From Escherichia phage ukendt, in sequence record NC_052661.1: a DNA stretch of 64,000 nucleotides; one strand, given 5' to 3'. A model generated the notes under the pieces. That model ran no database searches and was not told where the DNA came from. It saw only the letters and a program-made list of their open reading frames with translations. The translations under genes were made by a program, and so were the position numbers. Positions 1 through 64,000 of the stretch are shown here, one piece after another. Positions within the stretch are counted from its first letter, which is position 1, and each line of letters starts with the position of its first letter.

Positions 1-17
1 TTATTTCATAAAACCGC

Positions 18-77
18 TTGCAATACTGCAAAAATAAAGTAAACTATATTCATCAAGGCGGGGAATGGTCCGCCGCC
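18..77 (+). promoter_or_regulatory. sigma70-type promoter (TTGCAA/TAAACT) plus GC-rich hairpin at predicted transcript 5' end
   Basis: -35 at 18-23, -10 at 40-45, inverted repeat GGCGG..CCGCC 57-77, then RBS and ATG at 102. Confidence 0.5.
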
Positions 78-101
78 TAACAAAGAGAAGAGGAAAACAT
101 C

Positions 102-275
102 ATGATCACTTTCGCTACCCGTGAAGCCGCTCGCAACGTTGCACGTAAAGTTAACGCCGCCAACCTGGGCGCTACACTTAAAGCCCCGGTGAAAGATGAA
201 TCAGGCAAATGGATCTTCCCTGGTCTGCGTCATGCTGACAAGTTAGGTACTTTAAGCCTTAAAAATAATCGTTGA
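102..275 (+). CDS. hypothetical small protein (57 aa, MITFATREAARN...)
   Basis: ATG after RBS gaagaggaaaac; N-terminus MITFA shared with next ORF; below ORF-track size cutoff. Confidence 0.5.
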   Translation: MITFATREAARNVARKVNAANLGATLKAPVKDESGKWIFPGLRHADKLGTLSLKNNR

Positions 276-306
276 CTTTTCGTTATAGCGCCTTACAATG
301 GGCGCT
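272..306 (+). promoter_or_regulatory. promoter (TTGACT) with hairpin TAGCGCC-N7-GGCGCTA
   Basis: -35 TTGACT 272-277 overlaps stop of previous ORF; perfect 7-bp inverted repeat 286-306. Confidence 0.45.
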
Positions 307-342
307 ATAGAGAAGAGAAACCACTATTAACAAGGAAACATC

Positions 343-564
343 ATGATTACTTTTGCTATTGTCGCCGTTGTTGCTGGTCAGGTTTACGTAAATGATACAT
401 TCACCACAGAAGACAAGGCAGCAGGAGACATCACCGCCGCTTATAATGAGTGCAAGGCAGTAGAAAGGATGTTAGCGCCTTGTATGCTAATGAGTGAACG
501 CCAGGACGGAATAACAGTATTTACTAACATTGAAACAGGGTACCAAATGGTAGTAACAAAATAA
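343..564 (+). CDS. hypothetical small protein (73 aa)
   Basis: ORF track; RBS aaggaaa; N-terminal MITFA like ORF 102-275. Confidence 0.55.
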   Translation: MITFAIVAVVAGQVYVNDTFTTEDKAAGDITAAYNECKAVERMLAPCMLMSERQDGITVFTNIETGYQMVVTK

Positions 565-567
565 AGC

Positions 568-626
568 TTGACACCGATTTAATTTTTAGTAAACTGTTAC
601 ACGTAGGGCGGGAATAGTTCCCGCTC
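568..626 (+). promoter_or_regulatory. promoter TTGACA-N16-TAAACT plus hairpin GGGCGGG-AATAGTT-CCCGCTC
   Basis: -35 568-573, -10 590-595, hairpin 606-626. Confidence 0.6.
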
Positions 627-643
627 AAAAAGAGAGAAAGACC

Positions 644-997
644 ATGAAAGCACAAAATGCAATTAAAGAGTACATCCTTGCCGCTATCGATTTTAATGAT
701 TACGGTATTACAACCGAAAAAGAGAAGATCGCGGAATTGATGCGCCGTTTTAATTCCGAGTACTGGTACCCTGATAACCAATCACGTTTTAATTATAGTA
801 TTGTTAAAGCACTTGCATCATGGTTACAAGGCTTGCCATCAGATATCAATATCGCTTTCGAATATTGGGAAATTGATCGCCTGTTAACATCCTGGGGATA
901 CATTAAAGAGAATAGCAGCGATGATAAAATCCAACGAGAAAGGGAAAATTATTGGCTTTATATTGCAGGCGTGATCCTTGCTTGCTCTTATGAATGA
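644..997 (+). CDS. hypothetical protein (117 aa)
   Basis: ORF track; RBS agagagaaag 6 nt upstream. Confidence 0.55.
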   Translation: MKAQNAIKEYILAAIDFNDYGITTEKEKIAELMRRFNSEYWYPDNQSRFNYSIVKALASWLQGLPSDINIAFEYWEIDRLLTSWGYIKENSSDDKIQRERENYWLYIAGVILACSYE

Positions 998-1003
998 TAA
1001 ACC

Positions 1004-1056
1004 TTGACAATTTTACAAAACAGTTTAAATTAACAATATAGCGGCAATGGTGCCGC
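1004..1056 (+). promoter_or_regulatory. promoter TTGACA plus hairpin GCGGC-AATGGT-GCCGC
   Basis: -35 1004-1009; hairpin 1041-1056. Confidence 0.55.
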
Positions 1057-1076
1057 TCATATGAAGAGGAAACAAA

Positions 1077-1223
1077 ATGAATACATCTAATCGCGCAGAA
1101 AAAATTCAATCTTCCAAGATCCGCAAGGCCTGGAACGAGGAAGTGATCCGCAAAGGCGACAAGCGCAATAAAACAAAGCGCGGGAAGAGTGACAAATATA
1201 ATTGGATGGATTTAGAGGATTAA
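1077..1223 (+). CDS. hypothetical small basic protein (48 aa)
   Basis: ATG after RBS gaagaggaaac; Lys/Arg-rich; followed by intrinsic terminator. Confidence 0.45.
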   Translation: MNTSNRAEKIQSSKIRKAWNEEVIRKGDKRNKTKRGKSDKYNWMDLED

Positions 1224-1231
1224 CATAACAA

Positions 1232-1257
1232 GGGCGCATCAAGCGCCCTTTCTTTTT
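1232..1257 (+). terminator. rho-independent terminator GGGCGC-loop-GCGCCC-TTTCTTTTT
   Basis: GC stem plus T-tract; same sequence recurs at 5857-5882. Confidence 0.7.
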
Positions 1258-1278
1258 ACATGTAGAGGATAAACAAAA

Positions 1279-1464
1279 ATGATTTTAAACGAGCTTAAAA
1301 CAGCCTACAACGCAACATTAAAAATAGCCGTGCGTTACCGTGATGCGTACGGTTTTATCGCGCAGGGCGTGATCCTGGGCTTTTCTGACGATGGTTTGAT
1401 CTATGTTGATGCACATCACAACAAGGTTAAACCGGAAAACGTTATCAATATAAAATATCTTTAA
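1279..1464 (+). CDS. hypothetical protein (61 aa)
   Basis: ORF track; RBS agaggataaac. Confidence 0.5.
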   Translation: MILNELKTAYNATLKIAVRYRDAYGFIAQGVILGFSDDGLIYVDAHHNKVKPENVINIKYL

Positions 1465-1470
1465 AAGTGG

Positions 1471-1527
1471 TTGACACCATAACCGGACCTGTTAAACTGT
1501 ATTACATCAGGCGGGGAATAGTTCCCC
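1471..1527 (+). promoter_or_regulatory. promoter TTGACA-N16-TAAACT plus hairpin GGGG-AATAGTT-CCCC
   Basis: -35 1471-1476, -10 1493-1498, hairpin 1513-1527. Confidence 0.55.
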
Positions 1528-1550
1528 CACCATACAAAAAGGTAAATATT

Positions 1551-1757
1551 ATGATCACCGCAAAACAAGAAAAAATCATTATCGACGTTGCAGCCGTTGC
1601 CGCTATTGCTATTATTGGATCTTATTATGATACCCGTTTCCCGTCGGCTATGCATGAGATCGCCGCCGTTGCATCAGTCGGCGTGCTGTTTTACGTTGGT
1701 AAACGCTATTTATCACCAATGATTAACAAGCTGACACCGTGGAAAAATAAAGGTTGA
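1551..1757 (+). CDS. hypothetical small membrane protein (68 aa)
   Basis: In-frame ATG after RBS aaaaaggtaaat; track ORF from 1467 would span the promoter; two hydrophobic segments. Confidence 0.5.
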   Translation: MITAKQEKIIIDVAAVAAIAIIGSYYDTRFPSAMHEIAAVASVGVLFYVGKRYLSPMINKLTPWKNKG

Positions 1758-1808
1758 TCCTGTTTTATATTGTGTTATAGTTATCGTGTAGGGCGGCAAT
1801 GGTGCCGC
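1754..1808 (+). promoter_or_regulatory. promoter (TTGATC) plus hairpin GCGGC-AATGGT-GCCGC
   Basis: hairpin 1793-1808 preceded by GTAGG box. Confidence 0.5.
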
Positions 1809-1829
1809 GCCCCCTTTGAGGATGAAATC

Positions 1830-2114
1830 ATGAGTAAAGCTAACACCGTGCTAATGTTTTCCCTGATTAATGATCCCGCTTACTTGTCCAACATGACGCA
1901 GGAGGGTAACACATTAACGGCAACATTCACCAATAAGCTTGACCGAGTGATCATCATCTCACTGAAAACAGTTAGTAAAGGCTTTTACTCGTTAGCTTAT
2001 CATTGGATCACCGATACCGATGAGACAAGCCAGGACTATAGCGCCCCTTTCCCTGAATCAATGGCACGGGAGATCATCGCCGCCGTTGTAAATGATGGTT
2101 TGTTTACTGCATAA
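1830..2114 (+). CDS. hypothetical protein (94 aa)
   Basis: In-frame ATG after RBS tttgaggatgaa, downstream of hairpin; track ORF start 1770 lies inside the promoter. Confidence 0.5.
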   Translation: MSKANTVLMFSLINDPAYLSNMTQEGNTLTATFTNKLDRVIIISLKTVSKGFYSLAYHWITDTDETSQDYSAPFPESMAREIIAAVVNDGLFTA

Positions 2115-2131
2115 ATAATTTAGAAAAAGGC

Positions 2132-2188
2132 TTGCAATCATTTTGAGATAGTGTATATTTAATTCATAGGGCGGCGGGAATAGTTCCC
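2132..2188 (+). promoter_or_regulatory. promoter TTGCAA plus ATAGGGCGGCGGG-AATAGTT-CCC element
   Basis: -35 2132-2137; conserved box 2168-2188. Confidence 0.5.
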
Positions 2189-2211
2189 AAAGCAAACGAG
2201 AGGATTACACG

Positions 2212-2331
2212 ATGAGCAAGTACACAGTAGAATACACGGTAGAAAATCCGGCAGTATCCGAAGGTAAAAAGATGACATTTGCCATCAGTATAATCGCTTT
2301 CGTTGTCACTATCTTATCAATCATCTTATAA
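2212..2331 (+). CDS. hypothetical hydrophobic peptide (39 aa)
   Basis: ATG after RBS gagaggatta; C-terminal hydrophobic stretch. Confidence 0.35.
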   Translation: MSKYTVEYTVENPAVSEGKKMTFAISIIAFVVTILSIIL

Positions 2332-2341
2332 GGTGCACACC

Positions 2342-2503
2342 ATGAAAACAACAGATATTATCAAAGAGATCGCCCTTGCCGCTGGCGTTGAGATCGAGGA
2401 AGTGATCGCGCTCAATCTTACAGAAAACGATCTGCGCAACTATGAAGCGGAAAGCGTGAAAGCAAGCGGTGCGATCCTGGCATATAATCCGGCTAACAAG
2501 TAA
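2342..2503 (+). CDS. hypothetical small protein (53 aa)
   Basis: In-frame ATG after RBS taaggtg; track ORF begins upstream at 2303. Confidence 0.45.
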   Translation: MKTTDIIKEIALAAGVEIEEVIALNLTENDLRNYEAESVKASGAILAYNPANK

Positions 2504-2512
2504 GGGGATAAC

Positions 2513-2623
2513 ATGAATCCGAAAGATATGCAAGCATGGAAAGGGTACGACGATCTGAGCGCCTTGCGTAATAAGTCCAGCCGTAACCTTAGACGATTGC
2601 AAGCAAAGAAAAAGAAAAAATAG
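2513..2623 (+). CDS. hypothetical basic peptide (36 aa)
   Basis: ATG after RBS taaggggataac; Lys-rich C-terminus. Confidence 0.3.
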   Translation: MNPKDMQAWKGYDDLSALRNKSSRNLRRLQAKKKKK

Positions 2624-2624
2624 T

Positions 2625-2680
2625 TTGACAAGTCCGCTTAATCTGATAATATGTATCTTGTAGGGCGGCAATGGTGCCGC
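2625..2680 (+). promoter_or_regulatory. promoter TTGACA-N16-TAATAT plus hairpin GCGGC-AATGGT-GCCGC
   Basis: -35 2625-2630; hairpin 2665-2680. Confidence 0.6.
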
Positions 2681-2701
2681 TCACAAGAAGAGAGAAAAAT
2701 C

Positions 2702-2986
2702 ATGAAAATCACAAAAAGCCTAACTAATTATGCAGCACGTCGCGGATTATGTTTAACCGTTGAAAACTTAGGGAAAGAAGACTTTTTGTGTTTTTGGGAG
2801 CTTGAAAACGATTGCGAGTGGATGTTTTCCTATTCTATCTGCGAAGATCAAAACGGTTGTTTGTTAACCTGGCGCGGTAATATTTATTTACCGGAAGAAA
2901 TTAAAGAGGAATTACCAGGTACGATCATGACAGAGAGACAGCTTAAGGAAATGATTAATTTTGTAGGGCAAAACATTAAAAAATAA
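2702..2986 (+). CDS. hypothetical protein (94 aa)
   Basis: In-frame ATG after RBS agagagaaaaatc. Confidence 0.5.
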   Translation: MKITKSLTNYAARRGLCLTVENLGKEDFLCFWELENDCEWMFSYSICEDQNGCLLTWRGNIYLPEEIKEELPGTIMTERQLKEMINFVGQNIKK

Positions 2987-2987
2987 T

Positions 2988-3049
2988 TTGACAGCACGCA
3001 AACAACGTAGTAAAGTTTACCACATAGGGCGGCGGAATGGTCCACCGCT
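2988..3049 (+). promoter_or_regulatory. promoter TTGACA-N17-TAAAGT plus imperfect GGCGGCGG-AATGGT-CCACCGC hairpin
   Basis: -35 2988-2993; conserved CATAGGGCGG box. Confidence 0.55.
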
Positions 3050-3071
3050 CACAACAGAAGAGAAACAAATC

Positions 3072-3242
3072 ATGATCCCGACTATGTTTTATGTATCGCG
3101 CAAAGGTCACAATATTTTTTGGTCTGAAGATTTAAATGAAGCCATGACGTTTGCCCGTGATCGTGTTGCTATCGGTGGCGTTAACATCACCGTAACCGAT
3201 GAAAATGGCATTGAATACTATAACGGCGACGATGAAGAGTAA
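3072..3242 (+). CDS. hypothetical small protein (56 aa)
   Basis: In-frame ATG after RBS agaagagaaacaaatc. Confidence 0.45.
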   Translation: MIPTMFYVSRKGHNIFWSEDLNEAMTFARDRVAIGGVNITVTDENGIEYYNGDDEE

Positions 3243-3249
3243 TTAATGA

Positions 3250-3267
3250 GGCGGGGAGTACCCCGCC
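3250..3267 (+). promoter_or_regulatory. GC hairpin GGCGGGG-AGTA-CCCCGCC with no recognisable -35/-10
   Basis: perfect 7-bp stem right after stop of previous gene, before RBS of next. Confidence 0.4.
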
Positions 3268-3286
3268 GTCAATAAAGAGGTAAATC

Positions 3287-3556
3287 ATGAAAATATCATT
3301 GGACGTTGCAATCAAGGCCATCGAATCCGGTTACATCCTGGTAAAAGATGATAAGGCTAAAATAGTGCATCATGTTAACAAGGAAACAGGCGAGAGCATG
3401 ATCACATATAAAGCCGCCTACTTTCTCCAATCAGTAGCAGATCCGCGCGTACAACGCCAGGTTACAGCGGCTATTGCTAAAAAATTATGTGCTTTACAGG
3501 GTGCAAGTTTTAACGAGATTGCCCCGTGTTTTGAGTGGTCAAGCTTGAAAAAATAA
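3287..3556 (+). CDS. hypothetical protein (89 aa)
   Basis: ORF track; RBS aaagaggtaaatc. Confidence 0.55.
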   Translation: MKISLDVAIKAIESGYILVKDDKAKIVHHVNKETGESMITYKAAYFLQSVADPRVQRQVTAAIAKKLCALQGASFNEIAPCFEWSSLKK

Positions 3557-3557
3557 T

Positions 3558-3619
3558 TTGACAACAATTATAAATCGGGTAGAATGTATTTCGTAGGGCG
3601 GGGCAATAAGGCAACGCCC
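3558..3619 (+). promoter_or_regulatory. promoter TTGACA-N16-TAGAAT plus GGGCG..CGCCC hairpin
   Basis: -35 3558-3563; GTAGGGCGG box 3594-3619. Confidence 0.55.
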
Positions 3620-3634
3620 ATTAATGAGGGTAGA

Positions 3635-3742
3635 ATGATGTTAGAGAAAATTTTCACGGTTGTAATAGTGGGCCTGGCGTTATCGGTTGGAGTGGTTGCA
3701 ACTATGGCTAACATGATCCTATCTTCCCACGGTATCGGCTAA
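3635..3742 (+). CDS. hypothetical hydrophobic peptide (35 aa)
   Basis: ATG after RBS tgagggtaga; single predicted TM segment. Confidence 0.3.
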   Translation: MMLEKIFTVVIVGLALSVGVVATMANMILSSHGIG

Positions 3743-3752
3743 GGTGAAACAA

Positions 3753-3968
3753 ATGATCACGAATAAGACAGGTAAAACGGAATTTTTACGCGGCTTGCAA
3801 GTTGGTAAACCTGAGATCTGGCATTGTACTAAATCCGCGCATAATGAAATGAAAGATTTTACCGCTACTTTACAACGTGTTAAAATATCTATCACACAGA
3901 AAAAAGCCTTGTTAGTAGTAGAAAACGAGATCCCGCAAACTATTATTATTGTCGAGCGTACAGCATGA
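3753..3968 (+). CDS. hypothetical protein (71 aa)
   Basis: ATG after RBS aaggtga; track start 3744 is an upstream GTG. Confidence 0.45.
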   Translation: MITNKTGKTEFLRGLQVGKPEIWHCTKSAHNEMKDFTATLQRVKISITQKKALLVVENEIPQTIIIVERTA

Positions 3969-4351
3969 AAACAGAAATCATTATTGAAATCATCAACGGT
4001 TATAAAGAAGCCTTTATTTTTGCTGAATCAGCAAGGGATCATGAAGGTAATTTTATTGAAAACTTAGACGATTATGATTTTTCTCCTAGCGCGGACGAAC
4101 GGATCGCCCAGGATGTAACAGCCTTTATTAATGCTAATCTTGCCGCTATCTCTGAGGCAATGAGCGACGGCGCAACAGCCAACCAGATCGGGAATGATTT
4201 ACATTTTACCCGTAACGGTCACGGCGTAGGCTTTTGGGATCGCCCTGAAATATACACCACTAACACGGCGAACCGCCTAACCAATGCAGCTAAGTTTATG
4301 CCGAACGTGTCGGCTTACATTGGTGAAGATAATTTGATTTATATTGAATAA
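3965..4351 (+). CDS. hypothetical protein (128 aa)
   Basis: ORF track; ATGA start/stop overlap with upstream gene. Confidence 0.55.
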   Translation: MKTEIIIEIINGYKEAFIFAESARDHEGNFIENLDDYDFSPSADERIAQDVTAFINANLAAISEAMSDGATANQIGNDLHFTRNGHGVGFWDRPEIYTTNTANRLTNAAKFMPNVSAYIGEDNLIYIE

Positions 4352-4357
4352 AAAGTA

Positions 4358-4414
4358 TTGACACAGATCGCCAGTGTGCTAATATTTACCACGTAGGGCG
4401 GCAATGGTGCCGCC
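4358..4414 (+). promoter_or_regulatory. promoter TTGACA-N17-TAATAT plus hairpin GGCGGC-AATGGT-GCCGCC
   Basis: -35 4358-4363; perfect hairpin 4397-4414. Confidence 0.6.
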
Positions 4415-4432
4415 GATAATGAGGAAAGTAAA

Positions 4433-4732
4433 ATGGAAACTATCGCTATTGTTACCGTAGAAAAACTGGTTGTTGGTGATGTATTCGCGTTAATGGTGCC
4501 TAACAGCAGCAAGCTGGGCGCTTATGAAGTAATGGATCATAAAAATGAATCATTTGGCGACGGTTGCACAATGGCGGTAAAATCTTTAAAGGATGGAATT
4601 ATCCGCCAGGCTAACTGGCACAAAGGGAATCAAGTCGGTTTAATATCAGCTAATTTCTTGCCAGAAGAGCAAACGTTAGACCAACTATCAGGCGGTAAGA
4701 CGTTAGCCGAACTACTGGAAACAGCGATCTAA
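4433..4732 (+). CDS. hypothetical protein (99 aa)
   Basis: ORF track; RBS aatgaggaaagt. Confidence 0.55.
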   Translation: METIAIVTVEKLVVGDVFALMVPNSSKLGAYEVMDHKNESFGDGCTMAVKSLKDGIIRQANWHKGNQVGLISANFLPEEQTLDQLSGGKTLAELLETAI

Positions 4733-4740
4733 TCGACAAG

Positions 4741-4756
4741 GGGCGGCAACGCCCCC
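4741..4756 (+). promoter_or_regulatory. GC hairpin GGGGCG-GCAA-CGCCCC (tetraloop) with no promoter
   Basis: perfect 6-bp stem between two cistrons. Confidence 0.4.
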
Positions 4757-4785
4757 ATTAAACGCAATAGGAAGAGGATAGACAC

Positions 4786-5076
4786 ATGAAAAAGATGATC
4801 GCAGTAGTTGCCCTGGTTGTTGGTATTAACGCGCCTGTAATGGCGAAAGAGTTGCCAGAATCCATCACGTTAACCGATATCAACGCAATAAACCGGATCG
4901 GCGTTAATTATCGCCTATGCCTTGCCGCTAAAACTTTCCAGGACGGCACAACAGAGTACTACGGATTCGAGGGTACCCGCTGCGGTGAGCTTGCACGCGA
5001 CCTTAAGGAAGATCCAGACCTTGAGGCCATACCGATGACCGTAAACGGTAAAGCTTACGTAAACCGCCAACAATGA
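4786..5076 (+). CDS. hypothetical secreted protein (96 aa, N-terminal signal peptide)
   Basis: ORF track; MKKMIAVVALVVGINAPVMA signal-like N-terminus. Confidence 0.55.
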   Translation: MKKMIAVVALVVGINAPVMAKELPESITLTDINAINRIGVNYRLCLAAKTFQDGTTEYYGFEGTRCGELARDLKEDPDLEAIPMTVNGKAYVNRQQ

Positions 5077-5207
5077 GAAAGGTAATCATCACAATGGGGA
5101 TCGTAGTAGCAACGCTGGCGCTTATCCCCTTCATGGTTGAACATGTGCTGATCAGTGTTGTCCTTGTAGTCAGTGACCTATTGGAAACGGTTGGCACCTG
5201 GTTTTAA
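5073..5207 (+). CDS. hypothetical small membrane protein (44 aa)
   Basis: ATGA overlap with upstream stop; hydrophobic. Confidence 0.35.
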   Translation: MRKVIITMGIVVATLALIPFMVEHVLISVVLVVSDLLETVGTWF

Positions 5208-5222
5208 GATAATAAATAGGGC

Positions 5223-5280
5223 TTGCAATAGTCCTATTTTTTGTTATACTTATTGAACGGGCGGCACCTGGGAGCAGGGG
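5223..5280 (+). promoter_or_regulatory. promoter TTGCAA plus degenerate GGGCGGC box, no ORF immediately downstream
   Basis: -35 5223-5228; followed by about 120 nt without an ORF. Confidence 0.35.
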
Positions 5281-5381
5281 AAGATAATCACCGGAAGACC
5301 CCGCTATATATTGATAACTAACGCCTATCAAACAACAAAACATCAAAGGAACAAACTATCAAATCTTTACAATTCTACCTA

Positions 5382-5424
5382 TTGACACCGGATCACGCTT
5401 ACATTATTATTTATCACGTAGGGC
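5382..5424 (+). promoter_or_regulatory. promoter TTGACA with CACGTAGGGC box but no hairpin
   Basis: -35 5382-5387; box 5415-5424. Confidence 0.5.
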
Positions 5425-5456
5425 AAATCATTTTAAACGGTAAACGAGGAATCACC

Positions 5457-5840
5457 ATGAGCAATATCATCAACCTGGCAGCGACTGTAAACGGTAAAGA
5501 CTTTAACGGCGCTGTAGACCGTGATCCTATGTGGTGCTTGTCAGTGTTTAAAGGTGACTTGGTTGAAGTTAGAACAACCGAAGGGTATAGCGATGATTAT
5601 AAATGCGAGATCCATTTACATAACTGGTACACGGGTAAAACTTATGCGCTGAATCATGCGTTTATCGGCAAGGTTGAATATAGAGAAATGATCGACGATG
5701 AAACGGGGCAGGATTTTAGCGAAAACGTTTATATTCGTTCCGAGACATTAGCCGAACGTTTGATCGAGAAAATGAAAGCAAAAAATAAAATTAATTTATC
5801 TCATTGGATTGATATAACAAACGATCCAGCTTATCAGTAA
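5457..5840 (+). CDS. hypothetical protein (127 aa)
   Basis: In-frame ATG after RBS aacgaggaatcacc; track ORF from 5382 would span the promoter. Confidence 0.55.
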   Translation: MSNIINLAATVNGKDFNGAVDRDPMWCLSVFKGDLVEVRTTEGYSDDYKCEIHLHNWYTGKTYALNHAFIGKVEYREMIDDETGQDFSENVYIRSETLAERLIEKMKAKNKINLSHWIDITNDPAYQ

Positions 5841-5856
5841 ATAACATTTCATACCA

Positions 5857-5882
5857 GGGCGCACAAAGCGCCCTTTCTTTTT
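5857..5882 (+). terminator. rho-independent terminator, same sequence as 1232-1257
   Basis: GGGCGC-ACAAA-GCGCCC plus TTTCTTTTT. Confidence 0.7.
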
Positions 5883-5889
5883 GCCCGAA

Positions 5890-7370
5890 CAATGTTGATA
5901 GCTTTCGCCTATGAAAAACCGACACAGAACAAAACTGAATAAATCACGGTATCAAGCTAATCGACCATTAAACGAATAACCATACATCCCAGGGCAACAG
6001 GCTGTTAGAGAGCTATTTAGAGCGGTTAAAATCGATCAACAACCAACAACAAACCATCAAAAACACCCTTTTACCTCCTTTCTAGTGCAATGATAACCAT
6101 TATCATCTACCCATGATTATCTATGCAATATAAGCGCATAATTATAATGTTGATAATAGTTCGCAACAACTAACCAACAAACAACATAAAACAATAAGCA
6201 AACTAATCATAATCAAAGGAATAATAGCAAGATGATTGATAACGACAAACAATCAAACCATGATGAATACTAAGCAAAACAACGATAACACGACAAAACA
6301 ACCAACTAACGAACAATAACAAACGAAACCATTAAAATAACAACTATTAGCAAAATAGTGCCTAAATGAAATCATTACAAAACGAATCATTCACAGGATC
6401 ATCATTAGCACGCTATGCCGGACACATAGCGAGCTAATAATAAGCCAACTACACCCCAACAATCATAACCATCGGTGACGGTTATTTCTTGTTACTGCGT
6501 AGCTTGCAATAATTGCAAGCGTAATGACGCTTACACTTATTGCGCTGGCTTATTATTAGCATTATATGTAATTACCAAGATCATAACATTAGCGCAATAA
6601 CAATAATCATTGTGGTAATTACAAGATGAAATCATTAGCAAGATGAATAATTGCACGTAGCAACATGAGCGAATAGCGACAGGTTGCATAGTGTGCACAT
6701 AGTGTATAAACATACAAGAAAATAAAGGCTAATCTTTTGGGGGCGAATACTATCGCGTAGCGATATGTTGAGCACCTTCTCTTAAACGTAAATAAAATCA
6801 GAAAATTCTTGATTTATTTTAGTTTTTATGTTAATAAACGTTTAAATAATAATCATTCTCATATAAATAATAGTCTGCTTGTCATGAGCGGGATTAGTTG
6901 ACAATGTTCCGTCATATGATGAAGTTGCCAAACCATTGATAAATAAGTGTTTGTGTGATTTATAATCAAGTGGCCCACCTTGTCGCTATGTTGGCATGAG
7001 CCTTGCATAAGTCATTGAATACGAATGATAATTATTCTCATTCGCATGATATTTGGGAATTGTCGCTGCGTGGACCTGACGGCCCGAAAATTCGCGTTAA
7101 GCACTTCTTACGTATGCGCCATGATTTTTGCCATATGATATTGATTCTATTAGATATTCTTGCCATGAAACAAGGTGTGTCGAAATAATCTCTCCCCGTA
7201 GATATTTTGGGTTACTTTTTATACAAGAGTGGGGTGTCAAAAATAATCGGTATATATGGGATAATTGATAGGAATCCCCTATGGTAATTCGATTGTAATT
7301 CCTTAAGATTGATCGTATGATGTTGGTGATTGATGATTGCCATGAAAGATGGCTAACGATGAGAGGAGAT
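5890..7370. other. 1.5-kb ORF-free region: A+C-skewed tract (about 5930-6430), 19-bp palindrome GCTTGCAATAATTGCAAGC (6503-6521), ATCATTAGCA-like direct repeats
   Basis: no ORF with RBS; strong strand compositional asymmetry; palindromes and repeats read directly. Confidence 0.5.
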
Positions 7371-7374
7371 TGTC

Positions 7375-7749
7375 ATGCAAGAGAGTAAAAATATTCCGTT
7401 GAGTAGTGCAACATTGCTTCGCTTCTATAAAGCATGGATTGCCAACTATCCTGCAATGAATCGCACAACGAGTGGCTTATGTGGTTGTCTGGTAGATTAT
7501 GTAGATGATTTTGTTGGTGAGACAACTAGAGAAGAAGATAGAAGATGGCGTGATCATTTGTTGGACCGTTTGAAATATGAAATGAGGAAACAATTTACAT
7601 GTGCAGGGCTGGACTACAATCTTCCGTTCAATGCAGATTGCATGGATTACCTTTCAGAGTGTATAAACTTGGCGTGTCATACCAACACGTTACGTCTTCA
7701 ATGGGTGAAAGATCGGATTGAAGATGCAAATAATGCTTGCATTGAATAA
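7375..7749 (+). CDS. hypothetical protein, member 1 of WVKDR paralog family
   Basis: ORF track; RBS gagaggag; shares FY..W...GLC....PF....WVKDRI pattern with 11626, 14846, 18145, 19450. Confidence 0.6.
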   Translation: MQESKNIPLSSATLLRFYKAWIANYPAMNRTTSGLCGCLVDYVDDFVGETTREEDRRWRDHLLDRLKYEMRKQFTCAGLDYNLPFNADCMDYLSECINLACHTNTLRLQWVKDRIEDANNACIE

Positions 7750-7798
7750 AGATGTTTGTATAATGGATGACATAACAGATAGCCAATGAGGAGATGAA

Positions 7799-8008
7799 AT
7801 GAAGAATTTGAAAACTGTCACAATGTTCTTGACTGATCCTACACGTGTGCAAGCACTGGCTAAAGCCAGCCGTGTAGCTGTAGAATTCCAAAACTTTAAG
7901 CCGTCCGTTGTGACAGGCAGTGAAACGTGTGTTATCGATTTCATTAACGAATACTTCCGAGGGAATCCGGTTGGTCGTTACTTTATTAAGGGTCTGAAGG
8001 ATGCATAA
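7799..8008 (+). CDS. hypothetical protein (69 aa)
   Basis: ORF track; RBS gaggagatgaa. Confidence 0.5.
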   Translation: MKNLKTVTMFLTDPTRVQALAKASRVAVEFQNFKPSVVTGSETCVIDFINEYFRGNPVGRYFIKGLKDA

Positions 8009-8231
8009 CATGAAACGCATGAAAATTCGTATTGAGAATGGTGGTGGTTATAAAGGATTGGCACATGCAAAATTTCCACTTGTGTTGGAAGCTACAGTGG
8101 AATACAGTGGGCTTGCTCATGTGCGATTCTCGAAGATGATGGAAGTGCAGGAATGGTTTTGGGACGAGATAGATGCACGAGAAGGAGAAGATTATGTTTT
8201 CTTTCCTCACGAATATAACATTGTCTATTAA
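8001..8231 (+). CDS. hypothetical protein (76 aa), DYVFF-motif pair with 12336
   Basis: ORF track; MKIRI...WF.E...EG.DYVFF shared with 12336-12557. Confidence 0.5.
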   Translation: MHNMKRMKIRIENGGGYKGLAHAKFPLVLEATVEYSGLAHVRFSKMMEVQEWFWDEIDAREGEDYVFFPHEYNIVY

Positions 8232-8234
8232 AGG

Positions 8235-8483
8235 TTGTGTGCAATGATCACACCACAACAGAATGAAGCAGCAATGGATCTTCTTGATAGTTTGTATTTC
8301 GATAATTGGTACTCTGAATGTGAATGGATGAATGTGCAAACTCTGAAAGAGAAGACAGAAGCGTTGATTACCGTAGATCAATTTCTTGCAGAGACGGAAA
8401 GAATGAATTATGATATGGCATCTCGCGCACGACGCGTTTCCATTTTCAATAAAATGTTAGCATTATGGGGAGGTAGAAAATGA
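8235..8483 (+). CDS. hypothetical protein (82 aa)
   Basis: ORF track. Confidence 0.5.
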   Translation: MCAMITPQQNEAAMDLLDSLYFDNWYSECEWMNVQTLKEKTEALITVDQFLAETERMNYDMASRARRVSIFNKMLALWGGRK

Positions 8484-8941
8484 GACAATTCACTATACTG
8501 GCAGCTTATGTGCAATGTGTTCACGACTATGTTAGTGCTCATACAGGTGTGCTGGAAGTTACCAGTAAAATTGAAGGTAATATGGGTACTGTCTGTGTGC
8601 AACATACTTTATCCAATGTGCCGTTTAAAGTGTTCACTGTTGTAGCTGCCGATTACAATCGTGTAGATGTGCGTTTCTTGGATCATAATTTTCGTAACGC
8701 ACTAGATAATATCGAAGATTATCTTCCCGTGAAACCTTTGTCATTTCCACCGAGTCGTGCAAATAATGTAGTGACAAACCTTAATGAAAGGAATGTGGCT
8801 ATGCACAAAAAAGTTCGTCAATTGAAAATGCTGATGGAAATGCAAGAAGAGATTGAAAAAGAACTGAAAGAAGATTTCGGTATGCTTCCAAAAGACGCTT
8901 TGAAATGGTATGATGAACTAGGAGGAGAAAGTTATGAATAA
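8480..8941 (+). CDS. hypothetical protein (153 aa)
   Basis: ORF track; RBS ggaggtagaaa; ATGA overlap. Confidence 0.55.
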   Translation: MRQFTILAAYVQCVHDYVSAHTGVLEVTSKIEGNMGTVCVQHTLSNVPFKVFTVVAADYNRVDVRFLDHNFRNALDNIEDYLPVKPLSFPPSRANNVVTNLNERNVAMHKKVRQLKMLMEMQEEIEKELKEDFGMLPKDALKWYDELGGESYE

Positions 8942-9128
8942 AGGAACTACTGTATATTTAGTGACTAAGAACACCCCAGGTTGGAATCAGTGCACAACAA
9001 CTCCATATAAAGTCTGTGCAACACTGGAATTAGCACAACGTGCAGAAGCAGAAGTTGATGCTATGCAATACAGCTACGGTGAAATCATTCCTTTTACTCT
9101 TGAACAAGAAGGAGCACATCATGTTTAA
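8934..9128 (+). CDS. hypothetical protein (64 aa)
   Basis: ORF track; RBS ggaggagaaagtt. Confidence 0.5.
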   Translation: MNKGTTVYLVTKNTPGWNQCTTTPYKVCATLELAQRAEAEVDAMQYSYGEIIPFTLEQEGAHHV

Positions 9129-9906
9129 AGTAGGTTTTGTTTATAATTTCAAATCGGAAGATACCAAAAAGAATTTTGGTAAAGCCAGTATTCGTAACGC
9201 TTTCTTTGTAGGTTGCATTCAAGATAGTAAGTTTAAAGTTTTAGATGTTGATTTTCTAGGTTCTGTGTCAAAGGTGAAGGTATTAGACACAAATAAGATC
9301 ATCGAAGGTAGTTCTGGGCTTTTTCCTGAAGGCTATAAGCTTGTAAGTTGTATAGATTATAGTCGTTTTGAAGAACATCCTCCTGAAGATTATGAGGATT
9401 CTCCTACAGGAGGTTGTGTCTTTGTAGAAGGTGGTGTCTATAAGTTTGCAAGTGAACAAGATCGTAAGCTTTTCGCCAATTATATTGACGGCGGACAAAC
9501 GACAAACAATGTAAACCGAAAAATTTCCGATCTTATTGGCGATGATCCTTTCGTGATCACAAAGATGGTTGGACAAGATGTAACAGCAATCCGTAGGCTT
9601 GTATGTAATACAAATCATGTAGCAGGTGAAGGTTGGTTCAAGGAAGCTTGTGCGCTGCTAATCAAAAGTGATAACCCTTATTTTAAAAATATTAAAGATG
9701 TTGTTGAGCCTAAACAAGAGGAACCCGCAGCGAATTTTAAACACTATGCTATTGTTAAAGGTATGAATGTCCAACTGGTGTCACATTCTTACGAAGAGAT
9801 CGCCACAGAAGCAAAAAAGATGAAGGAAGAATACCCAATTTCTACTGTTGAGATCTATGAGCGTATTGGTGTTGTTAGTATTGAGCCTACTGCGGTAATA
9901 AAATAA
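9121..9906 (+). CDS. hypothetical protein (261 aa), N-terminus MFKV paralogous to 9916
   Basis: In-frame ATG after RBS aaggagcacatc; track start 9040 overlaps upstream gene. Confidence 0.55.
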   Translation: MFKVGFVYNFKSEDTKKNFGKASIRNAFFVGCIQDSKFKVLDVDFLGSVSKVKVLDTNKIIEGSSGLFPEGYKLVSCIDYSRFEEHPPEDYEDSPTGGCVFVEGGVYKFASEQDRKLFANYIDGGQTTNNVNRKISDLIGDDPFVITKMVGQDVTAIRRLVCNTNHVAGEGWFKEACALLIKSDNPYFKNIKDVVEPKQEEPAANFKHYAIVKGMNVQLVSHSYEEIATEAKKMKEEYPISTVEIYERIGVVSIEPTAVIK

Positions 9907-9915
9907 GGAGCTATT

Positions 9916-10353
9916 ATGTTCAAAGTTAATGCTGTTTACTGTTTCAAAAGCAAAGCTGCATGTGAAGCTTTCTCTATGATCTCTGATGAAAATTTCAAAA
10001 TGGCAGCTTTGATTGAAGGGTCTTGTTTCCGCGTCGAAGATGTTAGTGAATCAGGGTCTGTTTGCTCATTGACTTTATTGGACAGCGGAGATATTATTGA
10101 AGCTGGACAGTATCCGTTCAGAAGTTGGGAGATATTGTTAGCTCGCGGAGAGCGTAACTTTTTTATGTGCGTGTCTGCGGGGGAAGTTGTGAAAGAAACT
10201 AAGGATGTTTCTGTTTACAATTCTGAATTTATAAGTTATAGTGAGTATCAACATCTGGAAGGCATTGTTGGTCACTTGTTATCTCTGATTGACATTGAAT
10301 GTGACTTGCCTGAATCATTGAAAGAAGAGTTGAAAGCATTAGATCTGCTGTAA
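9916..10353 (+). CDS. hypothetical protein (145 aa), MFKV-type N-terminus
   Basis: ORF track; RBS aataaggagctatt. Confidence 0.55.
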   Translation: MFKVNAVYCFKSKAACEAFSMISDENFKMAALIEGSCFRVEDVSESGSVCSLTLLDSGDIIEAGQYPFRSWEILLARGERNFFMCVSAGEVVKETKDVSVYNSEFISYSEYQHLEGIVGHLLSLIDIECDLPESLKEELKALDLL

Positions 10354-10380
10354 TGTTCCGCACAACGAAAGGAGAATAAA

Positions 10381-10680
10381 ATGAATCTGACCGAACAGTT
10401 ACGCCGTATTGCAAAAGAAGCTTCCTTCAACTTCCCTGTTGAAGAAGTGATCGAGACATGTTTTGCTGAAGCACGAGCGGGAAACTCTTCAAGAAATTTC
10501 ACGCCATCTGATTTTGGTCTGGATAATTCCCCTACCCACCCAGGGGAGATCTACAATCAGGTGAAGTGGATGGATGAAGCAGTAGCAATTCTTCGTGAGC
10601 GTGGGCTTATTGTTTATAAAGAAATGGATCTGAACGGGGCATACGAGTGGATCACTATTGATTGGTCGGAGGTGAAATAA
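10381..10680 (+). CDS. hypothetical protein (99 aa)
   Basis: ORF track; RBS aaaggagaataaa. Confidence 0.55.
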   Translation: MNLTEQLRRIAKEASFNFPVEEVIETCFAEARAGNSSRNFTPSDFGLDNSPTHPGEIYNQVKWMDEAVAILRERGLIVYKEMDLNGAYEWITIDWSEVK

Positions 10681-10889
10681 TGGTTACTATCACATTGACA
10701 GTTACACAAGAGCAAGCAGAAGAATTACGTGATGCAGTGGCATACATGGGACGCTCTTATTATATGCCTTATAAATCACAAGATGTTTTTGCTACAGCCA
10801 TTGAGAAAGCTTTAAACAAATATCGAGAAACTCATGCCGTTCCTAAAGTATCAGCAGAAGAGTTTGGCACTTGGCACGAAGTTAACTAA
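10680..10889 (+). CDS. hypothetical protein (69 aa)
   Basis: In-frame ATG after RBS ggaggtgaaata; 1-nt overlap with upstream stop. Confidence 0.5.
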   Translation: MVTITLTVTQEQAEELRDAVAYMGRSYYMPYKSQDVFATAIEKALNKYRETHAVPKVSAEEFGTWHEVN

Positions 10890-10899
10890 GGAGGTATCG

Positions 10900-11133
10900 A
10901 TGAAAGGTAACAAGATGAAAGTTAATCAGGTACCGAGTGCATACACTTTGTGGCTTGCGCGAGCGTTACACCAGACGATCAAAAATCCTAAGAAGCCAAT
11001 GAAGAGTGGGAAGAAGTTTATGTCTAAGGGCAAAACAACCTTTGGCTTCACTCGTATGTCTGTTAAGATGGAAAGGCTGGGGTACAAGCCAAACTACGCT
11101 CGTTACCCTTCCGAATACAACTGGTTTGACTAA
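10900..11133 (+). CDS. hypothetical basic protein (77 aa)
   Basis: In-frame ATG after RBS taaggaggtatcg. Confidence 0.5.
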   Translation: MKGNKMKVNQVPSAYTLWLARALHQTIKNPKKPMKSGKKFMSKGKTTFGFTRMSVKMERLGYKPNYARYPSEYNWFD

Positions 11134-11148
11134 AGAGGAGAACAAAAC

Positions 11149-11433
11149 ATGAAAACATCTATTCGCGTGAAACATGATCCGAACAGCAGTTACCCATACG
11201 TGTATGTTGAACGTCATGAAGGGGACTATTACACCATAAAACGTAAAGTCCCAACTGACACAGGGTTTAACTTCGATGTTATCGCACTGGATGATCAAGG
11301 TGTTGATAATCTGGTGAATGCATTACTCGCATTGAAGGAAGTACGACATGAAAATCAGACTAAAGGTAAAGTGGCTTTCGATTCTTGTGATCGTTTAGCC
11401 GAAGAGATTGCCGAATGGCGTGATACTCACTAA
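11149..11433 (+). CDS. hypothetical protein (94 aa)
   Basis: ORF track; RBS aaagaggagaacaaaac. Confidence 0.55.
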   Translation: MKTSIRVKHDPNSSYPYVYVERHEGDYYTIKRKVPTDTGFNFDVIALDDQGVDNLVNALLALKEVRHENQTKGKVAFDSCDRLAEEIAEWRDTH

Positions 11434-11448
11434 AACAGGAGAAAGATT

Positions 11449-11625
11449 ATGGCTACTTTTCAACAACTCAAAGATGTTTCACGTTTAGTAAGAAAAATCC
11501 GAGAAGCAGACGCTGCTGTGCGGAATGCATTAACGCCAGCAGAGCGTGAAGATCTTGAAGAGGAGGTGAAAACAGCCGAGAATGCTTTTGCTGCGTATCT
11601 TTCAACACTGTACACAGGAGGTTAA
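11449..11625 (+). CDS. hypothetical protein (58 aa)
   Basis: ATG after RBS aacaggagaaagatt; fills gap between track ORFs. Confidence 0.45.
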   Translation: MATFQQLKDVSRLVRKIREADAAVRNALTPAEREDLEEEVKTAENAFAAYLSTLYTGG

Positions 11626-11940
11626 ATGTCAGAAGAACTTAAAGAATTTTATCAGGCATATCATAACTGGCTGTTAGCTGGTGCTCCAGATAATAATCCT
11701 TTCTGGCACGATAAAGGGTTATGTAGTTGCCTCTACCTTTGGACTGGTGGTTACGATGATCTAAATTATGAAATGCAAATGCAATTTCGAGAAGCAGGGT
11801 TGTCTGAAGAATACCCGTTTGATGACGGGGACAGGTTTAAATATGATTTTGCACAAAGAAACGGGCTGCTACATTTGAATGCTGCCCGTATAAAATGGGT
11901 AAAAGATCATGCTACACAGGAGGATGTGCAATGCCTATAG
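11626..11940 (+). CDS. hypothetical protein, WVKDR paralog family member 2
   Basis: ORF track; conserved GLCSCL and KWVKDH motifs. Confidence 0.6.
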   Translation: MSEELKEFYQAYHNWLLAGAPDNNPFWHDKGLCSCLYLWTGGYDDLNYEMQMQFREAGLSEEYPFDDGDRFKYDFAQRNGLLHLNAARIKWVKDHATQEDVQCL

Positions 11941-12131
11941 TGTTTGTTTTCTTGGCGATTGTTATTGTAGTTCTTTTCGCTGCATGGCTTTGGGATTTTG
12001 ACCCAGGAGCCGCGCAGCAAAGAGCTACAGACTTGAAAGAACAATGTATTGTGCTCAAACATGAACGAAATGCGGAGAAATTTCTTGACCTGGAGTGTGA
12101 TCGCCTTGTAAGATACAAGCAAGATAAATAA
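11931..12131 (+). CDS. hypothetical membrane protein (66 aa)
   Basis: In-frame ATG; hydrophobic MPIVFVFLAIVIVVLFAAWLW. Confidence 0.45.
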   Translation: MPIVFVFLAIVIVVLFAAWLWDFDPGAAQQRATDLKEQCIVLKHERNAEKFLDLECDRLVRYKQDK

Positions 12132-12145
12132 CCTTGAGGTGCAAA

Positions 12146-12334
12146 ATGGTAATTGAGATTAAACTTGAATATGCTGGGGCTGTTGCCTTGATCGCACAAA
12201 TGCTTGGAGCAAAGATTGAAGAAGTGTATATCAATGCCTGGAGCGTAGAGATTGATGTTCCTATGGATAACATTGCTAATCGCTTGCTGGTAGCAGAGTG
12301 TGAACGCACCAACATAATCTACAAAGGAGCATAA
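12146..12334 (+). CDS. hypothetical protein (62 aa)
   Basis: In-frame ATG; track start 12134 is TTG. Confidence 0.45.
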   Translation: MVIEIKLEYAGAVALIAQMLGAKIEEVYINAWSVEIDVPMDNIANRLLVAECERTNIIYKGA

Positions 12335-12335
12335 T

Positions 12336-12557
12336 ATGAAAATTAGAGTTTGTGATGTATTGGGTTATGTTGGTTTTGAGAATGTTCAGATTCCTTTTGT
12401 TGTTGAAGCACATCTTGTTAGCGATGATATGACAACATTCTTTGTTACGATAGAAGAAATGTCTAAAGTTGAGGGATGGGAGTGGTTTGAAGAAGATGTT
12501 TGGGAAGGTTGTGATTACGTATTTTTCTCTGACGAAGTGAATGTTCTTTCGGAGTAG
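12336..12557 (+). CDS. hypothetical protein (73 aa), DYVFF-motif pair with 8001
   Basis: ORF track; RBS caaaggagcataat. Confidence 0.5.
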   Translation: MKIRVCDVLGYVGFENVQIPFVVEAHLVSDDMTTFFVTIEEMSKVEGWEWFEEDVWEGCDYVFFSDEVNVLSE

Positions 12558-12559
12558 GT

Positions 12560-12766
12560 ATGTCTTGTTTTACAAAAGCAGTGTCCATATGTAAGAAACA
12601 GTATGAAAGTGATTACGGAATATTTAATCTTCCAGTGGATCATACGGAGTATTGTTCATGTGGTGGCAGGATGAAGAAAACAGTGATTTATGCGGATAAT
12701 GGAGATGAACTTGTTCCGGTTATGGTTTGCAAAGCTTGTCATTCTGTTAAAACATTAAAAGCGTAA
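12560..12766 (+). CDS. hypothetical Cys-rich (zinc-ribbon-like) protein (68 aa)
   Basis: ORF track; CSCGG...CKACH pattern. Confidence 0.5.
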   Translation: MSCFTKAVSICKKQYESDYGIFNLPVDHTEYCSCGGRMKKTVIYADNGDELVPVMVCKACHSVKTLKA

Positions 12767-12861
12767 GGAGTCGGGACACCCGACGATTGGAGCTAAAAAT
12801 TTTGCGTACAACCCTTTCCGCCCAACAGGGGCGCGTCGGGTAAATAAAGAGGAGAGTTTAT

Positions 12862-13260
12862 ATGAAAAAGATCATCGTAGGTTTCTTGTTACTCATTGCA
12901 TCACTTGGAACAGCAAGTGCGTCTCAAGTTTATGAGTGTGTGTCAGATGTGGTTGTTAAAAATCTGAAAGGTGAAGTGATTTCTGGTCCTAAGAAAATGG
13001 CTTCTGTTATCATTAATAAAGATAACTCCTTTATCCTTAAAAATTCGGGTGGTGCTTTGATGAGTGGCATTCTGCAATACACAGGAGAAAAAAGTAAAGA
13101 TGGTAGTGCTATGTACGGTTCACAACAGTTTATTGGCACTACTGAAGTTGTGATGATGCGCACAGAGTATCGAGACACTTTGGCTTGGTTTGCATTTCTA
13201 AAAAATGATAAAACAATAACGAATGTTCTTACTCTAGAAGCTGATTGCACGCAACGATAA
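12862..13260 (+). CDS. hypothetical secreted protein or lipoprotein (132 aa)
   Basis: ORF track; signal-like N-terminus MKKIIVGFLLLIASLGTASA. Confidence 0.55.
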   Translation: MKKIIVGFLLLIASLGTASASQVYECVSDVVVKNLKGEVISGPKKMASVIINKDNSFILKNSGGALMSGILQYTGEKSKDGSAMYGSQQFIGTTEVVMMRTEYRDTLAWFAFLKNDKTITNVLTLEADCTQR

Positions 13261-13269
13261 GGGGTATTT

Positions 13270-13716
13270 ATGACTAAAATGAGACATTATGCTGTAAACT
13301 GTAACGATGTTTGGCGTTTGTGTCCTGATGATCCGACAGAAGGCACATTTGTAAGATATGAGGATTATAAAGAGTTATCAGATGCTGTGATCGCATTGTT
13401 AACTGATATCCGTTCACGTTATCCAGGACAAGATTTCACTTGCCCTCACATCAAACTTCTTGCTTGTCTGGTAGAAGGTGAGAAAGAAGTGGAAGATGGC
13501 TTCAAGCGTGTAGAGTATCAAGGTGAAACTTTAGAGGTTCCTGAATTTGTTAATTATATTGCAACAGATTCGAGTGGCGAGCGTTATGGCTACAGCCATA
13601 AGCCAGAGATTCCTGATTGGATTCCCGCTTGGAGATATTCCGTTAGTACCGGAGACTATATCTTCCTTGGTGTAGGTAGTAGTAAGGATTGGCGTTTCTC
13701 TTTGACAGAGGTTTAA
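13270..13716 (+). CDS. hypothetical protein (148 aa)
   Basis: ORF track. Confidence 0.55.
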   Translation: MTKMRHYAVNCNDVWRLCPDDPTEGTFVRYEDYKELSDAVIALLTDIRSRYPGQDFTCPHIKLLACLVEGEKEVEDGFKRVEYQGETLEVPEFVNYIATDSSGERYGYSHKPEIPDWIPAWRYSVSTGDYIFLGVGSSKDWRFSLTEV

Positions 13717-13720
13717 TAAT

Positions 13721-13984
13721 ATGAAAGAGACATTGCCAGCAGCATACCGTTTGAATGATGAACGTATTTGGGAGTGGACCGACGTTTCTTGTTTTTACCC
13801 TGAAATAGTTCAATATTGGCGAGCGAAAGGGTGTGTTGTAGTTATCAACCCTTGTGGACCAGTAGATGAAGATTGCTTGTATCTCGATGGAAAGTGGCAC
13901 AGTTATTGTCGCTGGCCTTTTGAGTGGATGTGTAAAGAAGATCTCCCAGAGGGTTGGGAGTATCCAAAAGCAAATAGGAGATAA
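13721..13984 (+). CDS. hypothetical protein (87 aa)
   Basis: ORF track. Confidence 0.5.
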   Translation: MKETLPAAYRLNDERIWEWTDVSCFYPEIVQYWRAKGCVVVINPCGPVDEDCLYLDGKWHSYCRWPFEWMCKEDLPEGWEYPKANRR

Positions 13985-13985
13985 T

Positions 13986-14348
13986 ATGTCTAAAGATTTT
14001 GTTGAAGTGTTTGTCAAAGACGAAGAAACTGGTTTAGGCACAGGTTTCATTTGTGAAGAAACCTTTAAGCGTGAACAAGAAAAAGCTATTCTTATGCGAA
14101 ACTATGATCACGCATTAGAACAATGGAAAAATGCAGAACAAAAATGCAAAAACCTTTATGCAGAAAATAGAAAACTACAAGATCAAATGGAGTTGTTAGC
14201 TATCAGTTTACGATCTCTCATTTTGGCTGTAGAAGATGGTTTTAAAAATCCAGATGGTTTTCCTGTGAGCGATATTGAACATGATTTGTATCTTGCTCGT
14301 GGTGCTTACTTTTATGTTAAACAGAAGTCTGTAGAAGGAGAGAAGTGA
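13986..14348 (+). CDS. hypothetical protein (120 aa)
   Basis: In-frame ATG after RBS aataggagataat; track start 13866 overlaps upstream gene. Confidence 0.5.
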   Translation: MSKDFVEVFVKDEETGLGTGFICEETFKREQEKAILMRNYDHALEQWKNAEQKCKNLYAENRKLQDQMELLAISLRSLILAVEDGFKNPDGFPVSDIEHDLYLARGAYFYVKQKSVEGEK

Positions 14349-14545
14349 TGGAAGAAAAACTGGAACGTATTATCGAGTTAGCCATGTCTATTGGCTACGA
14401 CGATTGTTTTATCCAAACTATTGGAGAAACACAGAACGATTACGACTCTTGGGTGAAAGAGTTGGAAGAACTCAAAACTTCCTTGATTGCTGACTTTGCT
14501 GAAGCAGAGGATAAAGCAGATCGTTACAACTATCTGTGTCGATAA
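14348..14545 (+). CDS. hypothetical protein (65 aa)
   Basis: TGATG overlap with upstream stop; RBS gaaggagagaag. Confidence 0.5.
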   Translation: MEEKLERIIELAMSIGYDDCFIQTIGETQNDYDSWVKELEELKTSLIADFAEAEDKADRYNYLCR

Positions 14546-14548
14546 ACC

Positions 14549-14585
14549 TTGACATTTATTTTATGTATGGTATACATACATTATC
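14549..14585 (+). promoter_or_regulatory. putative sigma70 promoter (TTGACA)
   Basis: -35 at 14549-14554 in intergenic gap before 14608 gene. Confidence 0.4.
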
Positions 14586-14607
14586 AACGTGAGCAAGGTG
14601 GTGTAAT

Positions 14608-14880
14608 ATGAATAAAGATCGGTTTCTTTCTTTAGTCGCGGAAGCGCCTTTTGATGTTCTTGGGGTGAGATTATGGAAAGACAGAAACTATGGGTTAGAT
14701 GTTCAAACATATTCTCTTTGGTTGGTTGGGGAGCACAGCTTAGATGAAAGCTTGTGCATGGGTAGGGATTCTCGTTCCCTTTGTTTAAAGTTCAGAAGCT
14801 TAGAACGCGCAAACAAAGAGCAAGAAAAACTAACGAGGTGGCTAAATGAAAACAAGCACAGGGTTGATGGAGTTTTATAA
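14608..14880 (+). CDS. hypothetical protein (90 aa)
   Basis: ORF track; RBS aaggtggtgtaat. Confidence 0.5.
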   Translation: MNKDRFLSLVAEAPFDVLGVRLWKDRNYGLDVQTYSLWLVGEHSLDESLCMGRDSRSLCLKFRSLERANKEQEKLTRWLNENKHRVDGVL

Positions 14881-15172
14881 AATTTATCTAGCATGGATTG
14901 ATGTTGGTGCTCCTGATGGTAAACCTTTTCGGCGGGATTGTGGTTTGTGTGCCAACTTGTTCGATTATGTGCACAGAGGTAATTACAACCCCATTATAAC
15001 AACCTTGTCAGATGAAATGCACGCACAGTTTTACCATAAAGGGTTGAATCAAGGACTCCCTTTCAATGAGAACTACGATGCATATGTCTTAGAGTCAGAT
15101 GCAGATGCCTGTCACCTGAACGTGGACAGAATTAATTGGGTAAGAGATCGTATTGCAGAGGAGGATGAATAA
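14846..15172 (+). CDS. hypothetical protein, WVKDR paralog family member 3
   Basis: ORF track; GLCANL and NWVRDRI motifs. Confidence 0.6.
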   Translation: MKTSTGLMEFYKIYLAWIDVGAPDGKPFRRDCGLCANLFDYVHRGNYNPIITTLSDEMHAQFYHKGLNQGLPFNENYDAYVLESDADACHLNVDRINWVRDRIAEEDE

Positions 15173-15399
15173 TGTCGGATTATAACTGGTATGAACTTGA
15201 AGCTGTTTGTCAGTTTTATGATTCAATAGTTCTACGTGATCCAATCTGTCAAGAATTGAGTCGCCGTGCAAGTGCATTGGCAATCCGTGTTAAAATAAAT
15301 GGTTGGAACCCAGACTTGGAAAAAGAGTTGGAATTTCTCTTAGAAACAACACGTGTCTTCCACAAAGTGTTCCCTGAATGGTTCGAGATGGAAGAATGA
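15172..15399 (+). CDS. hypothetical protein (75 aa)
   Basis: ORF track; TAATG overlap. Confidence 0.5.
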   Translation: MSDYNWYELEAVCQFYDSIVLRDPICQELSRRASALAIRVKINGWNPDLEKELEFLLETTRVFHKVFPEWFEMEE

Positions 15400-15617
15400 T
15401 CATGTGGATTGTACGTCTTAAATATGATGGCCCTGATCCTTGGGTGCATAACGTTTGCGGTTGTGATTCCGAAGAAGCAGCACATAAAGCAGGAAGAGCA
15501 GTAAGTGCCTTCTATAATGACAAACCTTTTTGTTTAGAAATGGCAGGTGTGGTTTGTATGAGCATGTTCGAATACTACTCTTATGAAATCAAAGAACACC
15601 AAGGGGAATGGAAATAA
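15396..15617 (+). CDS. hypothetical Cys-containing protein (73 aa)
   Basis: In-frame ATG; ATGA overlap with upstream gene. Confidence 0.45.
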   Translation: MIMWIVRLKYDGPDPWVHNVCGCDSEEAAHKAGRAVSAFYNDKPFCLEMAGVVCMSMFEYYSYEIKEHQGEWK

Positions 15618-15621
15618 ATCG

Positions 15622-15650
15622 TTGACAGAAGGATCTGTCTTTGTCATAAT
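15622..15650 (+). promoter_or_regulatory. putative promoter TTGACA-N17-CATAAT
   Basis: hexamers at 15622-15627 and 15645-15650. Confidence 0.45.
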
Positions 15651-15679
15651 CATCTCATCGAAACAAAGAGGAGAAAATC

Positions 15680-16093
15680 ATGAAAAAGTTTATTTGCACC
15701 CGTTCCACTAACAGTGATATCCTTGTAGGTAAGGTTATCAAAGGAGAACTCTTCCATGCAAATGGTAAGAAATATATTCTGCTGAAAGATTCTTTCAACG
15801 GGGAATATCCGCGCTGCACTTTCTTCAATTACAACACTCCATTTGCTTTAGAAGGAGATGCTTGGGAATGGGCTGAACTCAATCCTTGTTATGAGGAAGA
15901 AGAATCTATGTTCTTAGGTTTAAACGTTTACCGTGTAGATTACACCATGTGCGGAGCGGAACATTCTGTTCGCGTAGAAGCCGAATCCAAACTACAAGCA
16001 CCTTTCAAGGCAGGATTGACTTTGGGTCATTGTTTGGCAAACATTGAAGATGTTGTGATCCAAAGAGTTGTTTTAGAGAAAGAGGCTATTTGA
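15680..16093 (+). CDS. hypothetical protein (137 aa)
   Basis: ORF track; RBS caaagaggagaaaatc. Confidence 0.55.
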   Translation: MKKFICTRSTNSDILVGKVIKGELFHANGKKYILLKDSFNGEYPRCTFFNYNTPFALEGDAWEWAELNPCYEEEESMFLGLNVYRVDYTMCGAEHSVRVEAESKLQAPFKAGLTLGHCLANIEDVVIQRVVLEKEAI

Positions 16094-16147
16094 CAGAAGA
16101 CGGTACAATATTTAAAATATAAAGATTAACCACAAAAGGAGAGAAAC

Positions 16148-16447
16148 ATGCAAGTTGAAGACCTGATCAAGATTCTGAATAAAGCCAAAGAGAAGGGTGC
16201 TATCAAAGACTGGAAACGTGAAACAAGTGAAGATTTATCTCATTGTTGTCGAGAATTTTACATTGAAGGTATTGCTAACGATCATTATACTATTGAATGG
16301 TATATTAACTTAATGACTCTTAAACACGGTTCATTTGAGGTTTGGTTTGATGACATTGATGTAAATGGTTTTCATCCTGGCTATAAAATCGCTATGCAGT
16401 TATCTTATCGTAGAGAAGTTGTAGCACATTTGGGTTTACATAACTAA
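16148..16447 (+). CDS. hypothetical protein (99 aa)
   Basis: ORF track; RBS caaaaggagagaaac. Confidence 0.55.
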   Translation: MQVEDLIKILNKAKEKGAIKDWKRETSEDLSHCCREFYIEGIANDHYTIEWYINLMTLKHGSFEVWFDDIDVNGFHPGYKIAMQLSYRREVVAHLGLHN

Positions 16448-16457
16448 GGAGAAAAGA

Positions 16458-16781
16458 ATGCAAGCAGTTGTTAACGAAGCTATTATGAACTTATCCTTCT
16501 TGTTAGCTGGTTTAGGAGGTGTTCTCATAGGTTTGGCTCTTATCTGGTGTATTCGTCGATTAATCGGGTACCGACAAAAAGGTGTTTCATGTTTTGTATC
16601 TTACAATTTTACAACTGCTTACAGCAATGAGGTTGGATCTGGTAATGCTCAAGCATTTTTACCAACATATCCTCCTACGGTGGAAGATATTCGAAACTTG
16701 GAAGTAGAACTTATGGGACTAAGTGATAACTATACATCTCTCGTTATTCAAAATATTTTTCGACTAAAACAGGAGGCGTGA
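16458..16781 (+). CDS. hypothetical membrane protein (107 aa)
   Basis: ORF track; hydrophobic N-terminal segment. Confidence 0.5.
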   Translation: MQAVVNEAIMNLSFLLAGLGGVLIGLALIWCIRRLIGYRQKGVSCFVSYNFTTAYSNEVGSGNAQAFLPTYPPTVEDIRNLEVELMGLSDNYTSLVIQNIFRLKQEA

Positions 16782-16994
16782 ATGAAGGCACATTACCCTC
16801 ATCCCTTTGATCCTAAAAACAAAGCCGTAATTCTTCGTCAGTGGCAACGGGTTTGTCGTACTAAATGTCCAATTAATAGCCAACACAATGTGGACAAGGA
16901 TTATCTTGGGACATTTGTTGAATACACTTACATAGACAAAAACAAGCGTAAACAACATGTCGAGGAATACTGCTTAAAAGTAGAATGGCTGTAA
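16782..16994 (+). CDS. hypothetical protein (70 aa)
   Basis: ORF track; RBS aaacaggaggcgtga. Confidence 0.5.
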   Translation: MKAHYPHPFDPKNKAVILRQWQRVCRTKCPINSQHNVDKDYLGTFVEYTYIDKNKRKQHVEEYCLKVEWL

Positions 16995-17006
16995 ATAATA
17001 AATACC

Positions 17007-17035
17007 TTGACAAGTGTTTATTCGTTTTGTAAAGT
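17007..17035 (+). promoter_or_regulatory. putative promoter TTGACA-N17-TAAAGT
   Basis: hexamers 17007-17012 and 17030-17035 upstream of recombinase gene. Confidence 0.45.
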
Positions 17036-17064
17036 GAGAATACAGCAATGGTTTAGGAGTGGTT

Positions 17065-17736
17065 ATGAAAAAGTTTGTTGTTTACAGTCGTCTTTCTAAA
17101 CAGAAAAAAGGTGAGGCACAATATGGTATGGAGAGCCAAGAGAACGATATCCGTTACTTCTTAGACTCTGTGCCTGACGCTGAAGTTATTGGTCAATTTT
17201 CTGAATACTATTCGGGTAAGGGCGATTGGAAGCAACGTAAGGAACTGGTTAAAGCGGTTGAAATGTGTAAAGCTACCGGAGCAACTTTATTGGTAGCTAA
17301 AGTTGACCGCTTGGGTCGTAACAACGCCTCCGTAGCAACTCTCCTAGAAATGATCGATGTTAAGATAGCCATCATGCCAGACGCAGATAAAATGGTTATA
17401 CAGCTTCTGTCTGTTTTGGCTGAACAAGAAGTTAGAGGTATTGCTGATCGTATTAAAAAGGGTCTTGCTGTAGCAAAAAGCAAAGGTGTTTTATTAGGCA
17501 GTGCTAATCCTAAAACTGCCGCTGCACGTAGAAAAGGAAAAATGGAATACAACTCTGTTAAAGCAGACGCTTTTGCAGAGACATTCCGTGAACGCTTGGA
17601 GATCCTTAGAGATTTAAATACACCTTACAAAACTATTGCTGAAAAATTTAATAGTAAGAAAATAGCAACAGCACGTGGTGGTAAATGGGATGCTAAGACT
17701 GTTTCTCGTTTGTGTGCCAGACTGAACATTAAATAG
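17065..17736 (+). CDS. serine recombinase (resolvase/invertase family)
   Basis: YSRLSKQ catalytic-Ser context, VAKVDRLGRN and ADRIKKG motifs, C-terminal HTH; track start 17059 is GTG. Confidence 0.75.
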   Translation: MKKFVVYSRLSKQKKGEAQYGMESQENDIRYFLDSVPDAEVIGQFSEYYSGKGDWKQRKELVKAVEMCKATGATLLVAKVDRLGRNNASVATLLEMIDVKIAIMPDADKMVIQLLSVLAEQEVRGIADRIKKGLAVAKSKGVLLGSANPKTAAARRKGKMEYNSVKADAFAETFRERLEILRDLNTPYKTIAEKFNSKKIATARGGKWDAKTVSRLCARLNIK

Positions 17737-17744
17737 GAGAGGAT

Positions 17745-18167
17745 ATGAAACAAGAAAATGAATCTGTAGATCACTTAATCATGCTGTCAGCCCTTTTTGC
17801 AGGATGGGACGTATTTTTTGAAAATTTGTTCAATTCTGCTACAGATGGTTCCGATTTTATGCGCCAGTTTAAACGACGAACTGTTGAGGACTATGCTTTC
17901 TATTCAGGTCGGATTGAAAAAGGTTACGAAGATACAAATACAACACTCACCATTAAAGTTTTAGATGTGATGTTTAGTGTTATAGATGCTATCGACGAAA
18001 GTCTTCCGATCCTAGACAATTGTAATACGAAAGCCTATGTTTACAAAATAGCTCGTGCTTATGTGTCTGCAAACAGTTGCCTTCTTTCCACCCAGATTGC
18101 CGTGAACAATCTTGCCAACTTGTTCGATGAAGGAGAAACTTTTTATGACAATCGATTTGAAGTGTAA
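17745..18167 (+). CDS. hypothetical protein (140 aa)
   Basis: ORF track; RBS taggagaggat. Confidence 0.5.
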   Translation: MKQENESVDHLIMLSALFAGWDVFFENLFNSATDGSDFMRQFKRRTVEDYAFYSGRIEKGYEDTNTTLTIKVLDVMFSVIDAIDESLPILDNCNTKAYVYKIARAYVSANSCLLSTQIAVNNLANLFDEGETFYDNRFEV

Positions 18168-18510
18168 GAGGATTCTTTTAGATTTCTATAATAATTGGTT
18201 AGAACACCTCCGTCTCTTTCCAAGAGAAAGTGGTTACGCTGATGTTGGCTTATGCCGAGGTCTACGTATGTATATAAGTGATGAATTTCGGGCCGAGCAT
18301 TCTTTAGCATATTCTGTTTATGGTATGCAATTAGCCAGTTTTGAAAACGCTGGCTTAGATACAACTTTCCCATTTAACACAGCAAAATCTTTTGAGCAAG
18401 AGTGTAAGGAAAAACGTTGCATGTTTAATGAAAAACGTGTACAGTGGGTTAAGGATCGAGTTAAACAACTGGAACAAGAGTTGGATTTCTTCTATGATGA
18501 GGCAGAATAA
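18145..18510 (+). CDS. hypothetical protein, WVKDR paralog family member 4
   Basis: In-frame ATG after RBS gaaggagaaac; GLCRGL and QWVKDRV motifs. Confidence 0.6.
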   Translation: MTIDLKCKRILLDFYNNWLEHLRLFPRESGYADVGLCRGLRMYISDEFRAEHSLAYSVYGMQLASFENAGLDTTFPFNTAKSFEQECKEKRCMFNEKRVQWVKDRVKQLEQELDFFYDEAE

Positions 18511-18782
18511 TGGATAGACAAACCTTAAAAACAATGGCAGATGCCACTAATTCCCCGTACTTTGAAAAAGTAAGTAAATTGGTAGCTCAAGCCGCAGAGG
18601 AAGGATATTATAACATAAACATCCACAACCCAAGTCTTATACTAGAAATGCCAAGTGATAAGAAGATACAAGAGAGTATCTGTGAAGGTATTGTTAGTTA
18701 CTGGCGCGAGCGTGGGTGTGGTGCAAACATGGCTTTAGACAGTGCAAACATTGTAAGATATATAAATATTTCTTGGGGGTGA
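18510..18782 (+). CDS. hypothetical protein (90 aa)
   Basis: ORF track. Confidence 0.5.
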   Translation: MDRQTLKTMADATNSPYFEKVSKLVAQAAEEGYYNINIHNPSLILEMPSDKKIQESICEGIVSYWRERGCGANMALDSANIVRYINISWG

Positions 18783-18786
18783 TTTT

Positions 18787-19398
18787 ATGATTCAATGCAC
18801 TCATATCCAAATTACTTGGAGAGATGAACTTTACCATTTGGGACAATTTACTGTAGGGGAAACATACCCTATCATTAAACATAATCCTAACATCGCAAAC
18901 TTTGACAGGATGGTTCTTGTTGAGGACGATCTAGGTCAAACTTATTCTTTAGATCTAAAATATCCGTTTTCTTACGGCTACGATTGGATCGTTACTTTTG
19001 AAGACGTGGAGGAAAATAAAACAATGAACGAAAAAAATTCTTGGTATTATCGTTGTGAACTGCCACCAGTAGGTGAAAAGGTTATCTTTGTCCCTGATTT
19101 GGAAAGATATTCTTGGGACAGTTCTTATTCTGTTCCTAAAGAAGGCACCGAAGTTGAAGTTATTGCACATCGCACAACTTCGCATGGTAACGATGTAGCA
19201 GTTGTTTTCTGGGATGATGAAGGCGCTGCTTGTGCAGGTGGCTTTGTTGCAGGTAATTTTGAACCCCTGCCAGATCCTTTGAAGGAGGCAATTTTAGGCG
19301 TAGCTTCTTTTGGACTCTCTTACACATCTGCACAAGAGATCGTAGAAGGTATTTTAAACGGTACCGTTCCAAACGAAATTTTTAAACAGATTAAATAA
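18787..19398 (+). CDS. hypothetical protein (203 aa)
   Basis: ORF track. Confidence 0.55.
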   Translation: MIQCTHIQITWRDELYHLGQFTVGETYPIIKHNPNIANFDRMVLVEDDLGQTYSLDLKYPFSYGYDWIVTFEDVEENKTMNEKNSWYYRCELPPVGEKVIFVPDLERYSWDSSYSVPKEGTEVEVIAHRTTSHGNDVAVVFWDDEGAACAGGFVAGNFEPLPDPLKEAILGVASFGLSYTSAQEIVEGILNGTVPNEIFKQIK

Positions 19399-19449
19399 TA
19401 GTTGCACCCCGTTCTGCGGGGTGTTATTGTATATGTAAAGGAGGCGCTA

Positions 19450-19788
19450 ATGTATTACACTGAAGACTACATATTGTATAACTTTTTTAAAGGTTGGTTG
19501 AAATGGGCGGAACAAGCTCCTGTCGGAGATTGTGTTTTTCCTTGGGATTCTCGTCAAGGCTTGTGTCGTTGTTTGGAAGATTGGCTTATAACCACAAACT
19601 ACAATTCAGAAACTAAGAAATCTACATCAAACAGATTAAAAATGTTATTTGAAGAAGATGGTTTAGATCCAATTTATCCTTTCGGTGCTGAAAGCTTCCA
19701 CAATAGTCTTTTTCTTGGCACTCAACATTATGACAAAGATCGCGTAGATTGGGTAAAAGAAAAGGTAGCACAGTATGAATGGGGCTAA
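19450..19788 (+). CDS. hypothetical protein, WVKDR paralog family member 5
   Basis: In-frame ATG after RBS aaaggaggcgcta; GLCRCL and DWVKEKV motifs. Confidence 0.6.
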   Translation: MYYTEDYILYNFFKGWLKWAEQAPVGDCVFPWDSRQGLCRCLEDWLITTNYNSETKKSTSNRLKMLFEEDGLDPIYPFGAESFHNSLFLGTQHYDKDRVDWVKEKVAQYEWG

Positions 19789-19978
19789 GACTTATCATCG
19801 TTGGTTAGAAAGTTATATTAAGAAATGTGAACTTGGTGTTCCAGGTTATACTTACGACACGGACGAGATTCTTGATGAGATGGAAGTTTGGTTTAAAGAG
19901 CCTCGTGAACTATTGTCAAATATTCTAATGGCTTGGGATGGTACAGCACAAAGCATCGGAGGAGGTAGAAATGAGTAA
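19775..19978 (+). CDS. hypothetical protein (67 aa)
   Basis: ORF track; overlaps upstream gene end. Confidence 0.45.
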   Translation: MNGAKTYHRWLESYIKKCELGVPGYTYDTDEILDEMEVWFKEPRELLSNILMAWDGTAQSIGGGRNE

Positions 19979-20105
19979 GAAATTGTTTAATATTCGTGAG
20001 AACCGTGATGGATCGTTCTCTGTAGTTAATGAGTTTAACGTTTCGGTTGGGACTTTTATTACTAAACGTCAAGCAGAACAAGTAAGAGATACTTTAAACA
20101 AGTAA
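19971..20105 (+). CDS. hypothetical small protein (44 aa)
   Basis: ATG after RBS ggaggaggtagaa. Confidence 0.4.
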   Translation: MSKKLFNIRENRDGSFSVVNEFNVSVGTFITKRQAEQVRDTLNK

Positions 20106-20122
20106 GTTTTTAAGGGGGACTT

Positions 20123-20542
20123 ATGTTAGGTAAGATCAAAGCTTTTTTCAAACGTATTATTGAAGGAAGTCCAACAGAAGGTGCATTAGGAAGATCTCTA
20201 ACAGGAGAACCACTTTCCATAATTTCTATCAGTCGGTATGGTGGATATTCAATTCGACAAACACCTTTAGGTATAGAAGGTAGTATGCTTTCTTGGACAA
20301 TATCTCAAGTTGGTGATAACAGACTTGCAGCTATAGCGTTACTTCGTGGGGAGTATGACTACTGTTTATCAGCATCTTGTAAAAAGCACCTCATAGAGCA
20401 CATTAGAGACAGAGTAGAAAGAGAAGGCGGATACTTCTTCGAAACTAAGAGAAACGAACAAGGAACTCTTGACTTCACTAAGGTTTACTGGGACAATCAT
20501 ACTCGTCAAACTGTTGAACAACTTCTGGAGGAAAGATGTTAA
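20123..20542 (+). CDS. hypothetical protein (139 aa)
   Basis: ORF track; RBS taagggggactt. Confidence 0.55.
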   Translation: MLGKIKAFFKRIIEGSPTEGALGRSLTGEPLSIISISRYGGYSIRQTPLGIEGSMLSWTISQVGDNRLAAIALLRGEYDYCLSASCKKHLIEHIRDRVEREGGYFFETKRNEQGTLDFTKVYWDNHTRQTVEQLLEERC

Positions 20543-20745
20543 AAGCTTTTGCTATATACTCTACTGTAGGATTCTTTTATTGGATTATAGTTATTGTTGG
20601 ATGTTGGTTAGGTTCTTCTGTTGTGATGGGAGAATGGTTAACATACAATGTATTTGAATGGGATGTATTTTGTAGATCATTACTTGTTATATGGACTGTT
20701 ATTGTTTGTTGGATAACTGTTAGTCTAACATTAGATCTATACTGA
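20536..20745 (+). CDS. hypothetical membrane protein (69 aa)
   Basis: ORF track; two hydrophobic segments. Confidence 0.5.
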   Translation: MLKAFAIYSTVGFFYWIIVIVGCWLGSSVVMGEWLTYNVFEWDVFCRSLLVIWTVIVCWITVSLTLDLY

Positions 20746-20749
20746 TTAA

Positions 20750-21100
20750 TAGATGGTAGATAGATGATTATAGTTTATCTACCTTCACTTACGTTTCATA
20801 CCTCACTATCGTGAGTAACATGAAACATTATTATATAGAAATCTACTACTCGCTATCGCTCGTAAACATATGTTTAGGGTACCATATTTTTTTGAAAAAG
20901 TCAATGCTGGTTCACCTATCAATTATGTGTTTAAGATAAGTCTTACCTATCAATCCAATTCTTACTTTATATTACACCCATAGTAAGACTATTCTTATGG
21001 TTATTAATCACCTTCTTCTGTAGAATGTAATTAGATCCTTGACAAACTCACAAAGCTTGTGTTACATTATGTCTCACAGGTGAATAATACCGAACAGGAG
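20750..21100. other. intergenic region with several short inverted repeats (GGTAGATA/TATCTACC, AGTCTTAC/GTAAGACT, CTCAC/GTGAG) and a TTGACA promoter at 21039
   Basis: no ORF; inverted repeats read directly. Confidence 0.45.
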
Positions 21101-21105
21101 GAAGA

Positions 21106-21321
21106 ATGAGTTCCAATTTTCTATACAAAGCAAAAGATTCACGAGATGGAGAGAACCATTGGTGGTTGATCACAGAAGATGGTGTTATCATCCTACCGTG
21201 GGACGGAGAGACGAAAGTTCAAATACTAGAGAAAGTAAAAGGCGTTAGTTTTAATGTTAGTCATGACATAACAACTTTCAAAGCTTTTGCTATGAATCCT
21301 AGTCTTATTGCTGAATGGTAA
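21106..21321 (+). CDS. hypothetical protein (71 aa), C-terminal LIAEW
   Basis: ORF track; RBS gaacaggaggaaga. Confidence 0.5.
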   Translation: MSSNFLYKAKDSRDGENHWWLITEDGVIILPWDGETKVQILEKVKGVSFNVSHDITTFKAFAMNPSLIAEW

Positions 21322-21334
21322 TCCAGGAGAAAAT

Positions 21335-21553
21335 ATGACTAAAATGTATGCAGCCGTTGATAAGCTGGATGGGTCTGATTCTGTTTTTATTTTGAATAAA
21401 ATGGGTGTCTTAGTTTATGCCCGAACTTCTCAAAACATAGAGCACCAAGTGGAAGCAGCACAAATTTTAGAGCAAATAACCCCTCCATACCTATACTCAA
21501 ATGTTGAGCGTTTTAACGATGCACTTGGTTTGACGTTAATAGCGGAATGGTAA
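21335..21553 (+). CDS. hypothetical protein (72 aa), C-terminal LIAEW like upstream gene
   Basis: In-frame ATG after RBS ccaggagaaaat. Confidence 0.5.
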   Translation: MTKMYAAVDKLDGSDSVFILNKMGVLVYARTSQNIEHQVEAAQILEQITPPYLYSNVERFNDALGLTLIAEW

Positions 21554-21753
21554 TAATGGCGAAAATGTTGGAAATTGATAATGTCGTAACAATCACTACG
21601 TCCATACCTTGTCCTCCTATACCTTGCCCCTATTGTGGTGGTGCAGGATATGTTATGGCAGATGTAGGTCAAATTTACGAGTGTAACCCGTGCAAAACCA
21701 CAGGCTATATCGAAATAGAATCAGAGGAGAAACACTATGAGCCAAAACGCTAA
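21547..21753 (+). CDS. hypothetical Cys-rich protein (68 aa)
   Basis: ORF track; CPPIPCPYCGG...CNPCK. Confidence 0.5.
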   Translation: MVIMAKMLEIDNVVTITTSIPCPPIPCPYCGGAGYVMADVGQIYECNPCKTTGYIEIESEEKHYEPKR

Positions 21754-22186
21754 AGAAAAAGAAGTAATCACGGCAATCCGTCAGATGGAAGGTGCCGAAA
21801 ACAATGCTTTTGTTACTAAGATTCTTCTTAATATCTTTGAAGATATTATTTTAAACAATCCTGGTCATAAAGATTATCAGTATGATGTTATGATGGGTGC
21901 TTTGCTTGAGATTAACAAAAACACTTTTGCTGAATATGAGCAACACATGCTTTTACCAGAGGAAGATCAGGATTATTTGTTATCTGGTGCTTTAAGTGCA
22001 CAAGAAAATTTCTACCACGTTCTTAATATGGCTTATGCAGATGAACTGGCTGTATCCCTTGAAGAGCGGATTCAAATGGTCCGTGATGTAATGAATGAAC
22101 AGATCCAAGAAGTTGAAGATTTGGTAGCAGAACCTTTAGCAGAAGTTCGTGCAGCTATTGAAAAACAAAAAGGAACTCAATCATGA
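21737..22186 (+). CDS. hypothetical protein (149 aa)
   Basis: ORF track; RBS gaggagaaacact. Confidence 0.55.
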   Translation: MSQNAKEKEVITAIRQMEGAENNAFVTKILLNIFEDIILNNPGHKDYQYDVMMGALLEINKNTFAEYEQHMLLPEEDQDYLLSGALSAQENFYHVLNMAYADELAVSLEERIQMVRDVMNEQIQEVEDLVAEPLAEVRAAIEKQKGTQS

Positions 22187-22350
22187 TGCAAGTAGGTGAT
22201 GTGGTTTGTCTTAAAGGTGCAAACAAACAAATGACAGTAATAGAAAGTTATGGCGAATCTTGTAAAGTAACGTGGTTCGATGAAAACGGAGAGTTGCAAC
22301 ACGCTATATTCGATCAAAAAGCTTTGCGGAAGGTTGAAGAAAAAGAATGA
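22183..22350 (+). CDS. hypothetical small protein (55 aa)
   Basis: ATGA overlap with upstream stop and with next start. Confidence 0.4.
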   Translation: MMQVGDVVCLKGANKQMTVIESYGESCKVTWFDENGELQHAIFDQKALRKVEEKE

Positions 22351-22610
22351 GCTATCCGTCAATATTCTTCTGTTTTGTAGATCTTGAAAACGAATCTTTA
22401 ATCGTTGATAGTGATGGTTACTTCACTTATTGGGAATCCGAGCACGAAACTATAAGTGTAGTGAAAGAAATTATGCAAACTAATCCAAACCTACCAGCAC
22501 ATAAGTACGGTATTGCAAAAGTGTTTGTTACTAAAACAGAGTACACAAAAGAGCGAAGCACTTTGTATCATAATATTGAAGTGATTCACTATTTCAAAGA
22601 TGTTATTTAG
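22347..22610 (+). CDS. hypothetical protein (87 aa)
   Basis: ORF track. Confidence 0.5.
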   Translation: MSYPSIFFCFVDLENESLIVDSDGYFTYWESEHETISVVKEIMQTNPNLPAHKYGIAKVFVTKTEYTKERSTLYHNIEVIHYFKDVI

Positions 22611-22618
22611 GAGGTTAT

Positions 22619-23227
22619 ATGGAAGAGAAGATTTGGGATGGTAAAGATCCTTTAGAAGTGGGACATGTAGCACGTGTCAAAAAATCTACTACAGGCCCTG
22701 GTTTTTCTGGTTTGTATCATATACCAGAAGAGGGTCAGCACGTTACAATTTTGGCTCGTGACAAACAAAACGGATCAACACCTGTGTGGATTGTTCGTTG
22801 GTATGACAAAGATCTTAACATTTGCTTGTCACCTATTATGGCTCATTTGCTGGAAGCCCCTTGCTCTGAAGAAGCTCTCATTTTTGTTTCGGCTTTTCAG
22901 AAAGCCACAGGTTTAACATTAGATGCAAAAGATGTGCAAAAAGCATTTGACATTATTCAGGAAGACAACGATACTACATCTAACGACGAACTGGTTGAAG
23001 TTACAATCTTATCTTCAGCAGATATTCGAGAGATTGATAATTGTGATTTTCCAATCACATTTAAAATGTCACAGAAAGACGTGCAGTCATCTGGAAGTTG
23101 TTTTGGTATACCTCGTTGGTTTTTTGATTCTATCAAAAATTCTACTACAGAGGGATCAGATTATGATCAAGATGACATGCTTTGGTTCTTAAAAAACCGA
23201 GAGATTGTTCTCTCACCACTTAAGTAA
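22619..23227 (+). CDS. hypothetical protein (202 aa)
   Basis: ORF track; RBS ttaggaggttat. Confidence 0.55.
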   Translation: MEEKIWDGKDPLEVGHVARVKKSTTGPGFSGLYHIPEEGQHVTILARDKQNGSTPVWIVRWYDKDLNICLSPIMAHLLEAPCSEEALIFVSAFQKATGLTLDAKDVQKAFDIIQEDNDTTSNDELVEVTILSSADIREIDNCDFPITFKMSQKDVQSSGSCFGIPRWFFDSIKNSTTEGSDYDQDDMLWFLKNREIVLSPLK

Positions 23228-23236
23228 GGAGAAATA

Positions 23237-23338
23237 ATGGTTTCATTTATCGTAGGTGTAGTTGTAGGCTATCTTATTAACAAATATCAAGACGTTATCA
23301 CGGCAAAAGTAAAAGACATTTTAGACTCATCTAAATAA
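23237..23338 (+). CDS. hypothetical peptide (33 aa)
   Basis: ATG after RBS taaggagaaata; followed by hairpin terminator. Confidence 0.35.
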   Translation: MVSFIVGVVVGYLINKYQDVITAKVKDILDSSK

Positions 23339-23347
23339 TCTATCAAA

Positions 23348-23376
23348 GCTGCATCTTCAATAGGTGCAGCCTTTTA
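23348..23376 (+). terminator. putative intrinsic terminator GCTGCA-loop-TGCAGC plus T-rich tail
   Basis: inverted repeat followed by CTTTTA. Confidence 0.4.
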
Positions 23377-23390
23377 AAAGGAGATACGGC

Positions 23391-23564
23391 ATGACTAAAC
23401 GCACTGATTTTAAATGTATGCATTGTGGGAAATCTTTTGGGGATCATCAAGCTCGCACATTCAATTGTCCACGTAAAGGTCGCGGAAATTTTAAAGGTTT
23501 TAATCCCGCACATGTTTATTCTCCAGATTACGATAAACCAGAAGAAGAAAAATTTGTTATTTAA
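23391..23564 (+). CDS. hypothetical zinc-finger-like protein (57 aa)
   Basis: ATG after RBS aaaggagatacggc; CMHCG...CPRKG. Confidence 0.45.
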   Translation: MTKRTDFKCMHCGKSFGDHQARTFNCPRKGRGNFKGFNPAHVYSPDYDKPEEEKFVI

Positions 23565-23576
23565 TAAGGAGGTAAT

Positions 23577-23858
23577 ATGGAACTCGTTCAAGAACTGTAT
23601 AATGCTTTAGGAGCAAAAGGAAAAGATTGGCCCGAACATGCGCTTATTGCTATAAGAGACTCCGATGGTGAGATTAAGTTTTCAAGCGTAAGTAAAGAGC
23701 ACATTGTACAAACAAAACTGGGTATTTATATGCGTGGAACTTATTGCTTATTCAACACCAGAATGGTAGAAGCCCCTGTTATCGAGGATGGAACAAAAGG
23801 TTGCCCCACAATCGTAACAAAAGCTGAATATGAGAAGTTTTTCTACGCTAAGGCTTGA
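23577..23858 (+). CDS. hypothetical protein (93 aa)
   Basis: ORF track; RBS taaggaggtaat. Confidence 0.55.
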   Translation: MELVQELYNALGAKGKDWPEHALIAIRDSDGEIKFSSVSKEHIVQTKLGIYMRGTYCLFNTRMVEAPVIEDGTKGCPTIVTKAEYEKFFYAKA

Positions 23859-23903
23859 CACAGAAACAATACTATAGGATAGTGATTCTATCGTAGCAAT
23901 AGA

Positions 23904-23925
23904 ACCCGCTTCGGCGGGTTTTTTC
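23904..23925 (+). terminator. rho-independent terminator ACCCGC-TTCG-GCGGGT-TTTTT
   Basis: GC stem with TTCG loop plus T-tract. Confidence 0.7.
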
Positions 23926-23949
23926 ATATCTGTAGCAATAGGAGGTCGT

Positions 23950-24180
23950 GTGTTAAATAAAATCGAAGAAGGTTGTATGGCATTTTTGGTAGATAACCCG
24001 TTTCCGTTTATGGTTAAGATCCATGTAGGAGAGTATTTAGGTAATGACGAATGGGATTGTAGTATCAATAGCGAAATGCACTACTACCAACCAACAATAC
24101 TTAAGACGGATCAAATGGCGCGTATTACAGTAGAGGATGAATTGATCATTGAGTTATACGAGAGAGCACTGCACAAATAA
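23950..24180 (+). CDS. hypothetical protein (76 aa; start uncertain, GTG 23950 or ATG 23977)
   Basis: ORF track. Confidence 0.4.
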   Translation: MLNKIEEGCMAFLVDNPFPFMVKIHVGEYLGNDEWDCSINSEMHYYQPTILKTDQMARITVEDELIIELYERALHK

Positions 24181-24224
24181 GCTAGAACCCACCTAAATCG
24201 AACAGAGACGCTCTAAAATAGAAA

Positions 24225-24250
24225 AGGCACCCACTTGGGTGCCTTTGTTT
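24225..24250. terminator. bidirectional terminator AGGCACCC-ACTT-GGGTGCCT between convergent gene blocks
   Basis: perfect 8-bp stem flanked by T-runs on both strands at the plus/minus block junction. Confidence 0.65.
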
Positions 24251-24522
24251 TATTCTTCGTTAGATTGCGTTTCAGATGCGTTAAATTCGGTTTCAGTACA
24301 ACTTGCTAGGTAACTTATATTTTGCATCACTACAACTACAGGTGTTTGAAGTTTATCTTCTAGCCCCGCAGCTACTTGAGCCAAGGCATTATCAATATTT
24401 GATTTCCTAACACCTGTTCCATGTCCTGTTGCCAAGTAAAGATTACCTTCCCCTTTTTGTGTAGCATTAGCAAAGTAGTAAACGTAATGTGCAAGGTAGT
24501 AATCACGGATTTCTTCAGTCAT
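24250..24522 (-). CDS. hypothetical protein (90 aa)
   Basis: ORF track. Confidence 0.45.
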   Translation of the reverse strand: MTEEIRDYYLAHYVYYFANATQKGEGNLYLATGHGTGVRKSNIDNALAQVAAGLEDKLQTPVVVVMQNISYLASCTETEFNASETQSNEE

Positions 24523-24542
24523 TTTATTCTCCTAATAAGAAA

Positions 24543-24560
24543 GGGGCCGAAGCCCCTTGA
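24543..24560 (-). terminator. hairpin GGGGC-CGAA-GCCCC (identical copies at 36631 and 42797)
   Basis: palindromic stem-loop followed by T-run in minus sense. Confidence 0.5.
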
Positions 24561-24565
24561 GTGGT

Positions 24566-25366
24566 TTATTTGTTTAAATGGTCTTCAACCATTTTGATAA
24601 AGCCTTCATCACTGAAGACTGTTCCTGCTTTCTCTCGGTAGACAAGCACTCCACGTTCTTCGTAGAGAGTTTGTTCTACAAAATTCAAACCTGGGTTAAC
24701 TACAACCATCTTAACCCCAATATTCAGGGCAGGGAAGAGTTCCCAGTTGAAGTTGATTACTTGGTTAGAGCAGCCTACAACGATAACCATATCTTGTGAT
24801 GTTAGTTGATCCAGTTTGTGATACATGTCTGTGTAGAGCGGTGCATTCTCACCAAAAAACACCACATTAGGCTTCACATATTTGTAATCGTCTACATCAA
24901 TAGCTGCGTAACCCACATCTTTGATAATTTTGTTATCAACAACAACTTCTGGCAAGAAACCATGAACGTGCAATATTTCTTCTCTATCGATTCCAGCGCG
25001 TTCTAATAGATCGTCAACGTTAGTAGTGATGTTAATAATCCTTTCTGCACCGTATTTTTCGAACCATTCTCCAATCTGAAGATGTGCTGGATTCGGGTCA
25101 ACTTTCTCTAATTCCACGCGACGTTTATTGTAGAAGTCGTGAGTTTTACGGTAGAGGTTATATCCTTCCACATCTAAGCCACCCATAGCATCAGGAATAC
25201 CCTGTTCTTGCTGATAACCGTCACGGAAGTTGAAAATGTCACAGACTTCTGTCAAATCGTATTCATCCCATAATGCCTTTCCAGAATCTGTTTCTGTGCG
25301 AAATGTTTGGATTCCGCTGTCAGCACTTAGTCCCGCACCACTAATAAAATATACACGTCTTGGCAT
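24566..25366 (-). CDS. Sir2-like NAD-dependent deacylase/ADP-ribosyltransferase family protein
   Basis: sirtuin motifs GAGLSADSGIQTFR, ITTNVDDLLERAG, HVHG, KPNVVFFGE; no Cys4 zinc module. Confidence 0.65.
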   Translation of the reverse strand: MPRRVYFISGAGLSADSGIQTFRTETDSGKALWDEYDLTEVCDIFNFRDGYQQEQGIPDAMGGLDVEGYNLYRKTHDFYNKRRVELEKVDPNPAHLQIGEWFEKYGAERIINITTNVDDLLERAGIDREEILHVHGFLPEVVVDNKIIKDVGYAAIDVDDYKYVKPNVVFFGENAPLYTDMYHKLDQLTSQDMVIVVGCSNQVINFNWELFPALNIGVKMVVVNPGLNFVEQTLYEERGVLVYREKAGTVFSDEGFIKMVEDHLNK

Positions 25367-25839
25367 TATTCGTCCTCCTCAAATGGATCATAAGAATCAT
25401 ATTCGTAAGTATCATCTTCTGAAAATTCTACTTCAAAATAAATATCAAACTCTGCAAATAGACAGAGGATGTTAGACATGCTATAATAATTATCGTAGGC
25501 AGATTCAGCTTCATAATAAACATAAAGCAAATGGTTAGCCTTATCATCTTCCAAATATTTCCCGTCTGCATAAGCATAATCCGCATATGCTTTACCTGCA
25601 TCTTCTACAAAGGAACGATCAAGCAGAGTAGGAAAGGGTTTCTCTTTTTCTTTTAGTTTGCTCACCAACCAATGTGCAATCTCACTCCAGTCTGCATCCA
25701 TTCCACTGAAACAACTGGCACCTTCACCAAATTCTGCTTCTCCTAAGTCCCCTTTAATAGTAACTACAGTAGAGCTATTGTAACCGCAATCTTCACAGTC
25801 TGAATAACTATTGTGGACATTAATTTCTACTTGAAACAT
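25366..25839 (-). CDS. hypothetical acidic protein (157 aa)
   Basis: ORF track. Confidence 0.5.
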   Translation of the reverse strand: MFQVEINVHNSYSDCEDCGYNSSTVVTIKGDLGEAEFGEGASCFSGMDADWSEIAHWLVSKLKEKEKPFPTLLDRSFVEDAGKAYADYAYADGKYLEDDKANHLLYVYYEAESAYDNYYSMSNILCLFAEFDIYFEVEFSEDDTYEYDSYDPFEEDE

Positions 25840-25896
25840 ATTCCCTCCTATAAAGAAAAGCCCCCTGAAACAGGAGGCTTTGTTCAGATGTTGGCA

Positions 25897-26550
25897 CTAT
25901 ACCAGACTTTGTAGGTATTTGTCAAGGGCTTCTTGATCACCTTGGCAAACATAGCAACGGAAGTCTTGAGACGAAGGTTGTTTATTTTCATCCCAATCCC
26001 AATAAACATTACCTTTATAACGTGAGCCAGGAAACTCAAAAGAGGCTGTATGTGTAATGTATCCTGGGCCACCAGTGAAATCACAGAATGAGAATTGAGG
26101 GTATGCCGCCTTTACTGCCTCAATAAACCAAGCTTTACGATCTAATGCTTCATTGATGCTATATGCATGTCTCTCCATTTCTTCCCAAGTTTTCCAGACA
26201 CTTCTCTCATCAGGAGAAAAGACAAGCCATTCTGGAAGGTAGAGAGTGTCATAGTAATCATCATATTCGATCTCGGAGGCGCACGAAGCTGACTCCTCCA
26301 GTTTTGAGTAATCAAAAGCCGAATATACCCACCAACCATCTTCCAGTAAGGCTTTGATAGGGACGAAGCCTTTATCAACATATTGATCGAATTGTTTGAC
26401 ACGGTGGCTTGTGCAGTCTTCAAACTCACATTCTAAACGATAGGCACCTTTTCGACGAGCCTCAAGACCGTGTGTACTGAAAATAACAACACTTCCTTCA
26501 CCATCGTTACGATCTACTTGATAAGCAACTACTGGTTTTGAATTTGACAT
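25897..26550 (-). CDS. hypothetical protein (217 aa)
   Basis: ORF track. Confidence 0.5.
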   Translation of the reverse strand: MSNSKPVVAYQVDRNDGEGSVVIFSTHGLEARRKGAYRLECEFEDCTSHRVKQFDQYVDKGFVPIKALLEDGWWVYSAFDYSKLEESASCASEIEYDDYYDTLYLPEWLVFSPDERSVWKTWEEMERHAYSINEALDRKAWFIEAVKAAYPQFSFCDFTGGPGYITHTASFEFPGSRYKGNVYWDWDENKQPSSQDFRCYVCQGDQEALDKYLQSLV

Positions 26551-27233
26551 TATTTCTCCTTATCTAGAAGATTGTTAGACAAAAACACGGCACGAGCAAA
26601 ACCACGTGCGGTTAGGGATCTAAGTTGTTTTGTTTTTGCACTAGCTCCACCTAAGCTTTTCCAACCCCAGAAGCAGCCTATATGATCTACTGGTTTCTTC
26701 ACTGGTTGAACAAAACCATTGCCGTGCCAAATACAAGTTTTCTTTGTATACCCATCACGGGTAGGCATTTTAGGATGAAAGCTCCCTTCCTCTTCAAACA
26801 AATACCCACCATACTCATAAGGATCAAAGTAAAAATCGGGTTTACGCCATAAGGTTGAAAGTTTACCTACTGGGTTCTCAATCATCCAAGGAACATTATA
26901 TTTGTTACCCAAAGCTTCCACTACACGAATATTAGCTAAAGCTTCATCCAATTCCTCTGTGCTACGTTCGTGTTTGCTACCACTACCTGCTAACATAGTG
27001 CAAGGTGGAAATCCAAAAATAATATCGGGTTTAGGTATCCCATGATCTTCAGGGTTGAATGTAGAATCTATCCAAGCATTCACATAGGTTATGTTTGGGT
27101 GCTCCATCCTAACCTCGTATTTACCGTGATCCCCTTCATCAGCGTTTACACAAAAACACTTGTGACCTGCTTCGGCATAACGTAACACCATGATCCCAGA
27201 TCCGTCAAACATAGACAAAACTGTTTTACTCAT
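26550..27233 (-). CDS. DNA cytosine-C5 methyltransferase-like protein (short, atypical)
   Basis: motif I FDGSG, motif IV GFPPCT (PCQ-like), motif VI ENPVG; start placed at MSKTV after RBS ggagggg. Confidence 0.4.
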   Translation of the reverse strand: MSKTVLSMFDGSGIMVLRYAEAGHKCFCVNADEGDHGKYEVRMEHPNITYVNAWIDSTFNPEDHGIPKPDIIFGFPPCTMLAGSGSKHERSTEELDEALANIRVVEALGNKYNVPWMIENPVGKLSTLWRKPDFYFDPYEYGGYLFEEEGSFHPKMPTRDGYTKKTCIWHGNGFVQPVKKPVDHIGCFWGWKSLGGASAKTKQLRSLTARGFARAVFLSNNLLDKEK

Positions 27234-27639
27234 TACCCCTCCATTCAAGACAAGCCATAACTTTACGCCAATCACTTTCTGTAAGAAAAATCTCGTTTGC
27301 TTTCTTCCACAAATCTAAATCGTGAAGGGTTGGAATACGATATGTTAGTTCACAGAATCTATGCTCTTCTTCTGTAATATAACCAAAATGCAGAGCCACA
27401 TCGTGAAACCAACACCAACCATGCATCTCTCGAACAACATGGTCATGCTGAGACATTGTTTTATGCCGTAAACCTAACCAACAAGGAACAGATACTTTAG
27501 TAGTCTTTAATCTGTGATCAACAATATTAGAGTATTCAATAATAGCTGTCAGTTTCAATCGTGCTTTTTCTAAATCCTCGTGGGTCACTTTGAAATAACT
27601 TTCTGAAAGATATCCACACATATTAATAACCTCCTTCAA
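27226..27639 (-). CDS. hypothetical protein (137 aa)
   Basis: ORF track. Confidence 0.45.
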   Translation of the reverse strand: MKEVINMCGYLSESYFKVTHEDLEKARLKLTAIIEYSNIVDHRLKTTKVSVPCWLGLRHKTMSQHDHVVREMHGWCWFHDVALHFGYITEEEHRFCELTYRIPTLHDLDLWKKANEIFLTESDWRKVMACLEWRGNE

Positions 27640-28564
27640 AAGGCTTAACTACATGTTGATTAGCTTTAAAACGTTCAACATAGTCGTTTTCACCCATGTT
27701 TTCATATAGCTTAGTAACAACATAAAAGTTTTCCCAAGCATATTCCCTAAACCAACCACTAGTGATGGATGTGCAGACTTTAGATAAAGCCATTATAAAA
27801 CTTTGCTTAGGGGTTGGACCTCCGATCTCTCCACCGAAAGGAATTTGTGAACGTTCCAAAGCCAAAACACACGCTTCTTCATAAACACCTAACAGGCGCA
27901 CATGTTTTGGTTGAGCAAAAAACTTTTCTTTGCTGGTCATAACTTCACTTCCATCCTTCATATAAGATTTATATGCTGGAGCATCCATTACTGCGATTGC
28001 TTCATGAATAGAGTCATGATCATAAACATACGGAACCTCATCACCTTTAAAGAAGTCTTTACTTCTCACGTTTAAGTTTGGATGAGAGTAAGTGTATGTT
28101 TCTTTCTCACGCAACTCATAAATACTCTTAAGATTTTCTGGGATCTTTGCGCCTAGTGATCGCATGAAATGAATATCTTTCATAGTTTTAAAGAAGTGAG
28201 GACTATCCTTTTTAAAACGATGACTCATTTTAAGAAGGTAGAGCACATCTAAAGGAGCAACAACGTGTCCAGCGTAAGTTCGACGAATATCATCAGAGTC
28301 TTCACAATAACTAATCAAAGCTTCTGTGCTATCTCCTTGAGAAGCAATATCGTATTCCAAGTGTGCACCAGCTATCATTTTGACATGGCCCTTGTTCCCT
28401 TTACGCTCTACAAGTTCAACAAACTCATCTTGAGAGAACATTTTTGATAATTCTTCCCACTCTTGTTCTGTACAGAGATAATCTAAATCTACACAAGGGC
28501 GATACAAGTCTTTTCCCATGTCCATAGCATGAATTTGTAATGCACGGCTACCAATTAACACCAT
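27623..28564 (-). CDS. hypothetical protein with possible Pol-beta-type nucleotidyltransferase signature
   Basis: N-terminal IGSRAL...VDLDYL resembles the hG[GS]..Dh[DE]h minimal NTase motif. Confidence 0.35.
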   Translation of the reverse strand: MVLIGSRALQIHAMDMGKDLYRPCVDLDYLCTEQEWEELSKMFSQDEFVELVERKGNKGHVKMIAGAHLEYDIASQGDSTEALISYCEDSDDIRRTYAGHVVAPLDVLYLLKMSHRFKKDSPHFFKTMKDIHFMRSLGAKIPENLKSIYELREKETYTYSHPNLNVRSKDFFKGDEVPYVYDHDSIHEAIAVMDAPAYKSYMKDGSEVMTSKEKFFAQPKHVRLLGVYEEACVLALERSQIPFGGEIGGPTPKQSFIMALSKVCTSITSGWFREYAWENFYVVTKLYENMGENDYVERFKANQHVVKPFEGGY

Positions 28565-28624
28565 AATATTTCTCCTCTATTGGTTGATAGGTTAAGTTTA
28601 TCAAGCTTCCAGATTTCTGTCAAT

Positions 28625-28644
28625 AAAAAACCCGCCGAAGCGGG
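28625..28644 (-). terminator. rho-independent terminator CCCGC-CGAA-GCGGG
   Basis: stem-loop followed by T6 in minus sense. Confidence 0.6.
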
Positions 28645-28654
28645 TTATTATTTA

Positions 28655-28927
28655 CTAACACATTGAGGAAGAAGAGATCCAAACACCTCTTGTGGTTAAA
28701 CCATTTTCATCCAACTCTACACCATAATCTTCACAAATGAAATCAATATAGTGATCTGCGGCTGGCGTTCCTGTAGGGTAATAAGTTTCTCCGTTACCGT
28801 AGTCACCTATCCAAGCTTGTTCCTGAAACTGTTCACAAAGTTCTTCAATCTCCTTACGAAACTTTCTTTGTGCTTGTTCCATCTCTTTAACTTTCTTTTT
28901 TATCAGCAGTTCGCCTTCAGACTCCAC
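28655..28927 (-). CDS. hypothetical small acidic protein, C-terminal W-x-SSS-x-C
   Basis: ORF track; C-terminus GVWISSSSMC paralogous to 28937 and 29442. Confidence 0.5.
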   Translation of the reverse strand: MESEGELLIKKKVKEMEQAQRKFRKEIEELCEQFQEQAWIGDYGNGETYYPTGTPAADHYIDFICEDYGVELDENGLTTRGVWISSSSMC

Positions 28928-28936
28928 AATCTCTCC

Positions 28937-29197
28937 TTAACAGCTACTACTGTGCCAAACGCCTTGAGAATTAACGACGAAACCATCATCACCTTCACCA
29001 TAACAAGAAGAGGATTGCCAATCTTCAAAACAGATTGCGTCATTTTCTAAACTAAGACCAAAACCAGCATCTTCAGCTTCTTTTGTAAGTTCGTCCACTA
29101 AAGCCATAATAGCTTGGGCTTTTTCAGTTAATTCTTCAACATTACGATCACTCATTAGTATTTCTCCTCTGGTTGGAAAACTGAACGACAAGCCCAC
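28937..29197 (-). CDS. hypothetical small acidic protein, C-terminal GVWHSSSC
   Basis: ORF track; paralog of 28655. Confidence 0.5.
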   Translation of the reverse strand: MGLSFSFPTRGEILMSDRNVEELTEKAQAIMALVDELTKEAEDAGFGLSLENDAICFEDWQSSSCYGEGDDGFVVNSQGVWHSSSC

Positions 29198-29469
29198 ATA
29201 CTAGCTTCTTTTAAATGTTTAATAGCACAACGGATTTGATCAATACGTTCGTATGCAAGATCTAATTCTTTTTCTGTGCCGTCAAAAGACCCATGATATG
29301 CTTCACAATACTCTTCCTCTAAAGCTTTGAAGATTAAACCTAAACGCTCTTCTGCATCTTTAATAGCGTTAACCTTGCCAATCTTATCGTCAGTATGCGC
29401 CTTATAACCTTTGATATCTTCGATTCCCACTTTACCTCCTATTAACAACTTAAAGAAGATGGGTGCCAA
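29155..29469 (-). CDS. hypothetical protein (104 aa)
   Basis: ORF track. Confidence 0.45.
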   Translation of the reverse strand: MAPIFFKLLIGGKVGIEDIKGYKAHTDDKIGKVNAIKDAEERLGLIFKALEEEYCEAYHGSFDGTEKELDLAYERIDQIRCAIKHLKEASMWACRSVFQPEEKY

Positions 29470-29639
29470 TTTGTTCCAGTATTCTCATTTTCATCTTCTG
29501 GATCATAATAGCCACCCATCCCATATTCAGGGGAGAAACGGAAACCTTTACCAGTCTCATCTGCTAACTGCTCTGCTTCCGCTAAAGCCTCATAAGCTGC
29601 TTTTACGGCTTCTTCTACTGTTTTAAACTTGGTCGTCAT
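29442..29639 (-). CDS. hypothetical small acidic protein, C-terminal WHPSSLSC
   Basis: ORF track; third member of the SSC-tail family. Confidence 0.45.
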   Translation of the reverse strand: MTTKFKTVEEAVKAAYEALAEAEQLADETGKGFRFSPEYGMGGYYDPEDENENTGTNWHPSSLSC

Positions 29640-29913
29640 AAAATTTCTCCTCTCCTAAAGACATGTTGACATGAAATGCACGATATGTAAATTCGTTGTC
29701 CGTTGTGTTTGAATAAAACTCAAATTGAACAACACCGTCTTGAGAAGACAGATACATGCCAATTTGAACTGTTCCTTCTGGTACCAGGTAAGCATACTCT
29801 GGACGTAGTGTTACATTGTAAAAATAAAGTTCCCCAACACCCATTTCATCCCAAGCTTCCCAAGCGGTAACGAAGTTACTTTCAAAACTTGTTACTGATC
29901 TGAACTCTGCCAT
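29623..29913 (-). CDS. hypothetical protein (96 aa)
   Basis: ORF track. Confidence 0.5.
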   Translation of the reverse strand: MAEFRSVTSFESNFVTAWEAWDEMGVGELYFYNVTLRPEYAYLVPEGTVQIGMYLSSQDGVVQFEFYSNTTDNEFTYRAFHVNMSLGEEKFYDDQV

Positions 29914-30404
29914 AAAACCTCCTCAATCTTGTAGTTTGACTCCATCTCCAACACATTTCCACGAACGTCTCTCCGAAGAAAGGCATAAGCTTTATTAGGT
30001 ATTGTAGACTCATATTTAACCATATCTGGCACAGCAAAAGATACTACTACTCCTGCTGGGCTTCTGTCAAGAGCCTTATTAATATTTCTAAGGATATCGT
30101 TAGCCAAGATTTCTGCCAATTCTCCAAGAACGGTTTCGGTTATATCTTTATATCCCATTAAGTATTTGTTGATATCTTTCATCTCTGTATTGTTCAGAGT
30201 ATAATCCAAAGGATAGAAATTCAAAGCGGAGTCACTTTTATGTGTCCACATGAAATGCACCCGATCCGAGCAGAATCGTAACCCTCTTTGAAGAATATCT
30301 TCTACAACAGGCAGAATTTCTTTTGTCACATCATTAACCATGTTGTAATCTAAGATTTCTGCCAAGTTTGTTCTTTGTTCACCACGTTTACGTTTAGGAA
30401 TCAC
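29892..30404 (-). CDS. hypothetical protein (170 aa)
   Basis: ORF track. Confidence 0.5.
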   Translation of the reverse strand: MIPKRKRGEQRTNLAEILDYNMVNDVTKEILPVVEDILQRGLRFCSDRVHFMWTHKSDSALNFYPLDYTLNNTEMKDINKYLMGYKDITETVLGELAEILANDILRNINKALDRSPAGVVVSFAVPDMVKYESTIPNKAYAFLRRDVRGNVLEMESNYKIEEVLWQSSDQ

Positions 30405-30975
30405 TTGTTATTGCCCTCATTACCAAAGGTCGTAGAAAATCGTAAATCTCTTGTTTTGTTTTCCCACGAATGTTTAAACAAGGAACATTATTGGCTTTAG
30501 CTATCTTCCAAGCCGTAGCTGTTCCGCCTTTTGCATCCCCATGTTTATCAGTATTAGCACAAGCCAACAAGAAACACGATGGAGCAGGATTCTCCAAATC
30601 TCTGCCTAACACCTGATGCACATTACGTTGGTGCAATTTTCTAGCACCCTGCTTAAGCTTTTCATAAGCTGGGTGAACATCTTTGATCCATTGCACAGAG
30701 ATAGCATAGTTCATTGTATCTGGTTTTGCAAGAACAATAACATCACCTGGAATCTGATTACCTTTGAAATTTTCCCAAGGAACATAAATCTCCTTGTTAG
30801 TAGGATTTTCAGACTCTTGGACACCTGTTTCAAAAGCAGAATCACTACCCTCTGCCTTCCCAGACCTTAATTTAAACCCAAGGTTTGAAAGCCATTTCCC
30901 TATGCCTACCATCAAAGCCCACTCTTCTTCAGATATATCTCTACTTCCAACTCCCGTATAGAACAGTTCTGCCAT
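30394..30975 (-). CDS. DprA/Smf-like (SLOG-type) Rossmann-fold protein
   Basis: GVGSRDIS ... SGKAEGSDSAFETG resembles the DprA GSR / SG.A.G.D signature; start at MAELFY after RBS gaggtga. Confidence 0.35.
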   Translation of the reverse strand: MAELFYTGVGSRDISEEEWALMVGIGKWLSNLGFKLRSGKAEGSDSAFETGVQESENPTNKEIYVPWENFKGNQIPGDVIVLAKPDTMNYAISVQWIKDVHPAYEKLKQGARKLHQRNVHQVLGRDLENPAPSCFLLACANTDKHGDAKGGTATAWKIAKANNVPCLNIRGKTKQEIYDFLRPLVMRAITSDS

Positions 30976-30982
30976 AATCACC

Positions 30983-31291
30983 TCAACAAGTAATTTCAAA
31001 AGGTGTATAGGGTTCCGTATTTCTCATGATCCAAGGACTGCTAGGATTGCTCGGATCATAAGGACCAAAAGGTTTTATGGTAGGTTGTGTTTCTTTCTTC
31101 TGAATCTCTTCAAAAATACGACGAAGTTCAGAATATTCTTGATCCACCATAAGATTCGGTGCATCCGATTCTACAGTTTGCAGGTTATCTTCCTTAAAAA
31201 CAATCTCACGAACAAGATTAACATCTTCTGTTTCTAAGATAACTTCTTTACGGATATTACCTACACTTTGAATAATTGTAATCTTATACAT
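30983..31291 (-). CDS. hypothetical protein (102 aa)
   Basis: ORF track. Confidence 0.5.
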   Translation of the reverse strand: MYKITIIQSVGNIRKEVILETEDVNLVREIVFKEDNLQTVESDAPNLMVDQEYSELRRIFEEIQKKETQPTIKPFGPYDPSNPSSPWIMRNTEPYTPFEITC

Positions 31292-32034
31292 TAATCCTCC
31301 TCAAGAGTTGAATAAAATTGAAGACCACCGTCCATATCGAAATAAGCAAATGTTAAGTTATTATTGAACACAGATCCAGTATCCATATAAACACGATTCG
31401 CATTGATAATAGGTGTTTTTACATAAGAGTGTCCATGGAACACATAGTCCACACCCATCACAACAGGAAGTTTCATTCCCTCTTTAGCACAGTCCACCAT
31501 ATCTCTGTCCCACATAAGTGCTTCAGCAAAACGGTTTTCCTGTGTTTTTGTCATCTTCAAAGTGTATTCTGGAATATCTGTTACAGGGAGATATTCCAAA
31601 GAAGATGGATACCCACCATGAATAAACGCAAGTTTCATGCCTCTGTAGTTAACAATGAGAACAACAGGTAAATCTTCTGTCATCATTGCTAAGGCTGTAG
31701 CTCCTTCTTCACCACATTCTTCAAGGACTGTATATCCTCCATTTTGATACCAACACTCGAAGTAGCTACGATCTCCTTCCAGCATACCTTTAATCATCAT
31801 GTCTTCATGATTTCCACGAATAGCGTAGCGATTGTGTTTACGAGTAAATTCTAAAACACAACGAAAGTTTTGCTTTCCACGGTCAGTAAGATCTCCTAAA
31901 GATACAACTACATCTGTATCTCGGATACCTAACTTTGCCTTTCCTTTTTCATACAAATTATAACAACCGTGTAGATCTCCAATTATAAAAAGATCTTGAT
32001 CGCTTTTAACAGTAATTTCTCTATGTATGATCAC
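31291..32034 (-). CDS. Ser/Thr protein phosphatase (calcineurin-like metallophosphatase)
   Basis: GDLHG, GDLTDRG, GNHE motifs. Confidence 0.8.
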   Translation of the reverse strand: MIIHREITVKSDQDLFIIGDLHGCYNLYEKGKAKLGIRDTDVVVSLGDLTDRGKQNFRCVLEFTRKHNRYAIRGNHEDMMIKGMLEGDRSYFECWYQNGGYTVLEECGEEGATALAMMTEDLPVVLIVNYRGMKLAFIHGGYPSSLEYLPVTDIPEYTLKMTKTQENRFAEALMWDRDMVDCAKEGMKLPVVMGVDYVFHGHSYVKTPIINANRVYMDTGSVFNNNLTFAYFDMDGGLQFYSTLEED

Positions 32035-32360
32035 TTATCCTCCTCAAAATCTAAGAAAATAAAAATATTCACCTTTCCTTCAATCTCTTGTTCTAAAACA
32101 AGATCGGCAAATTCTGCATAAGCTTTCTCTTCAACTTTTTCAATATGCTCTGCGGCATCTTTAAAAGGTGTATCCCCATCCACCTTTACTAATAAGAAAA
32201 GAGATCGCATTTCGACGCTTTTACTGTTACGAGGAAGGAAATCTACAGCTTCAACAATTCTCCAACCCAAATAGCCAGGAGTTTTATGAATCTCCCCTAA
32301 ATGCTTTTCTAAGATTTTACGACCCTCGTCGATAAGGGCTTGTTCTGTAGTAATTTCCAT
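32031..32360 (-). CDS. hypothetical protein (109 aa)
   Basis: ORF track. Confidence 0.5.
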   Translation of the reverse strand: MEITTEQALIDEGRKILEKHLGEIHKTPGYLGWRIVEAVDFLPRNSKSVEMRSLFLLVKVDGDTPFKDAAEHIEKVEEKAYAEFADLVLEQEIEGKVNIFIFLDFEEDK

Positions 32361-32370
32361 TCCTTCCTCC

Positions 32371-32961
32371 TCAAATTATTAACGAAACCGCATGACTAAA
32401 TTTTGGTTCAGATATAACCTCTGCTACAGTCACATATGTATCGTGCAGCCAAAAAGATTCTACTCTACAAACACAAATACCGTTGATAATGAAATCTACA
32501 CAGGCTTTATTATTTTCGCACACTTGTTGTCTATAAACAACCCCTAAAGAGTCATAAAGTGATCTCACTGTTGCTACCATTTCATCTGTTTCATCTTCGT
32601 GCGAAACAAAGAAAACGAATACAGACAAGTTGTTAGCGAAAGTACTGCTATTCTCTACTTCAACCGACTTACAAGGTAAAAAGGAGTAATATTTACCGTT
32701 AGGTATCAATTTCGCCTCAACCTGGTTAAGTATGCTTTGAGATGGTTTTGTTACATAAAAAAGATTTTCTGTTGGGTTTTCAACATTACTCCTTACTATG
32801 CAACGAGTGGGGTTCGAAGGATCAAAAACATGATCGAAATCGACACACACAGGTAAGTTAACAACTTTAAACTTTTTGCTAAGAATGCTTACTGCGGTAA
32901 AAATCAAACCAGCGTTTATTTTGCCAGTGAAAGTTGAACGCATAACTACTCCTCGGATCAT
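32371..32961 (-). CDS. hypothetical protein (196 aa)
   Basis: ORF track. Confidence 0.5.
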   Translation of the reverse strand: MIRGVVMRSTFTGKINAGLIFTAVSILSKKFKVVNLPVCVDFDHVFDPSNPTRCIVRSNVENPTENLFYVTKPSQSILNQVEAKLIPNGKYYSFLPCKSVEVENSSTFANNLSVFVFFVSHEDETDEMVATVRSLYDSLGVVYRQQVCENNKACVDFIINGICVCRVESFWLHDTYVTVAEVISEPKFSHAVSLII

Positions 32962-33152
32962 TCTACCAAAGAGAATTCCGCCTCTTCCAGGTAGATTACA
33001 GACCTTGTTGCATGATATTTAACGCTCCAGAAATTACCTTCGCGCCGTAAAAGTATCTCATTCACATCAAGATTGCTTAGAAAAACCATATAACTTAAAG
33101 CTTGTTGACGCGTTGAGAATTGTTTCTCTAAAAGTTCTTCTCCGCTCTGCAT
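32958..33152 (-). CDS. hypothetical protein (64 aa)
   Basis: ORF track. Confidence 0.45.
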   Translation of the reverse strand: MQSGEELLEKQFSTRQQALSYMVFLSNLDVNEILLRREGNFWSVKYHATRSVIYLEEAEFSLVE

Positions 33153-33198
33153 AATCCCTCCTTAAAAATACTCCCTCCGAGAAGGGAGTATAAGTATA

Positions 33199-33402
33199 TC
33201 ACGTAGTTGTTATGTTGTCTTCTTGGATACCAGAATCCACTTCTGCAAACATATCTTCTGCACTGTAATTATTTCCAGTCCAGCGTGATAGAAGGATAGC
33301 ACCAATCTCTTTTGCATGAGATTCAGACTCCGCATAAACGTTAGTCCCAGTGTCACCTTTTTTCTTTTCATGTGCATAAATGCAGTAATAATTGTAAGCC
33401 AT
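33199..33402 (-). CDS. hypothetical protein (67 aa)
   Basis: ORF track. Confidence 0.45.
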   Translation of the reverse strand: MAYNYYCIYAHEKKKGDTGTNVYAESESHAKEIGAILLSRWTGNNYSAEDMFAEVDSGIQEDNITTT

Positions 33403-33638
33403 TAGTCTTCCCAGTCATTGTCCTCGGTAGAGTGAACCAAAGCTCGCACGATGCCGCCATAGTCTACTGCTTGGTTTGCAGCATGTTCGGCATAAACTTC
33501 AATAGCTTTTTTGAAGAAAAGAGCAGTAGCTGCTTCAATATTATCCATTTCACCCTCTACATCAGTAGAAAGTGAAAGGTTGAGGCTTTCATCTACTTCA
33601 TCAAAATCAATAGCCACTGTCATAATTAGTTTACCCAT
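33402..33638 (-). CDS. hypothetical acidic protein (78 aa)
   Basis: ORF track. Confidence 0.45.
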   Translation of the reverse strand: MGKLIMTVAIDFDEVDESLNLSLSTDVEGEMDNIEAATALFFKKAIEVYAEHAANQAVDYGGIVRALVHSTEDNDWED

Positions 33639-33650
33639 AGTTCACACTCC

Positions 33651-34160
33651 TTAAACAAAATAAAATGGTTGAGAGAGGCCCAAACGATTCTTTGGGTCGT
33701 ATACATACCAAGCGTATGCTGTCTTATCTGTTCCACCTGCAACAAACGAAGGCCGTTCTGAAAGAACTATAAGGTTTGTCGGTGGATTCTTTTGATGGAA
33801 CTCTCGTCGTTTCTTTGACTCCAAGAAGCCCAACCGAAGAAGATAAATACAAACATCCGCCTCTTTTAAGCTCTTTTCCAAGAACTCCATTGCTAACTTA
33901 AATGGAGGGTTTGTGATTATAATGTCGGGACGATTTTCCCACTCGTGACTAAAATAATCCTTACCTTCTTCAAGTTCACAATATTCTGAACCTTCAGGAA
34001 AATGGCGATAAATCGCTTCAGCTTCACCTCTGCAAGGTTCTGCAAAAACCCAACCTTCTTCCTTTAGATTTTTGAAATCTATAACACTAAACAAACTATT
34101 GATTGCTTTTTGCGGTGTAGGATAATAATCGCTCGTTGGGCGATCATAATCTAATGCCAT
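33651..34160 (-). CDS. putative N6-adenine methyltransferase (NPPF motif)
   Basis: DIIITNPPF catalytic motif IV; small (169 aa). Confidence 0.55.
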   Translation of the reverse strand: MALDYDRPTSDYYPTPQKAINSLFSVIDFKNLKEEGWVFAEPCRGEAEAIYRHFPEGSEYCELEEGKDYFSHEWENRPDIIITNPPFKLAMEFLEKSLKEADVCIYLLRLGFLESKKRREFHQKNPPTNLIVLSERPSFVAGGTDKTAYAWYVYDPKNRLGLSQPFYFV

Positions 34161-34578
34161 CTAAAATCTCCTCTTTTGTAATATTATCCAACTCTTTAAA
34201 AGATGAAATCTCGTTTAATAATCCTATTTGATCAGCCTCTAGAGGATAAGTGTTTTTATCTGTTTTTCTAGACAGAATATCCTCAACAAACTTATCAATA
34301 GCCAAAGAAGAATCATAAAATTTTAAAAGTTGGTAATCCATAGGAGATATTTTGTCATCTCTTAGAAATATTTCTAACATGTTTTCAGGAGTATCGTGGT
34401 TTAGTTTATGTTCACCAAAAATATTAACTTCGTAAACATCTTTGCCAAACCAACGTTTCTTCTTTTCAACAGTATAGGTTTTTGCCACCAGACCATCTAA
34501 ACAGTTTCTTGCCCTCTTACATGTTTGACGGTAAGAGTGGATAGCGCCTTCAACAAACTTAGCAGGAACTTGTAACAT
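34144..34578 (-). CDS. hypothetical protein (144 aa)
   Basis: ORF track. Confidence 0.5.
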   Translation of the reverse strand: MLQVPAKFVEGAIHSYRQTCKRARNCLDGLVAKTYTVEKKKRWFGKDVYEVNIFGEHKLNHDTPENMLEIFLRDDKISPMDYQLLKFYDSSLAIDKFVEDILSRKTDKNTYPLEADQIGLLNEISSFKELDNITKEEILDGIRL

Positions 34579-34602
34579 TATTAATCTCCTATGTTTAAGA
34601 AA

Positions 34603-34618
34603 TGCCCCCGAAGGGGCA
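34603..34618 (-). terminator. rho-independent terminator TGCCCC-CGAA-GGGGCA
   Basis: stem-loop followed by TTTCTT in minus sense, downstream of the HslV-like gene. Confidence 0.6.
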
Positions 34619-34623
34619 GTTTG

Positions 34624-35316
34624 TTAAATAGCGGTTCCTTCGAAATCCGCCACATTTACGAGATTAATATTTTCAGATTTAGAAGTCAAGTTGTTTTCTG
34701 CAACAGATTTTTCTTCAGTATCCGCCTCGTTACCTGCCACGTTACGAGGTTCTTCTTCACCGTAGGGATTACCGAATTTCAAAAGATTGATCAATTCTTC
34801 TTTGGAGAAGTTTTCTAAATCATCGTCTGTTAATTCAATAATCTCGTCTTGTTCTTCAACAAATGTTTCACCACCAGAAAAAGCATCTCGCTTTTTAGCT
34901 ACTTCCATAGCTTGTTCTGGTGTTGCCCCTGCGTCAAGAGCAGCTAAAGCAAAGTCTGACCCACTTCCTACTGCATAATATTCTTCATCAATCGGATATG
35001 CACGTGTTGGGTTGTTACCTTCGTGCAGGAAAATACGCCCGTCTGGATGAACAACAAGTGCAATAAACTCTTCATCTTCTTTATCTGGATCAGAGTGAAT
35101 CATCAAACCAGGGACAGCATCACGTGCTGCTTCGCACTGTAGATTTTGTTCAAACCATTGAAAGAAAGAAAGCACGGAGGTCAGACGACCAGCACCACCT
35201 ACAAGGTAATCTCCAATTTTTCGGACCTTTTTGAAATTAATAGAATCTACACGTCCACCAAAAGTTACCTTACCGTCACTCAAAATCTTATTTTTGGTTG
35301 CAATAATTGTCGTCAC
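34624..35316 (-). CDS. HslV-like Ntn-hydrolase peptidase with acidic C-terminal extension
   Basis: N-terminal MTTIIA (Thr nucleophile), KKVRK, GGAG, AVGSGSDFALAALDAG align in order with E. coli HslV as recalled. Confidence 0.65.
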   Translation of the reverse strand: MTTIIATKNKILSDGKVTFGGRVDSINFKKVRKIGDYLVGGAGRLTSVLSFFQWFEQNLQCEAARDAVPGLMIHSDPDKEDEEFIALVVHPDGRIFLHEGNNPTRAYPIDEEYYAVGSGSDFALAALDAGATPEQAMEVAKKRDAFSGGETFVEEQDEIIELTDDDLENFSKEELINLLKFGNPYGEEEPRNVAGNEADTEEKSVAENNLTSKSENINLVNVADFEGTAI

Positions 35317-35819
35317 TATTCTTCCTCCTCTGTTAATGTTTTAAGAACCGCTTTCCCGCCATTCACATATTTGCAGATGTATTCTATCGCACGTAGTGTC
35401 TCTTTGTCAACAAAAATTTGATCAGACGTTGCGAGCGGGTTATTAAGAAGATCACTACAATCACGAACAAGCAGTGCTTTCTTATTAAACAAATTACTTA
35501 AGAACAGTAACTTCGCCTCTTCTTCTGTTATGTGCAGAAGGCTAGGATCGGAGCCAGCTATTCCTATTATACAATCAAACAAGCTTTCTTTACTATCAGA
35601 AAGTTCTTGAAAATGGTTTAAAAGCCAATCTTCTCCTAGACACCAACATTTAAACATTTCCAGCTTATCTCGGAGGGTCATATTCTCTAAAGTAAGAGCA
35701 ATCTCTTTTTCAATATGGTTTACACAAATTTGACGAAATTCGTTAGGTTTTACGAGTCCCGTTTGATAGCACTCATCTATACCGCTTCTTCCGATAGCTA
35801 TTGTTGCTACACCCATCAA
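35316..35819 (-). CDS. hypothetical protein (167 aa)
   Basis: ORF track. Confidence 0.5.
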   Translation of the reverse strand: MMGVATIAIGRSGIDECYQTGLVKPNEFRQICVNHIEKEIALTLENMTLRDKLEMFKCWCLGEDWLLNHFQELSDSKESLFDCIIGIAGSDPSLLHITEEEAKLLFLSNLFNKKALLVRDCSDLLNNPLATSDQIFVDKETLRAIEYICKYVNGGKAVLKTLTEEEE

Positions 35820-35851
35820 TCCTCCTTATAAATGGCTTCCCTGCCACGTTA

Positions 35852-36610
35852 TTAAATAAACACTTCAGTAATCAGTTTAGACAAACGTCCACGTTTATTA
35901 TCGTCCGTTGTCAGTTCAACATATCCAATAAAATCTACAATTGGCTCACGAACACCTTCTTCATTCTCTGGATATAAAAGTTCCAAAATTTGATGCAGAC
36001 CATTGCTACGTTTTTTAATTGCATATGTCTGGCGAACATCGCCTAATACAATAACATGCGTATTAATACCTGCACGTTCAATAAGAAGTTTAAGTGTTTC
36101 TGTTGACATAAGTTGTGCTTCGTCAATAATGACGATTGTATTATCCAGGGTAGCCCCCAACAAATAGTTAGGAATATTCAATTCGATCTTACCTGATCCA
36201 ATATCGTTTTCCAATTTGTTAGCTGTCATGAATTGCTGGAAAATACGTTTTGTAGATTCATAGTGTGCTGCTAGTTTATCTGTTTTATCCCCAGACAAGA
36301 AACCAATCTGGTCATCTCCGACTTCAGTAGGGTTCTTGATAAAAAGTAGTTTACGGAAGTCTCCTGAACGAAGCATCTGCAAAGCTTTCCATAAAGCAAC
36401 AGAGGTTTTACCAGTCCCTGCCGGAGCATTTACAACAGTCAGATCATTCCAAATCATGCTTTGAACAATCTTATTTTGGTCCCCTTCAGGCATAAATTCA
36501 TCTAAACGGTAATCGTCATTACCTACCGCTTTTGCTGCATAACGGCTTTCAATCTTTGCTGAATTAGCCAGTTTCTGCCGTTGTGTTTTAGCTGCGGTTT
36601 TATTTCCCAT
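35852..36610 (-). CDS. phoH: PhoH-like ATPase
   Basis: Walker A APAGTGKTS and PhoH-like layout; start placed at MGNK after RBS aaggag because the upstream ATG lies inside a hairpin. Confidence 0.75.
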   Translation of the reverse strand: MGNKTAAKTQRQKLANSAKIESRYAAKAVGNDDYRLDEFMPEGDQNKIVQSMIWNDLTVVNAPAGTGKTSVALWKALQMLRSGDFRKLLFIKNPTEVGDDQIGFLSGDKTDKLAAHYESTKRIFQQFMTANKLENDIGSGKIELNIPNYLLGATLDNTIVIIDEAQLMSTETLKLLIERAGINTHVIVLGDVRQTYAIKKRSNGLHQILELLYPENEEGVREPIVDFIGYVELTTDDNKRGRLSKLITEVFI

Positions 36611-36630
36611 AGTAGCACTCCTTTTAGAAG

Positions 36631-36644
36631 GGGCCGAAGCCCCT
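36631..36644 (-). terminator. hairpin GGGGC-CGAA-GCCCC after the lysozyme gene
   Basis: identical to hairpins at 24543 and 42797. Confidence 0.45.
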
Positions 36645-36647
36645 TTA

Positions 36648-37148
36648 TTAGTTGTAAGCATCTAAAGTTCCAGAAGTCAGAACTTTAATTACTCGTTCAG
36701 CACGGTTTGGCGTCTGGCTATACCATCGGCTTTTACGCATGTTTTTACCTGCTTGAGTATAATATGCATTGCTGATTAAAGTCAAGCTATTTTTAAACCC
36801 TTCAGCACCTTTTAACCCCAACTGGAAAACCATGTTGATTATTCCCAATTTACGAGTATCACTCACCTTATCATAGATTGGTGATAAGATAGCACTGTTT
36901 TTTATGTCTCTCTTCACTTTTGCAACATCGTCAGCAAAGATTTGACGGGCTTCTTTTTCTGTGATAACTCCATTGGTCTTACGACCAAGGAGATTATCTA
37001 AGATTTGAATAGCCTTTGCTTTATCTTTTATTTTAGTCAGAAGGTGTCCTATGCCGACTGTCCAATAACCAAGATGATCTTGGTAAACAGTAAGCTTCAG
37101 TCCTTCATCGACTCGTAGCATATCAAACTCATCTACTACTTTAGCCAT
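36648..37148 (-). CDS. T4-type lysozyme (GH24 endolysin)
   Basis: MLRVDEGLKLTVYQDHLGYWTVGIGHLL matches the T4 lysozyme catalytic region. Confidence 0.9.
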   Translation of the reverse strand: MAKVVDEFDMLRVDEGLKLTVYQDHLGYWTVGIGHLLTKIKDKAKAIQILDNLLGRKTNGVITEKEARQIFADDVAKVKRDIKNSAILSPIYDKVSDTRKLGIINMVFQLGLKGAEGFKNSLTLISNAYYTQAGKNMRKSRWYSQTPNRAERVIKVLTSGTLDAYN

Positions 37149-37155
37149 TTACTTC

Positions 37156-37302
37156 CTATTCGTCGTCTCCTACTCCGTGATCCAACTCATTAAACAACAG
37201 ATGTTCTGGAGAAGTTTCACGTTTTGGTTTCGTTTTCTTTATGTTGGACTTCAGCTCATTTGCCAAAGCACGAGAAAAGATCTTACGTTTCTGTTTACTT
37301 TT
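37156..37302 (-). CDS. hypothetical small basic protein (48 aa)
   Basis: ATG after RBS ggagtaacaatt; not in ORF track. Confidence 0.35.
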   Translation of the reverse strand, partial: KSKQKRKIFSRALANELKSNIKKTKPKRETSPEHLLFNELDHGVGDDE

Positions 37303-37310
37303 CATAATTG

Positions 37311-37571
37311 TTACTCCGCAATTTGAGCCATGAGATCACGCAGTTCGGTAAAACCGCCTACGTATGTTACCTCCCCGTTCACTTCAGACAGAATTTGTGG
37401 AAATGTGCGTGGAGGAACTCCGGTAAGATCAACAACTGTTTTAGTCATTGATTCTAAATCGTAGTCTTGGTCAAGACTTAAATATTCAAACTGTTTATTG
37501 CGCATGGTTAATAGTTGTTTTGACATTTCGCAAAATTGACAGTTAGGTTTACCAAAAATTACAAATTCCAT
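37311..37571 (-). CDS. glutaredoxin/NrdH-like redoxin
   Basis: CQFC active-site motif in a small thioredoxin-fold protein adjacent to rml and nrd genes. Confidence 0.75.
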   Translation of the reverse strand: MEFVIFGKPNCQFCEMSKQLLTMRNKQFEYLSLDQDYDLESMTKTVVDLTGVPPRTFPQILSEVNGEVTYVGGFTELRDLMAQIAE

Positions 37572-38413
37572 TACCTCTCCTTATTAAGTAATACTGCTAA
37601 AGACCGTTCAATACCTTTATTTAAATCTGATTTTGTAAGATAGTGACTGGTTACTAATTGTGACTTCACCGGACGTGCTGCTGGAGCATTATAGGTTGAA
37701 GCTGATACCGCCGATATCTTAACAGGTTCTGGCATCTGTGTCAAGATCTTTTCCGCAAACTCCGCCCAAGAAATAAGATGGCTTCCTGCAAAATGGTAAG
37801 TCTTAACAGACCTTGACCAACCTGTTTTTAATACTTCAAAAATAGCTTCTGCTAAATCTGGAGCATATGTTGGACAAGAGAACTGATCAGCAACAATAAT
37901 AAAATCACGTTGTCCATCATTATAGCGAGACAACATGGTTTTTAGAAAGTTATTTCCAAATTCGCTATATACCGAGGCTGTTCGAATAATATATGCATTT
38001 GGGTTAACTCCTCGCACCATTTTTTCACCAAGTTCTTTCGTATACCCATAATTGTTTATTGGGTTAGGTGTAGTATCTTCAAAAATAGGATGAGAATAAT
38101 TAAAAATATAGTCTGTAGAAATATGCACAAAATCAATTTTAAGTTTACTGCACACTGCTGCAATGTTTGCAGGGCCGTAGGCATTAACAGCCAAAGCAGT
38201 AGCAAAATCATGTTCTGCTTTATCTACAGCCGTATAAGCAGCGCAATTAATAACACCATCTACATAATCTTCAATAATAGCGTTGCGCACGGCTTCAAAA
38301 TTTGTAATATCTACACGTTCTTTAGGATAAATTAAAGATACGTTTGAAGGAGCCACTTTACGTAAAGCTTGTCCCAGTTGTCCATTACCACCCAATACCA
38401 GATATGTTAGCAT
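37571..38413 (-). CDS. rmlD: dTDP-4-dehydrorhamnose reductase
   Basis: N-terminal GGNGQLG Rossmann motif, RmlD-like length, last gene of the rml operon. Confidence 0.8.
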   Translation of the reverse strand: MLTYLVLGGNGQLGQALRKVAPSNVSLIYPKERVDITNFEAVRNAIIEDYVDGVINCAAYTAVDKAEHDFATALAVNAYGPANIAAVCSKLKIDFVHISTDYIFNYSHPIFEDTTPNPINNYGYTKELGEKMVRGVNPNAYIIRTASVYSEFGNNFLKTMLSRYNDGQRDFIIVADQFSCPTYAPDLAEAIFEVLKTGWSRSVKTYHFAGSHLISWAEFAEKILTQMPEPVKISAVSASTYNAPAARPVKSQLVTSHYLTKSDLNKGIERSLAVLLNKER

Positions 38414-38973
38414 ACACCCTCACTACGTAGCTGTTGAAAAGACTTAGCCATTGCATCTTTTGTTGATAAGATAGGTTTAAAATCTTCGTCAAAAATCATA
38501 TCGAAGCCCCAATCAATCCCTATATCAGGATCATCCCAACGTAAACTTTGCTCGCTGGAAGGGTCGTATGGAGTTGTGCATTTGTATTCGAAGATAGCAT
38601 CCATACTCAAGACTATAAAGCCATGTGCCAAACCAGGTGGAAGCCAGAACTGTGTATGGTGTCGTGCACGAAGAACAACACCGTCCCAAGCACCGTAAGT
38701 TGGACTGTCTTTACGTAAGTCTACAGCGAAATCCAATACTTCACCACTTACACAACGAACAAGCTTGCCTTGTGGATTATTTGTTTGGAAGTGCATTCCT
38801 CGCAAAACACCGAAGTTTGATTTAGACATGTTATCTTGAACGAAAGTTTGTTTACCAATAATATCTTCGTATTTTTGTTCATTGTATGTTTCTAAAAAGA
38901 AACCACGATCATCTTTATAAACGTCTGGTTTGATAATTACCGCACCTTCGATTTTTGTTTTTTCTACTTTCAT
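38407..38973 (-). CDS. rmlC: dTDP-4-dehydrorhamnose 3,5-epimerase
   Basis: [10 protein letters not shown] and RGMHFQ motifs; start at MKVEK with ATGA overlap to rmlA stop. Confidence 0.85.
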
Positions 38974-39848
38974 TTTCTCTCCGCTAATTTGAGTAGGTAT
39001 TGCCCGTACTCTGTTTTCTTCAGTGAGTTTCCATGGTACACCAAAGTCTCTAAAGAAATCCACCCTTTTTTGAAAGCAATTTCTTCCAGGCACGCAATCT
39101 TCAATCCTTGGCAGTTCTCAATAGTCTGCACGAATTGACCAGCTTCCATCAGACTGGCGTGTGTTCCTGTGTCAAGCCAAGTAAATCCTCGTCCGAGAAC
39201 TTCTACTTGTAACTTCCTGTCTTCGAGGTAGCTGCGATTGATATCTGTGATCTCCAGTTCTCCACGCGAGGAAGGGGTTACTTCTAGTGCGCGTTGAACA
39301 ACAGAATTATCATAGAAATACAAACCTGTGACAGCATAATCTGATTTAGGATTTTCAGGTTTCTCTTCAATAGAAATAGCTTGACGATTACTCCCAAATT
39401 CAACCACGCCGAATCGTTCAGGATCTTTCACCAAATACCCAAAGATACAAGCTCCGCCCCAAACATCTACCATCTCACTGGCATTAATCAGTAGTTTACC
39501 AAAGCTTTGTCCGAAGAATAGGTTGTCACCTAAAATAAGAGCAACAGAGTCTTCTCCGATAAAATCTTTACCGATGATGAAAGCCTCCGCAAGACCTCGT
39601 GGCTCGGATTGGATTGCGTAAGTGAGTTTTATCCCAAACATAGACCCATCTCCGAGAAGATACTTAAAGTCTTCCTGATCGCCTGGTGTGGTGATGATTA
39701 AGATATCTTTAATGTCAGCCAACATCAATACCGATAAAGGGTAGTAGATCATGGGTTTGTCATACACAGGGAGCAATTGCTTGCTCACACTGCGTGTTAC
39801 CGGATGAAGGCGGGTTCCACTTCCTCCCGCCAAAATAATACCTTTCAT
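38970..39848 (-). CDS. rmlA: glucose-1-phosphate thymidylyltransferase
   Basis: [19 protein letters not shown]-terminal motif. Confidence 0.9.
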
Positions 39849-39856
39849 AACCCTCC

Positions 39857-40849
39857 TTAAATCTTCTCACTCCACCATTGAGGGTTGTTTAAGTACCATT
39901 CAATCGTTGAGTAGAGATCTTGTTCAAATGTAGAGTTTGCACTCCAACCCAGTTCAGACTCTATTTTAGAAGGATTGATTTCATAACGCAAGTCATGTCC
40001 TTTACGATCTTCAACAAAAGTTATCAAGTTGGAAGAAGGGTAGGTTCCTGCTTCTGGATGTACAGCATCCATGTAGTCACAAACCATATAGATGATCTCC
40101 ATATTGGTTTTGGGATTACGTGTTCCAATATTATACGTTTGACCTGGTTCTCCACCTGTTGCCACTTGAAGAATAGCTCGCGCATGATCCTCCACAAAAA
40201 GCCAGTCTCGCACCTGATCGCCTTTACCATACACTGGAATCTTTTTATTCGTCAAGATACTTGTGATGATTTTTGGGATCAGCTTTTCTGGATGTTGATA
40301 AGGTCCAAAGTTATTGGAGCAGTTGGTTATCACAACAGGTAAGTCGTAGGTACGGTGCCAAGCTTTCACAAGATGGTCAGATGCTGCCTTAGACGCACTG
40401 TACGGGCTTGAAGGGGCATAAGCTGTCTCTTCGGTAAAAGGAACGCCAGAGTCTGCCATATCGCCGTACACTTCGTCTGTGGAGACGTGTACGAACATCT
40501 TCAGTTTATTCTTTGGGAGGAGCCTTGCAGCTTCCAATAAATTGTATGTACCAATAATATTGGAGTCGATGAAAGCTCGTGGATTCTTGATAGAATTATC
40601 CACATGACTCTCTGCCGCTAAGTGAATGATGAAATCGGGATTGCACTCTACTACTAAACTTTTGACCTGGGCTTCGTTTGCCAAATCTGTTATACTTAGT
40701 TTAGCGTGAGTGATATCGCCTACATTCTTAATGTCTGCTGCATAGCTCATCTTATCAACGACAAAAACTTCGTTATTGGGATCTTGACAAAGAGAGCGCA
40801 CCACGGCGCTCCCAATAAAACCAAGACCACCTGTTACCAGATAGCGCAT
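39857..40849 (-). CDS. rmlB: dTDP-glucose 4,6-dehydratase
   Basis: [13 protein letters not shown] Rossmann motif and SDR catalytic region. Confidence 0.9.
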
Positions 40850-40858
40850 ACGTTCTCC

Positions 40859-41185
40859 TTACCAGACGTTTTGTGATACTAACGTTTCAGTTTCAATATT
40901 ATACTTATTAAGTAGTTCAAAATAGACCTCATTTGCTTTTTTATTTAAGCTTGTGAGGTCTATGGCACAAGCACCACAACCGCTACACAGCTTGATACCG
41001 AAGACACAATCTTCAGGATCTGCATCATACCACGGGGAAATGTTTTCCAAGCCCAAACCTTCGCAGAGAAACCAATTAAAGTCCCCATCGAACTGGTCTT
41101 CGACTTGTGGATCGTCTCCAAATATTTCTTTCCATTTATCATATGGTGCACCCTGTAACATACGCCATTCGATATCAATACCCAT
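40859..41185 (-). CDS. hypothetical Cys-containing protein (108 aa)
   Basis: ORF track. Confidence 0.5.
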   Translation of the reverse strand: MGIDIEWRMLQGAPYDKWKEIFGDDPQVEDQFDGDFNWFLCEGLGLENISPWYDADPEDCVFGIKLCSGCGACAIDLTSLNKKANEVYFELLNKYNIETETLVSQNVW

Positions 41186-41339
41186 TTTTCATCTCCTCCT
41201 CTTCTTGAGCAGCTTTAATAATTGCTTCATAAATATCGTAAGCAATGCCTCCACAACATCTAGCTTCGAAAGCTATTGCTTCTGCAATGTGATCTGTTAA
41301 TTCTCGTGGAATGCGAACATACTCTTTTTCACTCTCCAT
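41175..41339 (-). CDS. hypothetical small protein (54 aa)
   Basis: ATG after RBS ggaggtagaag; stop overlaps next start; not in ORF track. Confidence 0.4.
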   Translation of the reverse strand: MESEKEYVRIPRELTDHIAEAIAFEARCCGGIAYDIYEAIIKAAQEEEEMKNGY

Positions 41340-41481
41340 CTTCTACCTCCAACCCTTCTTTTTCAAAGATTACTACTCGTCCTTCACCATGACAATTCAG
41401 GCAAGGAAATGTTACCATAATCTCCACTTCCATTTGTCCAGTCCCACCACACACAGGACAAAAAATAAGTTTTTCAGCCAT
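41329..41481 (-). CDS. hypothetical zinc-ribbon protein (50 aa)
   Basis: CPVCGG...CLNCHG; RBS aaggaggaata; not in ORF track. Confidence 0.45.
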   Translation of the reverse strand: MAEKLIFCPVCGGTGQMEVEIMVTFPCLNCHGEGRVVIFEKEGLEVEDGE

Positions 41482-41690
41482 TATTCCTCCTTAATTATTT
41501 CAAACTTGGCAACACCATTTACAATAATATGACCACAAGACATAACTCCTAACCAAGGATCGCCGTTTTTCTTCAGGCGTTTACCGAATACATCACAAAA
41601 ACCATTCTTCATTTCGGAGGCTTCATAAGAAGCCCCTTTGTCAAAAACGTCTTTGAATGTGTCGATTATACCAACACATCTCAGAATCAT
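41481..41690 (-). CDS. hypothetical protein (69 aa)
   Basis: ORF track. Confidence 0.45.
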   Translation of the reverse strand: MILRCVGIIDTFKDVFDKGASYEASEMKNGFCDVFGKRLKKNGDPWLGVMSCGHIIVNGVAKFEIIKEE

Positions 41691-42775
41691 TAGAAGTCAA
41701 GCTCCTCATCATCAGAAAGATCTTTGTTAGCTGAATTCAACTTGTAATTAGTTAACTGAATCTCTTGGGCTGCTGACTGAATCAAATCAGGATTCAACCA
41801 TTTTTCCATCCAAGCTAAAGGACTATGTTTAGGTGCTTTAAACTTGGCTTTCATTTTCAATCGACGATAAATAGGAGCAGCATTGAAATAAACCCACTGT
41901 TTAGACAATTCGGCGTTAAGACCTACAATAAAACGACCTTCACTAAACAGGTAGTCACACCACTGTTCCTCTTGTTCAACAACAGTGTCGAGGATCAAAG
42001 TCAACTCTTCAATATTGTCTTCGTAAATTTTACGCCAAATTGGGTCATGCATCAATGCATCAATTACAGCATAATCCATCTTAACATGCAAGATTTCATC
42101 TAGCATAATTTTCTGGATCAGTTTACAAGCCCCAACAAACAGTTGTTGTTCTGCCATAGCAAAAGTAGCAGAGAAGGAAGATATGAACTGAATACCTTCT
42201 AATCCAATCAGGGCTACCATCCCTTTAAGAATCAGCAATCGAAGTTCATCGTTAGCTTCAATCAATCCTAGAGCATACTTATGACCAGCTTCTTCCAACT
42301 GACCCATGATATCAGCAATGATACCCATACGATTGAAAATTTTATCATTAATCATAATCTGATTGATGACTTCAATTGGATCTGGAGTACATTGACGGAT
42401 TATTTCAGAATATGTTAACGCATGGAGAACTTCCATTTCACTCTGCTTCATCATCATAGCACAGGCTTCATTGTTACTCAAGAATGGAGAGAACAAAGTG
42501 ATGATTGATTTTGCAAGAGAATCATTTTCCCATTGGAACGATAAGTTTTTAATCATAACATCATAGTTGTTTTTAGAACAAGCTACGAAATCTTTACGTG
42601 TCTGATCCAGATTGACTTCATTCTCATCCCAATCTTGTGCTTTTTGAAGTTTGTAGAGTTTATGCATTTCTGGATAAGTTACGTTAACAGAATCAAAAAT
42701 CCCTAATTGTTCTCCTAAAAATACTGGATATTTTCCTGTTTTGTAAACTTCATTGTGTAAATTAATTGCTGCCAT
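41690..42775 (-). CDS. nrdB: ribonucleotide reductase class Ia beta subunit
   Basis: R2-type diiron/tyrosyl region and length. Confidence 0.9.
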   Translation of the reverse strand: MAAINLHNEVYKTGKYPVFLGEQLGIFDSVNVTYPEMHKLYKLQKAQDWDENEVNLDQTRKDFVACSKNNYDVMIKNLSFQWENDSLAKSIITLFSPFLSNNEACAMMMKQSEMEVLHALTYSEIIRQCTPDPIEVINQIMINDKIFNRMGIIADIMGQLEEAGHKYALGLIEANDELRLLILKGMVALIGLEGIQFISSFSATFAMAEQQLFVGACKLIQKIMLDEILHVKMDYAVIDALMHDPIWRKIYEDNIEELTLILDTVVEQEEQWCDYLFSEGRFIVGLNAELSKQWVYFNAAPIYRRLKMKAKFKAPKHSPLAWMEKWLNPDLIQSAAQEIQLTNYKLNSANKDLSDDEELDF

Positions 42776-42796
42776 TTAAAATTCTCCTCAATAAAA

Positions 42797-42810
42797 AGGG
42801 GCCGAAGCCC
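42797..42810 (-). terminator. hairpin GGGGC-CGAA-GCCCC between nrdA and nrdB
   Basis: identical stem-loop followed by T5 in minus sense; possible attenuator. Confidence 0.5.
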
Positions 42811-42819
42811 CTAGTTTCA

Positions 42820-45060
42820 TCACATCTTGCAAGCTTCACAACCACCATCAGAATCTTCTTGTGCTAAAGAATCTGCTGATTTTGTTCTACTATTAAGGTA
42901 ATACAATGACTTACCACCCAGTCTAGCAAAGTTCAAAATAAATTTCATCTCTTCTTTAACTGATAAACGTCCCCCTACCAATTTAGAATAATCTAACCAA
43001 GAATCACAAGAAATTCCTTGGTCCGTAAACTTGGTAAAGATACCATACATTTCTGCAAGATCTTTAGCCGGAGTATCCCAGGCGGACTGGTAAAACATTT
43101 TCAGTTTTTCATAGTCTGGAACAATAAATAATACACTACCTTTCTGACTTTGTTTATACATAATAGTATCACGAACAGGATACAGAGAGTTAGTAGTATT
43201 GCTTACCAAACTGCTGGACTCATTAGGTGCAATAGCAGCCAAGACACTGTTACGGATACCACCTTGTTCAATGATTTCAGCACGTAAGCCTTCCCAGTCC
43301 ATTTTAAGATCAAAATTACCGATACTGTCTACTGTTTTAGCATAAGTGTCAATTGGTAGCCAACCTTGAGGCCATTTGGTTTTATCGATCCATTCCGCAT
43401 TGCCTTTTTCCTTAGCCAGACGCAGAGAGGCTTTTGCCAACCAAAAGTAATGACGTTCTGCAAGTTCATGCATTAATTTTTTAGCATAAGCATCTGAATA
43501 ATTTACAAAATTACTTGCCAAGTAATGCGCTAAGTTTGTAATGCCTACACCAATAGATCTACGTGCTTTAGCAGTTATTTCGTTATGTTTAAATGGATAA
43601 TCCATTGTTTCAATAACGTTGTCAATTGTCAATACAGTGTAGTATGCAACATCCTCATATTCTTCAGGTAAGACACGACCAGCAACAATAGAAGATAAGA
43701 AGCATAAAGCCAATTCTTGATCTTCTGTATTCTCACCAGTAAAGAGATCCGGCATACTGTGGAAAGCTTTAGTTGGTAAGAAGATCTCTTGACACAGGTT
43801 TGATTGATACACCGTATCCAGGAAAGGTGTATGGTTGTTAACGTTGTCAGCAAAGAACATGTAAATACGTCCTGTTTCTGCACGTTGAACAATAATCTCT
43901 GTCAGAAGATCACGAGCCTTAACAAATTTTTTCTTAATGCGACGACGGCTTACTTTGTCATAAACTGCATCAAACTCTTCTTCACTTTTATACAAAGCTT
44001 CATAAAGTTCAGGAGCATCATCACAACTAACTAACATCCAGTCTTCGTTTTTTGCTGCTCGACGCAAGAACGAACGGTTAACAACAATAGAATAATCTAG
44101 TTTGTCTACTCGTTTATCTATAGGTGTTGTTGGATTCTTCAGTCGAATCAGATCGTCGAAGTCTGGTTCAAGTATGGTAAAGGTAACTGTAGCACTACCT
44201 CCACGGCTTGCTTGCTTCGAAGCTCCAACACTATCTTCCATCCATTTCAGATACGGAAGAAGACCACCATGAATAATACGATTATTCTTAACACCTTGAC
44301 CTGTGGCACGAGTTTGAAGATTAACACCAATACCTGCGTTATTCAACGTATACTCATGAGCTAAGTAATTAGCAATGGCTAAAGATTCTGCCGTATCGTC
44401 TGCACGGAATAAACAACAAGACGCACTTCCTTTGATTGGAGTTCGTAGAGTTGTCAGATACGGCGATGGCAGATTAATCTTAAGATCGCTAACATAAGTA
44501 TAAAGTTTTTTAATATCTTCTATACGGCGTTCTTTTGGTTGGATCTCCATAACCTTCATTGCGATACCAATGAAAAGAAACTGTGGAGACTCATGCACCA
44601 CATCGTTTACTGCATCTCGAATAAGATATTTATCTACCATCTGACGTAAAACAGAATAACCATAAGTTAGATTTTTATTATGCTTTACAATCTTACCGAT
44701 TTCTTTGATCTCTTCATCAGTATAATCCATTTTAGCCCAATGTCCACGTTCTACCATATCATGATAAAAGGTATTCAGTGAAGGGATACTGTGGTATCCC
44801 CCATGAGCCTGTTTGTAAATCATACCCAGAAGAAGCCTTCCTGCCATATCACTGTAAGCTTGTGTTTTCTTGTCAATACACGCTGCAATCATTGCTTTAT
44901 GCAGATCACGTGTAGACACACCGTCATAACACCGCTTCACAGCTTCTAATTCAATTTCAGACCAGTTTAGTTTACCTGCTGCAAATTCAGACCACTTGCG
45001 AAGTTTTTCTGGATTAAACTCCTCTGTCTTACCGTTAGATTTAGTTACAAAACGAATCAA
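42820..45060 (-). CDS. nrdA: ribonucleotide reductase class Ia alpha subunit
   Basis: N-terminal ATP-cone, SNLCQEI catalytic motif, 746 aa. Confidence 0.9.
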   Translation of the reverse strand: MIRFVTKSNGKTEEFNPEKLRKWSEFAAGKLNWSEIELEAVKRCYDGVSTRDLHKAMIAACIDKKTQAYSDMAGRLLLGMIYKQAHGGYHSIPSLNTFYHDMVERGHWAKMDYTDEEIKEIGKIVKHNKNLTYGYSVLRQMVDKYLIRDAVNDVVHESPQFLFIGIAMKVMEIQPKERRIEDIKKLYTYVSDLKINLPSPYLTTLRTPIKGSASCCLFRADDTAESLAIANYLAHEYTLNNAGIGVNLQTRATGQGVKNNRIIHGGLLPYLKWMEDSVGASKQASRGGSATVTFTILEPDFDDLIRLKNPTTPIDKRVDKLDYSIVVNRSFLRRAAKNEDWMLVSCDDAPELYEALYKSEEEFDAVYDKVSRRRIKKKFVKARDLLTEIIVQRAETGRIYMFFADNVNNHTPFLDTVYQSNLCQEIFLPTKAFHSMPDLFTGENTEDQELALCFLSSIVAGRVLPEEYEDVAYYTVLTIDNVIETMDYPFKHNEITAKARRSIGVGITNLAHYLASNFVNYSDAYAKKLMHELAERHYFWLAKASLRLAKEKGNAEWIDKTKWPQGWLPIDTYAKTVDSIGNFDLKMDWEGLRAEIIEQGGIRNSVLAAIAPNESSSLVSNTTNSLYPVRDTIMYKQSQKGSVLFIVPDYEKLKMFYQSAWDTPAKDLAEMYGIFTKFTDQGISCDSWLDYSKLVGGRLSVKEEMKFILNFARLGGKSLYYLNSRTKSADSLAQEDSDGGCEACKM

Positions 45061-45076
45061 CTTCTCCTCCCTATTA

Positions 45077-45331
45077 TTAATGCATATTCAAAACATCTAC
45101 ATCATAACCGAACTTCATTTCATTAAAAAGTCCATTAGCATATAGAAAACCTTCAAAATGAGTTATGTCATCAAACCCTTTTGCTTTTGCTCGACGGTCT
45201 GCTTCTTGTCTTTTAGGAGATAAACGTTTTGAAGTGTCTAGAATTACAGTTACATTACAACCAACAGTTTCATCAAAATAGACTTCGATTTCACAGCCTT
45301 CATATTTATTATCAGTCATTGTCCCTCTCAT
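45077..45331 (-). CDS. hypothetical protein (84 aa)
   Basis: ORF track. Confidence 0.5.
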   Translation of the reverse strand: MRGTMTDNKYEGCEIEVYFDETVGCNVTVILDTSKRLSPKRQEADRRAKAKGFDDITHFEGFLYANGLFNEMKFGYDVDVLNMH

Positions 45332-45739
45332 TGATTAGTATCATCTGCTTTCGCAGGATCATAAGAGTTACCGAAATCATCCATCTTAATATGTGACGCA
45401 CCCCAACCTGTAAATTCTTCATCACCAAAATGAAAAATATCATTTTCTTGATAGATTCGTTTAAAACCACAATTAGGTGAAACAGGGAAAGTGAAAAGCG
45501 TTGTATTTGCAAACACTACTCGCTTATCGTTATTGCTTCGGATATTCACATTACGCTCAACAGAATAGTGTGAATCTTCAGCCATACCCAGCATTACAAG
45601 CGACGCTCTAATAACAGCATTTTGTTTCTCGTGTGGGATATTACCATTGTGTTTATTTGATTCTAGTTTCCAGATAGGGGTAGACATTACAGTAGACATG
45701 CTTACGGTAGCCCAAGTTGTAGTATTTACTAATGACATA
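45328..45739 (-). CDS. hypothetical protein (136 aa)
   Basis: Start at MSLVNT after RBS aaggagaaaat. Confidence 0.5.
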
Positions 45740-45836
45740 TTTTCTCCTTCATTTTGAATGGGAGGACTCACCTCCTCCCAGTATTGTGCTATATTATACT
45801 AAAACTAATACTAAAGTCAATAACTATTTAAACAGA

Positions 45837-46835
45837 TCACCATTTAGTATGATTTGTTAAAAGTTGACGATGTTGAATCCAGCCTTTGAAATTGCCAGAC
45901 CAAAACTTACCATTACGATCTACATGGGTAATACCTGGTTCCCAAGAGTTAAAATCCCAAGGAGCATTGATAAACAAATCTTCAAAACAGTTCTCTCCAT
46001 ATTGTTCGCATGTTTCTTGAATTGGAGTGGCTTGATGTTCAAACGGAGAAGCATGAACCTTGCGCCCAGTCAGCAAGCGACCATAGATATCTAAAGCTTT
46101 ATCTTTAGTTGCATTTAAACGACGATAGCTAACCTGTGCACAACATGAAGCTGAAATAGCTTTGGCTTCTTCCAAAGTAAGCACAACAACTTCTCCAGAT
46201 TCATCTTGAACGTAGTATCCACCAAAAACAAAATGATCGTCACCTTCTGTGCCAATATTATCGTAGAAATGGTCTACATAAGGTGTGTGCCATTGCCCTG
46301 GTTTCAGAACTTCTGGTGTAGATCCTTCATACTCTTTGTGCATCTCTTTAGCCAAAGCTTCGATAGTAGGATCGGCTTCTTTGTCATCACGTAGCCACCA
46401 GAAATTTTCATATTCTGTTGCTGTCAGAACTGTTTTAATTCGTTGGAAAGGTTCCAGAAGACGGTTTGCAACTTGTTTGTGGTACCCTGCCAAAGAGAAT
46501 TCTTCTGCAAAACGTGCTGCACTAAGCGCGGCAAGATCCCACCACTCTTGAGCAGTATAACCTGCATCAATAAGAGCGTCATGATCAACACCTTTATCCT
46601 GCATACCAGGTTGGTTAGCCCCAAAACGATAAGGACGAGCAGGTTGATTTCGCACCATTTCAATCAGTGTTTTAACAGGTATAGCACGGCTAGAAGCAGC
46701 ATTACGACTGAACAGGCGGTGAGTCATCAATTCTGAATGAATAATACGTGGATATTCTAGTTCAAAAGTTACAATCTCTTTTCCGTCTTCAGTGATGGAA
46801 TGCGCAATAATACTAGCCGAAATCTGTTTTGTCAT
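45837..46835 (-). CDS. thyX: flavin-dependent thymidylate synthase (ThyX family, long form)
   Basis: ThyX signature THRLFSRNAASSRAIP (RHR..S) and C-terminal HASPFEH; 332 aa. Confidence 0.8.
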   Translation of the reverse strand: MTKQISASIIAHSITEDGKEIVTFELEYPRIIHSELMTHRLFSRNAASSRAIPVKTLIEMVRNQPARPYRFGANQPGMQDKGVDHDALIDAGYTAQEWWDLAALSAARFAEEFSLAGYHKQVANRLLEPFQRIKTVLTATEYENFWWLRDDKEADPTIEALAKEMHKEYEGSTPEVLKPGQWHTPYVDHFYDNIGTEGDDHFVFGGYYVQDESGEVVVLTLEEAKAISASCCAQVSYRRLNATKDKALDIYGRLLTGRKVHASPFEHQATPIQETCEQYGENCFEDLFINAPWDFNSWEPGITHVDRNGKFWSGNFKGWIQHRQLLTNHTKW

Positions 46836-46844
46836 TTTTTCTCC

Positions 46845-47453
46845 TTAGTTTTTAAAATTGTTCAAAGTGTTAAAAACATCCAAACATGTTAGCCACTGAT
46901 CTTCTAAACCTGTGATCACAACATTTGGTTTTTTCTTTAGTTCTTCTAGATGGTTATCTTTATAAGGCGTATTAAAATATATTTTAACCACTTCATCTGG
47001 AAAATATAGTAGGTTATCAGCCCTGTCATCTATTGCTATATCACAAGGCAATAAGTATTTTTCTTTCGTAGCAAAAAAGCCGTTACCAGATCCTTTGCTA
47101 AAATCAATCGTATCTAACGTTCTTAAAACATGCTTATGTTTAGAACTTAAGTGACCACCTTTTGTCACACTTGCGATCAAAAGATTGCTACCTTTCCTTG
47201 AAACATACTTTAAGAAATCTGGCATACCTGGAACAAAACCCATTGTATCATAGAGATGAGGATTATCCAGAAATCCGTAAGGATCTATATTGAACTCCTC
47301 CCTGAAACCAGGAAAGTAGTTGGTAAGATCATAGTCTGCATTTTTTGTGAATGTGTCTATCTTAACACCAAGTCCACTAATCTTATTCAACCATTCTAAC
47401 CAAGCAATATCTAATGGAGCCACAACTAAATCCCAATCACATACTATCTGCAT
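46845..47453 (-). CDS. putative 5'(3')-deoxyribonucleotidase (HAD-like)
   Basis: N-terminal DWD in place of the HAD DxD motif; identification tentative. Confidence 0.45.
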   Translation of the reverse strand: MQIVCDWDLVVAPLDIAWLEWLNKISGLGVKIDTFTKNADYDLTNYFPGFREEFNIDPYGFLDNPHLYDTMGFVPGMPDFLKYVSRKGSNLLIASVTKGGHLSSKHKHVLRTLDTIDFSKGSGNGFFATKEKYLLPCDIAIDDRADNLLYFPDEVVKIYFNTPYKDNHLEELKKKPNVVITGLEDQWLTCLDVFNTLNNFKN

Positions 47454-47489
47454 AAAACCTCCTCTCTCTTTTAGTATAGTTATCTTATA

Positions 47490-48065
47490 CTAACTTTCAA
47501 TTTCCTGCAATAGGATTTTGACTATTTGTTTACGGCGTTTTGCTACTGTGCTTTCAGGTTCTATTTTACGCTTCTTCAGCCACGCTTTATCTTTCTTAGC
47601 TCTACACAAAGCTATCGCTTCTTTTTCAGCTTTTGCTTCTTCAAAAGATATGTCTTGCTTGTCTGCATAAGCAAGAATAGAGTTGCACAATTTACAAACC
47701 ATTCGCAAATCTTCTTCTTTCACATAGATCAAACGGAAAACAAAAAGGGGAATATCCTCAAAACATTGAAGTTGTTTTGCTGCGTGAATATGATCCACTT
47801 GGAAGTCTTTCATTCCTCCTTTATGTCCACATATTTCGCACTCACAATTCCAAACTTGTTTTGGTTTTCCAGTTTTCTTGTCTATCATTACATTGCCGTC
47901 TTTATCTACACGATCAACTTTAAAACGCCTTGCATTGATAACCTTAATTTTATTAGGGTGTCTCATCCATGCTTTTCTAAAACATCCCCTAAGATAAGTA
48001 TAAAATTCAGCTTGTGTTTTCCAGGGTGTTCCTTCACCCCACATTATTTTTGGTTCACCTGCCAA
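47490..48065 (-). CDS. HNH endonuclease-like protein
   Basis: CECEICGHKGG...VDHIHAAKQ HNH motif. Confidence 0.6.
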   Translation of the reverse strand: MAGEPKIMWGEGTPWKTQAEFYTYLRGCFRKAWMRHPNKIKVINARRFKVDRVDKDGNVMIDKKTGKPKQVWNCECEICGHKGGMKDFQVDHIHAAKQLQCFEDIPLFVFRLIYVKEEDLRMVCKLCNSILAYADKQDISFEEAKAEKEAIALCRAKKDKAWLKKRKIEPESTVAKRRKQIVKILLQEIES

Positions 48066-48232
48066 TATTGCTCACCTTTTTAGCTGTATATTCCCCTGGT
48101 GGGATATTATGTTTAAAAAACAAAAGGCGGTCTAACCCCGCCTTGCACATTGTTTCTGGAATAGTCAAAGTTAGTAAAAGTTTATCACCTTTTCGGTTGA
48201 ATATTTTATAAACTTCTCCTGCTCCATATTGT

Positions 48233-48634
48233 TTAGTATTGCTCGCCACTAATACGTTCCTTAAGTTGTTTAATAGCTTCAACTGCATCTACATAAGAAG
48301 AGTTATACATGTGTTTCAGTGCCACTCGGATTAAAGGATCTTTTGTGAAGAAATCAATAAGAAGCATAGCTTGATCATGTTTAGCTGCATTTGTCATAGA
48401 TGGATAATTTTCACGAACCATATACGTGTTATTTTGCATAAGGGTTCTTTCTAGTTCAATACAATGAATAGCTTTATCTAGGTTAATCTGACGTTCACCT
48501 TTAATACGTGTTGCATATTTTGCCAATTTGCAAAAACAAGGTGTGCCACCAACCAAATAAGCTAGTTCAATAGGTTGCATTGCCATTTTTGTGTAGTGAT
48601 CACCGTCAACCTGATTATCAAAAGCATTAGACAT
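48233..48634 (-). CDS. hypothetical protein (133 aa)
   Basis: ORF track. Confidence 0.5.
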   Translation of the reverse strand: MSNAFDNQVDGDHYTKMAMQPIELAYLVGGTPCFCKLAKYATRIKGERQINLDKAIHCIELERTLMQNNTYMVRENYPSMTNAAKHDQAMLLIDFFTKDPLIRVALKHMYNSSYVDAVEAIKQLKERISGEQY

Positions 48635-48890
48635 AATTTTCCTCCTGAATTCCTACTGCGCCTTCTTCTGGGTAGTCTGTATAATAAGCTACCCTACCTT
48701 GATAGATAACATCACCATCATTATTGTAGATTGCTGTATCTTCTTGAATTGTTATTTCAACATCAAGTAAATCTGGGTCTTTCTCGATGGTATAGTTCAA
48801 ACCTAACATTTCAAACAGTTCGAAAATTTCGTTACCTGTTAATGTAATGCTCATATTTCCTCCTTTTATTGTGGTTAGCAGAGTATACAC
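48627..48890 (-). CDS. hypothetical protein (87 aa)
   Basis: ORF track. Confidence 0.5.
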   Translation of the reverse strand: MYTLLTTIKGGNMSITLTGNEIFELFEMLGLNYTIEKDPDLLDVEITIQEDTAIYNNDGDVIYQGRVAYYTDYPEEGAVGIQEENYV

Positions 48891-48940
48891 TAATATAAAA
48901 TTTTTGTCAATAAAAAAGGGAGCAATAAGCTCCCTGATTA

Positions 48941-49900
48941 TTAGATTCCAATGATAGTTGCTGCTCGTTTATCCTTGGATCTGGTGTTTGCTCTACTACG
49001 TGACAAACCTCCGCAAGATTCACAACGAATGATATCGAAAGAACTTACCGCAGTGTGGTATTGTTTACCAGTAACAACGTGAACGTGATCACTGCCACAA
49101 CGAGAACAACGGACCTTCTCATCTGGGTAATAAGCGGATAAGTTAGGATGCTGCGGAATCCACGGAAGGATTTTCATATACAAATCACGGAGTGAAACAA
49201 CATCACCATCATTGTAAATCTGCATACGTTCAAAAGCATCACGATCACCTTCACAACATGCTTTCCATAAAGGGAACCCCTCGTTATCCAGTTTTTCACT
49301 TTCTGTTTCGAAATATGCTCCCATTTCTTTAAGGGAGTTGGAAGGAAGTGCAAATTGTTTCTTAGCTGCCTTCAATGTATCAACAACTACATAATTAGAA
49401 GGAGGAGCCATATCGTGATATGCAAATCGTTGGTTAATGTATGCACGGTCAAACTTATATCCGTTGTGTGCCACAACTACATCTGCCTCATTCAGAAGGT
49501 TCCAAAGATCTTGGCAAAGCTCCCAATCATCTGTATGATCAATATCAAAAAGAGGATAAGAAGACAAGTTCTTACCTTCTACCTCACCAGTATACAGGTC
49601 AGCAGAAGAGTAAGATAACAAATAACCCCTACGAATTACTTGATCTGGAGAAATGAAGGCTTTGAATCGACGGAAAGTATATGCAATCTCTGGTGCAGTT
49701 TCAACATCAATAATTTTAATAACTGGTTGTTTCTTTTTAACTGGCTCTTGTTTACTTGCTCCAAATCGTGCAAGGAAATCGTTCACTGTGCTTTTTCTTG
49801 TTGGACTACCTAAAACAATTGCTGCAATATTGCGAGAAGACATACCCTCTGCACTCATACTAAGGATATCTGCTTTCTGCTCTTCTGTTAATCTGCTCAC
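48941..49900 (-). CDS. DnaQ-like (DEDD) 3'-5' exonuclease with N-terminal HTH and C-terminal zinc ribbon
   Basis: Exo I IDVETAPE and Exo II VVAHNGYKFD motifs; CSRCG...CESCGG. Confidence 0.55.
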   Translation of the reverse strand: MSRLTEEQKADILSMSAEGMSSRNIAAIVLGSPTRKSTVNDFLARFGASKQEPVKKKQPVIKIIDVETAPEIAYTFRRFKAFISPDQVIRRGYLLSYSSADLYTGEVEGKNLSSYPLFDIDHTDDWELCQDLWNLLNEADVVVAHNGYKFDRAYINQRFAYHDMAPPSNYVVVDTLKAAKKQFALPSNSLKEMGAYFETESEKLDNEGFPLWKACCEGDRDAFERMQIYNDGDVVSLRDLYMKILPWIPQHPNLSAYYPDEKVRCSRCGSDHVHVVTGKQYHTAVSSFDIIRCESCGGLSRSRANTRSKDKRAATIIGI

Positions 49901-51015
49901 TCTGCCTCCTGTTGCGAGATGTATGACTGAAGCATACTCTCAAATGTTGTATCGTCATTATCCCAGCGTTTCATGTATACCAACTGGAAAATTGTTTCTA
50001 TCCATTCATCTGTTGTCATATGGACTTCTTCTCCATCCCAAGAAGTAAAATTAACACCATCTGGGAACCATGAGTAGTAAGTATCTTTAACTGTTTGGAA
50101 AAGTTCTGCTTGAGTTTTACAAGCTGAAAGAAGATTAAAACAAGTAATATCTCCGAACTTAATATCAAAATCTTGATAAGGTCGGATACTATCTGTTTTA
50201 TCTCCCATTAGCATCTGATATGCTAACCAGTAACTGCCCCAACCTTTAACTTCTTTCTTTTTACCTTTATCTACGATCCATATATCGCCAATAGACTCGT
50301 CAATAAGAATTATATCTGGATTTTTAAATACTCCATCCTCTTTGTAGAAATTAAAAAGGATACTAGGAGTATGTAAACTATCTTTATCTATAGACACTAC
50401 GATATAAGAAAATTTACCCGTCCTTTTATAATCTTTATAACCTTGGAAACCATACTTCTCTAACTCATCATCAGCTTCTATTACAGTAACAACATCACCA
50501 TTGTGGAACTCCACAAGATAATCTTTGGTTTCTGAAAGCTGAAGTGGTTTGATATCTAATCGTTCAGATTTATATTCTACAGGCATTTTGAAGGCGTGTC
50601 TGAAAGTTTTTCCTACGCCAATAACTCCGCAATATTTTTCTAAACGTAGATGTTTTAGAATACCTAAGACTTTTGTTTTAGCTGCTTGGAAGGTGTGTCC
50701 GATATCTTCTGGCGGGTATTGCTTATCAATGATTTCGAACTCTTCCTTTGTGAAGGGACGTTTGTTTTTGGAGGCTCTTTCTGCATTTGTATCTCCTAGC
50801 CAACCTCCAATTTTAGTCTTGCTTTTACCCCAAAACTCTGTCTTATTTTTAAATTCCTTTTGAGCACCTGAAGGGATGTGCTTCGCAATGATTGTTCTTT
50901 TCTCTAATGCAGACGCTGCTTGGAAAGCGATCTGATCATAATCAATTGCAGCTATTGTTTCTTCGTTGACATATAAATGAAGATCTTCAGGTTTAATTAA
51001 AATATAACCGCTAAT
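49897..51015 (-). CDS. 5'-3' exonuclease / flap endonuclease; start codon non-canonical or unresolved
   Basis: FEN motifs GVGKTFR...EYKSER, VIEADDE, LMGDKTDSIRPY; FEN-like N-terminal residues lie upstream of the first ATG (50586) in a stretch with no in-frame ATG/GTG/TTG; 5' end set at ATT 51015 after AGGGGGA. Confidence 0.7.
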   Translation of the reverse strand: MSGYILIKPEDLHLYVNEETIAAIDYDQIAFQAASALEKRTIIAKHIPSGAQKEFKNKTEFWGKSKTKIGGWLGDTNAERASKNKRPFTKEEFEIIDKQYPPEDIGHTFQAAKTKVLGILKHLRLEKYCGVIGVGKTFRHAFKMPVEYKSERLDIKPLQLSETKDYLVEFHNGDVVTVIEADDELEKYGFQGYKDYKRTGKFSYIVVSIDKDSLHTPSILFNFYKEDGVFKNPDIILIDESIGDIWIVDKGKKKEVKGWGSYWLAYQMLMGDKTDSIRPYQDFDIKFGDITCFNLLSACKTQAELFQTVKDTYYSWFPDGVNFTSWDGEEVHMTTDEWIETIFQLVYMKRWDNDDTTFESMLQSYISQQEAE

Positions 51016-51027
51016 ATTTCCCCCTAA

Positions 51028-51237
51028 TTATTCATCGTCATCCTCTGTTGAGAATGTTTTAGTATACGGACATTGACGACTTTTCGGGATTGCTATAACT
51101 TCATCTTGGTTAGCGTTAGAATAGTAACAATATTTTGTATTGCCATTAACTTCAGAATCAGACAAGATTAAAGTAATTTGACCTGCTGCTACTGTGAAAC
51201 TAAAAGCTAAAAGAATGACTGTTAGAATCTTTTTCAT
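51028..51237 (-). CDS. hypothetical secreted protein (69 aa)
   Basis: ORF track; signal-like MKKILTVILLAFSFTVAAG. Confidence 0.5.
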   Translation of the reverse strand: MKKILTVILLAFSFTVAAGQITLILSDSEVNGNTKYCYYSNANQDEVIAIPKSRQCPYTKTFSTEDDDE

Positions 51238-51309
51238 AACGCCTCCTAAAAAGCCTACCTCATTAAGTAGGTAGGCATAGTATCATAACTAATCCCGCAA
51301 GTCAAGAAC

Positions 51310-52188
51310 TTATTTAAGGATTGTTGCTTTGGTTAAATCTTCCATCAGACCTCGAATCTCATTGAAGCACAGAAGGACTGAAGCTTCAATACTGCCTTCT
51401 TCGTCTGCAAAATATTTCGGAAAACGTAGTTTAGAAAGTTTAAACTCTTTATCCACTACAAAATCTACAACACCGTCATATTCAAGACCGATTGCAACAA
51501 CATCTTTACCATCTTCTTTTAGTTCGACAGCTTTAGACTCGTATAGGGATTCTTTACTCCAAACAACAACGCCCTCGCTATCCTCCATTTTGATATAATT
51601 TCCTAGAGTAATACGATCTGCTTCGTGATTCTCCAGCAATTCACCAAAACCTTTTACAATAGCTTCTTCGTGCACACTAAAACCTACCGAAGGGAAAGTC
51701 CCCAGAACGGAACGGAGGAAAGAAGTAATCTCTTCTGCAACCTTTTTACTTCCATTAAGAACATAAAGAAGATTCGTAGTTTTATCCAAGACAACATAGT
51801 TAAAGAAATCTTCAGGTTCTGTTTCAGGCAATAGTGCAAATTCAATATCTTCTTTCATTGCTTTGACTACTTCTTTATCGACATAAAACTCTTTACCCTC
51901 GCTCTCCATATCCTGACGCATTTCTTCTAGACGTTCATTCAGAATACGTTTAACTTTCTTTTTATCTACCTTCTTCACAGATTGACCTACATTAAGCAGT
52001 TCAAGATCTGAAAACTCTTTTACAAATTTGGAGTCATCTTCGAAACGAACAAGACCGATAGTGTGTGACTGGGAGCCTTCTGCTGTTACAAATTCCAGAG
52101 GAATATCTGTAATGTTGTTAAGGGATGCTACAGAAGCATTGTCACCAACAACCATAGGCAGAGCGGATTTAAAAGATTTTACAAACAT
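51310..52188 (-). CDS. hypothetical protein (292 aa), possibly RdgC-like
   Basis: ORF track; weak resemblance to RdgC from memory. Confidence 0.35.
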   Translation of the reverse strand: MFVKSFKSALPMVVGDNASVASLNNITDIPLEFVTAEGSQSHTIGLVRFEDDSKFVKEFSDLELLNVGQSVKKVDKKKVKRILNERLEEMRQDMESEGKEFYVDKEVVKAMKEDIEFALLPETEPEDFFNYVVLDKTTNLLYVLNGSKKVAEEITSFLRSVLGTFPSVGFSVHEEAIVKGFGELLENHEADRITLGNYIKMEDSEGVVVWSKESLYESKAVELKEDGKDVVAIGLEYDGVVDFVVDKEFKLSKLRFPKYFADEEGSIEASVLLCFNEIRGLMEDLTKATILK

Positions 52189-52244
52189 GTTTCCTCCTAT
52201 TTAATACATCTCACATTACCGCCCGTAAAGGGCGGCTTACAACA

Positions 52245-52970
52245 TTACTTGTTAATAATACCTGCAATATTAGGTTTGACAAAGGTCGATGGTTTCATGA
52301 TCTTACCTTTATCATCAAAGAACACATACACTTTCTGTTTTTCATTATAAACAGCATGAACACCAGTGTATGCCCCTTCTGGACGATTGGCATTTCGTTC
52401 TTCAATTGCAGCGCATTCTTGTGCAATGGCTGAATCGATATCCGAAGTTTTCCAAGTTTTCAGCAACTGTTGTTTAGTTGGATACTTGGAATCATTACTT
52501 TTCAATACCTCTTTAATAACTTTCTTTTCTGGATATTTTGAACGGATTAGAGTGTCACGAGACATACGCATAATACCAGCAGCCATTAGTGCCATTTGAA
52601 CTGGCTCTGTAAATGTTTGTTCCAAAGCATCAAAATCAGTATACACAGTTGGAGTAAAAACATCGCCTACAGCATAGTCCAAGAAATTCATCGTATGTTC
52701 TTCACCAAAGAACATGTAAGTCAGATAACTGGATACTACAAAAATATCTGCTGCTGCGTCCAAGAGTTCTACATGATCGTTTACTTTCGCGGCTGTTTCA
52801 TACTCTTTAAGTTCTTCACGAACGAATCCGATTTGGGACATAAATAGCTCTTGAGTGAATTCAGGTTGTTCACCACCTCGTGCTTTGGCATTCCAATCAA
52901 TCACGTGCTTTGCTGCATTTTTGAAAAATTCAGTATCGAATTTAATATCTTTAAAAAAATTCTCGATCAT
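52245..52970 (-). CDS. hypothetical protein (241 aa), possibly an all-alpha NTP pyrophosphohydrolase
   Basis: ORF track; EELKEYE...ELLDAAAD acidic helix pattern only. Confidence 0.3.
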   Translation of the reverse strand: MIENFFKDIKFDTEFFKNAAKHVIDWNAKARGGEQPEFTQELFMSQIGFVREELKEYETAAKVNDHVELLDAAADIFVVSSYLTYMFFGEEHTMNFLDYAVGDVFTPTVYTDFDALEQTFTEPVQMALMAAGIMRMSRDTLIRSKYPEKKVIKEVLKSNDSKYPTKQQLLKTWKTSDIDSAIAQECAAIEERNANRPEGAYTGVHAVYNEKQKVYVFFDDKGKIMKPSTFVKPNIAGIINK

Positions 52971-52979
52971 TATAACTCC

Positions 52980-53162
52980 TTATTTAAAATAGCTTTCTAG
53001 AAAGTTGCTAATATTTACTACAGTCTCACCCATGTAAATTCCTGCGAAACCGAAAACAAGCATACGTGGAATATTGAAATACCATTTATCCGCTGGAAAA
53101 GATGCCAGAATTACAATAGCAATTGCTATCAGCATCATAAGAATTGTTGCTAAAATTATCAT
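52980..53162 (-). CDS. hypothetical small membrane protein
   Basis: Start at internal Met after RBS ctggagg; hydrophobic. Confidence 0.4.
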   Translation of the reverse strand: MIILATILMMLIAIAIVILASFPADKWYFNIPRMLVFGFAGIYMGETVVNISNFLESYFK

Positions 53163-53353
53163 AAAAATGCCTCCAGGTATTTTGAACAATGATAAGCTAA
53201 GAAACAAGAAACTACCGCATACCCAACTCCAGACATACATGAATCAATCACAACACATACGGTTCTTTTCTTTGAATTCTTAGGAAAGTTTTCCGAAGCA
53301 TTCATACAATAAAAAGAAAGCACACTGAAAACAATTAAAATGGCTAAGAACAT
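53159..53353 (-). CDS. hypothetical small membrane protein (64 aa)
   Basis: ORF track. Confidence 0.4.
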   Translation of the reverse strand: MFLAILIVFSVLSFYCMNASENFPKNSKKRTVCVVIDSCMSGVGYAVVSCFLAYHCSKYLEAFL

Positions 53354-53362
53354 TTTTCCTCC

Positions 53363-54490
53363 TTACTCTGCTGGTTCCCAAGTGCCTGGGATCATTTCTC
53401 GAATACGAACACCAACAGGTTTTGTTGGAATACCTTCATCTGAAAATTCTTCATACTCTATTTCAACGAACTGATTAATCAAGGTAGAAGCATTCTCTGC
53501 TTTACGATAATTGATAGTCTCATGAGCATCTTTACGCATTAAGAATTCGACTACTTTACCATTTTCCATCTCACCTGTCAACACTCCATCACCATTTTTA
53601 TCACTTTTTGAATTTGTTACTTTAACTTCAAGGGTGTGGCGAGGCTTACGTTTAATAACGTCATAAGAACGTTTATCAAATTCGTAAACTCCGTTAGCAT
53701 TACGATATACTACACCTTCAGCTTTCTCAAGTAAAGCTTTTTCATAGAAAGCATCAAACTGTTCTTGGTTTTCAATATACTCTGTATGAACTACGCAAAT
53801 AAGCTCGTCAAGACCATAATCTTCAACTACTGCCTTAAGAGCAGCAAGAACATCAACACGTTTTTCAAACGGTAGATCTGGAACTGGAATATCATATACG
53901 TAATAATTCAGCAAAGGTGTATTTGCATTATGCTTCTTCCAGGCACTGTTAATTTGTTGCAGACTAAGGACACCTAACCCAGCAAACACTTCACCATCAA
54001 GAGGATGACCAACAACTTCACTAATAAAGTTTGGAATACCTTTCCAATGAGGTGGCAGGTTATACACTTCCCCAGCTTTTGATAAACACTCTCCTTTCAT
54101 GTTAATCATAGAACGTAACCCGTTCAGTTTGTATTGTGCATAACCAGGGAACACAACCCTTTCAGGATAATCTTTATAATCCTGGCATTTCATTGGTGTG
54201 GAAGGAACATGGTTTTCAGCTTCTTCTTTTGTTTTATAATAGCCATTCTTTAACTGTTTTGTCCATTTGGCAAAAGCTTCAAGTTCAGCTTGTTCTTCCG
54301 GTGTTGTTTCATTGGAACGACCAATGTTTTTTGCTTCTGCTGTATAAGATTTTTCTGTGATTTTTCCACCTACTCTTCCATGAGCTACAGTAACAACTGC
54401 ACCATCTGTATACACTGTCCACTGTTTAAGTTTTCCTTTTGAATCTTTACCATACAGCGTTTGATTTGTTTGTTGCATCAGTCCTCCCAT
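53363..54490 (-). CDS. ATP-dependent polynucleotide ligase (nucleotidyltransferase superfamily; DNA or RNA ligase)
   Basis: motif I KLNGLR, motif IV EGVVYR, motif V K-x-K. Confidence 0.55.
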   Translation of the reverse strand: MGGLMQQTNQTLYGKDSKGKLKQWTVYTDGAVVTVAHGRVGGKITEKSYTAEAKNIGRSNETTPEEQAELEAFAKWTKQLKNGYYKTKEEAENHVPSTPMKCQDYKDYPERVVFPGYAQYKLNGLRSMINMKGECLSKAGEVYNLPPHWKGIPNFISEVVGHPLDGEVFAGLGVLSLQQINSAWKKHNANTPLLNYYVYDIPVPDLPFEKRVDVLAALKAVVEDYGLDELICVVHTEYIENQEQFDAFYEKALLEKAEGVVYRNANGVYEFDKRSYDVIKRKPRHTLEVKVTNSKSDKNGDGVLTGEMENGKVVEFLMRKDAHETINYRKAENASTLINQFVEIEYEEFSDEGIPTKPVGVRIREMIPGTWEPAE

Positions 54491-54699
54491 TTAAAAACTG
54501 AAATTTTCAATCTATTACACACTTCATCCAAATCTGCGTCGAGTAACGTTGTAGATGTTGCCAATATGTAATCAATGCTTGTGAAACCTTGTCCTTTGGC
54601 ATAGTCAAGCATATCTTCATACATATCTTCAAGATCACCGTCATCAAAAGTAGCTAGAAAATCCTCGTCTCCGCTACGAACATAAAATGCAGTACTCAT
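54478..54699 (-). CDS. hypothetical acidic protein (73 aa)
   Basis: ORF track. Confidence 0.45.
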   Translation of the reverse strand: MSTAFYVRSGDEDFLATFDDGDLEDMYEDMLDYAKGQGFTSIDYILATSTTLLDADLDEVCNRLKISVFKWED

Positions 54700-54887
54700 T
54701 CTTCTTCATCCCAAGATTCAAAAGCACAACAATCATCGGTTTCTATAATACCAACACGTCCGCAGGTATTGCAAGTGATTTTATCCCCGTAGAATAAATA
54801 ATTTTTATCACCCTCTGTGTTTACAGTTATGTCATTACTACCACAAGGGCAAGTCAGCCAACCAACAACAACGATATCTTTTTTCAT
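54696..54887 (-). CDS. hypothetical zinc-ribbon protein (63 aa)
   Basis: ORF track; CPCG...CNTCG. Confidence 0.45.
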   Translation of the reverse strand: MKKDIVVVGWLTCPCGSNDITVNTEGDKNYLFYGDKITCNTCGRVGIIETDDCCAFESWDEEE

Positions 54888-54896
54888 AATCCCTCC

Positions 54897-55223
54897 TTAA
54901 GCGTTAAGTTCGTTGTTGAGTTCGTAAATCTCTTCTTGAAGAGCATCAATCTCTTCCTCCAAACGGGAGATCTCTTCTCTTAGATATACCATTTCGGATT
55001 CTTTCTCTTCTAATTCATTTTCAAATTTTACTTTATTAGCCTCATTTTCATAATGCAGTTCAGCGTAATCATCACGCATTTGTTCAATAAGATGAATCAG
55101 AGACAAGATATAATTGTCTCCCGTTTCATCACGCCACTCTTCACCGTGACGGAGAACGGTAATTCGTCCAGTATCTTCATCTAAAATTGTCTCATATTTA
55201 CGATCATCTGTATAAATCTGCAT
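54897..55223 (-). CDS. hypothetical coiled-coil protein (108 aa)
   Basis: ORF track. Confidence 0.45.
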   Translation of the reverse strand: MQIYTDDRKYETILDEDTGRITVLRHGEEWRDETGDNYILSLIHLIEQMRDDYAELHYENEANKVKFENELEEKESEMVYLREEISRLEEEIDALQEEIYELNNELNA

Positions 55224-55232
55224 TATTTCTCC

Positions 55233-55637
55233 TTATTGAAGTTTAAGTGAACCACGAAGACGTTTCTCTTGCTGATCACGGATATATTGTGGAACCTCGT
55301 GAATTGAATCATTACCGTGCCTATTTTCAACAACTAAAGAGATAACTTGATAACCAAACTCTTCAGCAAGAGCTAGATAAGGTTTAAGTTCTTTCTCTGT
55401 GGTTGAAGTATTAGAAACAATAATCTTGTTAAGATTAGATGCCATAGCATCACGAACAATACCCTGACACCATGCGTGTGCTTTACCTACATTTTCTGGC
55501 TTCCAATCGTAAACACCACTCTCTGTGTAATGATATTGATCTGCCTCACAGATAGGCCAATAACCTTCAGAAATAATTTCTGCTACTGTAGATTTACCAG
55601 CACCTGAAACGCCACGTAAAATGATAAGTTGTTTCAT
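55233..55637 (-). CDS. P-loop polynucleotide kinase-like protein (T4 Pnk kinase-domain-like)
   Basis: Walker A GVSGAGKST in a 134-aa protein immediately downstream of the RNA ligase. Confidence 0.55.
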   Translation of the reverse strand: MKQLIILRGVSGAGKSTVAEIISEGYWPICEADQYHYTESGVYDWKPENVGKAHAWCQGIVRDAMASNLNKIIVSNTSTTEKELKPYLALAEEFGYQVISLVVENRHGNDSIHEVPQYIRDQQEKRLRGSLKLQ

Positions 55638-56570
55638 TTATCCTCCAAAAAAGTTTTCGATTTTTTCACGTCGCTCTTGCTGATTTAAAGCAGCCCATTG
55701 AATCTTCGTAAAATTATTTCGAATCCATTCTAACAAAGCGTAATATTCTTCGTCAACCATTTGTTTGGCATTTTTTGGATTATCCCAAATCAGATCCCAC
55801 TTTTTATCTCCACCGCGCATAAGAAACTTCTTAGTAAGATAGTGTGGTGATTTAATTTTTAAAAGTAAGTTGAACGGATAGTTTGTTTCACGAACTACAA
55901 ACCCTTCGTGTTTACAATGTTTAGACATTTCAACAACATCTGAAAACTTAACCATTGGATGAACTTCAGGACGCTTAAATTTGGTGACAGAAGCAATTCC
56001 ATCAAGAGCACCTTCAGGTAACATAAAACTTGTCCCATCAGGATTTTGAATTCTGGCACCAATTAAGTATGCACCTGGTTCTTCTTCGACAATATGCGGA
56101 TCAGAAGGATCACAGATTTCAAAAAGGAAAGTTGCTTTTGCGCTCTCTGTCCATTTGATGAAATGTTCTATGTCATCACACTCTGAAACAATATGATTCT
56201 TTGCAATACTTGCAAAATCTGATTCAAGGCTTCCTGTTGTCGATACAATAAGTTGACCTTTATATACACCTACAGAGGCCATAAAACCATTTACTTTACG
56301 AACCACATCTACAAGTTCATCCGCTGGTAGATCTGTGCCATTCTCAAAACGATTAAAAATCTTAGTGAAAGGCCAAATAACAACATTGTCATCAGCATCA
56401 ACAACGATTCCGCGACATTCTAGAAGACGAGAATCAATGCTCCATAAGTTATCCCAGAAAACTTTGTTCTTATACTTAAGAACAGATAGACCAGAATACT
56501 CTCCTTCTTTATATGTTTTCTTATGAACTAAACCTTTTTCAACCAAATCGTCGCAATTAAATTTAGTCAC
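55638..56570 (-). CDS. RNA ligase (T4 Rnl1-like)
   Basis: LECRGIVVD...FNRFEN and motif I KVNGFM resemble T4 RnlA as recalled; EGFVVR and LKIK motifs. Confidence 0.7.
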   Translation of the reverse strand: MTKFNCDDLVEKGLVHKKTYKEGEYSGLSVLKYKNKVFWDNLWSIDSRLLECRGIVVDADDNVVIWPFTKIFNRFENGTDLPADELVDVVRKVNGFMASVGVYKGQLIVSTTGSLESDFASIAKNHIVSECDDIEHFIKWTESAKATFLFEICDPSDPHIVEEEPGAYLIGARIQNPDGTSFMLPEGALDGIASVTKFKRPEVHPMVKFSDVVEMSKHCKHEGFVVRETNYPFNLLLKIKSPHYLTKKFLMRGGDKKWDLIWDNPKNAKQMVDEEYYALLEWIRNNFTKIQWAALNQQERREKIENFFGG

Positions 56571-56571
56571 A

Positions 56572-57123
56572 TTACTCTCCTTTGATTATTTTGTGATGGT
56601 CTACAGTCACGATATCTCGTTTACTCATCATAGAAATTATCTCATCAAAATGCAAGATTTTTCCGTGTGCATCCCAACCCACATCTAACATTTTACCATA
56701 AGCTTCATCAGGGAAAGATCCGTGGGAATGCCCATGTAGCATGATTGATCCACGACCTTGTTTATTCCAGGAGGCAATAGGGTAATGACTTAAGACGAAG
56801 AACAGCTTCTGGTATTTCACTTCGTCATAATACACCACTTCGCCATACTCTGCAAGCACTTCTCGGTGTTTGCTGTAGTCATGGTTCCCAACACAGTAGG
56901 TGATATCTCCTTGGAGACGGGAAGCAATTTTACGGGTATCTTCTTCAGTTCCGAAACAGAAGTCGCCCAAATGCCACATCTTAACACCAGGAGTAGTAGC
57001 ACATTTGTTCCATGCTTCGATCAAGGCTTCTGTCATGTGGTCCATATCTTCCCACGGACGATATTCAGGAGCAAACTCTCGAATACGTTTATGCATAAAA
57101 TGCAAATCGCTTGTAATAAACAT
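56572..57123 (-). CDS. calcineurin-like metallophosphoesterase
   Basis: DLHF, GDFCFG, GNHD, GHSH metal-binding motifs. Confidence 0.7.
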   Translation of the reverse strand: MFITSDLHFMHKRIREFAPEYRPWEDMDHMTEALIEAWNKCATTPGVKMWHLGDFCFGTEEDTRKIASRLQGDITYCVGNHDYSKHREVLAEYGEVVYYDEVKYQKLFFVLSHYPIASWNKQGRGSIMLHGHSHGSFPDEAYGKMLDVGWDAHGKILHFDEIISMMSKRDIVTVDHHKIIKGE

Positions 57124-57479
57124 TAGTATAATCCCTCGCTAAATAATTCATGATCGTGACCATTACGCTCATGGTCGATCTGGTCAGCATTTTCCGCGAT
57201 GATGTAAGCATCCGCACGACTCCACCAATTGTAATACTGATCGATAAAGCCTTGATTATCTGGTGTGCACAAAGTTTTGTTGATTACACCTGCTTCTTTC
57301 AACACGTTTAACTGTGCATATAGTACAGGATTTGCATGTCGAACACAAGGAATAATTAACTCTTCACCATTATTCAAAATATACTTATTTGCAGCACAGA
57401 CGATAACACGTTGCGCATAATGACCCTCACCCATCCAGGTAAGAGGTTGGTAACAAATATTGTTTTCAATACCACTCAT
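57123..57479 (-). CDS. hypothetical protein (118 aa)
   Basis: ORF track. Confidence 0.5.
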   Translation of the reverse strand: MSGIENNICYQPLTWMGEGHYAQRVIVCAANKYILNNGEELIIPCVRHANPVLYAQLNVLKEAGVINKTLCTPDNQGFIDQYYNWWSRADAYIIAENADQIDHERNGHDHELFSEGLY

Positions 57480-57638
57480 TGTTTCCTAATCCTCCTCTCT
57501 TAAGTTATCCTCGAAAAAACTAGTGTCTGGAAGTAAAAGATCATTACTTGTGTCGGGCCAATCCTCTTCTTCTCGGTAGATAAAGTAACCTTCGTCCTCT
57601 TCTTGTTCCGACCAAACCGAATGATGCATGTTCTCTCC

Positions 57639-57995
57639 TTAATAGTGCACACGAATCATTTTAATACCATAACGCAGCATGGATTCTTTTGCAAGCATGA
57701 ATTTATCCCCAGCGGCGGGATTAGAAGTATGCACGAAAATGGTAGGTGAACCAAAGCAAGGTTTACCAAACGCCAAAAGTTCTTCCAGGCGCAGGAAAAC
57801 ATCATACCCATCTTGGTCAGAATCTTCACCCAAATCGTTGTCAAAATGCCACTCGTCTACAAAACGATAACCCTTCTGCACCTCGTTCATGTAGCGAGAG
57901 GCAAGAAGTTCCTGTGATGTTTTAAACCAGATTGCATCTGGACAACCATAATCTTTTGGATCACGTAAATCATCAAGCCAAATAATAGTACCCAT
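57639..57995 (-). CDS. hypothetical protein (118 aa)
   Basis: ORF track. Confidence 0.5.
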   Translation of the reverse strand: MGTIIWLDDLRDPKDYGCPDAIWFKTSQELLASRYMNEVQKGYRFVDEWHFDNDLGEDSDQDGYDVFLRLEELLAFGKPCFGSPTIFVHTSNPAAGDKFMLAKESMLRYGIKMIRVHY

Positions 57996-58005
57996 ATAAC
58001 CTCCT

Positions 58006-58476
58006 CTAAGCTGGCATGATTAAAAAAGAACTCTCCACTTCAAAATGCCAATCATCTACAAGCCCTGATTCCCAATCCTTCTCTTCATGGAAAGAGCAAA
58101 TCCAACGGTACATACCTGGCGGTGTATTCTCAACATCTTCTGGCAACCCATAATCCAAAGCTGTCTTACCGTTCTCGGTAAAACCAGGATGGAGATTAGG
58201 AGCTTTCAGTACAGAAACCATACCTCCAACATCTACAGCCACGATCCACTCTGTCATGTATGGGCTGTCATATTGAGGCTCATCAGAACCTACCTCAACA
58301 GCCTCTGTGCGTAAGATGATAATAGCCTGCTCTGTGATTGGGGCTTTGACAATATACCCGTGATCCTCAAAAAGATCGATAACCTCGAACTCATCGCCGT
58401 TTTCGATACCATAGCTCTTATTCAAAGAGATAAACTTCGGGTTATCATCGTAAGCTTTAGTTACTTTAATTTTCAT
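58006..58476 (-). CDS. hypothetical protein (156 aa)
   Basis: ORF track. Confidence 0.5.
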   Translation of the reverse strand: MKIKVTKAYDDNPKFISLNKSYGIENGDEFEVIDLFEDHGYIVKAPITEQAIIILRTEAVEVGSDEPQYDSPYMTEWIVAVDVGGMVSVLKAPNLHPGFTENGKTALDYGLPEDVENTPPGMYRWICSFHEEKDWESGLVDDWHFEVESSFLIMPA

Positions 58477-58697
58477 TTTTCCTCCTTCACTTTAACCTCA
58501 AATTCTACAGGCTTACCCTCAATGTAAAAACACTGATACTCTGCCTTATCATCCTCATCACGAGGCCAAGTTACCAAGGAGTTATAGCAATCTTCTGGTG
58601 CTTTGAAGATGGTTTTAGTCTCCACAGTAACATTCCCATTAAGTGTTGCCAATACCACCCACCCAGCTACAGGGATCATAGTGCCTCCACTTTCCAC
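58473..58697 (-). CDS. hypothetical protein (74 aa)
   Basis: ORF track. Confidence 0.45.
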   Translation of the reverse strand: MESGGTMIPVAGWVVLATLNGNVTVETKTIFKAPEDCYNSLVTWPRDEDDKAEYQCFYIEGKPVEFEVKVKEEK

Positions 58698-58858
58698 GTT
58701 TTACCCTTATCAACCAAGGTCTTTGCTACAGCATACTCCTTCCCATTAACAATGAAATAATAAACTATAAAAGATTTTCCGATTGTTACTGTCTTAGTAA
58801 CCTCTACGCGTTTAACACCTTGCATGTATTTCGCCTTACCGGAATAAAGTAAAATCAT
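58676..58858 (-). CDS. hypothetical protein (60 aa)
   Basis: ORF track. Confidence 0.4.
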   Translation of the reverse strand: MILLYSGKAKYMQGVKRVEVTKTVTIGKSFIVYYFIVNGKEYAVAKTLVDKGKTWKVEAL

Positions 58859-59136
58859 TTTGCATTCCTCTTATTATTGATAACATCCATAGCAGTATAT
58901 GGTTTATTAGTGCCATGATACTCCAGAATCATTGGAGAGCCTTCTTGCACTACTTCAAAAATACCATAAACAGAACTTTCAGCAAATACCATTTGCTTCG
59001 TGCCTTCATCGTTTACAACGAGAGAAAACTTCTTGCCTGTCCCGTTGAGGATCTCGTATTTCTTGCCAGCAGTGAATAATCCAGAGTACCACTCGTTATC
59101 TGTTGCTTTTACACACTTCAGGAAAGTCTTGATCAT
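58855..59136 (-). CDS. hypothetical protein (93 aa)
   Basis: ORF track. Confidence 0.45.
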   Translation of the reverse strand: MIKTFLKCVKATDNEWYSGLFTAGKKYEILNGTGKKFSLVVNDEGTKQMVFAESSVYGIFEVVQEGSPMILEYHGTNKPYTAMDVINNKRNAK

Positions 59137-59486
59137 TTCTTTTTGCTCCTCTTTTTAGATTTCTCATACAAACCTAACACAGCCGCCTCTTTTGCACAAG
59201 TAGGAACTGAAGTCATTCCTCTTCGTTTTGCTTCTGGTAGTTGCAAAGTCCATATTCCCCACCAATAAATTTGGTCTGCCGTGAGTGGTTCAGCCATTGG
59301 ATCTGCCTCCTGCTCCTCAAGACGTTGCAACGCTTCTTCAATCTTCTCGATTGGTGTGTCAAAGACGAATGCCTCCGTATCAAATTTATCTTTCTTAGGA
59401 ACTGATTTGGCTACTTTGAGAACCTCGTTTTTCGGTTTCTTAGTAACGTTCTTTGGCTTTGATAACTTCTTCGGTGTTTTCGCCAC
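59133..59486 (-). CDS. hypothetical Lys-rich basic protein (117 aa)
   Basis: ORF track; basic N- and C-termini. Confidence 0.45.
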   Translation of the reverse strand: MAKTPKKLSKPKNVTKKPKNEVLKVAKSVPKKDKFDTEAFVFDTPIEKIEEALQRLEEQEADPMAEPLTADQIYWWGIWTLQLPEAKRRGMTSVPTCAKEAAVLGLYEKSKKRSKKK

Positions 59487-59679
59487 TTACTACCTCCATA
59501 CGATCTAAAAAGTCATTCACAAATCTCCAGTAACGTTGACCTGTTCTAAGATCTTCATAGATAACCACAGGATCAAACACTTTAGATATTCCGGCAGGTT
59601 TTGGAAATTCCACTACCGTATATAAACCACCTTTTGCTACACAAGAATAGGTTACGCCTGTAATTGGATAGTTGCTCAT
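59440..59679 (-). CDS. hypothetical protein (79 aa)
   Basis: ORF track. Confidence 0.45.
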   Translation of the reverse strand: MSNYPITGVTYSCVAKGGLYTVVEFPKPAGISKVFDPVVIYEDLRTGQRYWRFVNDFLDRMEVVSGENTEEVIKAKERY

Positions 59680-59870
59680 TTCTTTACGTACTCCATGATT
59701 GGGGTATGGTCGCCAGTAAGTGTAACACGGCTGTAGGACACATCTTGTGTCTTCAGTGTATCAATCCACTCTAAGAAGTGTTCTTTCGCTTCTGTGTAGT
59801 TCTGTGTGCCTTTAACAACGTGTATACCATCTAGAGTTACACGGAATACCATTTGAATAACGTCTTTCAT
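59676..59870 (-). CDS. hypothetical protein (64 aa)
   Basis: ORF track. Confidence 0.45.
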   Translation of the reverse strand: MKDVIQMVFRVTLDGIHVVKGTQNYTEAKEHFLEWIDTLKTQDVSYSRVTLTGDHTPIMEYVKK

Positions 59871-59983
59871 TTCTTACCTCCTTTGTTGTCAAAATAACTT
59901 ACCAGAACATCGTGAACCACACACATGGCAAAAATCAGAACAATTGTTGTCAGGACTGGATTCTCACTAATTAGTGCTATCAT
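59867..59983 (-). CDS. hypothetical small membrane peptide
   Basis: Internal Met start chosen to limit overlap with upstream gene. Confidence 0.3.
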   Translation of the reverse strand: MIALISENPVLTTIVLIFAMCVVHDVLVSYFDNKGGKK

Positions 59984-60290
59984 CTTTAACCACCTCCAAT
60001 TGCCTTTCGAGTTTGACTTTGTTTGAGAACTGATAATGACACAACTTACATTGCATGTCAACAATCTGATCGTGATTTAACCCTACAATTTTAACTTCCT
60101 TTGCACCATCCCATTCCAAATACTCAAAGCCATCCAAATGATTACTCTTGTCCAACAGGAATGCTATCTGCTGCCATTCAATCTGAATATCATTTAAATG
60201 ATATGCTGCACAGAAGATATCCTCATAGTAAAAGACGACCATTGTCATTGCTTCGTCCAGTACAACTACCTCTTGTCTTGTAAATCTCAT
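59967..60290 (-). CDS. hypothetical protein (107 aa), first gene of minus-strand block
   Basis: ORF track. Confidence 0.5.
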   Translation of the reverse strand: MRFTRQEVVVLDEAMTMVVFYYEDIFCAAYHLNDIQIEWQQIAFLLDKSNHLDGFEYLEWDGAKEVKIVGLNHDQIVDMQCKLCHYQFSNKVKLERQLEVVKDDSTN

Positions 60291-60299
60291 TCTAGCCTC

Positions 60300-60770
60300 C
60301 TAAACGCGTCTCTGACGCACTTTTTATATATAAGATGATAAATCACCTTACCTAGTAAGTAAACTTGCTCTACGAGCCTCTTATGAAGCTTATGTTATAG
60401 GCTATACTATTGCTACCTGTTTAAGCAAGGTTTTTGCACACAGAAAATAATTTTTAATAAAACTCTTGACTTTTGTGTTCGAAGTATGCTACCCTAGAAA
60501 TCTATTAACGAGCGAAGCGAGTTAAGGTTTTAGGTTGTTGATGTAGTACTCTGTACTCAAGTACTGTACTCCGTACTAGATTAATAATTATTAAATATTA
60601 ATAATAAATAATTATTAGATCTAACAAACAGGTACAGTGTATCAGAACTGGTACGTACAGATCAACTTCTATCAATTAAAAAATAAAATAATAAATTATT
60701 ATAAATAATACTTGATCTATAGATCAGTATGAAGTATAGTACGGAACATCTTAACAAGAATGGAGGTGTG
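60300..60770. other. divergent intergenic control region with GTACT repeat cluster (60544-60577) and AT-only palindromes (60581-60618)
   Basis: no ORFs; GTACT occurs 5 times in 34 bp; TTAATAATTATTAA is a perfect palindrome. Confidence 0.5.
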
Positions 60771-60772
60771 CA

Positions 60773-60958
60773 ATGATTAGTGAGAATCCGTGCAAATGGC
60801 ATCATGTGCCTATTAAAGATTGTATGTCTTGTAATCCACGTTCTATTTATAACATTGCATCTTATGATGATGACAATGTGTTAGACGATGATGAAGGCTG
60901 GGAGGATTTAGATTGGACTGGTTATGAAACCAAAAAGGATAAAATTATTCCTAGTTGA
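60773..60958 (+). CDS. hypothetical protein (61 aa)
   Basis: ORF track; RBS gaatggaggtgtgca. Confidence 0.5.
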   Translation: MISENPCKWHHVPIKDCMSCNPRSIYNIASYDDDNVLDDDEGWEDLDWTGYETKKDKIIPS

Positions 60959-60995
60959 CTTAAGATATCCTTCGTGCTAAACTAGAAATGAGGAG

Positions 60996-61247
60996 ATGCC
61001 GATCACTCCCCATTTGGGGTTCGAAGGATATATGCAAAATAGCTTTTATTTTAGGTGCCGTGCTTGTAATAGGCATTTGACAAACCACTCCAGACGTGAT
61101 AAAAATGGAGTCATCAAGGAATCAGACCTCTGTTCTATTTGCACAGGTTTGGCTTTTGATGATAGTCCCGAAAGGGTTTATCAGCATCAATGTATAACAG
61201 ACGTTCTCGTGTCAAACTTGGTAGAGGACGAACAACTAACAGATTAG
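60996..61247 (+). CDS. hypothetical zinc-finger protein (83 aa)
   Basis: ORF track; CRACNRH...CSIC. Confidence 0.5.
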   Translation: MPITPHLGFEGYMQNSFYFRCRACNRHLTNHSRRDKNGVIKESDLCSICTGLAFDDSPERVYQHQCITDVLVSNLVEDEQLTD

Positions 61248-61255
61248 GAGGAACA

Positions 61256-61504
61256 ATGTCTCTATTAGAAAAACACGTGTTTGAAGATGGTAACGGCAAT
61301 GCAGTTTTTCTTTTCCATCCAGAAAAATACACATCTGAAAACAATGGTACAACTTCTATTGTAATCACTAAAGATGTTAAAGTTATTGATTTCTTGGCTC
61401 TGATGCGAGAGATGGATCTTGAAATTAATACTTTTAACGCAGAAGCTTTGGTTGTTGCTCTTCTGGAAAAGAAAGATAGTGAAGAAGTAGCAGAATATGC
61501 TTAA
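61256..61504 (+). CDS. hypothetical protein (82 aa)
   Basis: In-frame ATG after RBS attaggaggaaca. Confidence 0.5.
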   Translation: MSLLEKHVFEDGNGNAVFLFHPEKYTSENNGTTSIVITKDVKVIDFLALMREMDLEINTFNAEALVVALLEKKDSEEVAEYA

Positions 61505-61512
61505 ATAACTAT

Positions 61513-61542
61513 TGACAAACGTATCCTTCATATGTTAGGATA
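61513..61542 (+). promoter_or_regulatory. promoter TTGACA with TG-n-TAGGAT, upstream of tRNA cluster
   Basis: -35 61513-61518; same TATGTTA(R)GAT architecture as 62100 and 63828. Confidence 0.5.
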
Positions 61543-61751
61543 CGTTCATCAAGTGTGGTAACAGGGTCGTTGACTTTTGTTAAGAGAGGCTTGCACTGCG
61601 GATAGTGTTAGAGACTACTTCTTCAGAGGTTAGCTACCAAAGAGGAAAAGGAATAGTCTCGGCTCAAGAACTTTTACGCTGAAAGTTGGGCTTGGTCTTA
61701 GAGAATGTAGCGGTTCTCTACAATCGTCAGCGTCTCTGTTACCACATTTAT

Positions 61752-61823
61752 GGCCCTGTAGCTCAATGGGAGAGCTGTCGGCTCATAACCGATAGGTAGC
61801 TGGATCGAAACCAGCCAGGGCCA
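61752..61823 (+). tRNA. tRNA, anticodon CAT (elongator Met or lysidine-modified Ile2)
   Basis: cloverleaf folded by eye; anticodon loop CUCAUAA; T-arm GCTGG-ATCGAAA-CCAGC; CCA encoded. Confidence 0.75.
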
Positions 61824-61828
61824 CCAAC

Positions 61829-61900
61829 GTCTTTATGGTGTAATGGATAGCACAGGAGTCTTCTAAACTCTTAGTCAAGGTTCGATTCCTTGTAAAGACA
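61829..61900 (+). tRNA. tRNA-Arg (anticodon TCT)
   Basis: acceptor GTCTTTA/TAAAGAC; loop CTTCTAA; T-loop TTCGATT. Confidence 0.75.
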
Positions 61901-62099
61901 CCAGAACATTTTAACATGAATTAGCTCAAGTGATTTGAACCCACTACTGATCATGGTGGCAGAGAATGAGGTAAGTATGTCAGACATTATAAACAAAGGC
62001 CACGGTTATATTAGAAGACATAAATGCTCGAAGAGCACCGTTCGCTGAGAACGGGGGTTGGTGGAGTCACCATTCATGGTAAAATGTTTTAAAAAACTA

Positions 62100-62128
62100 T
62101 TGACAACTAACACTATTTTATGTTAGAT
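62100..62128 (+). promoter_or_regulatory. promoter TTGACA-N17-TTAGAT inside tRNA cluster
   Basis: hexamers 62100-62105 and 62123-62128, immediately before tRNA-Ser. Confidence 0.5.
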
Positions 62129-62137
62129 TATAAGCAT

Positions 62138-62225
62138 GGAAGGGCAAATCGACGTGGCGACGAAAACGGTCTTGAAAACCGCCGAGCTTGAAAGAGCCTT
62201 GGGAGTTCGACTCTCCCTCCTTCCG
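62138..62225 (+). tRNA. tRNA-Ser (anticodon TGA), class II
   Basis: acceptor GGAAGGG, loop CUUGAAA, long variable arm, discriminator G, CCA encoded; D-arm irregular. Confidence 0.7.
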
Positions 62226-62232
62226 CCAGATT

Positions 62233-62315
62233 GGTAGATTGGTGAAATGGTAGCCACGACAGTTTGCTAAACTGTAGTCGGAAACGGCGTGTAGGTTCGA
62301 GTCCTACATCTACCG
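62233..62315 (+). tRNA. tRNA-Ser (anticodon GCT), class II
   Basis: stem ACAGT/ACTGT, loop TTGCTAA, long variable arm, discriminator G. Confidence 0.75.
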
Positions 62316-62448
62316 CCAAGTTCTTTTTAATGTAGCTTACTTTAGCAGAGTAAATCTTCGGCAAGTGGCGGTAACCACTTTACCGATACCTCATAGTTAG
62401 TGGTGTGAACACTGGCTATTTTAAAAAGAATTTAAATATTAGTATTTA

Positions 62449-62533
62449 GGTGAGTTAATTCCGTAGGGGTAGCGGGGCAGACTGTAAATCTGTTATCATT
62501 GCGATTCGGGTGGTTCGACTCCATCACTCACCA
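62449..62533 (+). tRNA. tRNA-Tyr (anticodon GTA), class II
   Basis: loop CTGTAAA, long variable arm, discriminator A; 5-nt spacer between acceptor and D-stem is atypical. Confidence 0.65.
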
Positions 62534-62542
62534 CCAAATTAA

Positions 62543-62625
62543 GATGAGTTGGCTGAATGGTTTAAGCGGCGGACTGTTAATCCGTGTTCGAAAGAACAAT
62601 ATAGGTTCGAATCCTATACTCATCG
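62543..62625 (+). tRNA. atypical tRNA: Ser-type class II body with anticodon GTT (Asn codons)
   Basis: acceptor GATGAGT/ACTCATC, 3-bp D-stem, stem GCGGA/TCCGT, loop CTGTTAA, 15-nt variable arm, discriminator G. Confidence 0.6.
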
Positions 62626-62635
62626 CCAGAATTAT

Positions 62636-62711
62636 GGACTTGTAGAGTTAAGGTAAACCCCCAGTCGCCAATAGGCTTCTGGAATTGCAGGTATCGAATC
62701 CTGCCGAGTCC
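62636..62711 (+). tRNA. tRNA-like element (acceptor and T-arm pair, anticodon arm not foldable); possible pseudo-tRNA
   Basis: GGACTTG/CGAGTCC acceptor pairing and GCAGG..CCTGC T-stem with 8-nt loop; no canonical anticodon stem found. Confidence 0.25.
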
Positions 62712-62718
62712 CAGCATT

Positions 62719-62790
62719 GCTCCTATAGTATAATGGCTATTACAACGGTTTTGTAATCCGTGGATCTCTGTTCGATTCAGTGTGGGAGCA
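62719..62790 (+). tRNA. tRNA-Thr (anticodon TGT)
   Basis: acceptor GCTCCTA/TGGGAGC, loop TTTGTAA, T-loop TTCGATT; a few stem mismatches. Confidence 0.65.
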
Positions 62791-63065
62791 CCAACACAAC
62801 ATTAAGAGCACTGTGATTGATCGTCGTATCCTGTGCACAAGGTCTGCTCGAAAGACAGTGTTCTTAGTATTGTGTTGATCACAAAAAGAGTCACCCGAAA
62901 CTTGACCGGAGTAGGGTTGGATGGGGCAAAATGAGAAGCGGCTCTCCCATCGACAGCAACGAAGAATAATATTTGACTTTGGTTTTGTATTATTTAAGTT
63001 AGCTTACCGAACGTAGGGCTAGTCACCCAACGGGATACTCGTCACTGTCCCAATCAATAAAAGTC

Positions 63066-63095
63066 TTGACAACAAATAGTAAAATGTAGTATAGT
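63066..63095 (+). promoter_or_regulatory. promoter TTGACA-N18-TATAGT before tRNA-Gly
   Basis: hexamers 63066-63071 and 63090-63095. Confidence 0.5.
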
Positions 63096-63106
63096 AAAGA
63101 TATAGG

Positions 63107-63177
63107 GCGTTCTTGGTGTAGCGGTAGCATTCCGTCCTTCCAAGTCGGCGGCACGAGTTCGATCCTCGTAGAACGCT
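63107..63177 (+). tRNA. tRNA-Gly (anticodon TCC)
   Basis: acceptor GCGTTCT/AGAACGC, loop CTTCCAA, T-arm ACGAG-TTCGATC-CTCGT, discriminator T; D-arm weak. Confidence 0.6.
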
Positions 63178-63277
63178 CCAAATTATTTAATAAAGGGTTG
63201 CCAGAAAACTTTCTCTTTTACTCATGGTTTTCTCCTTCTCTCACACTTCTTCTGGTTGCCCTTCATTAAATGATTTT

Positions 63278-63350
63278 TGGTTTGTAGTGTAGTCCGGTAG
63301 CACACGACACTTTGACTGTCGTAGGTTTGGTTCAAATCCAGACAGACCAG
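63278..63350 (+). tRNA. tRNA-Gln (anticodon TTG)
   Basis: U1-A72 start, stem CGACA/TGTCG, loop CTTTGAC, discriminator G, CCA encoded. Confidence 0.75.
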
Positions 63351-63358
63351 CCATATAA

Positions 63359-63432
63359 CGGAATTTAGCTCAGTTTGGTAGAGTGTACGCTTTGGGAGCG
63401 TATTGTCGCAGGTTCGAATCCTGCAATTCCGA
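63359..63432 (+). tRNA. tRNA-Pro (anticodon TGG)
   Basis: acceptor CGGAATT/AATTCCG, stem TACGC/GCGTA, loop TTTGGGA, T-arm GCAGG-TTCGAAT-CCTGC. Confidence 0.8.
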
Positions 63433-63441
63433 CCAATTAAA

Positions 63442-63512
63442 TGTTTCGTAGTTCAATGGTAGAACCCACGACTGATAATCGTGAGACACAAGTTCGATTC
63501 TTGTCGAAACAA
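63442..63512 (+). tRNA. tRNA-Ile (anticodon GAT)
   Basis: acceptor TGTTTCG/CGAAACA, D-stem GTTC/GAAC, stem CACGA/TCGTG, loop CTGATAA. Confidence 0.75.
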
Positions 63513-63517
63513 CCAGT

Positions 63518-63587
63518 TTCCCGTTAGACTTACAGGATAAGAGTTCCACAGCTTATTGTGATGCTGGTTCGAATCCAGCACGGGATA
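63518..63587 (+). tRNA. tRNA-like element with canonical T-arm but non-canonical anticodon arm; possible pseudo-tRNA
   Basis: T-arm GCTGG-TTCGAAT-CCAGC and acceptor pairing present; only a 5-bp stem with 4-nt loop (CACAG-CTTA-TTGTG) found. Confidence 0.3.
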
Positions 63588-63593
63588 CATAAT

Positions 63594-63669
63594 AGCGGGA
63601 TAGAGGAGTCTGGTCGTCCTCGCCAGTTTCATATGCTGGAGATCATTGGTTCAAATCCGATTCCCGCCT
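63594..63669 (+). tRNA. tRNA, anticodon CAT, initiator-like (1:72 mismatch, T-loop TTCAAAT)
   Basis: acceptor AGCGGGA/TCCCGCC with A1-C72 mismatch, D-stem GAGG/CCTC, stem CCAGT/GCTGG, loop TTCATAT. Confidence 0.6.
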
Positions 63670-63787
63670 CCAAATATCGCTTGCCAGCGGTATCTTTGAA
63701 GACCTTGCCTGGTTCCTTCTAAGATGGAGGGGTGCGACTCCTTAACGCACAATTATAATAAAGCATTTCAAATTAACAGTATTTATT

Positions 63788-63811
63788 AGCCTCCTTATTG
63801 GAGGCTTTTTG
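63788..63811 (+). terminator. rho-independent terminator AGCCTCC-TTATT-GGAGGCT-TTTT
   Basis: perfect 7-bp stem plus T-tract after tRNA cluster. Confidence 0.75.
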
Positions 63812-63827
63812 CTATCTATTGAATAAA

Positions 63828-63855
63828 ACTTGACTTATTATTTTTTATATGTTAA
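63828..63855 (+). promoter_or_regulatory. promoter TTGACT with TG-n-TAAGAT
   Basis: same architecture as 61513 and 62100; followed by RBS aggagg and ATG 63881. Confidence 0.5.
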
Positions 63856-63880
63856 GATAAAGTTTAGGAGGATTTTATTA

Positions 63881-64000
63881 TGCCTAAACTAAAACGTGGT
63901 CGTGGAAGACCAACAGCCGAAATGCAACAGATCTACGCAATGGATGCGGCGCAAGCAAGTGTAAAAGAATTATTTGCAGAGCATTATTTAGAAGCTATGC
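63881..64000 (+). CDS. hypothetical protein, 5' partial at window edge; N-terminal KRGRGRP AT-hook-like motif
   Basis: ATG after RBS aggaggatttt; ORF runs off the window. Confidence 0.5.

Follow-up and report, generated by a model that had tools for sequence, protein, structure and literature searches.

Promoter and stem-loop cassettes in a phAPEC8-like phage as probable early expression units and crossover points for gene shuffling

Promoter-early stem-loops (PeSLs) have been described in the T4-like phages RB49/phi1, PST/T4 and nt-1/KVP40 (Arbiol et al. 2010, PMC2839356; Comeau et al. 2014, PMC4122927). In Escherichia coli, 5' stem-loops stabilise the ompA and papA mRNAs (Emory, Bouvet and Belasco 1992, reviewed in PMC3997798) and RNase E is slowed more than tenfold when the 5' end is base-paired (review PMC3997798). 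We analysed a 64-kb stretch of Escherichia phage ukendt DNA (sequence record NC_052661.1), which we call the window. The small genes at its start are preceded by a repeated unit that the initial annotation could not assign to a described family. Such a family does exist in the PeSLs (PMC2839356, PMC4122927). The kind of element is thus already known, and its 20-mer is annotated in the phAPEC8 RefSeq record under the name 'PHIRE promoter'; what is new here is PeSL behaviour in Stephanstirmvirinae/Vequintavirinae, by elements without sequence homology to those of T4-type phages.

The window comes from a Phapecoctavirus (phAPEC8-like) and is 96-98% identical in nucleotides to many coliphage and Phapecoctavirus genomes. 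It begins in mid-array, and in relatives the array reaches ~4 kb further upstream. The phage is a phAPEC8-like myovirus, and the first ~5.5 kb of the window corresponds to the distal half of its ~10 kb 'hyperplastic' early region. A motif consisting of a short box and a hairpin is restricted to this single ~10 kb array, whose small genes are of unknown function, and is absent from the remainder of the ~150 kb genome. Of 20 array ORFs, 19 matched PHROG families; one of these is a small membrane protein and the function of the other 18 is unknown. A covariance model of the box and hairpin gave seven matches in the window at E<4e-4, all on the + strand between 599 and 4425, and nothing credible in the rest of the window, with none past 5.5 kb. 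In total it gave 153 matches in 14 sources, every one on the gene strand; none lay in the remaining 76 kb of TSP7_1.

Direct reading and a script identified 13 sigma70-type promoters on the + strand of positions 1-5460, with -35 elements starting at 18, 272, 568, 1004, 1471, 1754, 2132, 2625, 2988, 3558, 4358, 5223, and 5382. This agrees with the earlier count of at least 12 copies, and ten of the 13 have the standard hairpin. A scan requiring at least 10 of 12 consensus matches listed ten + strand sites, including two alternative registers of 4358, which leaves nine distinct + strand promoters, each upstream of a gene. The promoter scan found 30 sites in total compared to 14.3 +/- 4.1 in shuffles, and the composite pattern TTGACA-N16/17-TANNNT-N5-12-GGCGG occurred six times with 0.02 expected. 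Among five divergent relatives, identity was 0.92 for the -35, 0.87 for the -10, 0.92 for the hairpin, 0.78 for the spacer, and 0.82 for codon position 3. A purine lies 8 nt after the -10 in 72 of 73 distinct aligned copies. A pyrimidine comes before it in 71 of 73, and after it come an invariant T and A (72-73 of 73) and then the stem. From this pyrimidine/purine signature 3 nt before the stem we infer the start site, which would place the hairpin at about +4 to +25.

A different reading of these sites is suggested by GenBank, where GTAGGGCGGCAATGGTGCCG is labelled a 'putative promoter determined with PHIRE'. The 20-mer would then be a phage-specific promoter, perhaps, as in N4, a DNA hairpin recognised by a phage RNA polymerase, and hairpins without a sigma70 promoter would themselves be promoters. 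However, PHIRE detects over-represented 20-mers only, a near-consensus sigma70 promoter is directly upstream of each motif, and the stems and loops vary more than N4-type promoters do. No phage RNA polymerase is known in the phAPEC8-like group, and we consider this explanation extremely improbable.

The order of promoter, hairpin, ribosome binding site, and ATG described initially holds. In 10 of the 13 promoters a GC hairpin begins 9-11 nt past the -10, and seven of these ten have the box RTAGGGCGG. All ten are on the + strand, and the hairpin coordinates given here are those of the core stems. Cassette 1 (18-104) has a -35 TTGCAA (18-23), a -10 TAAACT (40-45), a hairpin at 56-78 (AGGCGGGGAATGGTCCGCCGCCT), and an ATG at 102; its match to the covariance model is weak (48-88). 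Three of the next cassettes share the -35 TTGACA: cassette 3 (568-646; -10 TAAACT 590-595, box GTAGGGCGG 603-611, hairpin 606-626, ATG 644), cassette 4 (1004-1079; -10 TAAATT 1026-1031, hairpin 1040-1058 with core AGCGGCAATGGTGCCGCT, ATG 1077), and cassette 5 (1471-1553; -10 TAAACT 1493-1498, hairpin 1510-1531, ATG 1551). Cassette 6 (1754-1832) has TTGATC and TATAGT (1776-1781), a box at 1788-1796, a hairpin at 1793-1808, and an ATG at 1830, and cassette 7 (2132-2214) has TTGCAA and TATATT (2154-2159), the box ATAGGGCGG at 2166-2174, a hairpin at 2171-2193 (core GGGAATAGTTCCC), and an ATG at 2212. The -35 is again TTGACA in the remaining four. Cassette 8 (2625-2704; -10 TAATAT 2647-2652, box 2660-2668, hairpin 2663-2682 GGGCGGCAATGGTGCCGCTC, ATG 2702) is the top covariance-model match in the window at 52 bits. 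Cassette 9 (2988-3074) has a 17-nt spacer, a -10 TAAAGT (3011-3016), the box ATAGGGCGG (3024-3032), a hairpin at 3027-3050, and an ATG at 3072. It is followed by cassette 10 (3558-3640; -10 TAGAAT 3580-3585, box 3593-3601, hairpin 3596-3619, ATG 3638) and cassette 11 (4358-4435; -10 TAATAT 4380-4385, box 4393-4401, hairpin 4397-4414, ATG 4433).

The unit described in the initial annotation fits these ten but not the other three promoters, also on the + strand. Cassette 2 (272-345; -35 TTGACT 272-277, -10 TACAAT 294-299, ATG 343) has a hairpin at 283-310 (TATAGCGCC/GGCGCTATA, -19 kcal/mol) with the -10 within its loop and belongs to the PeSL subclass in which the stem-loop lies across the -10. 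At 5214-5264 is a composite terminator-promoter without an ORF of its own. Its U-tailed hairpin (5214-5239), labelled a terminator in the phAPEC8 annotation, contains the -35 TTGCAA (5223-5228) in the loop and is followed by a -10 TATACT (5245-5250), GGGCGG (5259-5264), and a conserved stretch without an ORF up to 5385. Cassette 13 (5382-5459; -35 TTGACA, -10 TATTAT 5405-5410, box CACGTAGGGC 5415-5424, ATG 5457) has no hairpin. Since the hairpin of cassette 2 spans the -10, its own transcript would lack the hairpin; together with cassette 13 this suggests that a 5' hairpin is not obligatory.

Two + strand hairpins without promoters, noted earlier, were confirmed. One at 3250-3267 (GGCGGGG-AGTA-CCCCGCC) is 19 nt upstream of an RBS/ATG (3287), and the other at 4740-4755 (GGGGCG-GCAA-CGCCCC) precedes the gene at 4786. 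Both are immediately past stop codons, raising the idea that the stem-loops act on transcripts from upstream, as attenuators, terminators, or 3'-end barriers protecting the upstream cistron, with the position of the local promoter being incidental. Consistent with this, RB49 PeSL stem-loops reduce lacZ read-through like a strong terminator (PMC2839356), the hairpins of the promoters at 272 and 5223 would be present in upstream transcripts only, and elsewhere in the window U-tailed hairpins sit between promoter-like sites and SD sequences. In the array itself, neither the ten hairpins past a -10 nor the two without promoters have a U-tail, and none was terminator-like in a + strand scan. The only credible + strand terminators in that scan were those at 1230, 5214, and 5856, plus three weak 5-pair stems within genes. 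The U-tailed hairpins at 1230-1250, within the array, and 5856-5874, at its end, are intrinsic-terminator-like, and the former shows the form that true terminators take here. A 3'-end element would not need the tight 9-11 nt offset from the -10, which non-homologous hairpins also keep, and a terminating hairpin would abort the cassette's own transcripts too. We therefore regard an action on upstream transcripts as quite unlikely.

The stems keep their pairing. The window and relatives together supplied 83 distinct leaders, whose MFE z-scores against dinucleotide shuffles averaged -3.8, with 95% under -2, and the sense strand out-folded the antisense strand in 60 of the 83. In the stem alignment 95% of cells are paired, and none of 500 shuffles and no slid control reached its covariation score. 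One stem pair switches between CG (40) and GC (27) and is unpaired in none; another is GU in 37, GC in 26, and AU in 6. The apical parts vary yet remain self-complementary (CA-ATGG-TG, GAA-TAG-TTC, GAAA-TGG-TTTC, CGGA-ATGG-TCCA). Thus, folding and covariation show pairing kept through compensatory change. An extra pair proposed between the first nucleotide and a downstream CAC/CAT had no covariation (Fisher p=0.78). Four of the eight core-stem pairs are invariant, so that much of the apparent conservation could be homogenisation of copies by recombination rather than structural selection. Taken further, the hairpin would be a functionless passenger in a recently amplified repeat homogenised by gene conversion, and the high similarity and evident recombination of the copies fit this. 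We find it very improbable because more than 40 distinct stems still pair despite CG/GC flips and length changes, the -35/-10 spacer drifts near-neutrally whereas the hairpin does not, and unrelated hairpins hold the same site in another phage subfamily. The latter are found in the rV5-like phage FV3 (GGCGGGAAAACTTCCCGCC, GGGGCAAACGTCTTGCCCC, GGGGAGACACTCCCC), at the same 9-11 nt offset from the -10. Where promoters and hairpins pair up outside the array in the window, the offset ranges from 0 to 19 nt.

The box raises the question of a regulator. RTAGGGCGG occurs seven times in the 64 kb, always on the + strand (603 to 4401), compared to 0.21 expected, and 0 of 100 shuffles reached seven. The asymmetric box YAC-R-T-A-GGGCGG is conserved well beyond what pairing needs, every copy is within one co-expressed block, and the promoterless hairpins are located before RBSs. 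Box and hairpin could thus be the RNA or DNA target of one phage regulator, such as a translational repressor, a lambda N/boxB-type antiterminator, a processing nuclease, or an early shut-off repressor at +1, and the array a true regulon. However, the loops differ in sequence and size (AATGG, TAG, TGG, ACAAG, GTGGT), and the conserved arms GCGG...CCGC are separated by 8, 9, 11, 12 or 13 nt depending on the copy, which a rigid dimer on DNA would not tolerate. The rV5-like arrays keep the position of the hairpin but not the box, no candidate binding protein was identified, and the uniformity of the box can be explained by homogenisation because the box is also a recombination junction. A single-regulator target therefore seems unlikely. 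The earlier suggestion of a shared dimeric-repressor operator is weakened by the arm spacing and the unrelated rV5-like hairpins, and we found no support for a regulon of one regulator. Variable spacing and missing U-tails together argue against both an intrinsic terminator and a rigid dimer operator. A putative RNA-level 5' stem-loop fits better than a dimeric operator, given the compensatory pairing, the start-site signature 3 nt before the stem, and the fixed -10 offset even in non-homologous hairpins.

Comparison with 13 relatives revealed a second property, missed by the initial annotation: the cassettes are crossover points for gene gain, loss, and replacement. Homology breaks in the box/hairpin, and additional genes there are bordered by its 8-35 nt repeats. 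Junctions in relatives read promoterA-box/hairpin-[leaderX-geneX-promoterB-box/hairpin]-gene where the window has a single chimeric cassette. Box/hairpin zones cover 7.6% of the region and contain 16 of 45 distinct homology end-points (p~1e-7, or p=0.003 when the null is limited to non-coding DNA), and 18 of 45 are at gene edges within coding sequence. Recurrent breakpoints are in the boxes of cassette 10 (3593/3594/3601) and cassette 13 (5404-5424). Positions 4379-4413 of cassette 11 are duplicated around an additional gene in anhysbys, ZCKP1, KKP_3264, and PsgM04F, and the hairpin at 4740-4755 is duplicated around an additional 78-codon gene in AV125, KKP 3954, phAPEC8, ESCO37, L006, and PsgM04F. 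The hairpin at 3250-3267 is the left edge of a gene (3287-3556) missing in TSP7_1 and ZCKP1. Indels without hairpin involvement occur too, as at an insertion hot spot at 2500 with a TAAGGGG junction.

Based on these results, we think it probable that the units are self-contained early expression cassettes that double as gene-shuffling crossover points and are analogues of PeSLs in another lineage. The proposed portable cassette precedes most small array genes. It would open with an A-rich UP-like tract overlapping the previous gene's stop codon and continue with a near-consensus host sigma70 promoter, the start-site context C-A-C-R(+1)-U-A, a GC-rich stem-loop at ~+4 to +25, a CA/GA-rich unstructured leader, a weak SD, and ATCATG. 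Sequence statistics and conservation suggest that host RNA polymerase would initiate at every cassette without phage factors, so that each gene could be individually expressed right after infection. The hairpin, predicted at the extreme 5' end of primary transcripts and before each cistron in read-through transcripts, may act as an mRNA 5' stabiliser or insulator. It would impede attack that depends on the 5' end, through RppH/RNase E sensing and scanning, and sequester the GC-rich start, leaving the ribosome site open regardless of the downstream gene. A start at R would leave three unpaired nucleotides (R-U-A), which is borderline for blocking RppH, and a purely structural role does not account for the invariant U-A after the start or the strongly conserved GGGCGG. 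Comparative genomics further shows that, because 8-35 nt of box/hairpin recur in the same direction every 200-400 bp, the copies recombine with each other and so delete, insert, or swap whole gene units, the junction always retaining a functional promoter and leader.

Parts of this arrangement resemble other systems. The PHIRE features of phAPEC8 (NC_020079) are identical 20-mers (GTAGGGCGGCAATGGTGCCG, GGGCGGCGGGAATAGTTCCC) in identical places. They are labelled phage-specific promoters, whereas their anatomy is that of a hairpin and recombination junction downstream of a host-type promoter. Like integron gene cassettes, the array consists of small genes, each bordered by an imperfect palindrome at which cassettes are gained and lost and which, when single-stranded, can fold. 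However, no integrase was noticed in the annotation close to the array, the palindromes measure 16-24 nt rather than the 57-141 nt of attC, which also has R/L boxes, every phage unit has its own promoter, and the junctions fit plain short-homology recombination. Lambda nut/boxB and similar regulator-bound promoter-proximal hairpins are likewise short GC stem-loops early in early transcripts. Here the loop is not conserved, there are at least 20 copies in the array rather than one per operon, and neither a boxA-like partner nor an N-like protein was identified. As in ompA and papA, a stable hairpin is a few nucleotides from the predicted 5' end and is followed by an unstructured leader and RBS, but here three unpaired 5' nucleotides are predicted, stabilisation is inferred, and the element is repeated 20 or more times in one region and is also internal without a promoter.

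The PeSLs differ in lineage, being from T4-like phages rather than Stephanstirmvirinae/Vequintavirinae, and the cassette has no blastn-level similarity to T4-type phages. Its 146 matching records are all 130-161 kb and, among the matches listed, every one is of phAPEC8, phi92, or rV5 type. The stem here has one dominant position, in the transcribed leader, plus a conserved box, and the array stems, which have no U-tails, are unlikely to be terminators of the kind proposed for PeSLs. In other respects the two are alike. Both have an AT-rich tract with the upstream stop codon, a near-consensus sigma70 promoter, a GC-rich stem-loop, an SD, and an ATG, and both occur in many copies grouped in a variable region whose small genes have unknown functions. 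The PeSL subclasses of stem-loop position recur here: ten copies lie past the -10, that of 272 lies across the -10, and that of 5223 lies across the -35. As with PeSLs, the units delimit indels and replacements between close relatives, with crossovers between the -10 and the ATG or within the stem-loop.

A megablast search with nucleotides 1-6000 matched 231 phage records, and the best matches, at 96-98% identity, were Phapecoctavirus genomes (AV125, KKP 3954, TSP7_1, anhysbys, and ZCKP1). By its sequence, Escherichia phage ukendt is a member of Phapecoctavirus (Stephanstirmvirinae; phAPEC8-like, approximately 150 kb). All of the genes under the match are annotated as hypothetical. Genomes that are 82-98% identical over 1-6000 have been deposited as Campylobacter, Klebsiella, Acinetobacter, Pseudomonas, and Serratia phages, and some deposited host labels may differ from the true propagation host. 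The window opens midway through an array of small + strand genes that, in relatives, starts about 4 kb further upstream and spans about 10 kb between two ORF-free stretches. A PHROG family was matched by 19 of 20 array ORFs, 18 of which fall in families of unknown function. The array is followed at 5900-7500 by approximately 1.6 kb that is ORF-free here and in relatives, and the + strand at 6001-6400 is strongly A/C-rich (GC skew -0.32, AT skew +0.37). For related phages, several GenBank records start about 1 kb past the array, suggesting that the physical genome end may lie near 5900-7500.

Direct reading, our own promoter script, and a tool scan agreed on 13 sigma70-like + strand promoters, with -35 elements starting at 18, 272, 568, 1004, 1471, 1754, 2132, 2625, 2988, 3558, 4358, 5223, and 5382, in keeping with the at least 12 copies counted in the initial annotation. 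Array promoters have spacers of 16-17 nt and -10 hexamers of the TAAACT, TAATAT, or TAGAAT type, and nine distinct + strand promoters match the consensus at 10 or more of 12 positions. An ATG lies 45-50 nt 3' of the -10 in 12 of the 13 units. These results demonstrate that predicted strong host-type promoters precede most of the array genes. Upstream of the -35, as read by eye from the sequence, is an AT-rich tract that holds the stop codon of the preceding gene (AAAAAATAAtTTGACA at 2978-2993 and 3548-3563, AAAAAATAGtTTGACA at 2615-2630); the tracts of the other cassettes are A-rich. At these three sites the tract supplies the last Lys codons and the stop of the preceding gene, so the cassette would set the C-terminal residues of its upstream neighbor.

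A GC hairpin follows 10 of the promoters with its first paired base 9-11 nt from the -10. The promoter-then-hairpin layout described earlier therefore stands for these 10 and fails for three cassettes, named by their -35 starts: in 272 the hairpin lies across the -10, in 5223 a U-tailed hairpin lies across the -35 with no ORF downstream, and in 5382 the hairpin is absent and a box remains. Elsewhere in the array the box reads RTAGGGCGG in seven copies, at the left edge of the hairpin. Two hairpins that had been noted without promoters, at 3250 and 4741, were found again at 3250-3267 and 4740-4755. The cassette is a real and highly non-random feature: RTAGGGCGG occurs seven times in the 64 kb, always on the + strand and between 603 and 4401, versus 0.21 expected, and a composite promoter plus GGCGG pattern occurs six times versus 0.02 expected.

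The stretch behind promoter 5223 (5240-5385) is ORF-free, 87-99% conserved at the nucleotide level in 12 relatives, and begins with GGGCGG. It contains TGATA-N9-TATCA and, just 5' of the -35 of promoter 5382, an IHF-consensus-like TATCAAATCTTTA. A small RNA from promoter 5223 was considered and is not supported; the stretch is conserved, but no stable fold is predicted for it (z=+0.58) and covariation is absent. Promoter-like sites followed by hairpins, several of them U-tailed and terminator-like, also occur outside the array near 51305, 33221, 25925, 45820, and 52282 (- strand) and near 23855 (+ strand), where the hairpins lie between the -10 and the Shine-Dalgarno (SD) sequence at offsets of 0-19 nt. 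Composite promoter/terminator intergenic units seem to be a genome-wide habit of phage ukendt.

To describe the hairpin we used a covariance model of the box and hairpin that was built from seven gap-free copies with the structure given by hand. It replaced MAFFT alignments of 32 and 11 leaders, whose right arms were out of register. Eight nucleotides after the -10 there is a purine in 72 of 73 distinct aligned copies, with a pyrimidine before it in 71; an invariant T and A come next, and then the stem. This gives the context YAC-R-UAGGGCGG, where R is the predicted start. A pyrimidine at -1 and a purine at +1 are the usual start-site signature in E. coli, which places the predicted start 3 nt before the stem and the stem at about +4 to +25 of the predicted transcript; an earlier estimate of +3 to +25 shifts only at its 5' limit.

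The stem is 95% paired and its covariation score is higher than that of any of 500 shuffles or any slid control. One pair is C-G in 40 copies and G-C in 27 and is unpaired in none, another is G-U in 37, G-C in 26, and A-U in 6, four core pairs are invariant, and the apical parts vary between copies but are always self-complementary. The folding and covariation analysis proposed in the initial annotation thus revealed pairing that is kept by compensatory change. Leaders fold far better than dinucleotide shuffles (mean z -3.8), and the sense fold is somewhat better than the antisense in 60 of 83 leaders; the G-U asymmetry between strands is uninformative, with 32 G-U pairs in sense folds and 46 in antisense folds. 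Rfam covariance models had no match in 1-8000 on either strand at E<=1. Identity to five divergent relatives is 0.92 for the -35, 0.78 for the spacer, 0.87 for the -10, 0.92 for the hairpin, 0.89 for the leader, and 0.82 for codon position 3, indicating constraint on both hexamers and the hairpin and near-neutral drift of the spacer. These comparisons demonstrate a hairpin that appears to be selected, at a fixed distance from the predicted promoters.

We weighed several readings of this element. It had been proposed that the inverted repeat is a shared operator for one dimeric repressor. A rigid operator of this kind is unlikely because the distance between the GCGG and CCGC arms takes five values among 63 distinct copies (8, 9, 11, 12, or 13 nt) and the hairpins, with their half-sites, are unrelated in the cassettes of phage FV3. 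An intrinsic terminator is also unlikely since no array hairpin has a U-tail; the stems are followed by purine/C-rich sequence of the CACAACAGAAG type. Array hairpins were not flagged by the terminator scan, in which the credible + strand sites were 1230-1250, 5214-5239, and 5856-5874 and the other three were weak 5-pair stems within genes. In the RefSeq record of phAPEC8, GTAGGGCGGCAATGGTGCCG and GGGCGGCGGGAATAGTTCCC carry the label "putative promoter determined with PHIRE", and the neighboring sigma70 part is called "putative host dependent promoter determined with MEME"; the motif had been seen previously and not understood. A phage-specific promoter is unlikely given that a complete sigma70 promoter stands immediately upstream of the motif. 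The "phage promoter" label of this reference genome is misleading and is corrected here.

An RNA-level role for this regular 5'-leader hairpin is plausible. The hairpin would form the 5' end of each primary transcript and would also stand before each cistron of read-through transcripts, where it would impede decay that depends on the 5' end and leave the ribosome site accessible. RNase E is slowed more than tenfold when the 5' end of its target is base-paired, and the ompA and papA mRNAs of E. coli are stabilized by 5' stem-loops (reviewed in PMC3997798). This stabilizer model has weaknesses: the transcript is predicted to begin with three unpaired nucleotides, the leader hairpin is absent from two cassettes, and the invariant U-A and GGGCGG go beyond what pairing by itself would require. 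Extra pairing of the first transcribed R-U with a downstream A-C or A-U was considered and rejected since R shows no association with its partner (Fisher p=0.78). These weaknesses allow for a box-reading protein or for homogenization by the recombination itself. Less probably than the stabilizer model, an RNA-binding regulator may read the box and hairpin, or the hairpin may act on upstream transcripts.

The motif search across related phages that had been suggested found the motif in 13 related loci. In the window the covariance model has seven significant matches, all on the + strand between 599 and 4425, and the window and 13 related loci together contain 153 copies, every one on the gene strand. 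The other 76 kb of the TSP7_1 genome has no copy and, as the window covers most of the other half, the motif is exclusive to one array. A cassette sequence search matched only 146 phage records, all of 130-161 kb, and every one listed belongs to the phAPEC8/phi92/rV5 group. The rV5-like FV3, which belongs to a different subfamily, carries an array of its own, where near-consensus promoters have hairpins at the same downstream offset but of unrelated sequence (GGCGGGAAAACTTCCCGCC, GGGGCAAACGTCTTGCCCC, GGGGAGACACTCCCC, and GGGCAAAAGTGCCC). Array genes in 3550-5207 are common to rV5-like Vequintavirinae (FV3, at 10376-11346, PDX, TH18, and others) at 82-88% nucleotide identity, pointing to exchange of cassette genes across subfamilies. 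In IMG/VR, a search with one array protein yielded a single locus, and a scan with a degenerate box/hairpin pattern yielded 10 stretches, with real cassettes in only one, the 149-kb uncultivated viral contig UViG 2595698515_000001. At 703-770 and 3224-3290 this contig has the same box with a different stem, GGGCGGGGAATGGTCCCCGC.

To locate breaks in homology, we chained the window against 13 relatives. Breaks recurred in the box/hairpin at 607, 2685, 3593/3594/3601, 4379-4413, 4740-4758, and 5404-5424, where neighboring aligned pieces often overlap by 8-35 nt. In anhysbys, the promoter of cassette 4358 leads into GTAGGGCGGCAATGGTGCCGC and then a different leader and an extra gene, after which a second, different promoter and the same 21-mer precede the gene found in the window; the window carries a single chimeric cassette at this position. 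Serratia phage KKP_3264 has the same pattern at 3594 with an 8-nt overlap, TAGGGCGG, and phage inny has it at the box of cassette 5382. In AV125 and five others, an extra gene is flanked on both sides by copies of the promoterless hairpin at 4740, and the gene at 3287-3556 is absent from TSP7_1 and ZCKP1, the gap running from hairpin 3250 to promoter 3558. Thus, indels and replacements between close relatives are bounded by cassette units. Box/hairpin zones make up 7.6% of the region and hold 16 of 45 distinct end-points (binomial p ~1e-7, or 0.003 with a non-coding-only null, for end-points that are not fully independent). Alignments of this kind demonstrate putative recombination junctions in the box/hairpin. 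Some events bypass the hairpin, as at position 2500, where insertions recur with TAAGGGG as the junction.

We regard it as quite improbable that the box/hairpin is at once a structure-specific exchange site and a common RNA handle that co-regulates or protects the immediate-early set. As an exchange site, an extruded or single-stranded hairpin, or replication stalling there, would direct cassette excision and integration in an integron-like manner without an integrase. If this were true, the array would be a dedicated platform for gene-cassette exchange and expression common to Stephanstirmvirinae and Vequintavirinae. The palindromes here are only 16-24 nt, whereas integron attC sites are 57-141 nt with R''-L''/L'-R' boxes, and the annotation of the relatives' flanks examined, where almost all entries are hypothetical proteins, names no integrase. 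A Pfam search of the genes upstream of the array in relatives, aimed at finding a recombinase or nuclease, identified an AAA ATPase, a CapR-domain protein, and a NADAR protein, none of which is linked to the cassettes. Genes 5' of the array in TSP7_1 lie at 4731-5261 and 2998-4179. The TSP7_1 gene annotated as "GTP cyclohydrolase II" encodes a NADAR-domain protein (Pfam E=1.7e-35), and two genes upstream of it is one whose product combines repeated CapR homology domains with a zinc-finger-like N-terminus.

The gain and loss of genes as self-sufficient units would explain why the early region differs between isolates. The cassettes mark the sites of accessory genes, probably for host takeover or anti-defense, and possible insertion points where foreign genes would have guaranteed early expression. 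In the very regular hairpin near +4, nature offers a case in which a 5' leader stabilizer or insulator design can be tested.

The initial annotation could not assign these units to a described family, and we find that their anatomy and behavior match those of PeSLs, the promoter-early stem-loop cassettes of T4-like phages. PeSLs combine a strong sigma70-like promoter with a stem-loop in the hyperplastic regions of RB49/phi1, PST/T4, and nt-1/KVP40 (PMC2839356, PMC4122927). Five positions are listed for the stem-loop, "downstream of the -10" among them, and the AT-rich tract contains the upstream stop codon (PMC2839356). Like PeSLs, the units here have a near-consensus sigma70-type early promoter, an AT-rich tract with the upstream stop (for example, AAAAAATAAtTTGACA at 2978-2993), an adjacent stable GC stem-loop (10 copies 3' of the -10, one across the -10, and one across the -35), and an SD and start codon at the 3' end. 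They also cluster in a hyperplastic region of small genes of unknown function and bound the insertions, deletions, and replacements seen in relatives. Unlike PeSLs, they belong to the Phapecoctavirus lineage and not to T4-like phages, one stem-loop position dominates and places the stem inside the leader, there is an extra box, and the hairpins lack U-tails. They have no sequence homology to RB49-type PeSLs and are analogues rather than homologues. In the literature searched, we found no description of the unit in Phapecoctavirus, Stephanstirmvirinae, or Vequintavirinae and no transcriptome, 5'-end, or decay data. The array units are PeSL-type portable cassettes for early expression and gene shuffling in a phage group where they were previously undescribed. 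The PeSL idea of portable promoter/stem-loop units that both express and shuffle small accessory genes thereby reaches beyond T4-like phages to the large phAPEC8/phi92/rV5 group of therapeutic-candidate coliphages.

Follow-up and report, generated by a model that had tools for sequence, protein, structure and literature searches.

The 1.5-kb ORF-free tract near the start of the DNA analysed here (the window, 64,000 nucleotides of Escherichia phage ukendt, NC_052661.1) is very probably the concatemer-junction, or terminal, region of a linear genome with short direct terminal repeats (DTRs), as judged by homology to relatives with resolved ends. The window comes from a Phapecoctavirus, a phAPEC8-like myovirus of E. 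coli of ~150 kb, and its record is permuted relative to the physical genome, so that the physical ends would fall within the tract. Across the junction, the right-end genes (1-5840) and their terminator are followed by ~900 bp of non-coding DNA, the 329-bp repeat, a leader and the gene starting at 7375 (Table 1). The initial annotation had seen no credible ORF in this tract, and indeed the largest one within 5841-7374 has only 61 aa; the gap is likewise without annotation in the curated phAPEC8, AV125, Paula, muut, ZCKP1, phiWec179 and KP13-26 genomes. Its proposal of a packaging or terminus region agrees with the mapping of the predicted physical ends and DTR within the tract, at 6771-7099. 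The edge of the gene module had also been read as a repeat boundary, which does not hold, since the repeat sits downstream of the A+C-rich tract and not at its edge.

Table 1. Features of the predicted genome junction and its flanks (positions in the window; a bar within a word marks the cut).
Feature	Position	Strand	Remarks
Right-terminal array, ~19 small genes	1..5840	+	transcription toward genome end; ORFs, promoters, codon usage
Hairpin word GGGCGGCAATGGTGCCG, four copies	1039, 1791, 2663, 4396 (1039..4412)	+	each just 3' of a promoter
Intrinsic terminator closing the array	5856..5884	+	hairpin and T-run kept across genera
A+C-rich, G-poor, low-GC, unstructured stretch	5900..6400	+	A+C 0.675, GC 0.34, C/G 1.9
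Fur-box-like site A, AATGATAACCATTATCAT	6086..6110	.	15/19 to GATAATGATAATCATTATC; 14-16/19 in 9 genomes
Fur-box-like site B	6137..6160	.	13/19 in window; aligned: 16/19 Justusliebigvirus, 15/19 KP13-26
Conserved structured element, ~150 nt	6411..6560	.	fold backed by covariation
Structured element, first hairpin	6411-6431		
Structured element, 15-bp long-range stem	6433-6447/6546-6560		encloses inner hairpin and palindrome
Inverted repeat, 18-bp arms	6567..6623	.	Phapecoctavirus-specific
Left DTR boundary word GTTG|AGCAC	6767..6775	+	predicted cut 6770/6771
DTR homologue, 329 bp	6771..7099	+	homology to end-resolved relatives
Fur-box-like site C, inside DTR	6842..6860	.	14/19 in window
Fur-box-like site D, inside DTR	7021..7045	.	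14-15/19 in window; 17/19 phiWec179
Right-boundary site	7044..7127	+	last 56 nt of DTR, cut, 25-28 nt beyond
Right DTR boundary word GTTA|AGCAC	7096..7104	+	predicted cut 7099/7100, +/-1 nt
Left-end leader	7100..7374	+	predicted promoter-like sites 7160-7189, 7293-7321
Conserved word GGTGTGTCRAAAATAAT, two copies in left-end leader	7174-7189, 7231-7247		
First left-end gene	7375..7749	+	

We infer the DTR of the window phage from end-resolved relatives (Schickermooser, UAB_1 and BME3) that are 91-96% identical to it in this region; the permuted or collapsed state of the record accounts for the single copy of the element in the window. The Schickermooser record carries an exact 329-bp DTR, the first base of which aligns with 6771 and the last with 7099, while UAB_1 has an annotated 343-bp DTR at the same place and with the same boundary word. 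The ends of the BME3 record, obtained with PhageTerm, match exactly on the left and within 1 nt on the right, with the boundary word at the record end (the repeat feature annotated by the BME3 authors is 73 nt off their own record ends). Moreover, the record end of Mt1B1_P17 corresponds to 7098, one IMG/VR contig stops at the DTR start, and several further records begin or end at 6770/6771 or 7098/7099. Homology thereby places the virion ends at GTTG|AGC (6770/6771) and GTTA|AGC (7099/7100). The word GTTR|AGC is present at both DTR boundaries in 10/10 genomes from several lineages (Phapecoctavirus, phiWec179-type, Justusliebigvirus and KP13-26), TGTTG|AGC and CGCGTTA|AGCA being spaced 329-344 bp apart in all ten, and GTTRAGCAC occurs only twice in the 64 kb, at the two DTR boundaries. 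Short DTRs have been published for Schickermooser (328 bp; PMC6563267), BME3 (342 bp; PMC12210895) and UAB_1 (PMC11350853), with further literature support for termini in PMC12695924.

The right boundary is also found outside phages. Copies of approximately 80 bp across the right cut site are present in satellite-like islands of 242 of the 5,426 E. coli genomes. These previously undescribed islands are chromosomal and ~12.5 kb long, are inserted at tRNA genes and have att repeats; no terminase is annotated in them, and they encode a gpE-type capsid protein, a tape-measure-like protein, a Dit-like tail protein and a small serine recombinase, a gene set that to our knowledge fits none of the P4-like, PICI, cf-PICI and PLE satellites. 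The island copy corresponds exactly to 7044-7127 and to nothing else of the tract, and is all the phage DNA that the islands have taken over. As it is the right cut site that the islands have copied, this segment is a likely packaging signal, and likely serves for both recognition and cleavage by the terminase.

Four palindromes resembling Fur boxes keep their positions between genomes, and two of the four lie within the DTR. If they were bound by host Fur, or by a phage protein of like specificity, the ends would constitute an iron-responsive regulatory region, in which Fur-Fe would control the earliest transcription from the incoming end or Fur would be titrated by the many replicated copies; this reading, which can be compatible with a packaging role, we regard as possible but rather doubtful. 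Matches of at least 13/19 to the E. coli consensus GATAATGATAATCATTATC, confirmed in the literature (e.g., PMC4506495), number 8 in the tract versus 0.87 expected (at most 5 in 1000 composition-preserving shuffles), and 7 of the 12 window matches of at least 14/19 fall in 2.3% of the sequence; in the window itself, however, the matches are moderate (14-15/19) and lie in AT-rich DNA. Across 9 genomes the sites stay in place while the flanks diverge, with matches of 16-17/19 in Justusliebigvirus and phiWec179. Site A is followed by a conserved inverted repeat (TATGC...GCATA, 6122-6140), the match of site C, at +73 relative to the start of the DTR, rises to 17/19 in UAB_1, Nernie and muut, and site D forms an overlapping hexamer array in Justusliebigvirus. 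The Fur-type hexamers AATCAT, AATGAT and ATAATC are also among the most over-represented 6-mers of the tract, but no convincing conserved promoter overlaps any of the sites. The island copy begins right after site D, which is therefore dispensable for whatever the island borrows. Like E. coli Fur boxes, the sites have palindromic sequences and form overlapping arrays of hexamers (14-15/19 in the window, 16-17/19 in relatives), although they are predicted at the genome ends of a virulent phage and not at an iron-uptake promoter. No report of Fur boxes in a virulent coliphage came to our notice, and the sole phage example with a Fur box that we found is the lambdoid sit operon (PMC6969025).

The 19-bp palindrome GCTTGCAATAATTGCAAGC, which lies at 6503-6521 exactly as claimed initially, is kept in 15/15 aligned relatives, bar one or two central bases. 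The folding z-scores of 6390-6630 are -6.7 on the + strand and -8.7 on the - strand, and RNAalifold gives 46 pairs, 11/46 of them with compensatory changes, among which one pair varies between U-A and C-G with a U-G intermediate. In the structured element 98.5% of the cells are paired and covariation is 0.155 vs 0.056; the observed covariation was reached by 0/500 shuffles, and slid controls gave at most 3 pairs. Such compensatory changes and very strong z-scores would also fit a tract that encodes a non-coding RNA, with 6411-6560 as a folded RNA domain and the A/C stretch, rut-like in its C/G of 1.9 without structure across 500 nt, loading Rho or sponging an Hfq-like protein. We consider this unlikely. 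A-C mismatches (G-U on the other strand) are as frequent as G-U, so that neither strand is favoured (unpaired cells number ~10 on one strand reading and 11 on the opposite), and the covariation is equally compatible with RNA and with DNA. An Rfam search at E<=1 returned nothing except one chance microRNA hit, there is no conserved upstream promoter on either strand, a strong terminator directly precedes the tract, and the sister genera are without the A+C skew. The idea that the A+C tract is an (A-R-N)n-like Hfq sponge gains no support either, since ARN runs are at background (2 observed vs 1.6 expected from base composition).

The A+C skew as such was correctly noticed (0.675 in 5930-6430): the 500-nt windows starting at 5900-5950 have the top A+C of the 64 kb (mean 0.506, sd 0.035, i.e. 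~+5 sd). The CAA/ACA repeats, by contrast, form no tandem array, TRF detecting just one 2.7-copy 11-mer. The stretch has an RNA folding z of -0.68 and contains two conserved islands (5885-5965 and 6086-6160). Its skew is lineage-specific, with A+C of 0.70-0.73 in Phapecoctavirus and phiWec179 only, whereas Justusliebigvirus and KP13-26 are very AT-rich at the equivalent place (GC 0.20-0.25), and 6206-6400 cannot be aligned between genera. The phiWec179 stretch is 93-97% identical to the window, which exceeds what a mere spacer would predict; the adjoining phiWec179 genes are also 89-92% identical, and this identity can therefore be explained if the entire right end was exchanged recently.

The direct repeats ATCATTAGCA are present at 6401 and 6631 as initially annotated, and belong to a family of ATTAGC/GCTAAT words that ranks first among the 6-mers of the tract in an unbiased test (8 copies vs 0.9 expected) and is expanded in KP13-26. 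Their enrichment, a GC minimum of 0.20-0.30 at the same position in all lineages and the selection on hairpin-cluster pairing would suit a replication origin as well, with the AT-rich DNA as unwinding element, ATTAGC as iteron and the hairpins as single-strand priming signals. We hold this to be improbable: the tract contains 0 DnaA boxes, an iteron-binding initiator is only hypothetical, cumulative GC skew merely tracks gene orientation, and every one of these features suits a packaging site equally well. The ATTAGC words lie 40-800 bp away from the cut and are absent from the island copy, so that they may not be part of the core signal.

Since both repeat boundaries sit at 6771-7099, the genes at 1-5840 represent a right-terminal array and not a long repeat. 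Most of them have their own predicted sigma-70-type promoter, including nine near-consensus + strand promoters with TTGACA/TTGACT -35 boxes (272, 568, 1004, 1471, 2625, 2988, 3558, 4358 and 5382). Ten of the larger ORFs match PHROG families of unknown function, and the last one (5382-5840) is T4 gp30.8-like (PF06019). The word GGGCGGCAATGGTGCCG (4 matches vs 0.05 expected) is probably an mRNA stem-loop at the 5' terminus, its copies being called 'PHIRE promoters' in the phAPEC8 annotation, and the terminator closing the array is also annotated in phAPEC8, Schickermooser and Paula. The contrast between the first and the next gene array, previously judged by eye, is borne out by computation: GC is 0.419 in 1-5880 vs 0.386 in 7375-24000, GC3 is 0.449 (19 ORFs) vs 0.336 (45 ORFs; Mann-Whitney p=1.2e-6) and C3 is 0.246 vs 0.147 (p=2e-8), with no difference in GC1 or GC2, the contrast being confined to synonymous sites. 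As the 62 minus-strand genes have a GC3 of 0.312, it is the first array that is the outlier. The 'enteric-like' codon choice is confirmed by the RSCU correlation with 11 E. coli core genes (r=0.45 vs r=0.03 for the next array; bootstrap 95% CI of the difference 0.24-0.53).

This GC3 outlier might suggest that the first 5.9 kb were horizontally acquired, the tract being a decayed scar or an ordinary edge spacer. Mosaicism is indeed seen, as the last gene has two unrelated alleles, of which the window allele is 93-100% identical to that of Justusliebigvirus, and the right end of phiWec179 is 89-97% identical vs ~76% at the left end. However, the whole subfamily shares the array and the tract in the same order, so that any acquisition would be ancient, and the tract is no scar, given its covarying structure and the conservation of its cut sites and palindromes. 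Host-like codons and consensus host promoters also fit selection on early genes; even though the two are indistinguishable here, we judge acquisition to be very unlikely as the account of the tract. A T5-like long terminal repeat or first-injected segment over 1-5900, with the tract as injection stop, has a next to negligible probability: beyond a superficial likeness (small early genes, then a repeat-rich non-coding region) the genome itself is not T5-like, the repeat measures just 329-344 bp in every end-resolved relative, which refutes the arrangement for these, and self-comparison gave no second copy, nothing from 1-7370 recurring within the window and the GGGCGGCAATGGTGCCG cassettes being the only internal repeats found there.

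Under the preferred reading as a concatemer junction, replicating concatemers would hold one repeat copy per junction, and a single phage nuclease, the terminase, would read the word shared by both boundaries, with most of its recognition signal in the ~80 bp that span the right boundary. Cutting would take place there, and DNA synthesis would duplicate the repeat, by analogy with T7-type phages. The hairpins with covarying pairs, which cluster 210-360 bp ahead of the repeat, may act as folded single-stranded DNA for priming or processing; alternatively, together with the ATTAGC words, they could be a docking site for the terminase small subunit. From its composition, the A+C low-GC stretch may be a weakly constrained, easily melted and unstructured spacer, which might also block read-through transcription over the junction. 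The compositional contrast probably arises because the right-end block consists of individually promoted small genes driven by the host RNA polymerase, with host-like synonymous codons there and AT-ending codons elsewhere in the genome.

The short DTRs of Stephanstirmvirinae are already known and are the same element (91-96% identity within the genus, boundaries within 1 nt, same length class), and the terminal architecture seen here is ordinary for phAPEC8-like phages, the island-borne copy of the cut site excepted. This architecture is not published: in the literature on these DTRs we came across no account of the shared GTTR|AGC word, of the structured element upstream, of the A+C stretch or of the Fur-like palindromes, and the available text of PMC6563267, PMC12210895 and PMC11350853 says just that a repeat is present or how long it is. 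The related myovirus rV5 (Vequintavirinae, 138 kb), then assumed to be circularly permuted, has a similar gene-free 'non-coding' box on its map (PMC3606486), but its DNA cannot be aligned with the window. The resemblance to T7/T3 lies in an exact DTR that is short and bounded by fixed sequences, in non-coding DNA with many repeats and inverted repeats adjoining it at the right end, and in a DNA hairpin with a presumed part in duplicating the repeat. The T7/T3 concatemer junction contains a 160-230-bp terminal repeat and pac sequences and passes through a hairpin intermediate, and its processing in T7 involves pausing of T7 RNA polymerase. The two differ in that there is no sequence similarity and that the phage here is a myovirus of 150 kb for which no phage RNA polymerase is known; moreover, we know of no description of one word common to both boundaries in T7. 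According to PMC4281155, which cites Chung and Hinkle (1990), T7 infection gives rise to a DNA hairpin that includes the terminal repeat, and repeat-duplication models rest on it. A T7-like mechanism for the window phage would be an analogy. In P1 pac (TGATCA/G hexamers) and lambda cosB (R sites), words are clustered around the cleavage site; the eight ATTAGC words likewise represent a short word in many copies and both orientations near a cut, but differ in their 40-800 bp distance and in being missing from the island copy. Finally, the E. coli islands are similar to PICI, P4 and PICMI satellites in their tRNA-gene integration, the lack of an annotated terminase and the phage cut-site copy that they carry, and differ from them in that their presumed helper is a virulent 150-kb myovirus.

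The initial annotation had taken the tract lacking open reading frames (ORFs) at 5841-7374 for a possible terminus region, and this part of its reading is borne out by relatives whose physical ends map inside the tract. Across this region the window shares 92-98% identity with phAPEC8-like phages, which are myoviruses of ~150 kb (Phapecoctavirus, Stephanstirmvirinae); a T5-like genome, our own early guess, was ruled out by BLAST. Stephanstirmvirinae genomes were recently reported to end in direct terminal repeats (DTRs) (PMC12695924). For Schickermooser a terminal repeat of 328 bp has been reported (Korf et al., PMC6563267), and its record carries an exact 329-bp repeat at both ends, with the first base corresponding to window position 6771 and the last to 7099; the end of the Mt1B1_P17 record maps to window 7098. 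UAB_1, a Justusliebigvirus with an annotated DTR of 343 bp (PMC11350853), has an exact 343-bp repeat at both record ends, bounded at positions homologous to those of the window. In the case of BME3, where PhageTerm was run by the authors and the DTR given as 342 bp (PMC12210895), the record is deposited reversed; the left boundary coincides exactly with its last base, and the right boundary lies at most 1 nt from its first. The repeat feature annotated in this record (PP239276.1) is 73 nt off the record's own ends; we dropped it as a contradiction, as the record ends themselves agree. Three independent determinations of fixed ends in relatives thus concur within 1 nt, and a 149.5-kb IMG/VR contig also terminates at the DTR start. 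Placed from these ends, the DTR of the window would be the segment 6771-7099, present in one copy. Since the relatives' ends map inside the tract, the window record appears to be permuted and to read across the junction with a single repeat copy.

Among relatives with curated annotation, those examined (phAPEC8, AV125, ZCKP1, phiWec179, Paula, muut and KP13-26) leave a gap of 1.5-2 kb unannotated at the same place; it is filled by small ORFs only in over-calling annotation pipelines, and many public records start or end inside it. Note also that the BME3 record contains Ns (loci L058/L059) and that, ~415 nt inward of the record end, its left-end leader runs directly into the structured element, which looks like a misassembly. 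Several GenBank records (MG065650, MG065639, MG065689 and others; 'Campylobacter phage B15, A150, A110a') match phAPEC8-like or Justusliebigvirus coliphages across the tract at 95% identity, which suggests that their Campylobacter jejuni phage labels reflect mislabelling or contamination.

The left boundary of the repeat reads TGTTG|AGC and the right one CGCGTTA|AGCA in the window, Schickermooser and UAB_1, and this pair is kept on the same strand, at a spacing of 329-344 bp, in 10/10 genomes (Phapecoctavirus, the phiWec179 lineage, Justusliebigvirus and Klebsiella phage KP13-26). The longer word GTTRAGCAC has two occurrences in 64 kb, which are precisely the two boundaries. We infer that a single nuclease recognises the two ends. 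The left-boundary word TTGTTGAGC has additional upstream copies in muut (locus L011, 3392-3416) and in KP13-26 (locus L012, 3595-3731), the latter at 67-69-nt spacing; in KP13-26 TATTAGC words are also expanded between the structured element and the repeat. When IMG/VR was scanned with the right-boundary word, mostly chance 16-mer matches were recovered, together with 3-4 true relatives and scant new diversity.

A match to the right boundary also occurs in E. coli chromosomes. In a comparison with 5,426 complete E. coli genomes, the tract yielded one matching segment, 7044-7127 (83-84% identity, 242 genomes), which spans the cut, with the final 56 nt of the repeat before it and 25-28 nt after it. 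For two strains, the match was placed inside an island of ~12.5 kb flanked by direct repeats of tRNA 3' ends (20 nt of tRNA-Thr around ~13.4 kb including an IS, and 44 nt of tRNA-Leu around 12.6 kb). These islands have the marks of a satellite: a discrete integrative element with integrase and att repeats, an incomplete set of virion genes, with no terminase, portal or tail sheath annotated, tape-measure-like and Dit-like proteins whose homologues are only, or best, in this phage subfamily, and a helper-related signal. The 80-bp cut-site copy is the only DNA common to island and tract, and a search beyond it found nothing further. The islands probably represent a family of satellites, undescribed so far, that exploit virulent phAPEC8/phi92-like phages; the searchable literature gave no description of satellites of this subfamily, which is not proof of their absence. 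The island has the layout of a phage satellite dependent on the packaging enzyme of its helper, without a terminase but with a copy of the phage cut site, which argues that the right-boundary segment is the functional recognition and cleavage site.

Features of the terminal region and of the E. coli islands (coordinates of the window unless a locus is named)
Feature	Coordinates	Remarks
Right-terminal gene block		5.9-kb array of ~19 small genes; larger ORFs all match phage families of unknown function
Last right-end gene	5382-5840	T4 gp30.8-like, PF06019
Intrinsic terminator	5856-5884	Conserved; closes right-end array
A+C-rich, low-GC stretch	5885-6400	Unstructured, fold z=-0.68
Deeply conserved segments of A+C stretch	5885-5965; 6086-6160	Two palindromes and TATGC...GCATA inverted repeat in the latter
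Inverted-repeat cluster	6395-6625	
DTR homologue	6771-7099	
Leader	7100-7374	Weak promoter-like matches; conserved word occurring twice
First left-end gene	start 7375	
Island, E. coli strain cq9	L056 506-13949	Chromosome, NZ_CP031546.1
Island, E. coli strain F5505-C1	L057 13040-25632	Chromosome, NZ_CP024257.1
Island protein		Tyrosine integrase
Island protein		Replication-initiator-like HTH protein
Island protein		Lambda gpE-type capsid protein, without close phage homologue
Island protein		610 aa; its only homologues are tape-measure proteins from this subfamily (132 records)
Island protein		Dit-like; 61% identity with Justusliebigvirus tail-tube initiator
Island protein		Small serine recombinase

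Several other functions could be compatible with a role in packaging. The tract may be a Fur-responsive regulatory region. In an unbiased test of 6-mers, ATTAGC ranked first (8 copies in both orientations vs 0.9 expected), followed by AATCAT, AATGAT and ATAATC, the latter three all within the palindrome AATGATAATCATTCTCAT, which closely resembles the 19-bp E. coli Fur box consensus GATAATGATAATCATTATC as checked in the literature. Fur-box-like matches of at least 13/19 number 8 in the tract vs 0.87 expected (maximum of 5 in 1000 shuffles), and four sites (A, 6086-6110; B, 6137-6160; C, 6842-6860; D, 7021-7045) are held in position in nine genomes, scoring about 14-15/19 in the window and reaching 16-17/19 in Justusliebigvirus and phiWec179. 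Sites C and D lie inside the DTR, and the island copy starts directly after site D. However, no conserved promoter could be placed over any of these sites, nearby promoter-like matches being weak and non-conserved, so that Fur binding is put forward here purely as a hypothesis. We found no report of Fur boxes in virulent phages in the searchable literature, which does not prove that there is none.

Alternatively, the tract may give rise to one or more non-coding RNAs, a reading consistent with the pairing of the structured element (folded at 6411-6560), which is kept by compensatory changes. The segment 6390-6630 folds far better than shuffled sequences (z=-6.7 on the + strand, -8.7 on the - strand), and RNAalifold on 15 sequences from several lineages gave 46 pairs, 11 of them compensatory with both sides changed, including three in the 15-bp long-range stem 6433-6447 / 6546-6560 and, in the hairpin 6411-6431, an exchange of T:A for C:G seen repeatedly in separate lineages. 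When the structure was held fixed, pairing extended to 98.5% of cells, covariation was 0.155 (0.056 when shuffled; 0/500 shuffles reached 0.155), and a partner-sliding control left 0-3 covarying pairs. The perfect 19-bp palindrome reported earlier was located at 6503-6521 and is one invariant hairpin of this element. Strand assignment by wobble pairs was dropped, both strands being equally supported (the U-G pairs of one strand are offset by A-C mismatches, which would be G-U on the other), and the element may therefore act as RNA, single-stranded DNA or a cruciform. Against an RNA product, Rfam gave no credible match at E<=1 (MIR837, E=0.76, 20.9 bits vs a 117-bit gathering threshold), and the Hfq sponge imagined for an (ARN)n tract was not supported, as 2 runs of at least four ARN were counted vs 1.6 expected.

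A replication origin may also reside here, as the low GC (0.28-0.34 in the window, 0.20-0.25 in sister genera) beside the eight ATTAGC copies would suit an origin, but no DnaA box occurs in 5881-7374, all 8 TTWTNCACA matches of the window lying elsewhere. The remaining proposal, that 1-5.9 kb is a T5-like long terminal repeat or first-step-transfer DNA of several kb with pre-early genes, injected first, is refuted by the 329-344-bp repeats of the relatives, which show that 1-5900 is not a terminal repeat, and by self-comparison, in which no part of 1-7370 had a second copy within the 64-kb window.

The listed items of the initial annotation were all present where it had placed them, and above chance, with the exception of a tandem CAA/ACA array, for which TRF found only a 2.7-copy 11-mer. 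The 1.5 kb described as lacking a credible ORF indeed holds nothing longer than 61 aa in 5841-7374, the A+C skew peaks at 5900-6400, which exceeds every other 500-nt segment in the 64 kb (0.68 vs a mean of 0.506, sd 0.035), and the direct repeats ATCATTAGCA were found at 6401 and 6631. CAAC(A/T)AAC-type words stand at 6047, 6175 and 6303 within the A+C stretch, at an exact spacing of 128 nt; no longer periodic unit could be aligned behind this spacing and it does not extend to a repeat family. Between 6206 and 6400 the sequence is not alignable across genera. An A+C skew as high as 0.70-0.73 is attained only by Phapecoctavirus and phiWec179, and the same position in Justusliebigvirus and KP13-26 is instead extremely AT-rich (GC 0.20-0.25). 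The idea of a uniquely conserved A+C tract was weakened by the neighbouring right-end genes, which are also 89-92% identical in phiWec179, so that recent exchange of the entire right end is an alternative. On the other side of the junction, consensus matches for a left-end operon promoter are weak and non-conserved. Relatives have two adjacent paralogous genes at 7375-7749 (phAPEC8 gp245 and gp244; Schickermooser 00001 and 00002); in the window a single ORF begins like the first paralogue and continues as the second, apparently through loss of ~310 nt between repeats of ~21 nt located where each gene starts.

The first, or right-end, array (genes 1-5840) had been described as GC-richer with enteric-like codon choice, and both observations hold: GC is 0.419 in 1-5880 vs 0.386 in 7375-24000, and relative synonymous codon usage, compared with that of 11 E. 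coli core genes, gives r=0.45 for the first array and r=0.03 for the adjacent one (bootstrap 95% CI of the difference 0.24-0.53). The contrast exists only at synonymous sites (GC3 0.449 vs 0.336, p=1.2e-6; C3 0.246 vs 0.147), GC1 and GC2 being indistinguishable between the first and the next array, and the first array is an outlier also against 62 minus-strand genes (GC3 0.312). It contains nine + strand promoters with TTGACA/TTGACT -35 boxes. The hairpin word GGGCGGCAATGGTGCCG occurs four times (1039-1055, 1791-1807, 2663-2679 and 4396-4412), immediately 3' of consensus sigma-70 promoters; its copies are labelled 'PHIRE promoters' (phage promoters) in the phAPEC8 record, but look like stem-loops at mRNA 5' ends rather than promoters. 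These promoter-hairpin cassettes are the sole internal repeats within the array. A terminator hairpin, AAGGGCGC...GCGCCCTT plus T-run, has two copies in the array region (1228-1257 and 5853-5882, 90% identical). Given the consensus host promoters and host-like codons, we infer that the array genes are expressed early by unmodified host machinery; an ancient horizontal origin is a less likely alternative, and the region is visibly mosaic. The last right-end gene exists as two unrelated alleles, one shared by the window, AV125 and ZCKP1 and 93-100% identical to the Justusliebigvirus allele, the other found in phAPEC8, Schickermooser, ETEC-TG and phiWec179, which shows that recombination hot spots adjoin the genome end. 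Ten + strand tRNA genes at 61752-63672 (Met, Arg, Ser, Asn, Thr, Gly, Gln, Pro, Ile, Met) bear on the AT-ending codons of the genome bulk.

We regard as established where the ends lie, as read from the relatives, which word marks the boundaries, that the structured element covaries and that the islands copy the cut site. The rest of the mechanism may be pictured as follows. Concatemers would carry one repeat per junction, terminase would bind the right-boundary segment and cut GTTR|AGC at both boundaries, and DNA synthesis would duplicate the repeat, with the T7 proposal as a model. The hairpin cluster, 210-360 bp upstream of the repeat, could serve the duplication step or dock the small terminase subunit, and the A+C/AT-rich stretch could be a spacer under weak constraint that melts easily and, in addition, shields the junction from read-through transcription. 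A wider joint reading is offered tentatively, and we consider it rather doubtful as a whole: 7044-7127 (~80 bp) would be a portable packaging signal captured by undescribed ~12.5-kb E. coli satellites (~4.5% of complete genomes) for packaging by virulent phAPEC8/phi92-like myoviruses, the islands contributing their own capsid and helper-like tape-measure and tail-initiator homologues, and the phage ends would bear true Fur boxes and a folded, covarying element of DNA, linking the processing of the ends or the earliest transcription to the iron status of the host.

Judged by the searchable literature, what is new comprises the word shared by the two boundaries, the covarying structure, the palindromes resembling Fur boxes, the difference in codon usage and promoters between the genome ends, and the satellite-like islands. 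The tract itself is largely explained and, being a short-DTR end of published type, ordinary in kind; the islands hold most of the remaining interest. Of practical use, true ends can be assigned by sequence alone with the help of the GTTR|AGC pair. Some 130 genomes of this phage group, which is widely used in therapy and biocontrol, are public, most of them with arbitrary start points, and spurious small ORFs across the terminal region (ETEC-TG, Nernie) can be removed. Should the islands prove to be true satellites with virulent phi92/phAPEC8-like phages as helpers, they would add an E. coli helper-satellite system that could affect the outcome of phage therapy, and should Fur bind the Fur-like sites, iron availability would be tied to infection by these phages of the gut and urinary tract.

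The formation of short terminal repeats has been worked out mainly in T7-type podoviruses. The cut-site word, the compensatory structure and the 80 bp copied by the islands provide three testable handles on this process in a large myovirus. In T7, a DNA hairpin containing the terminal repeat was found during infection (PMC4281155), and the tract may work like a T7-type concatemer junction, although without sequence similarity to it. In the rV5 genome paper an unexplained 'non-coding' box was drawn and circular permutation was assumed (PMC3606486); the window element belongs among the published short-DTR ends of Stephanstirmvirinae.
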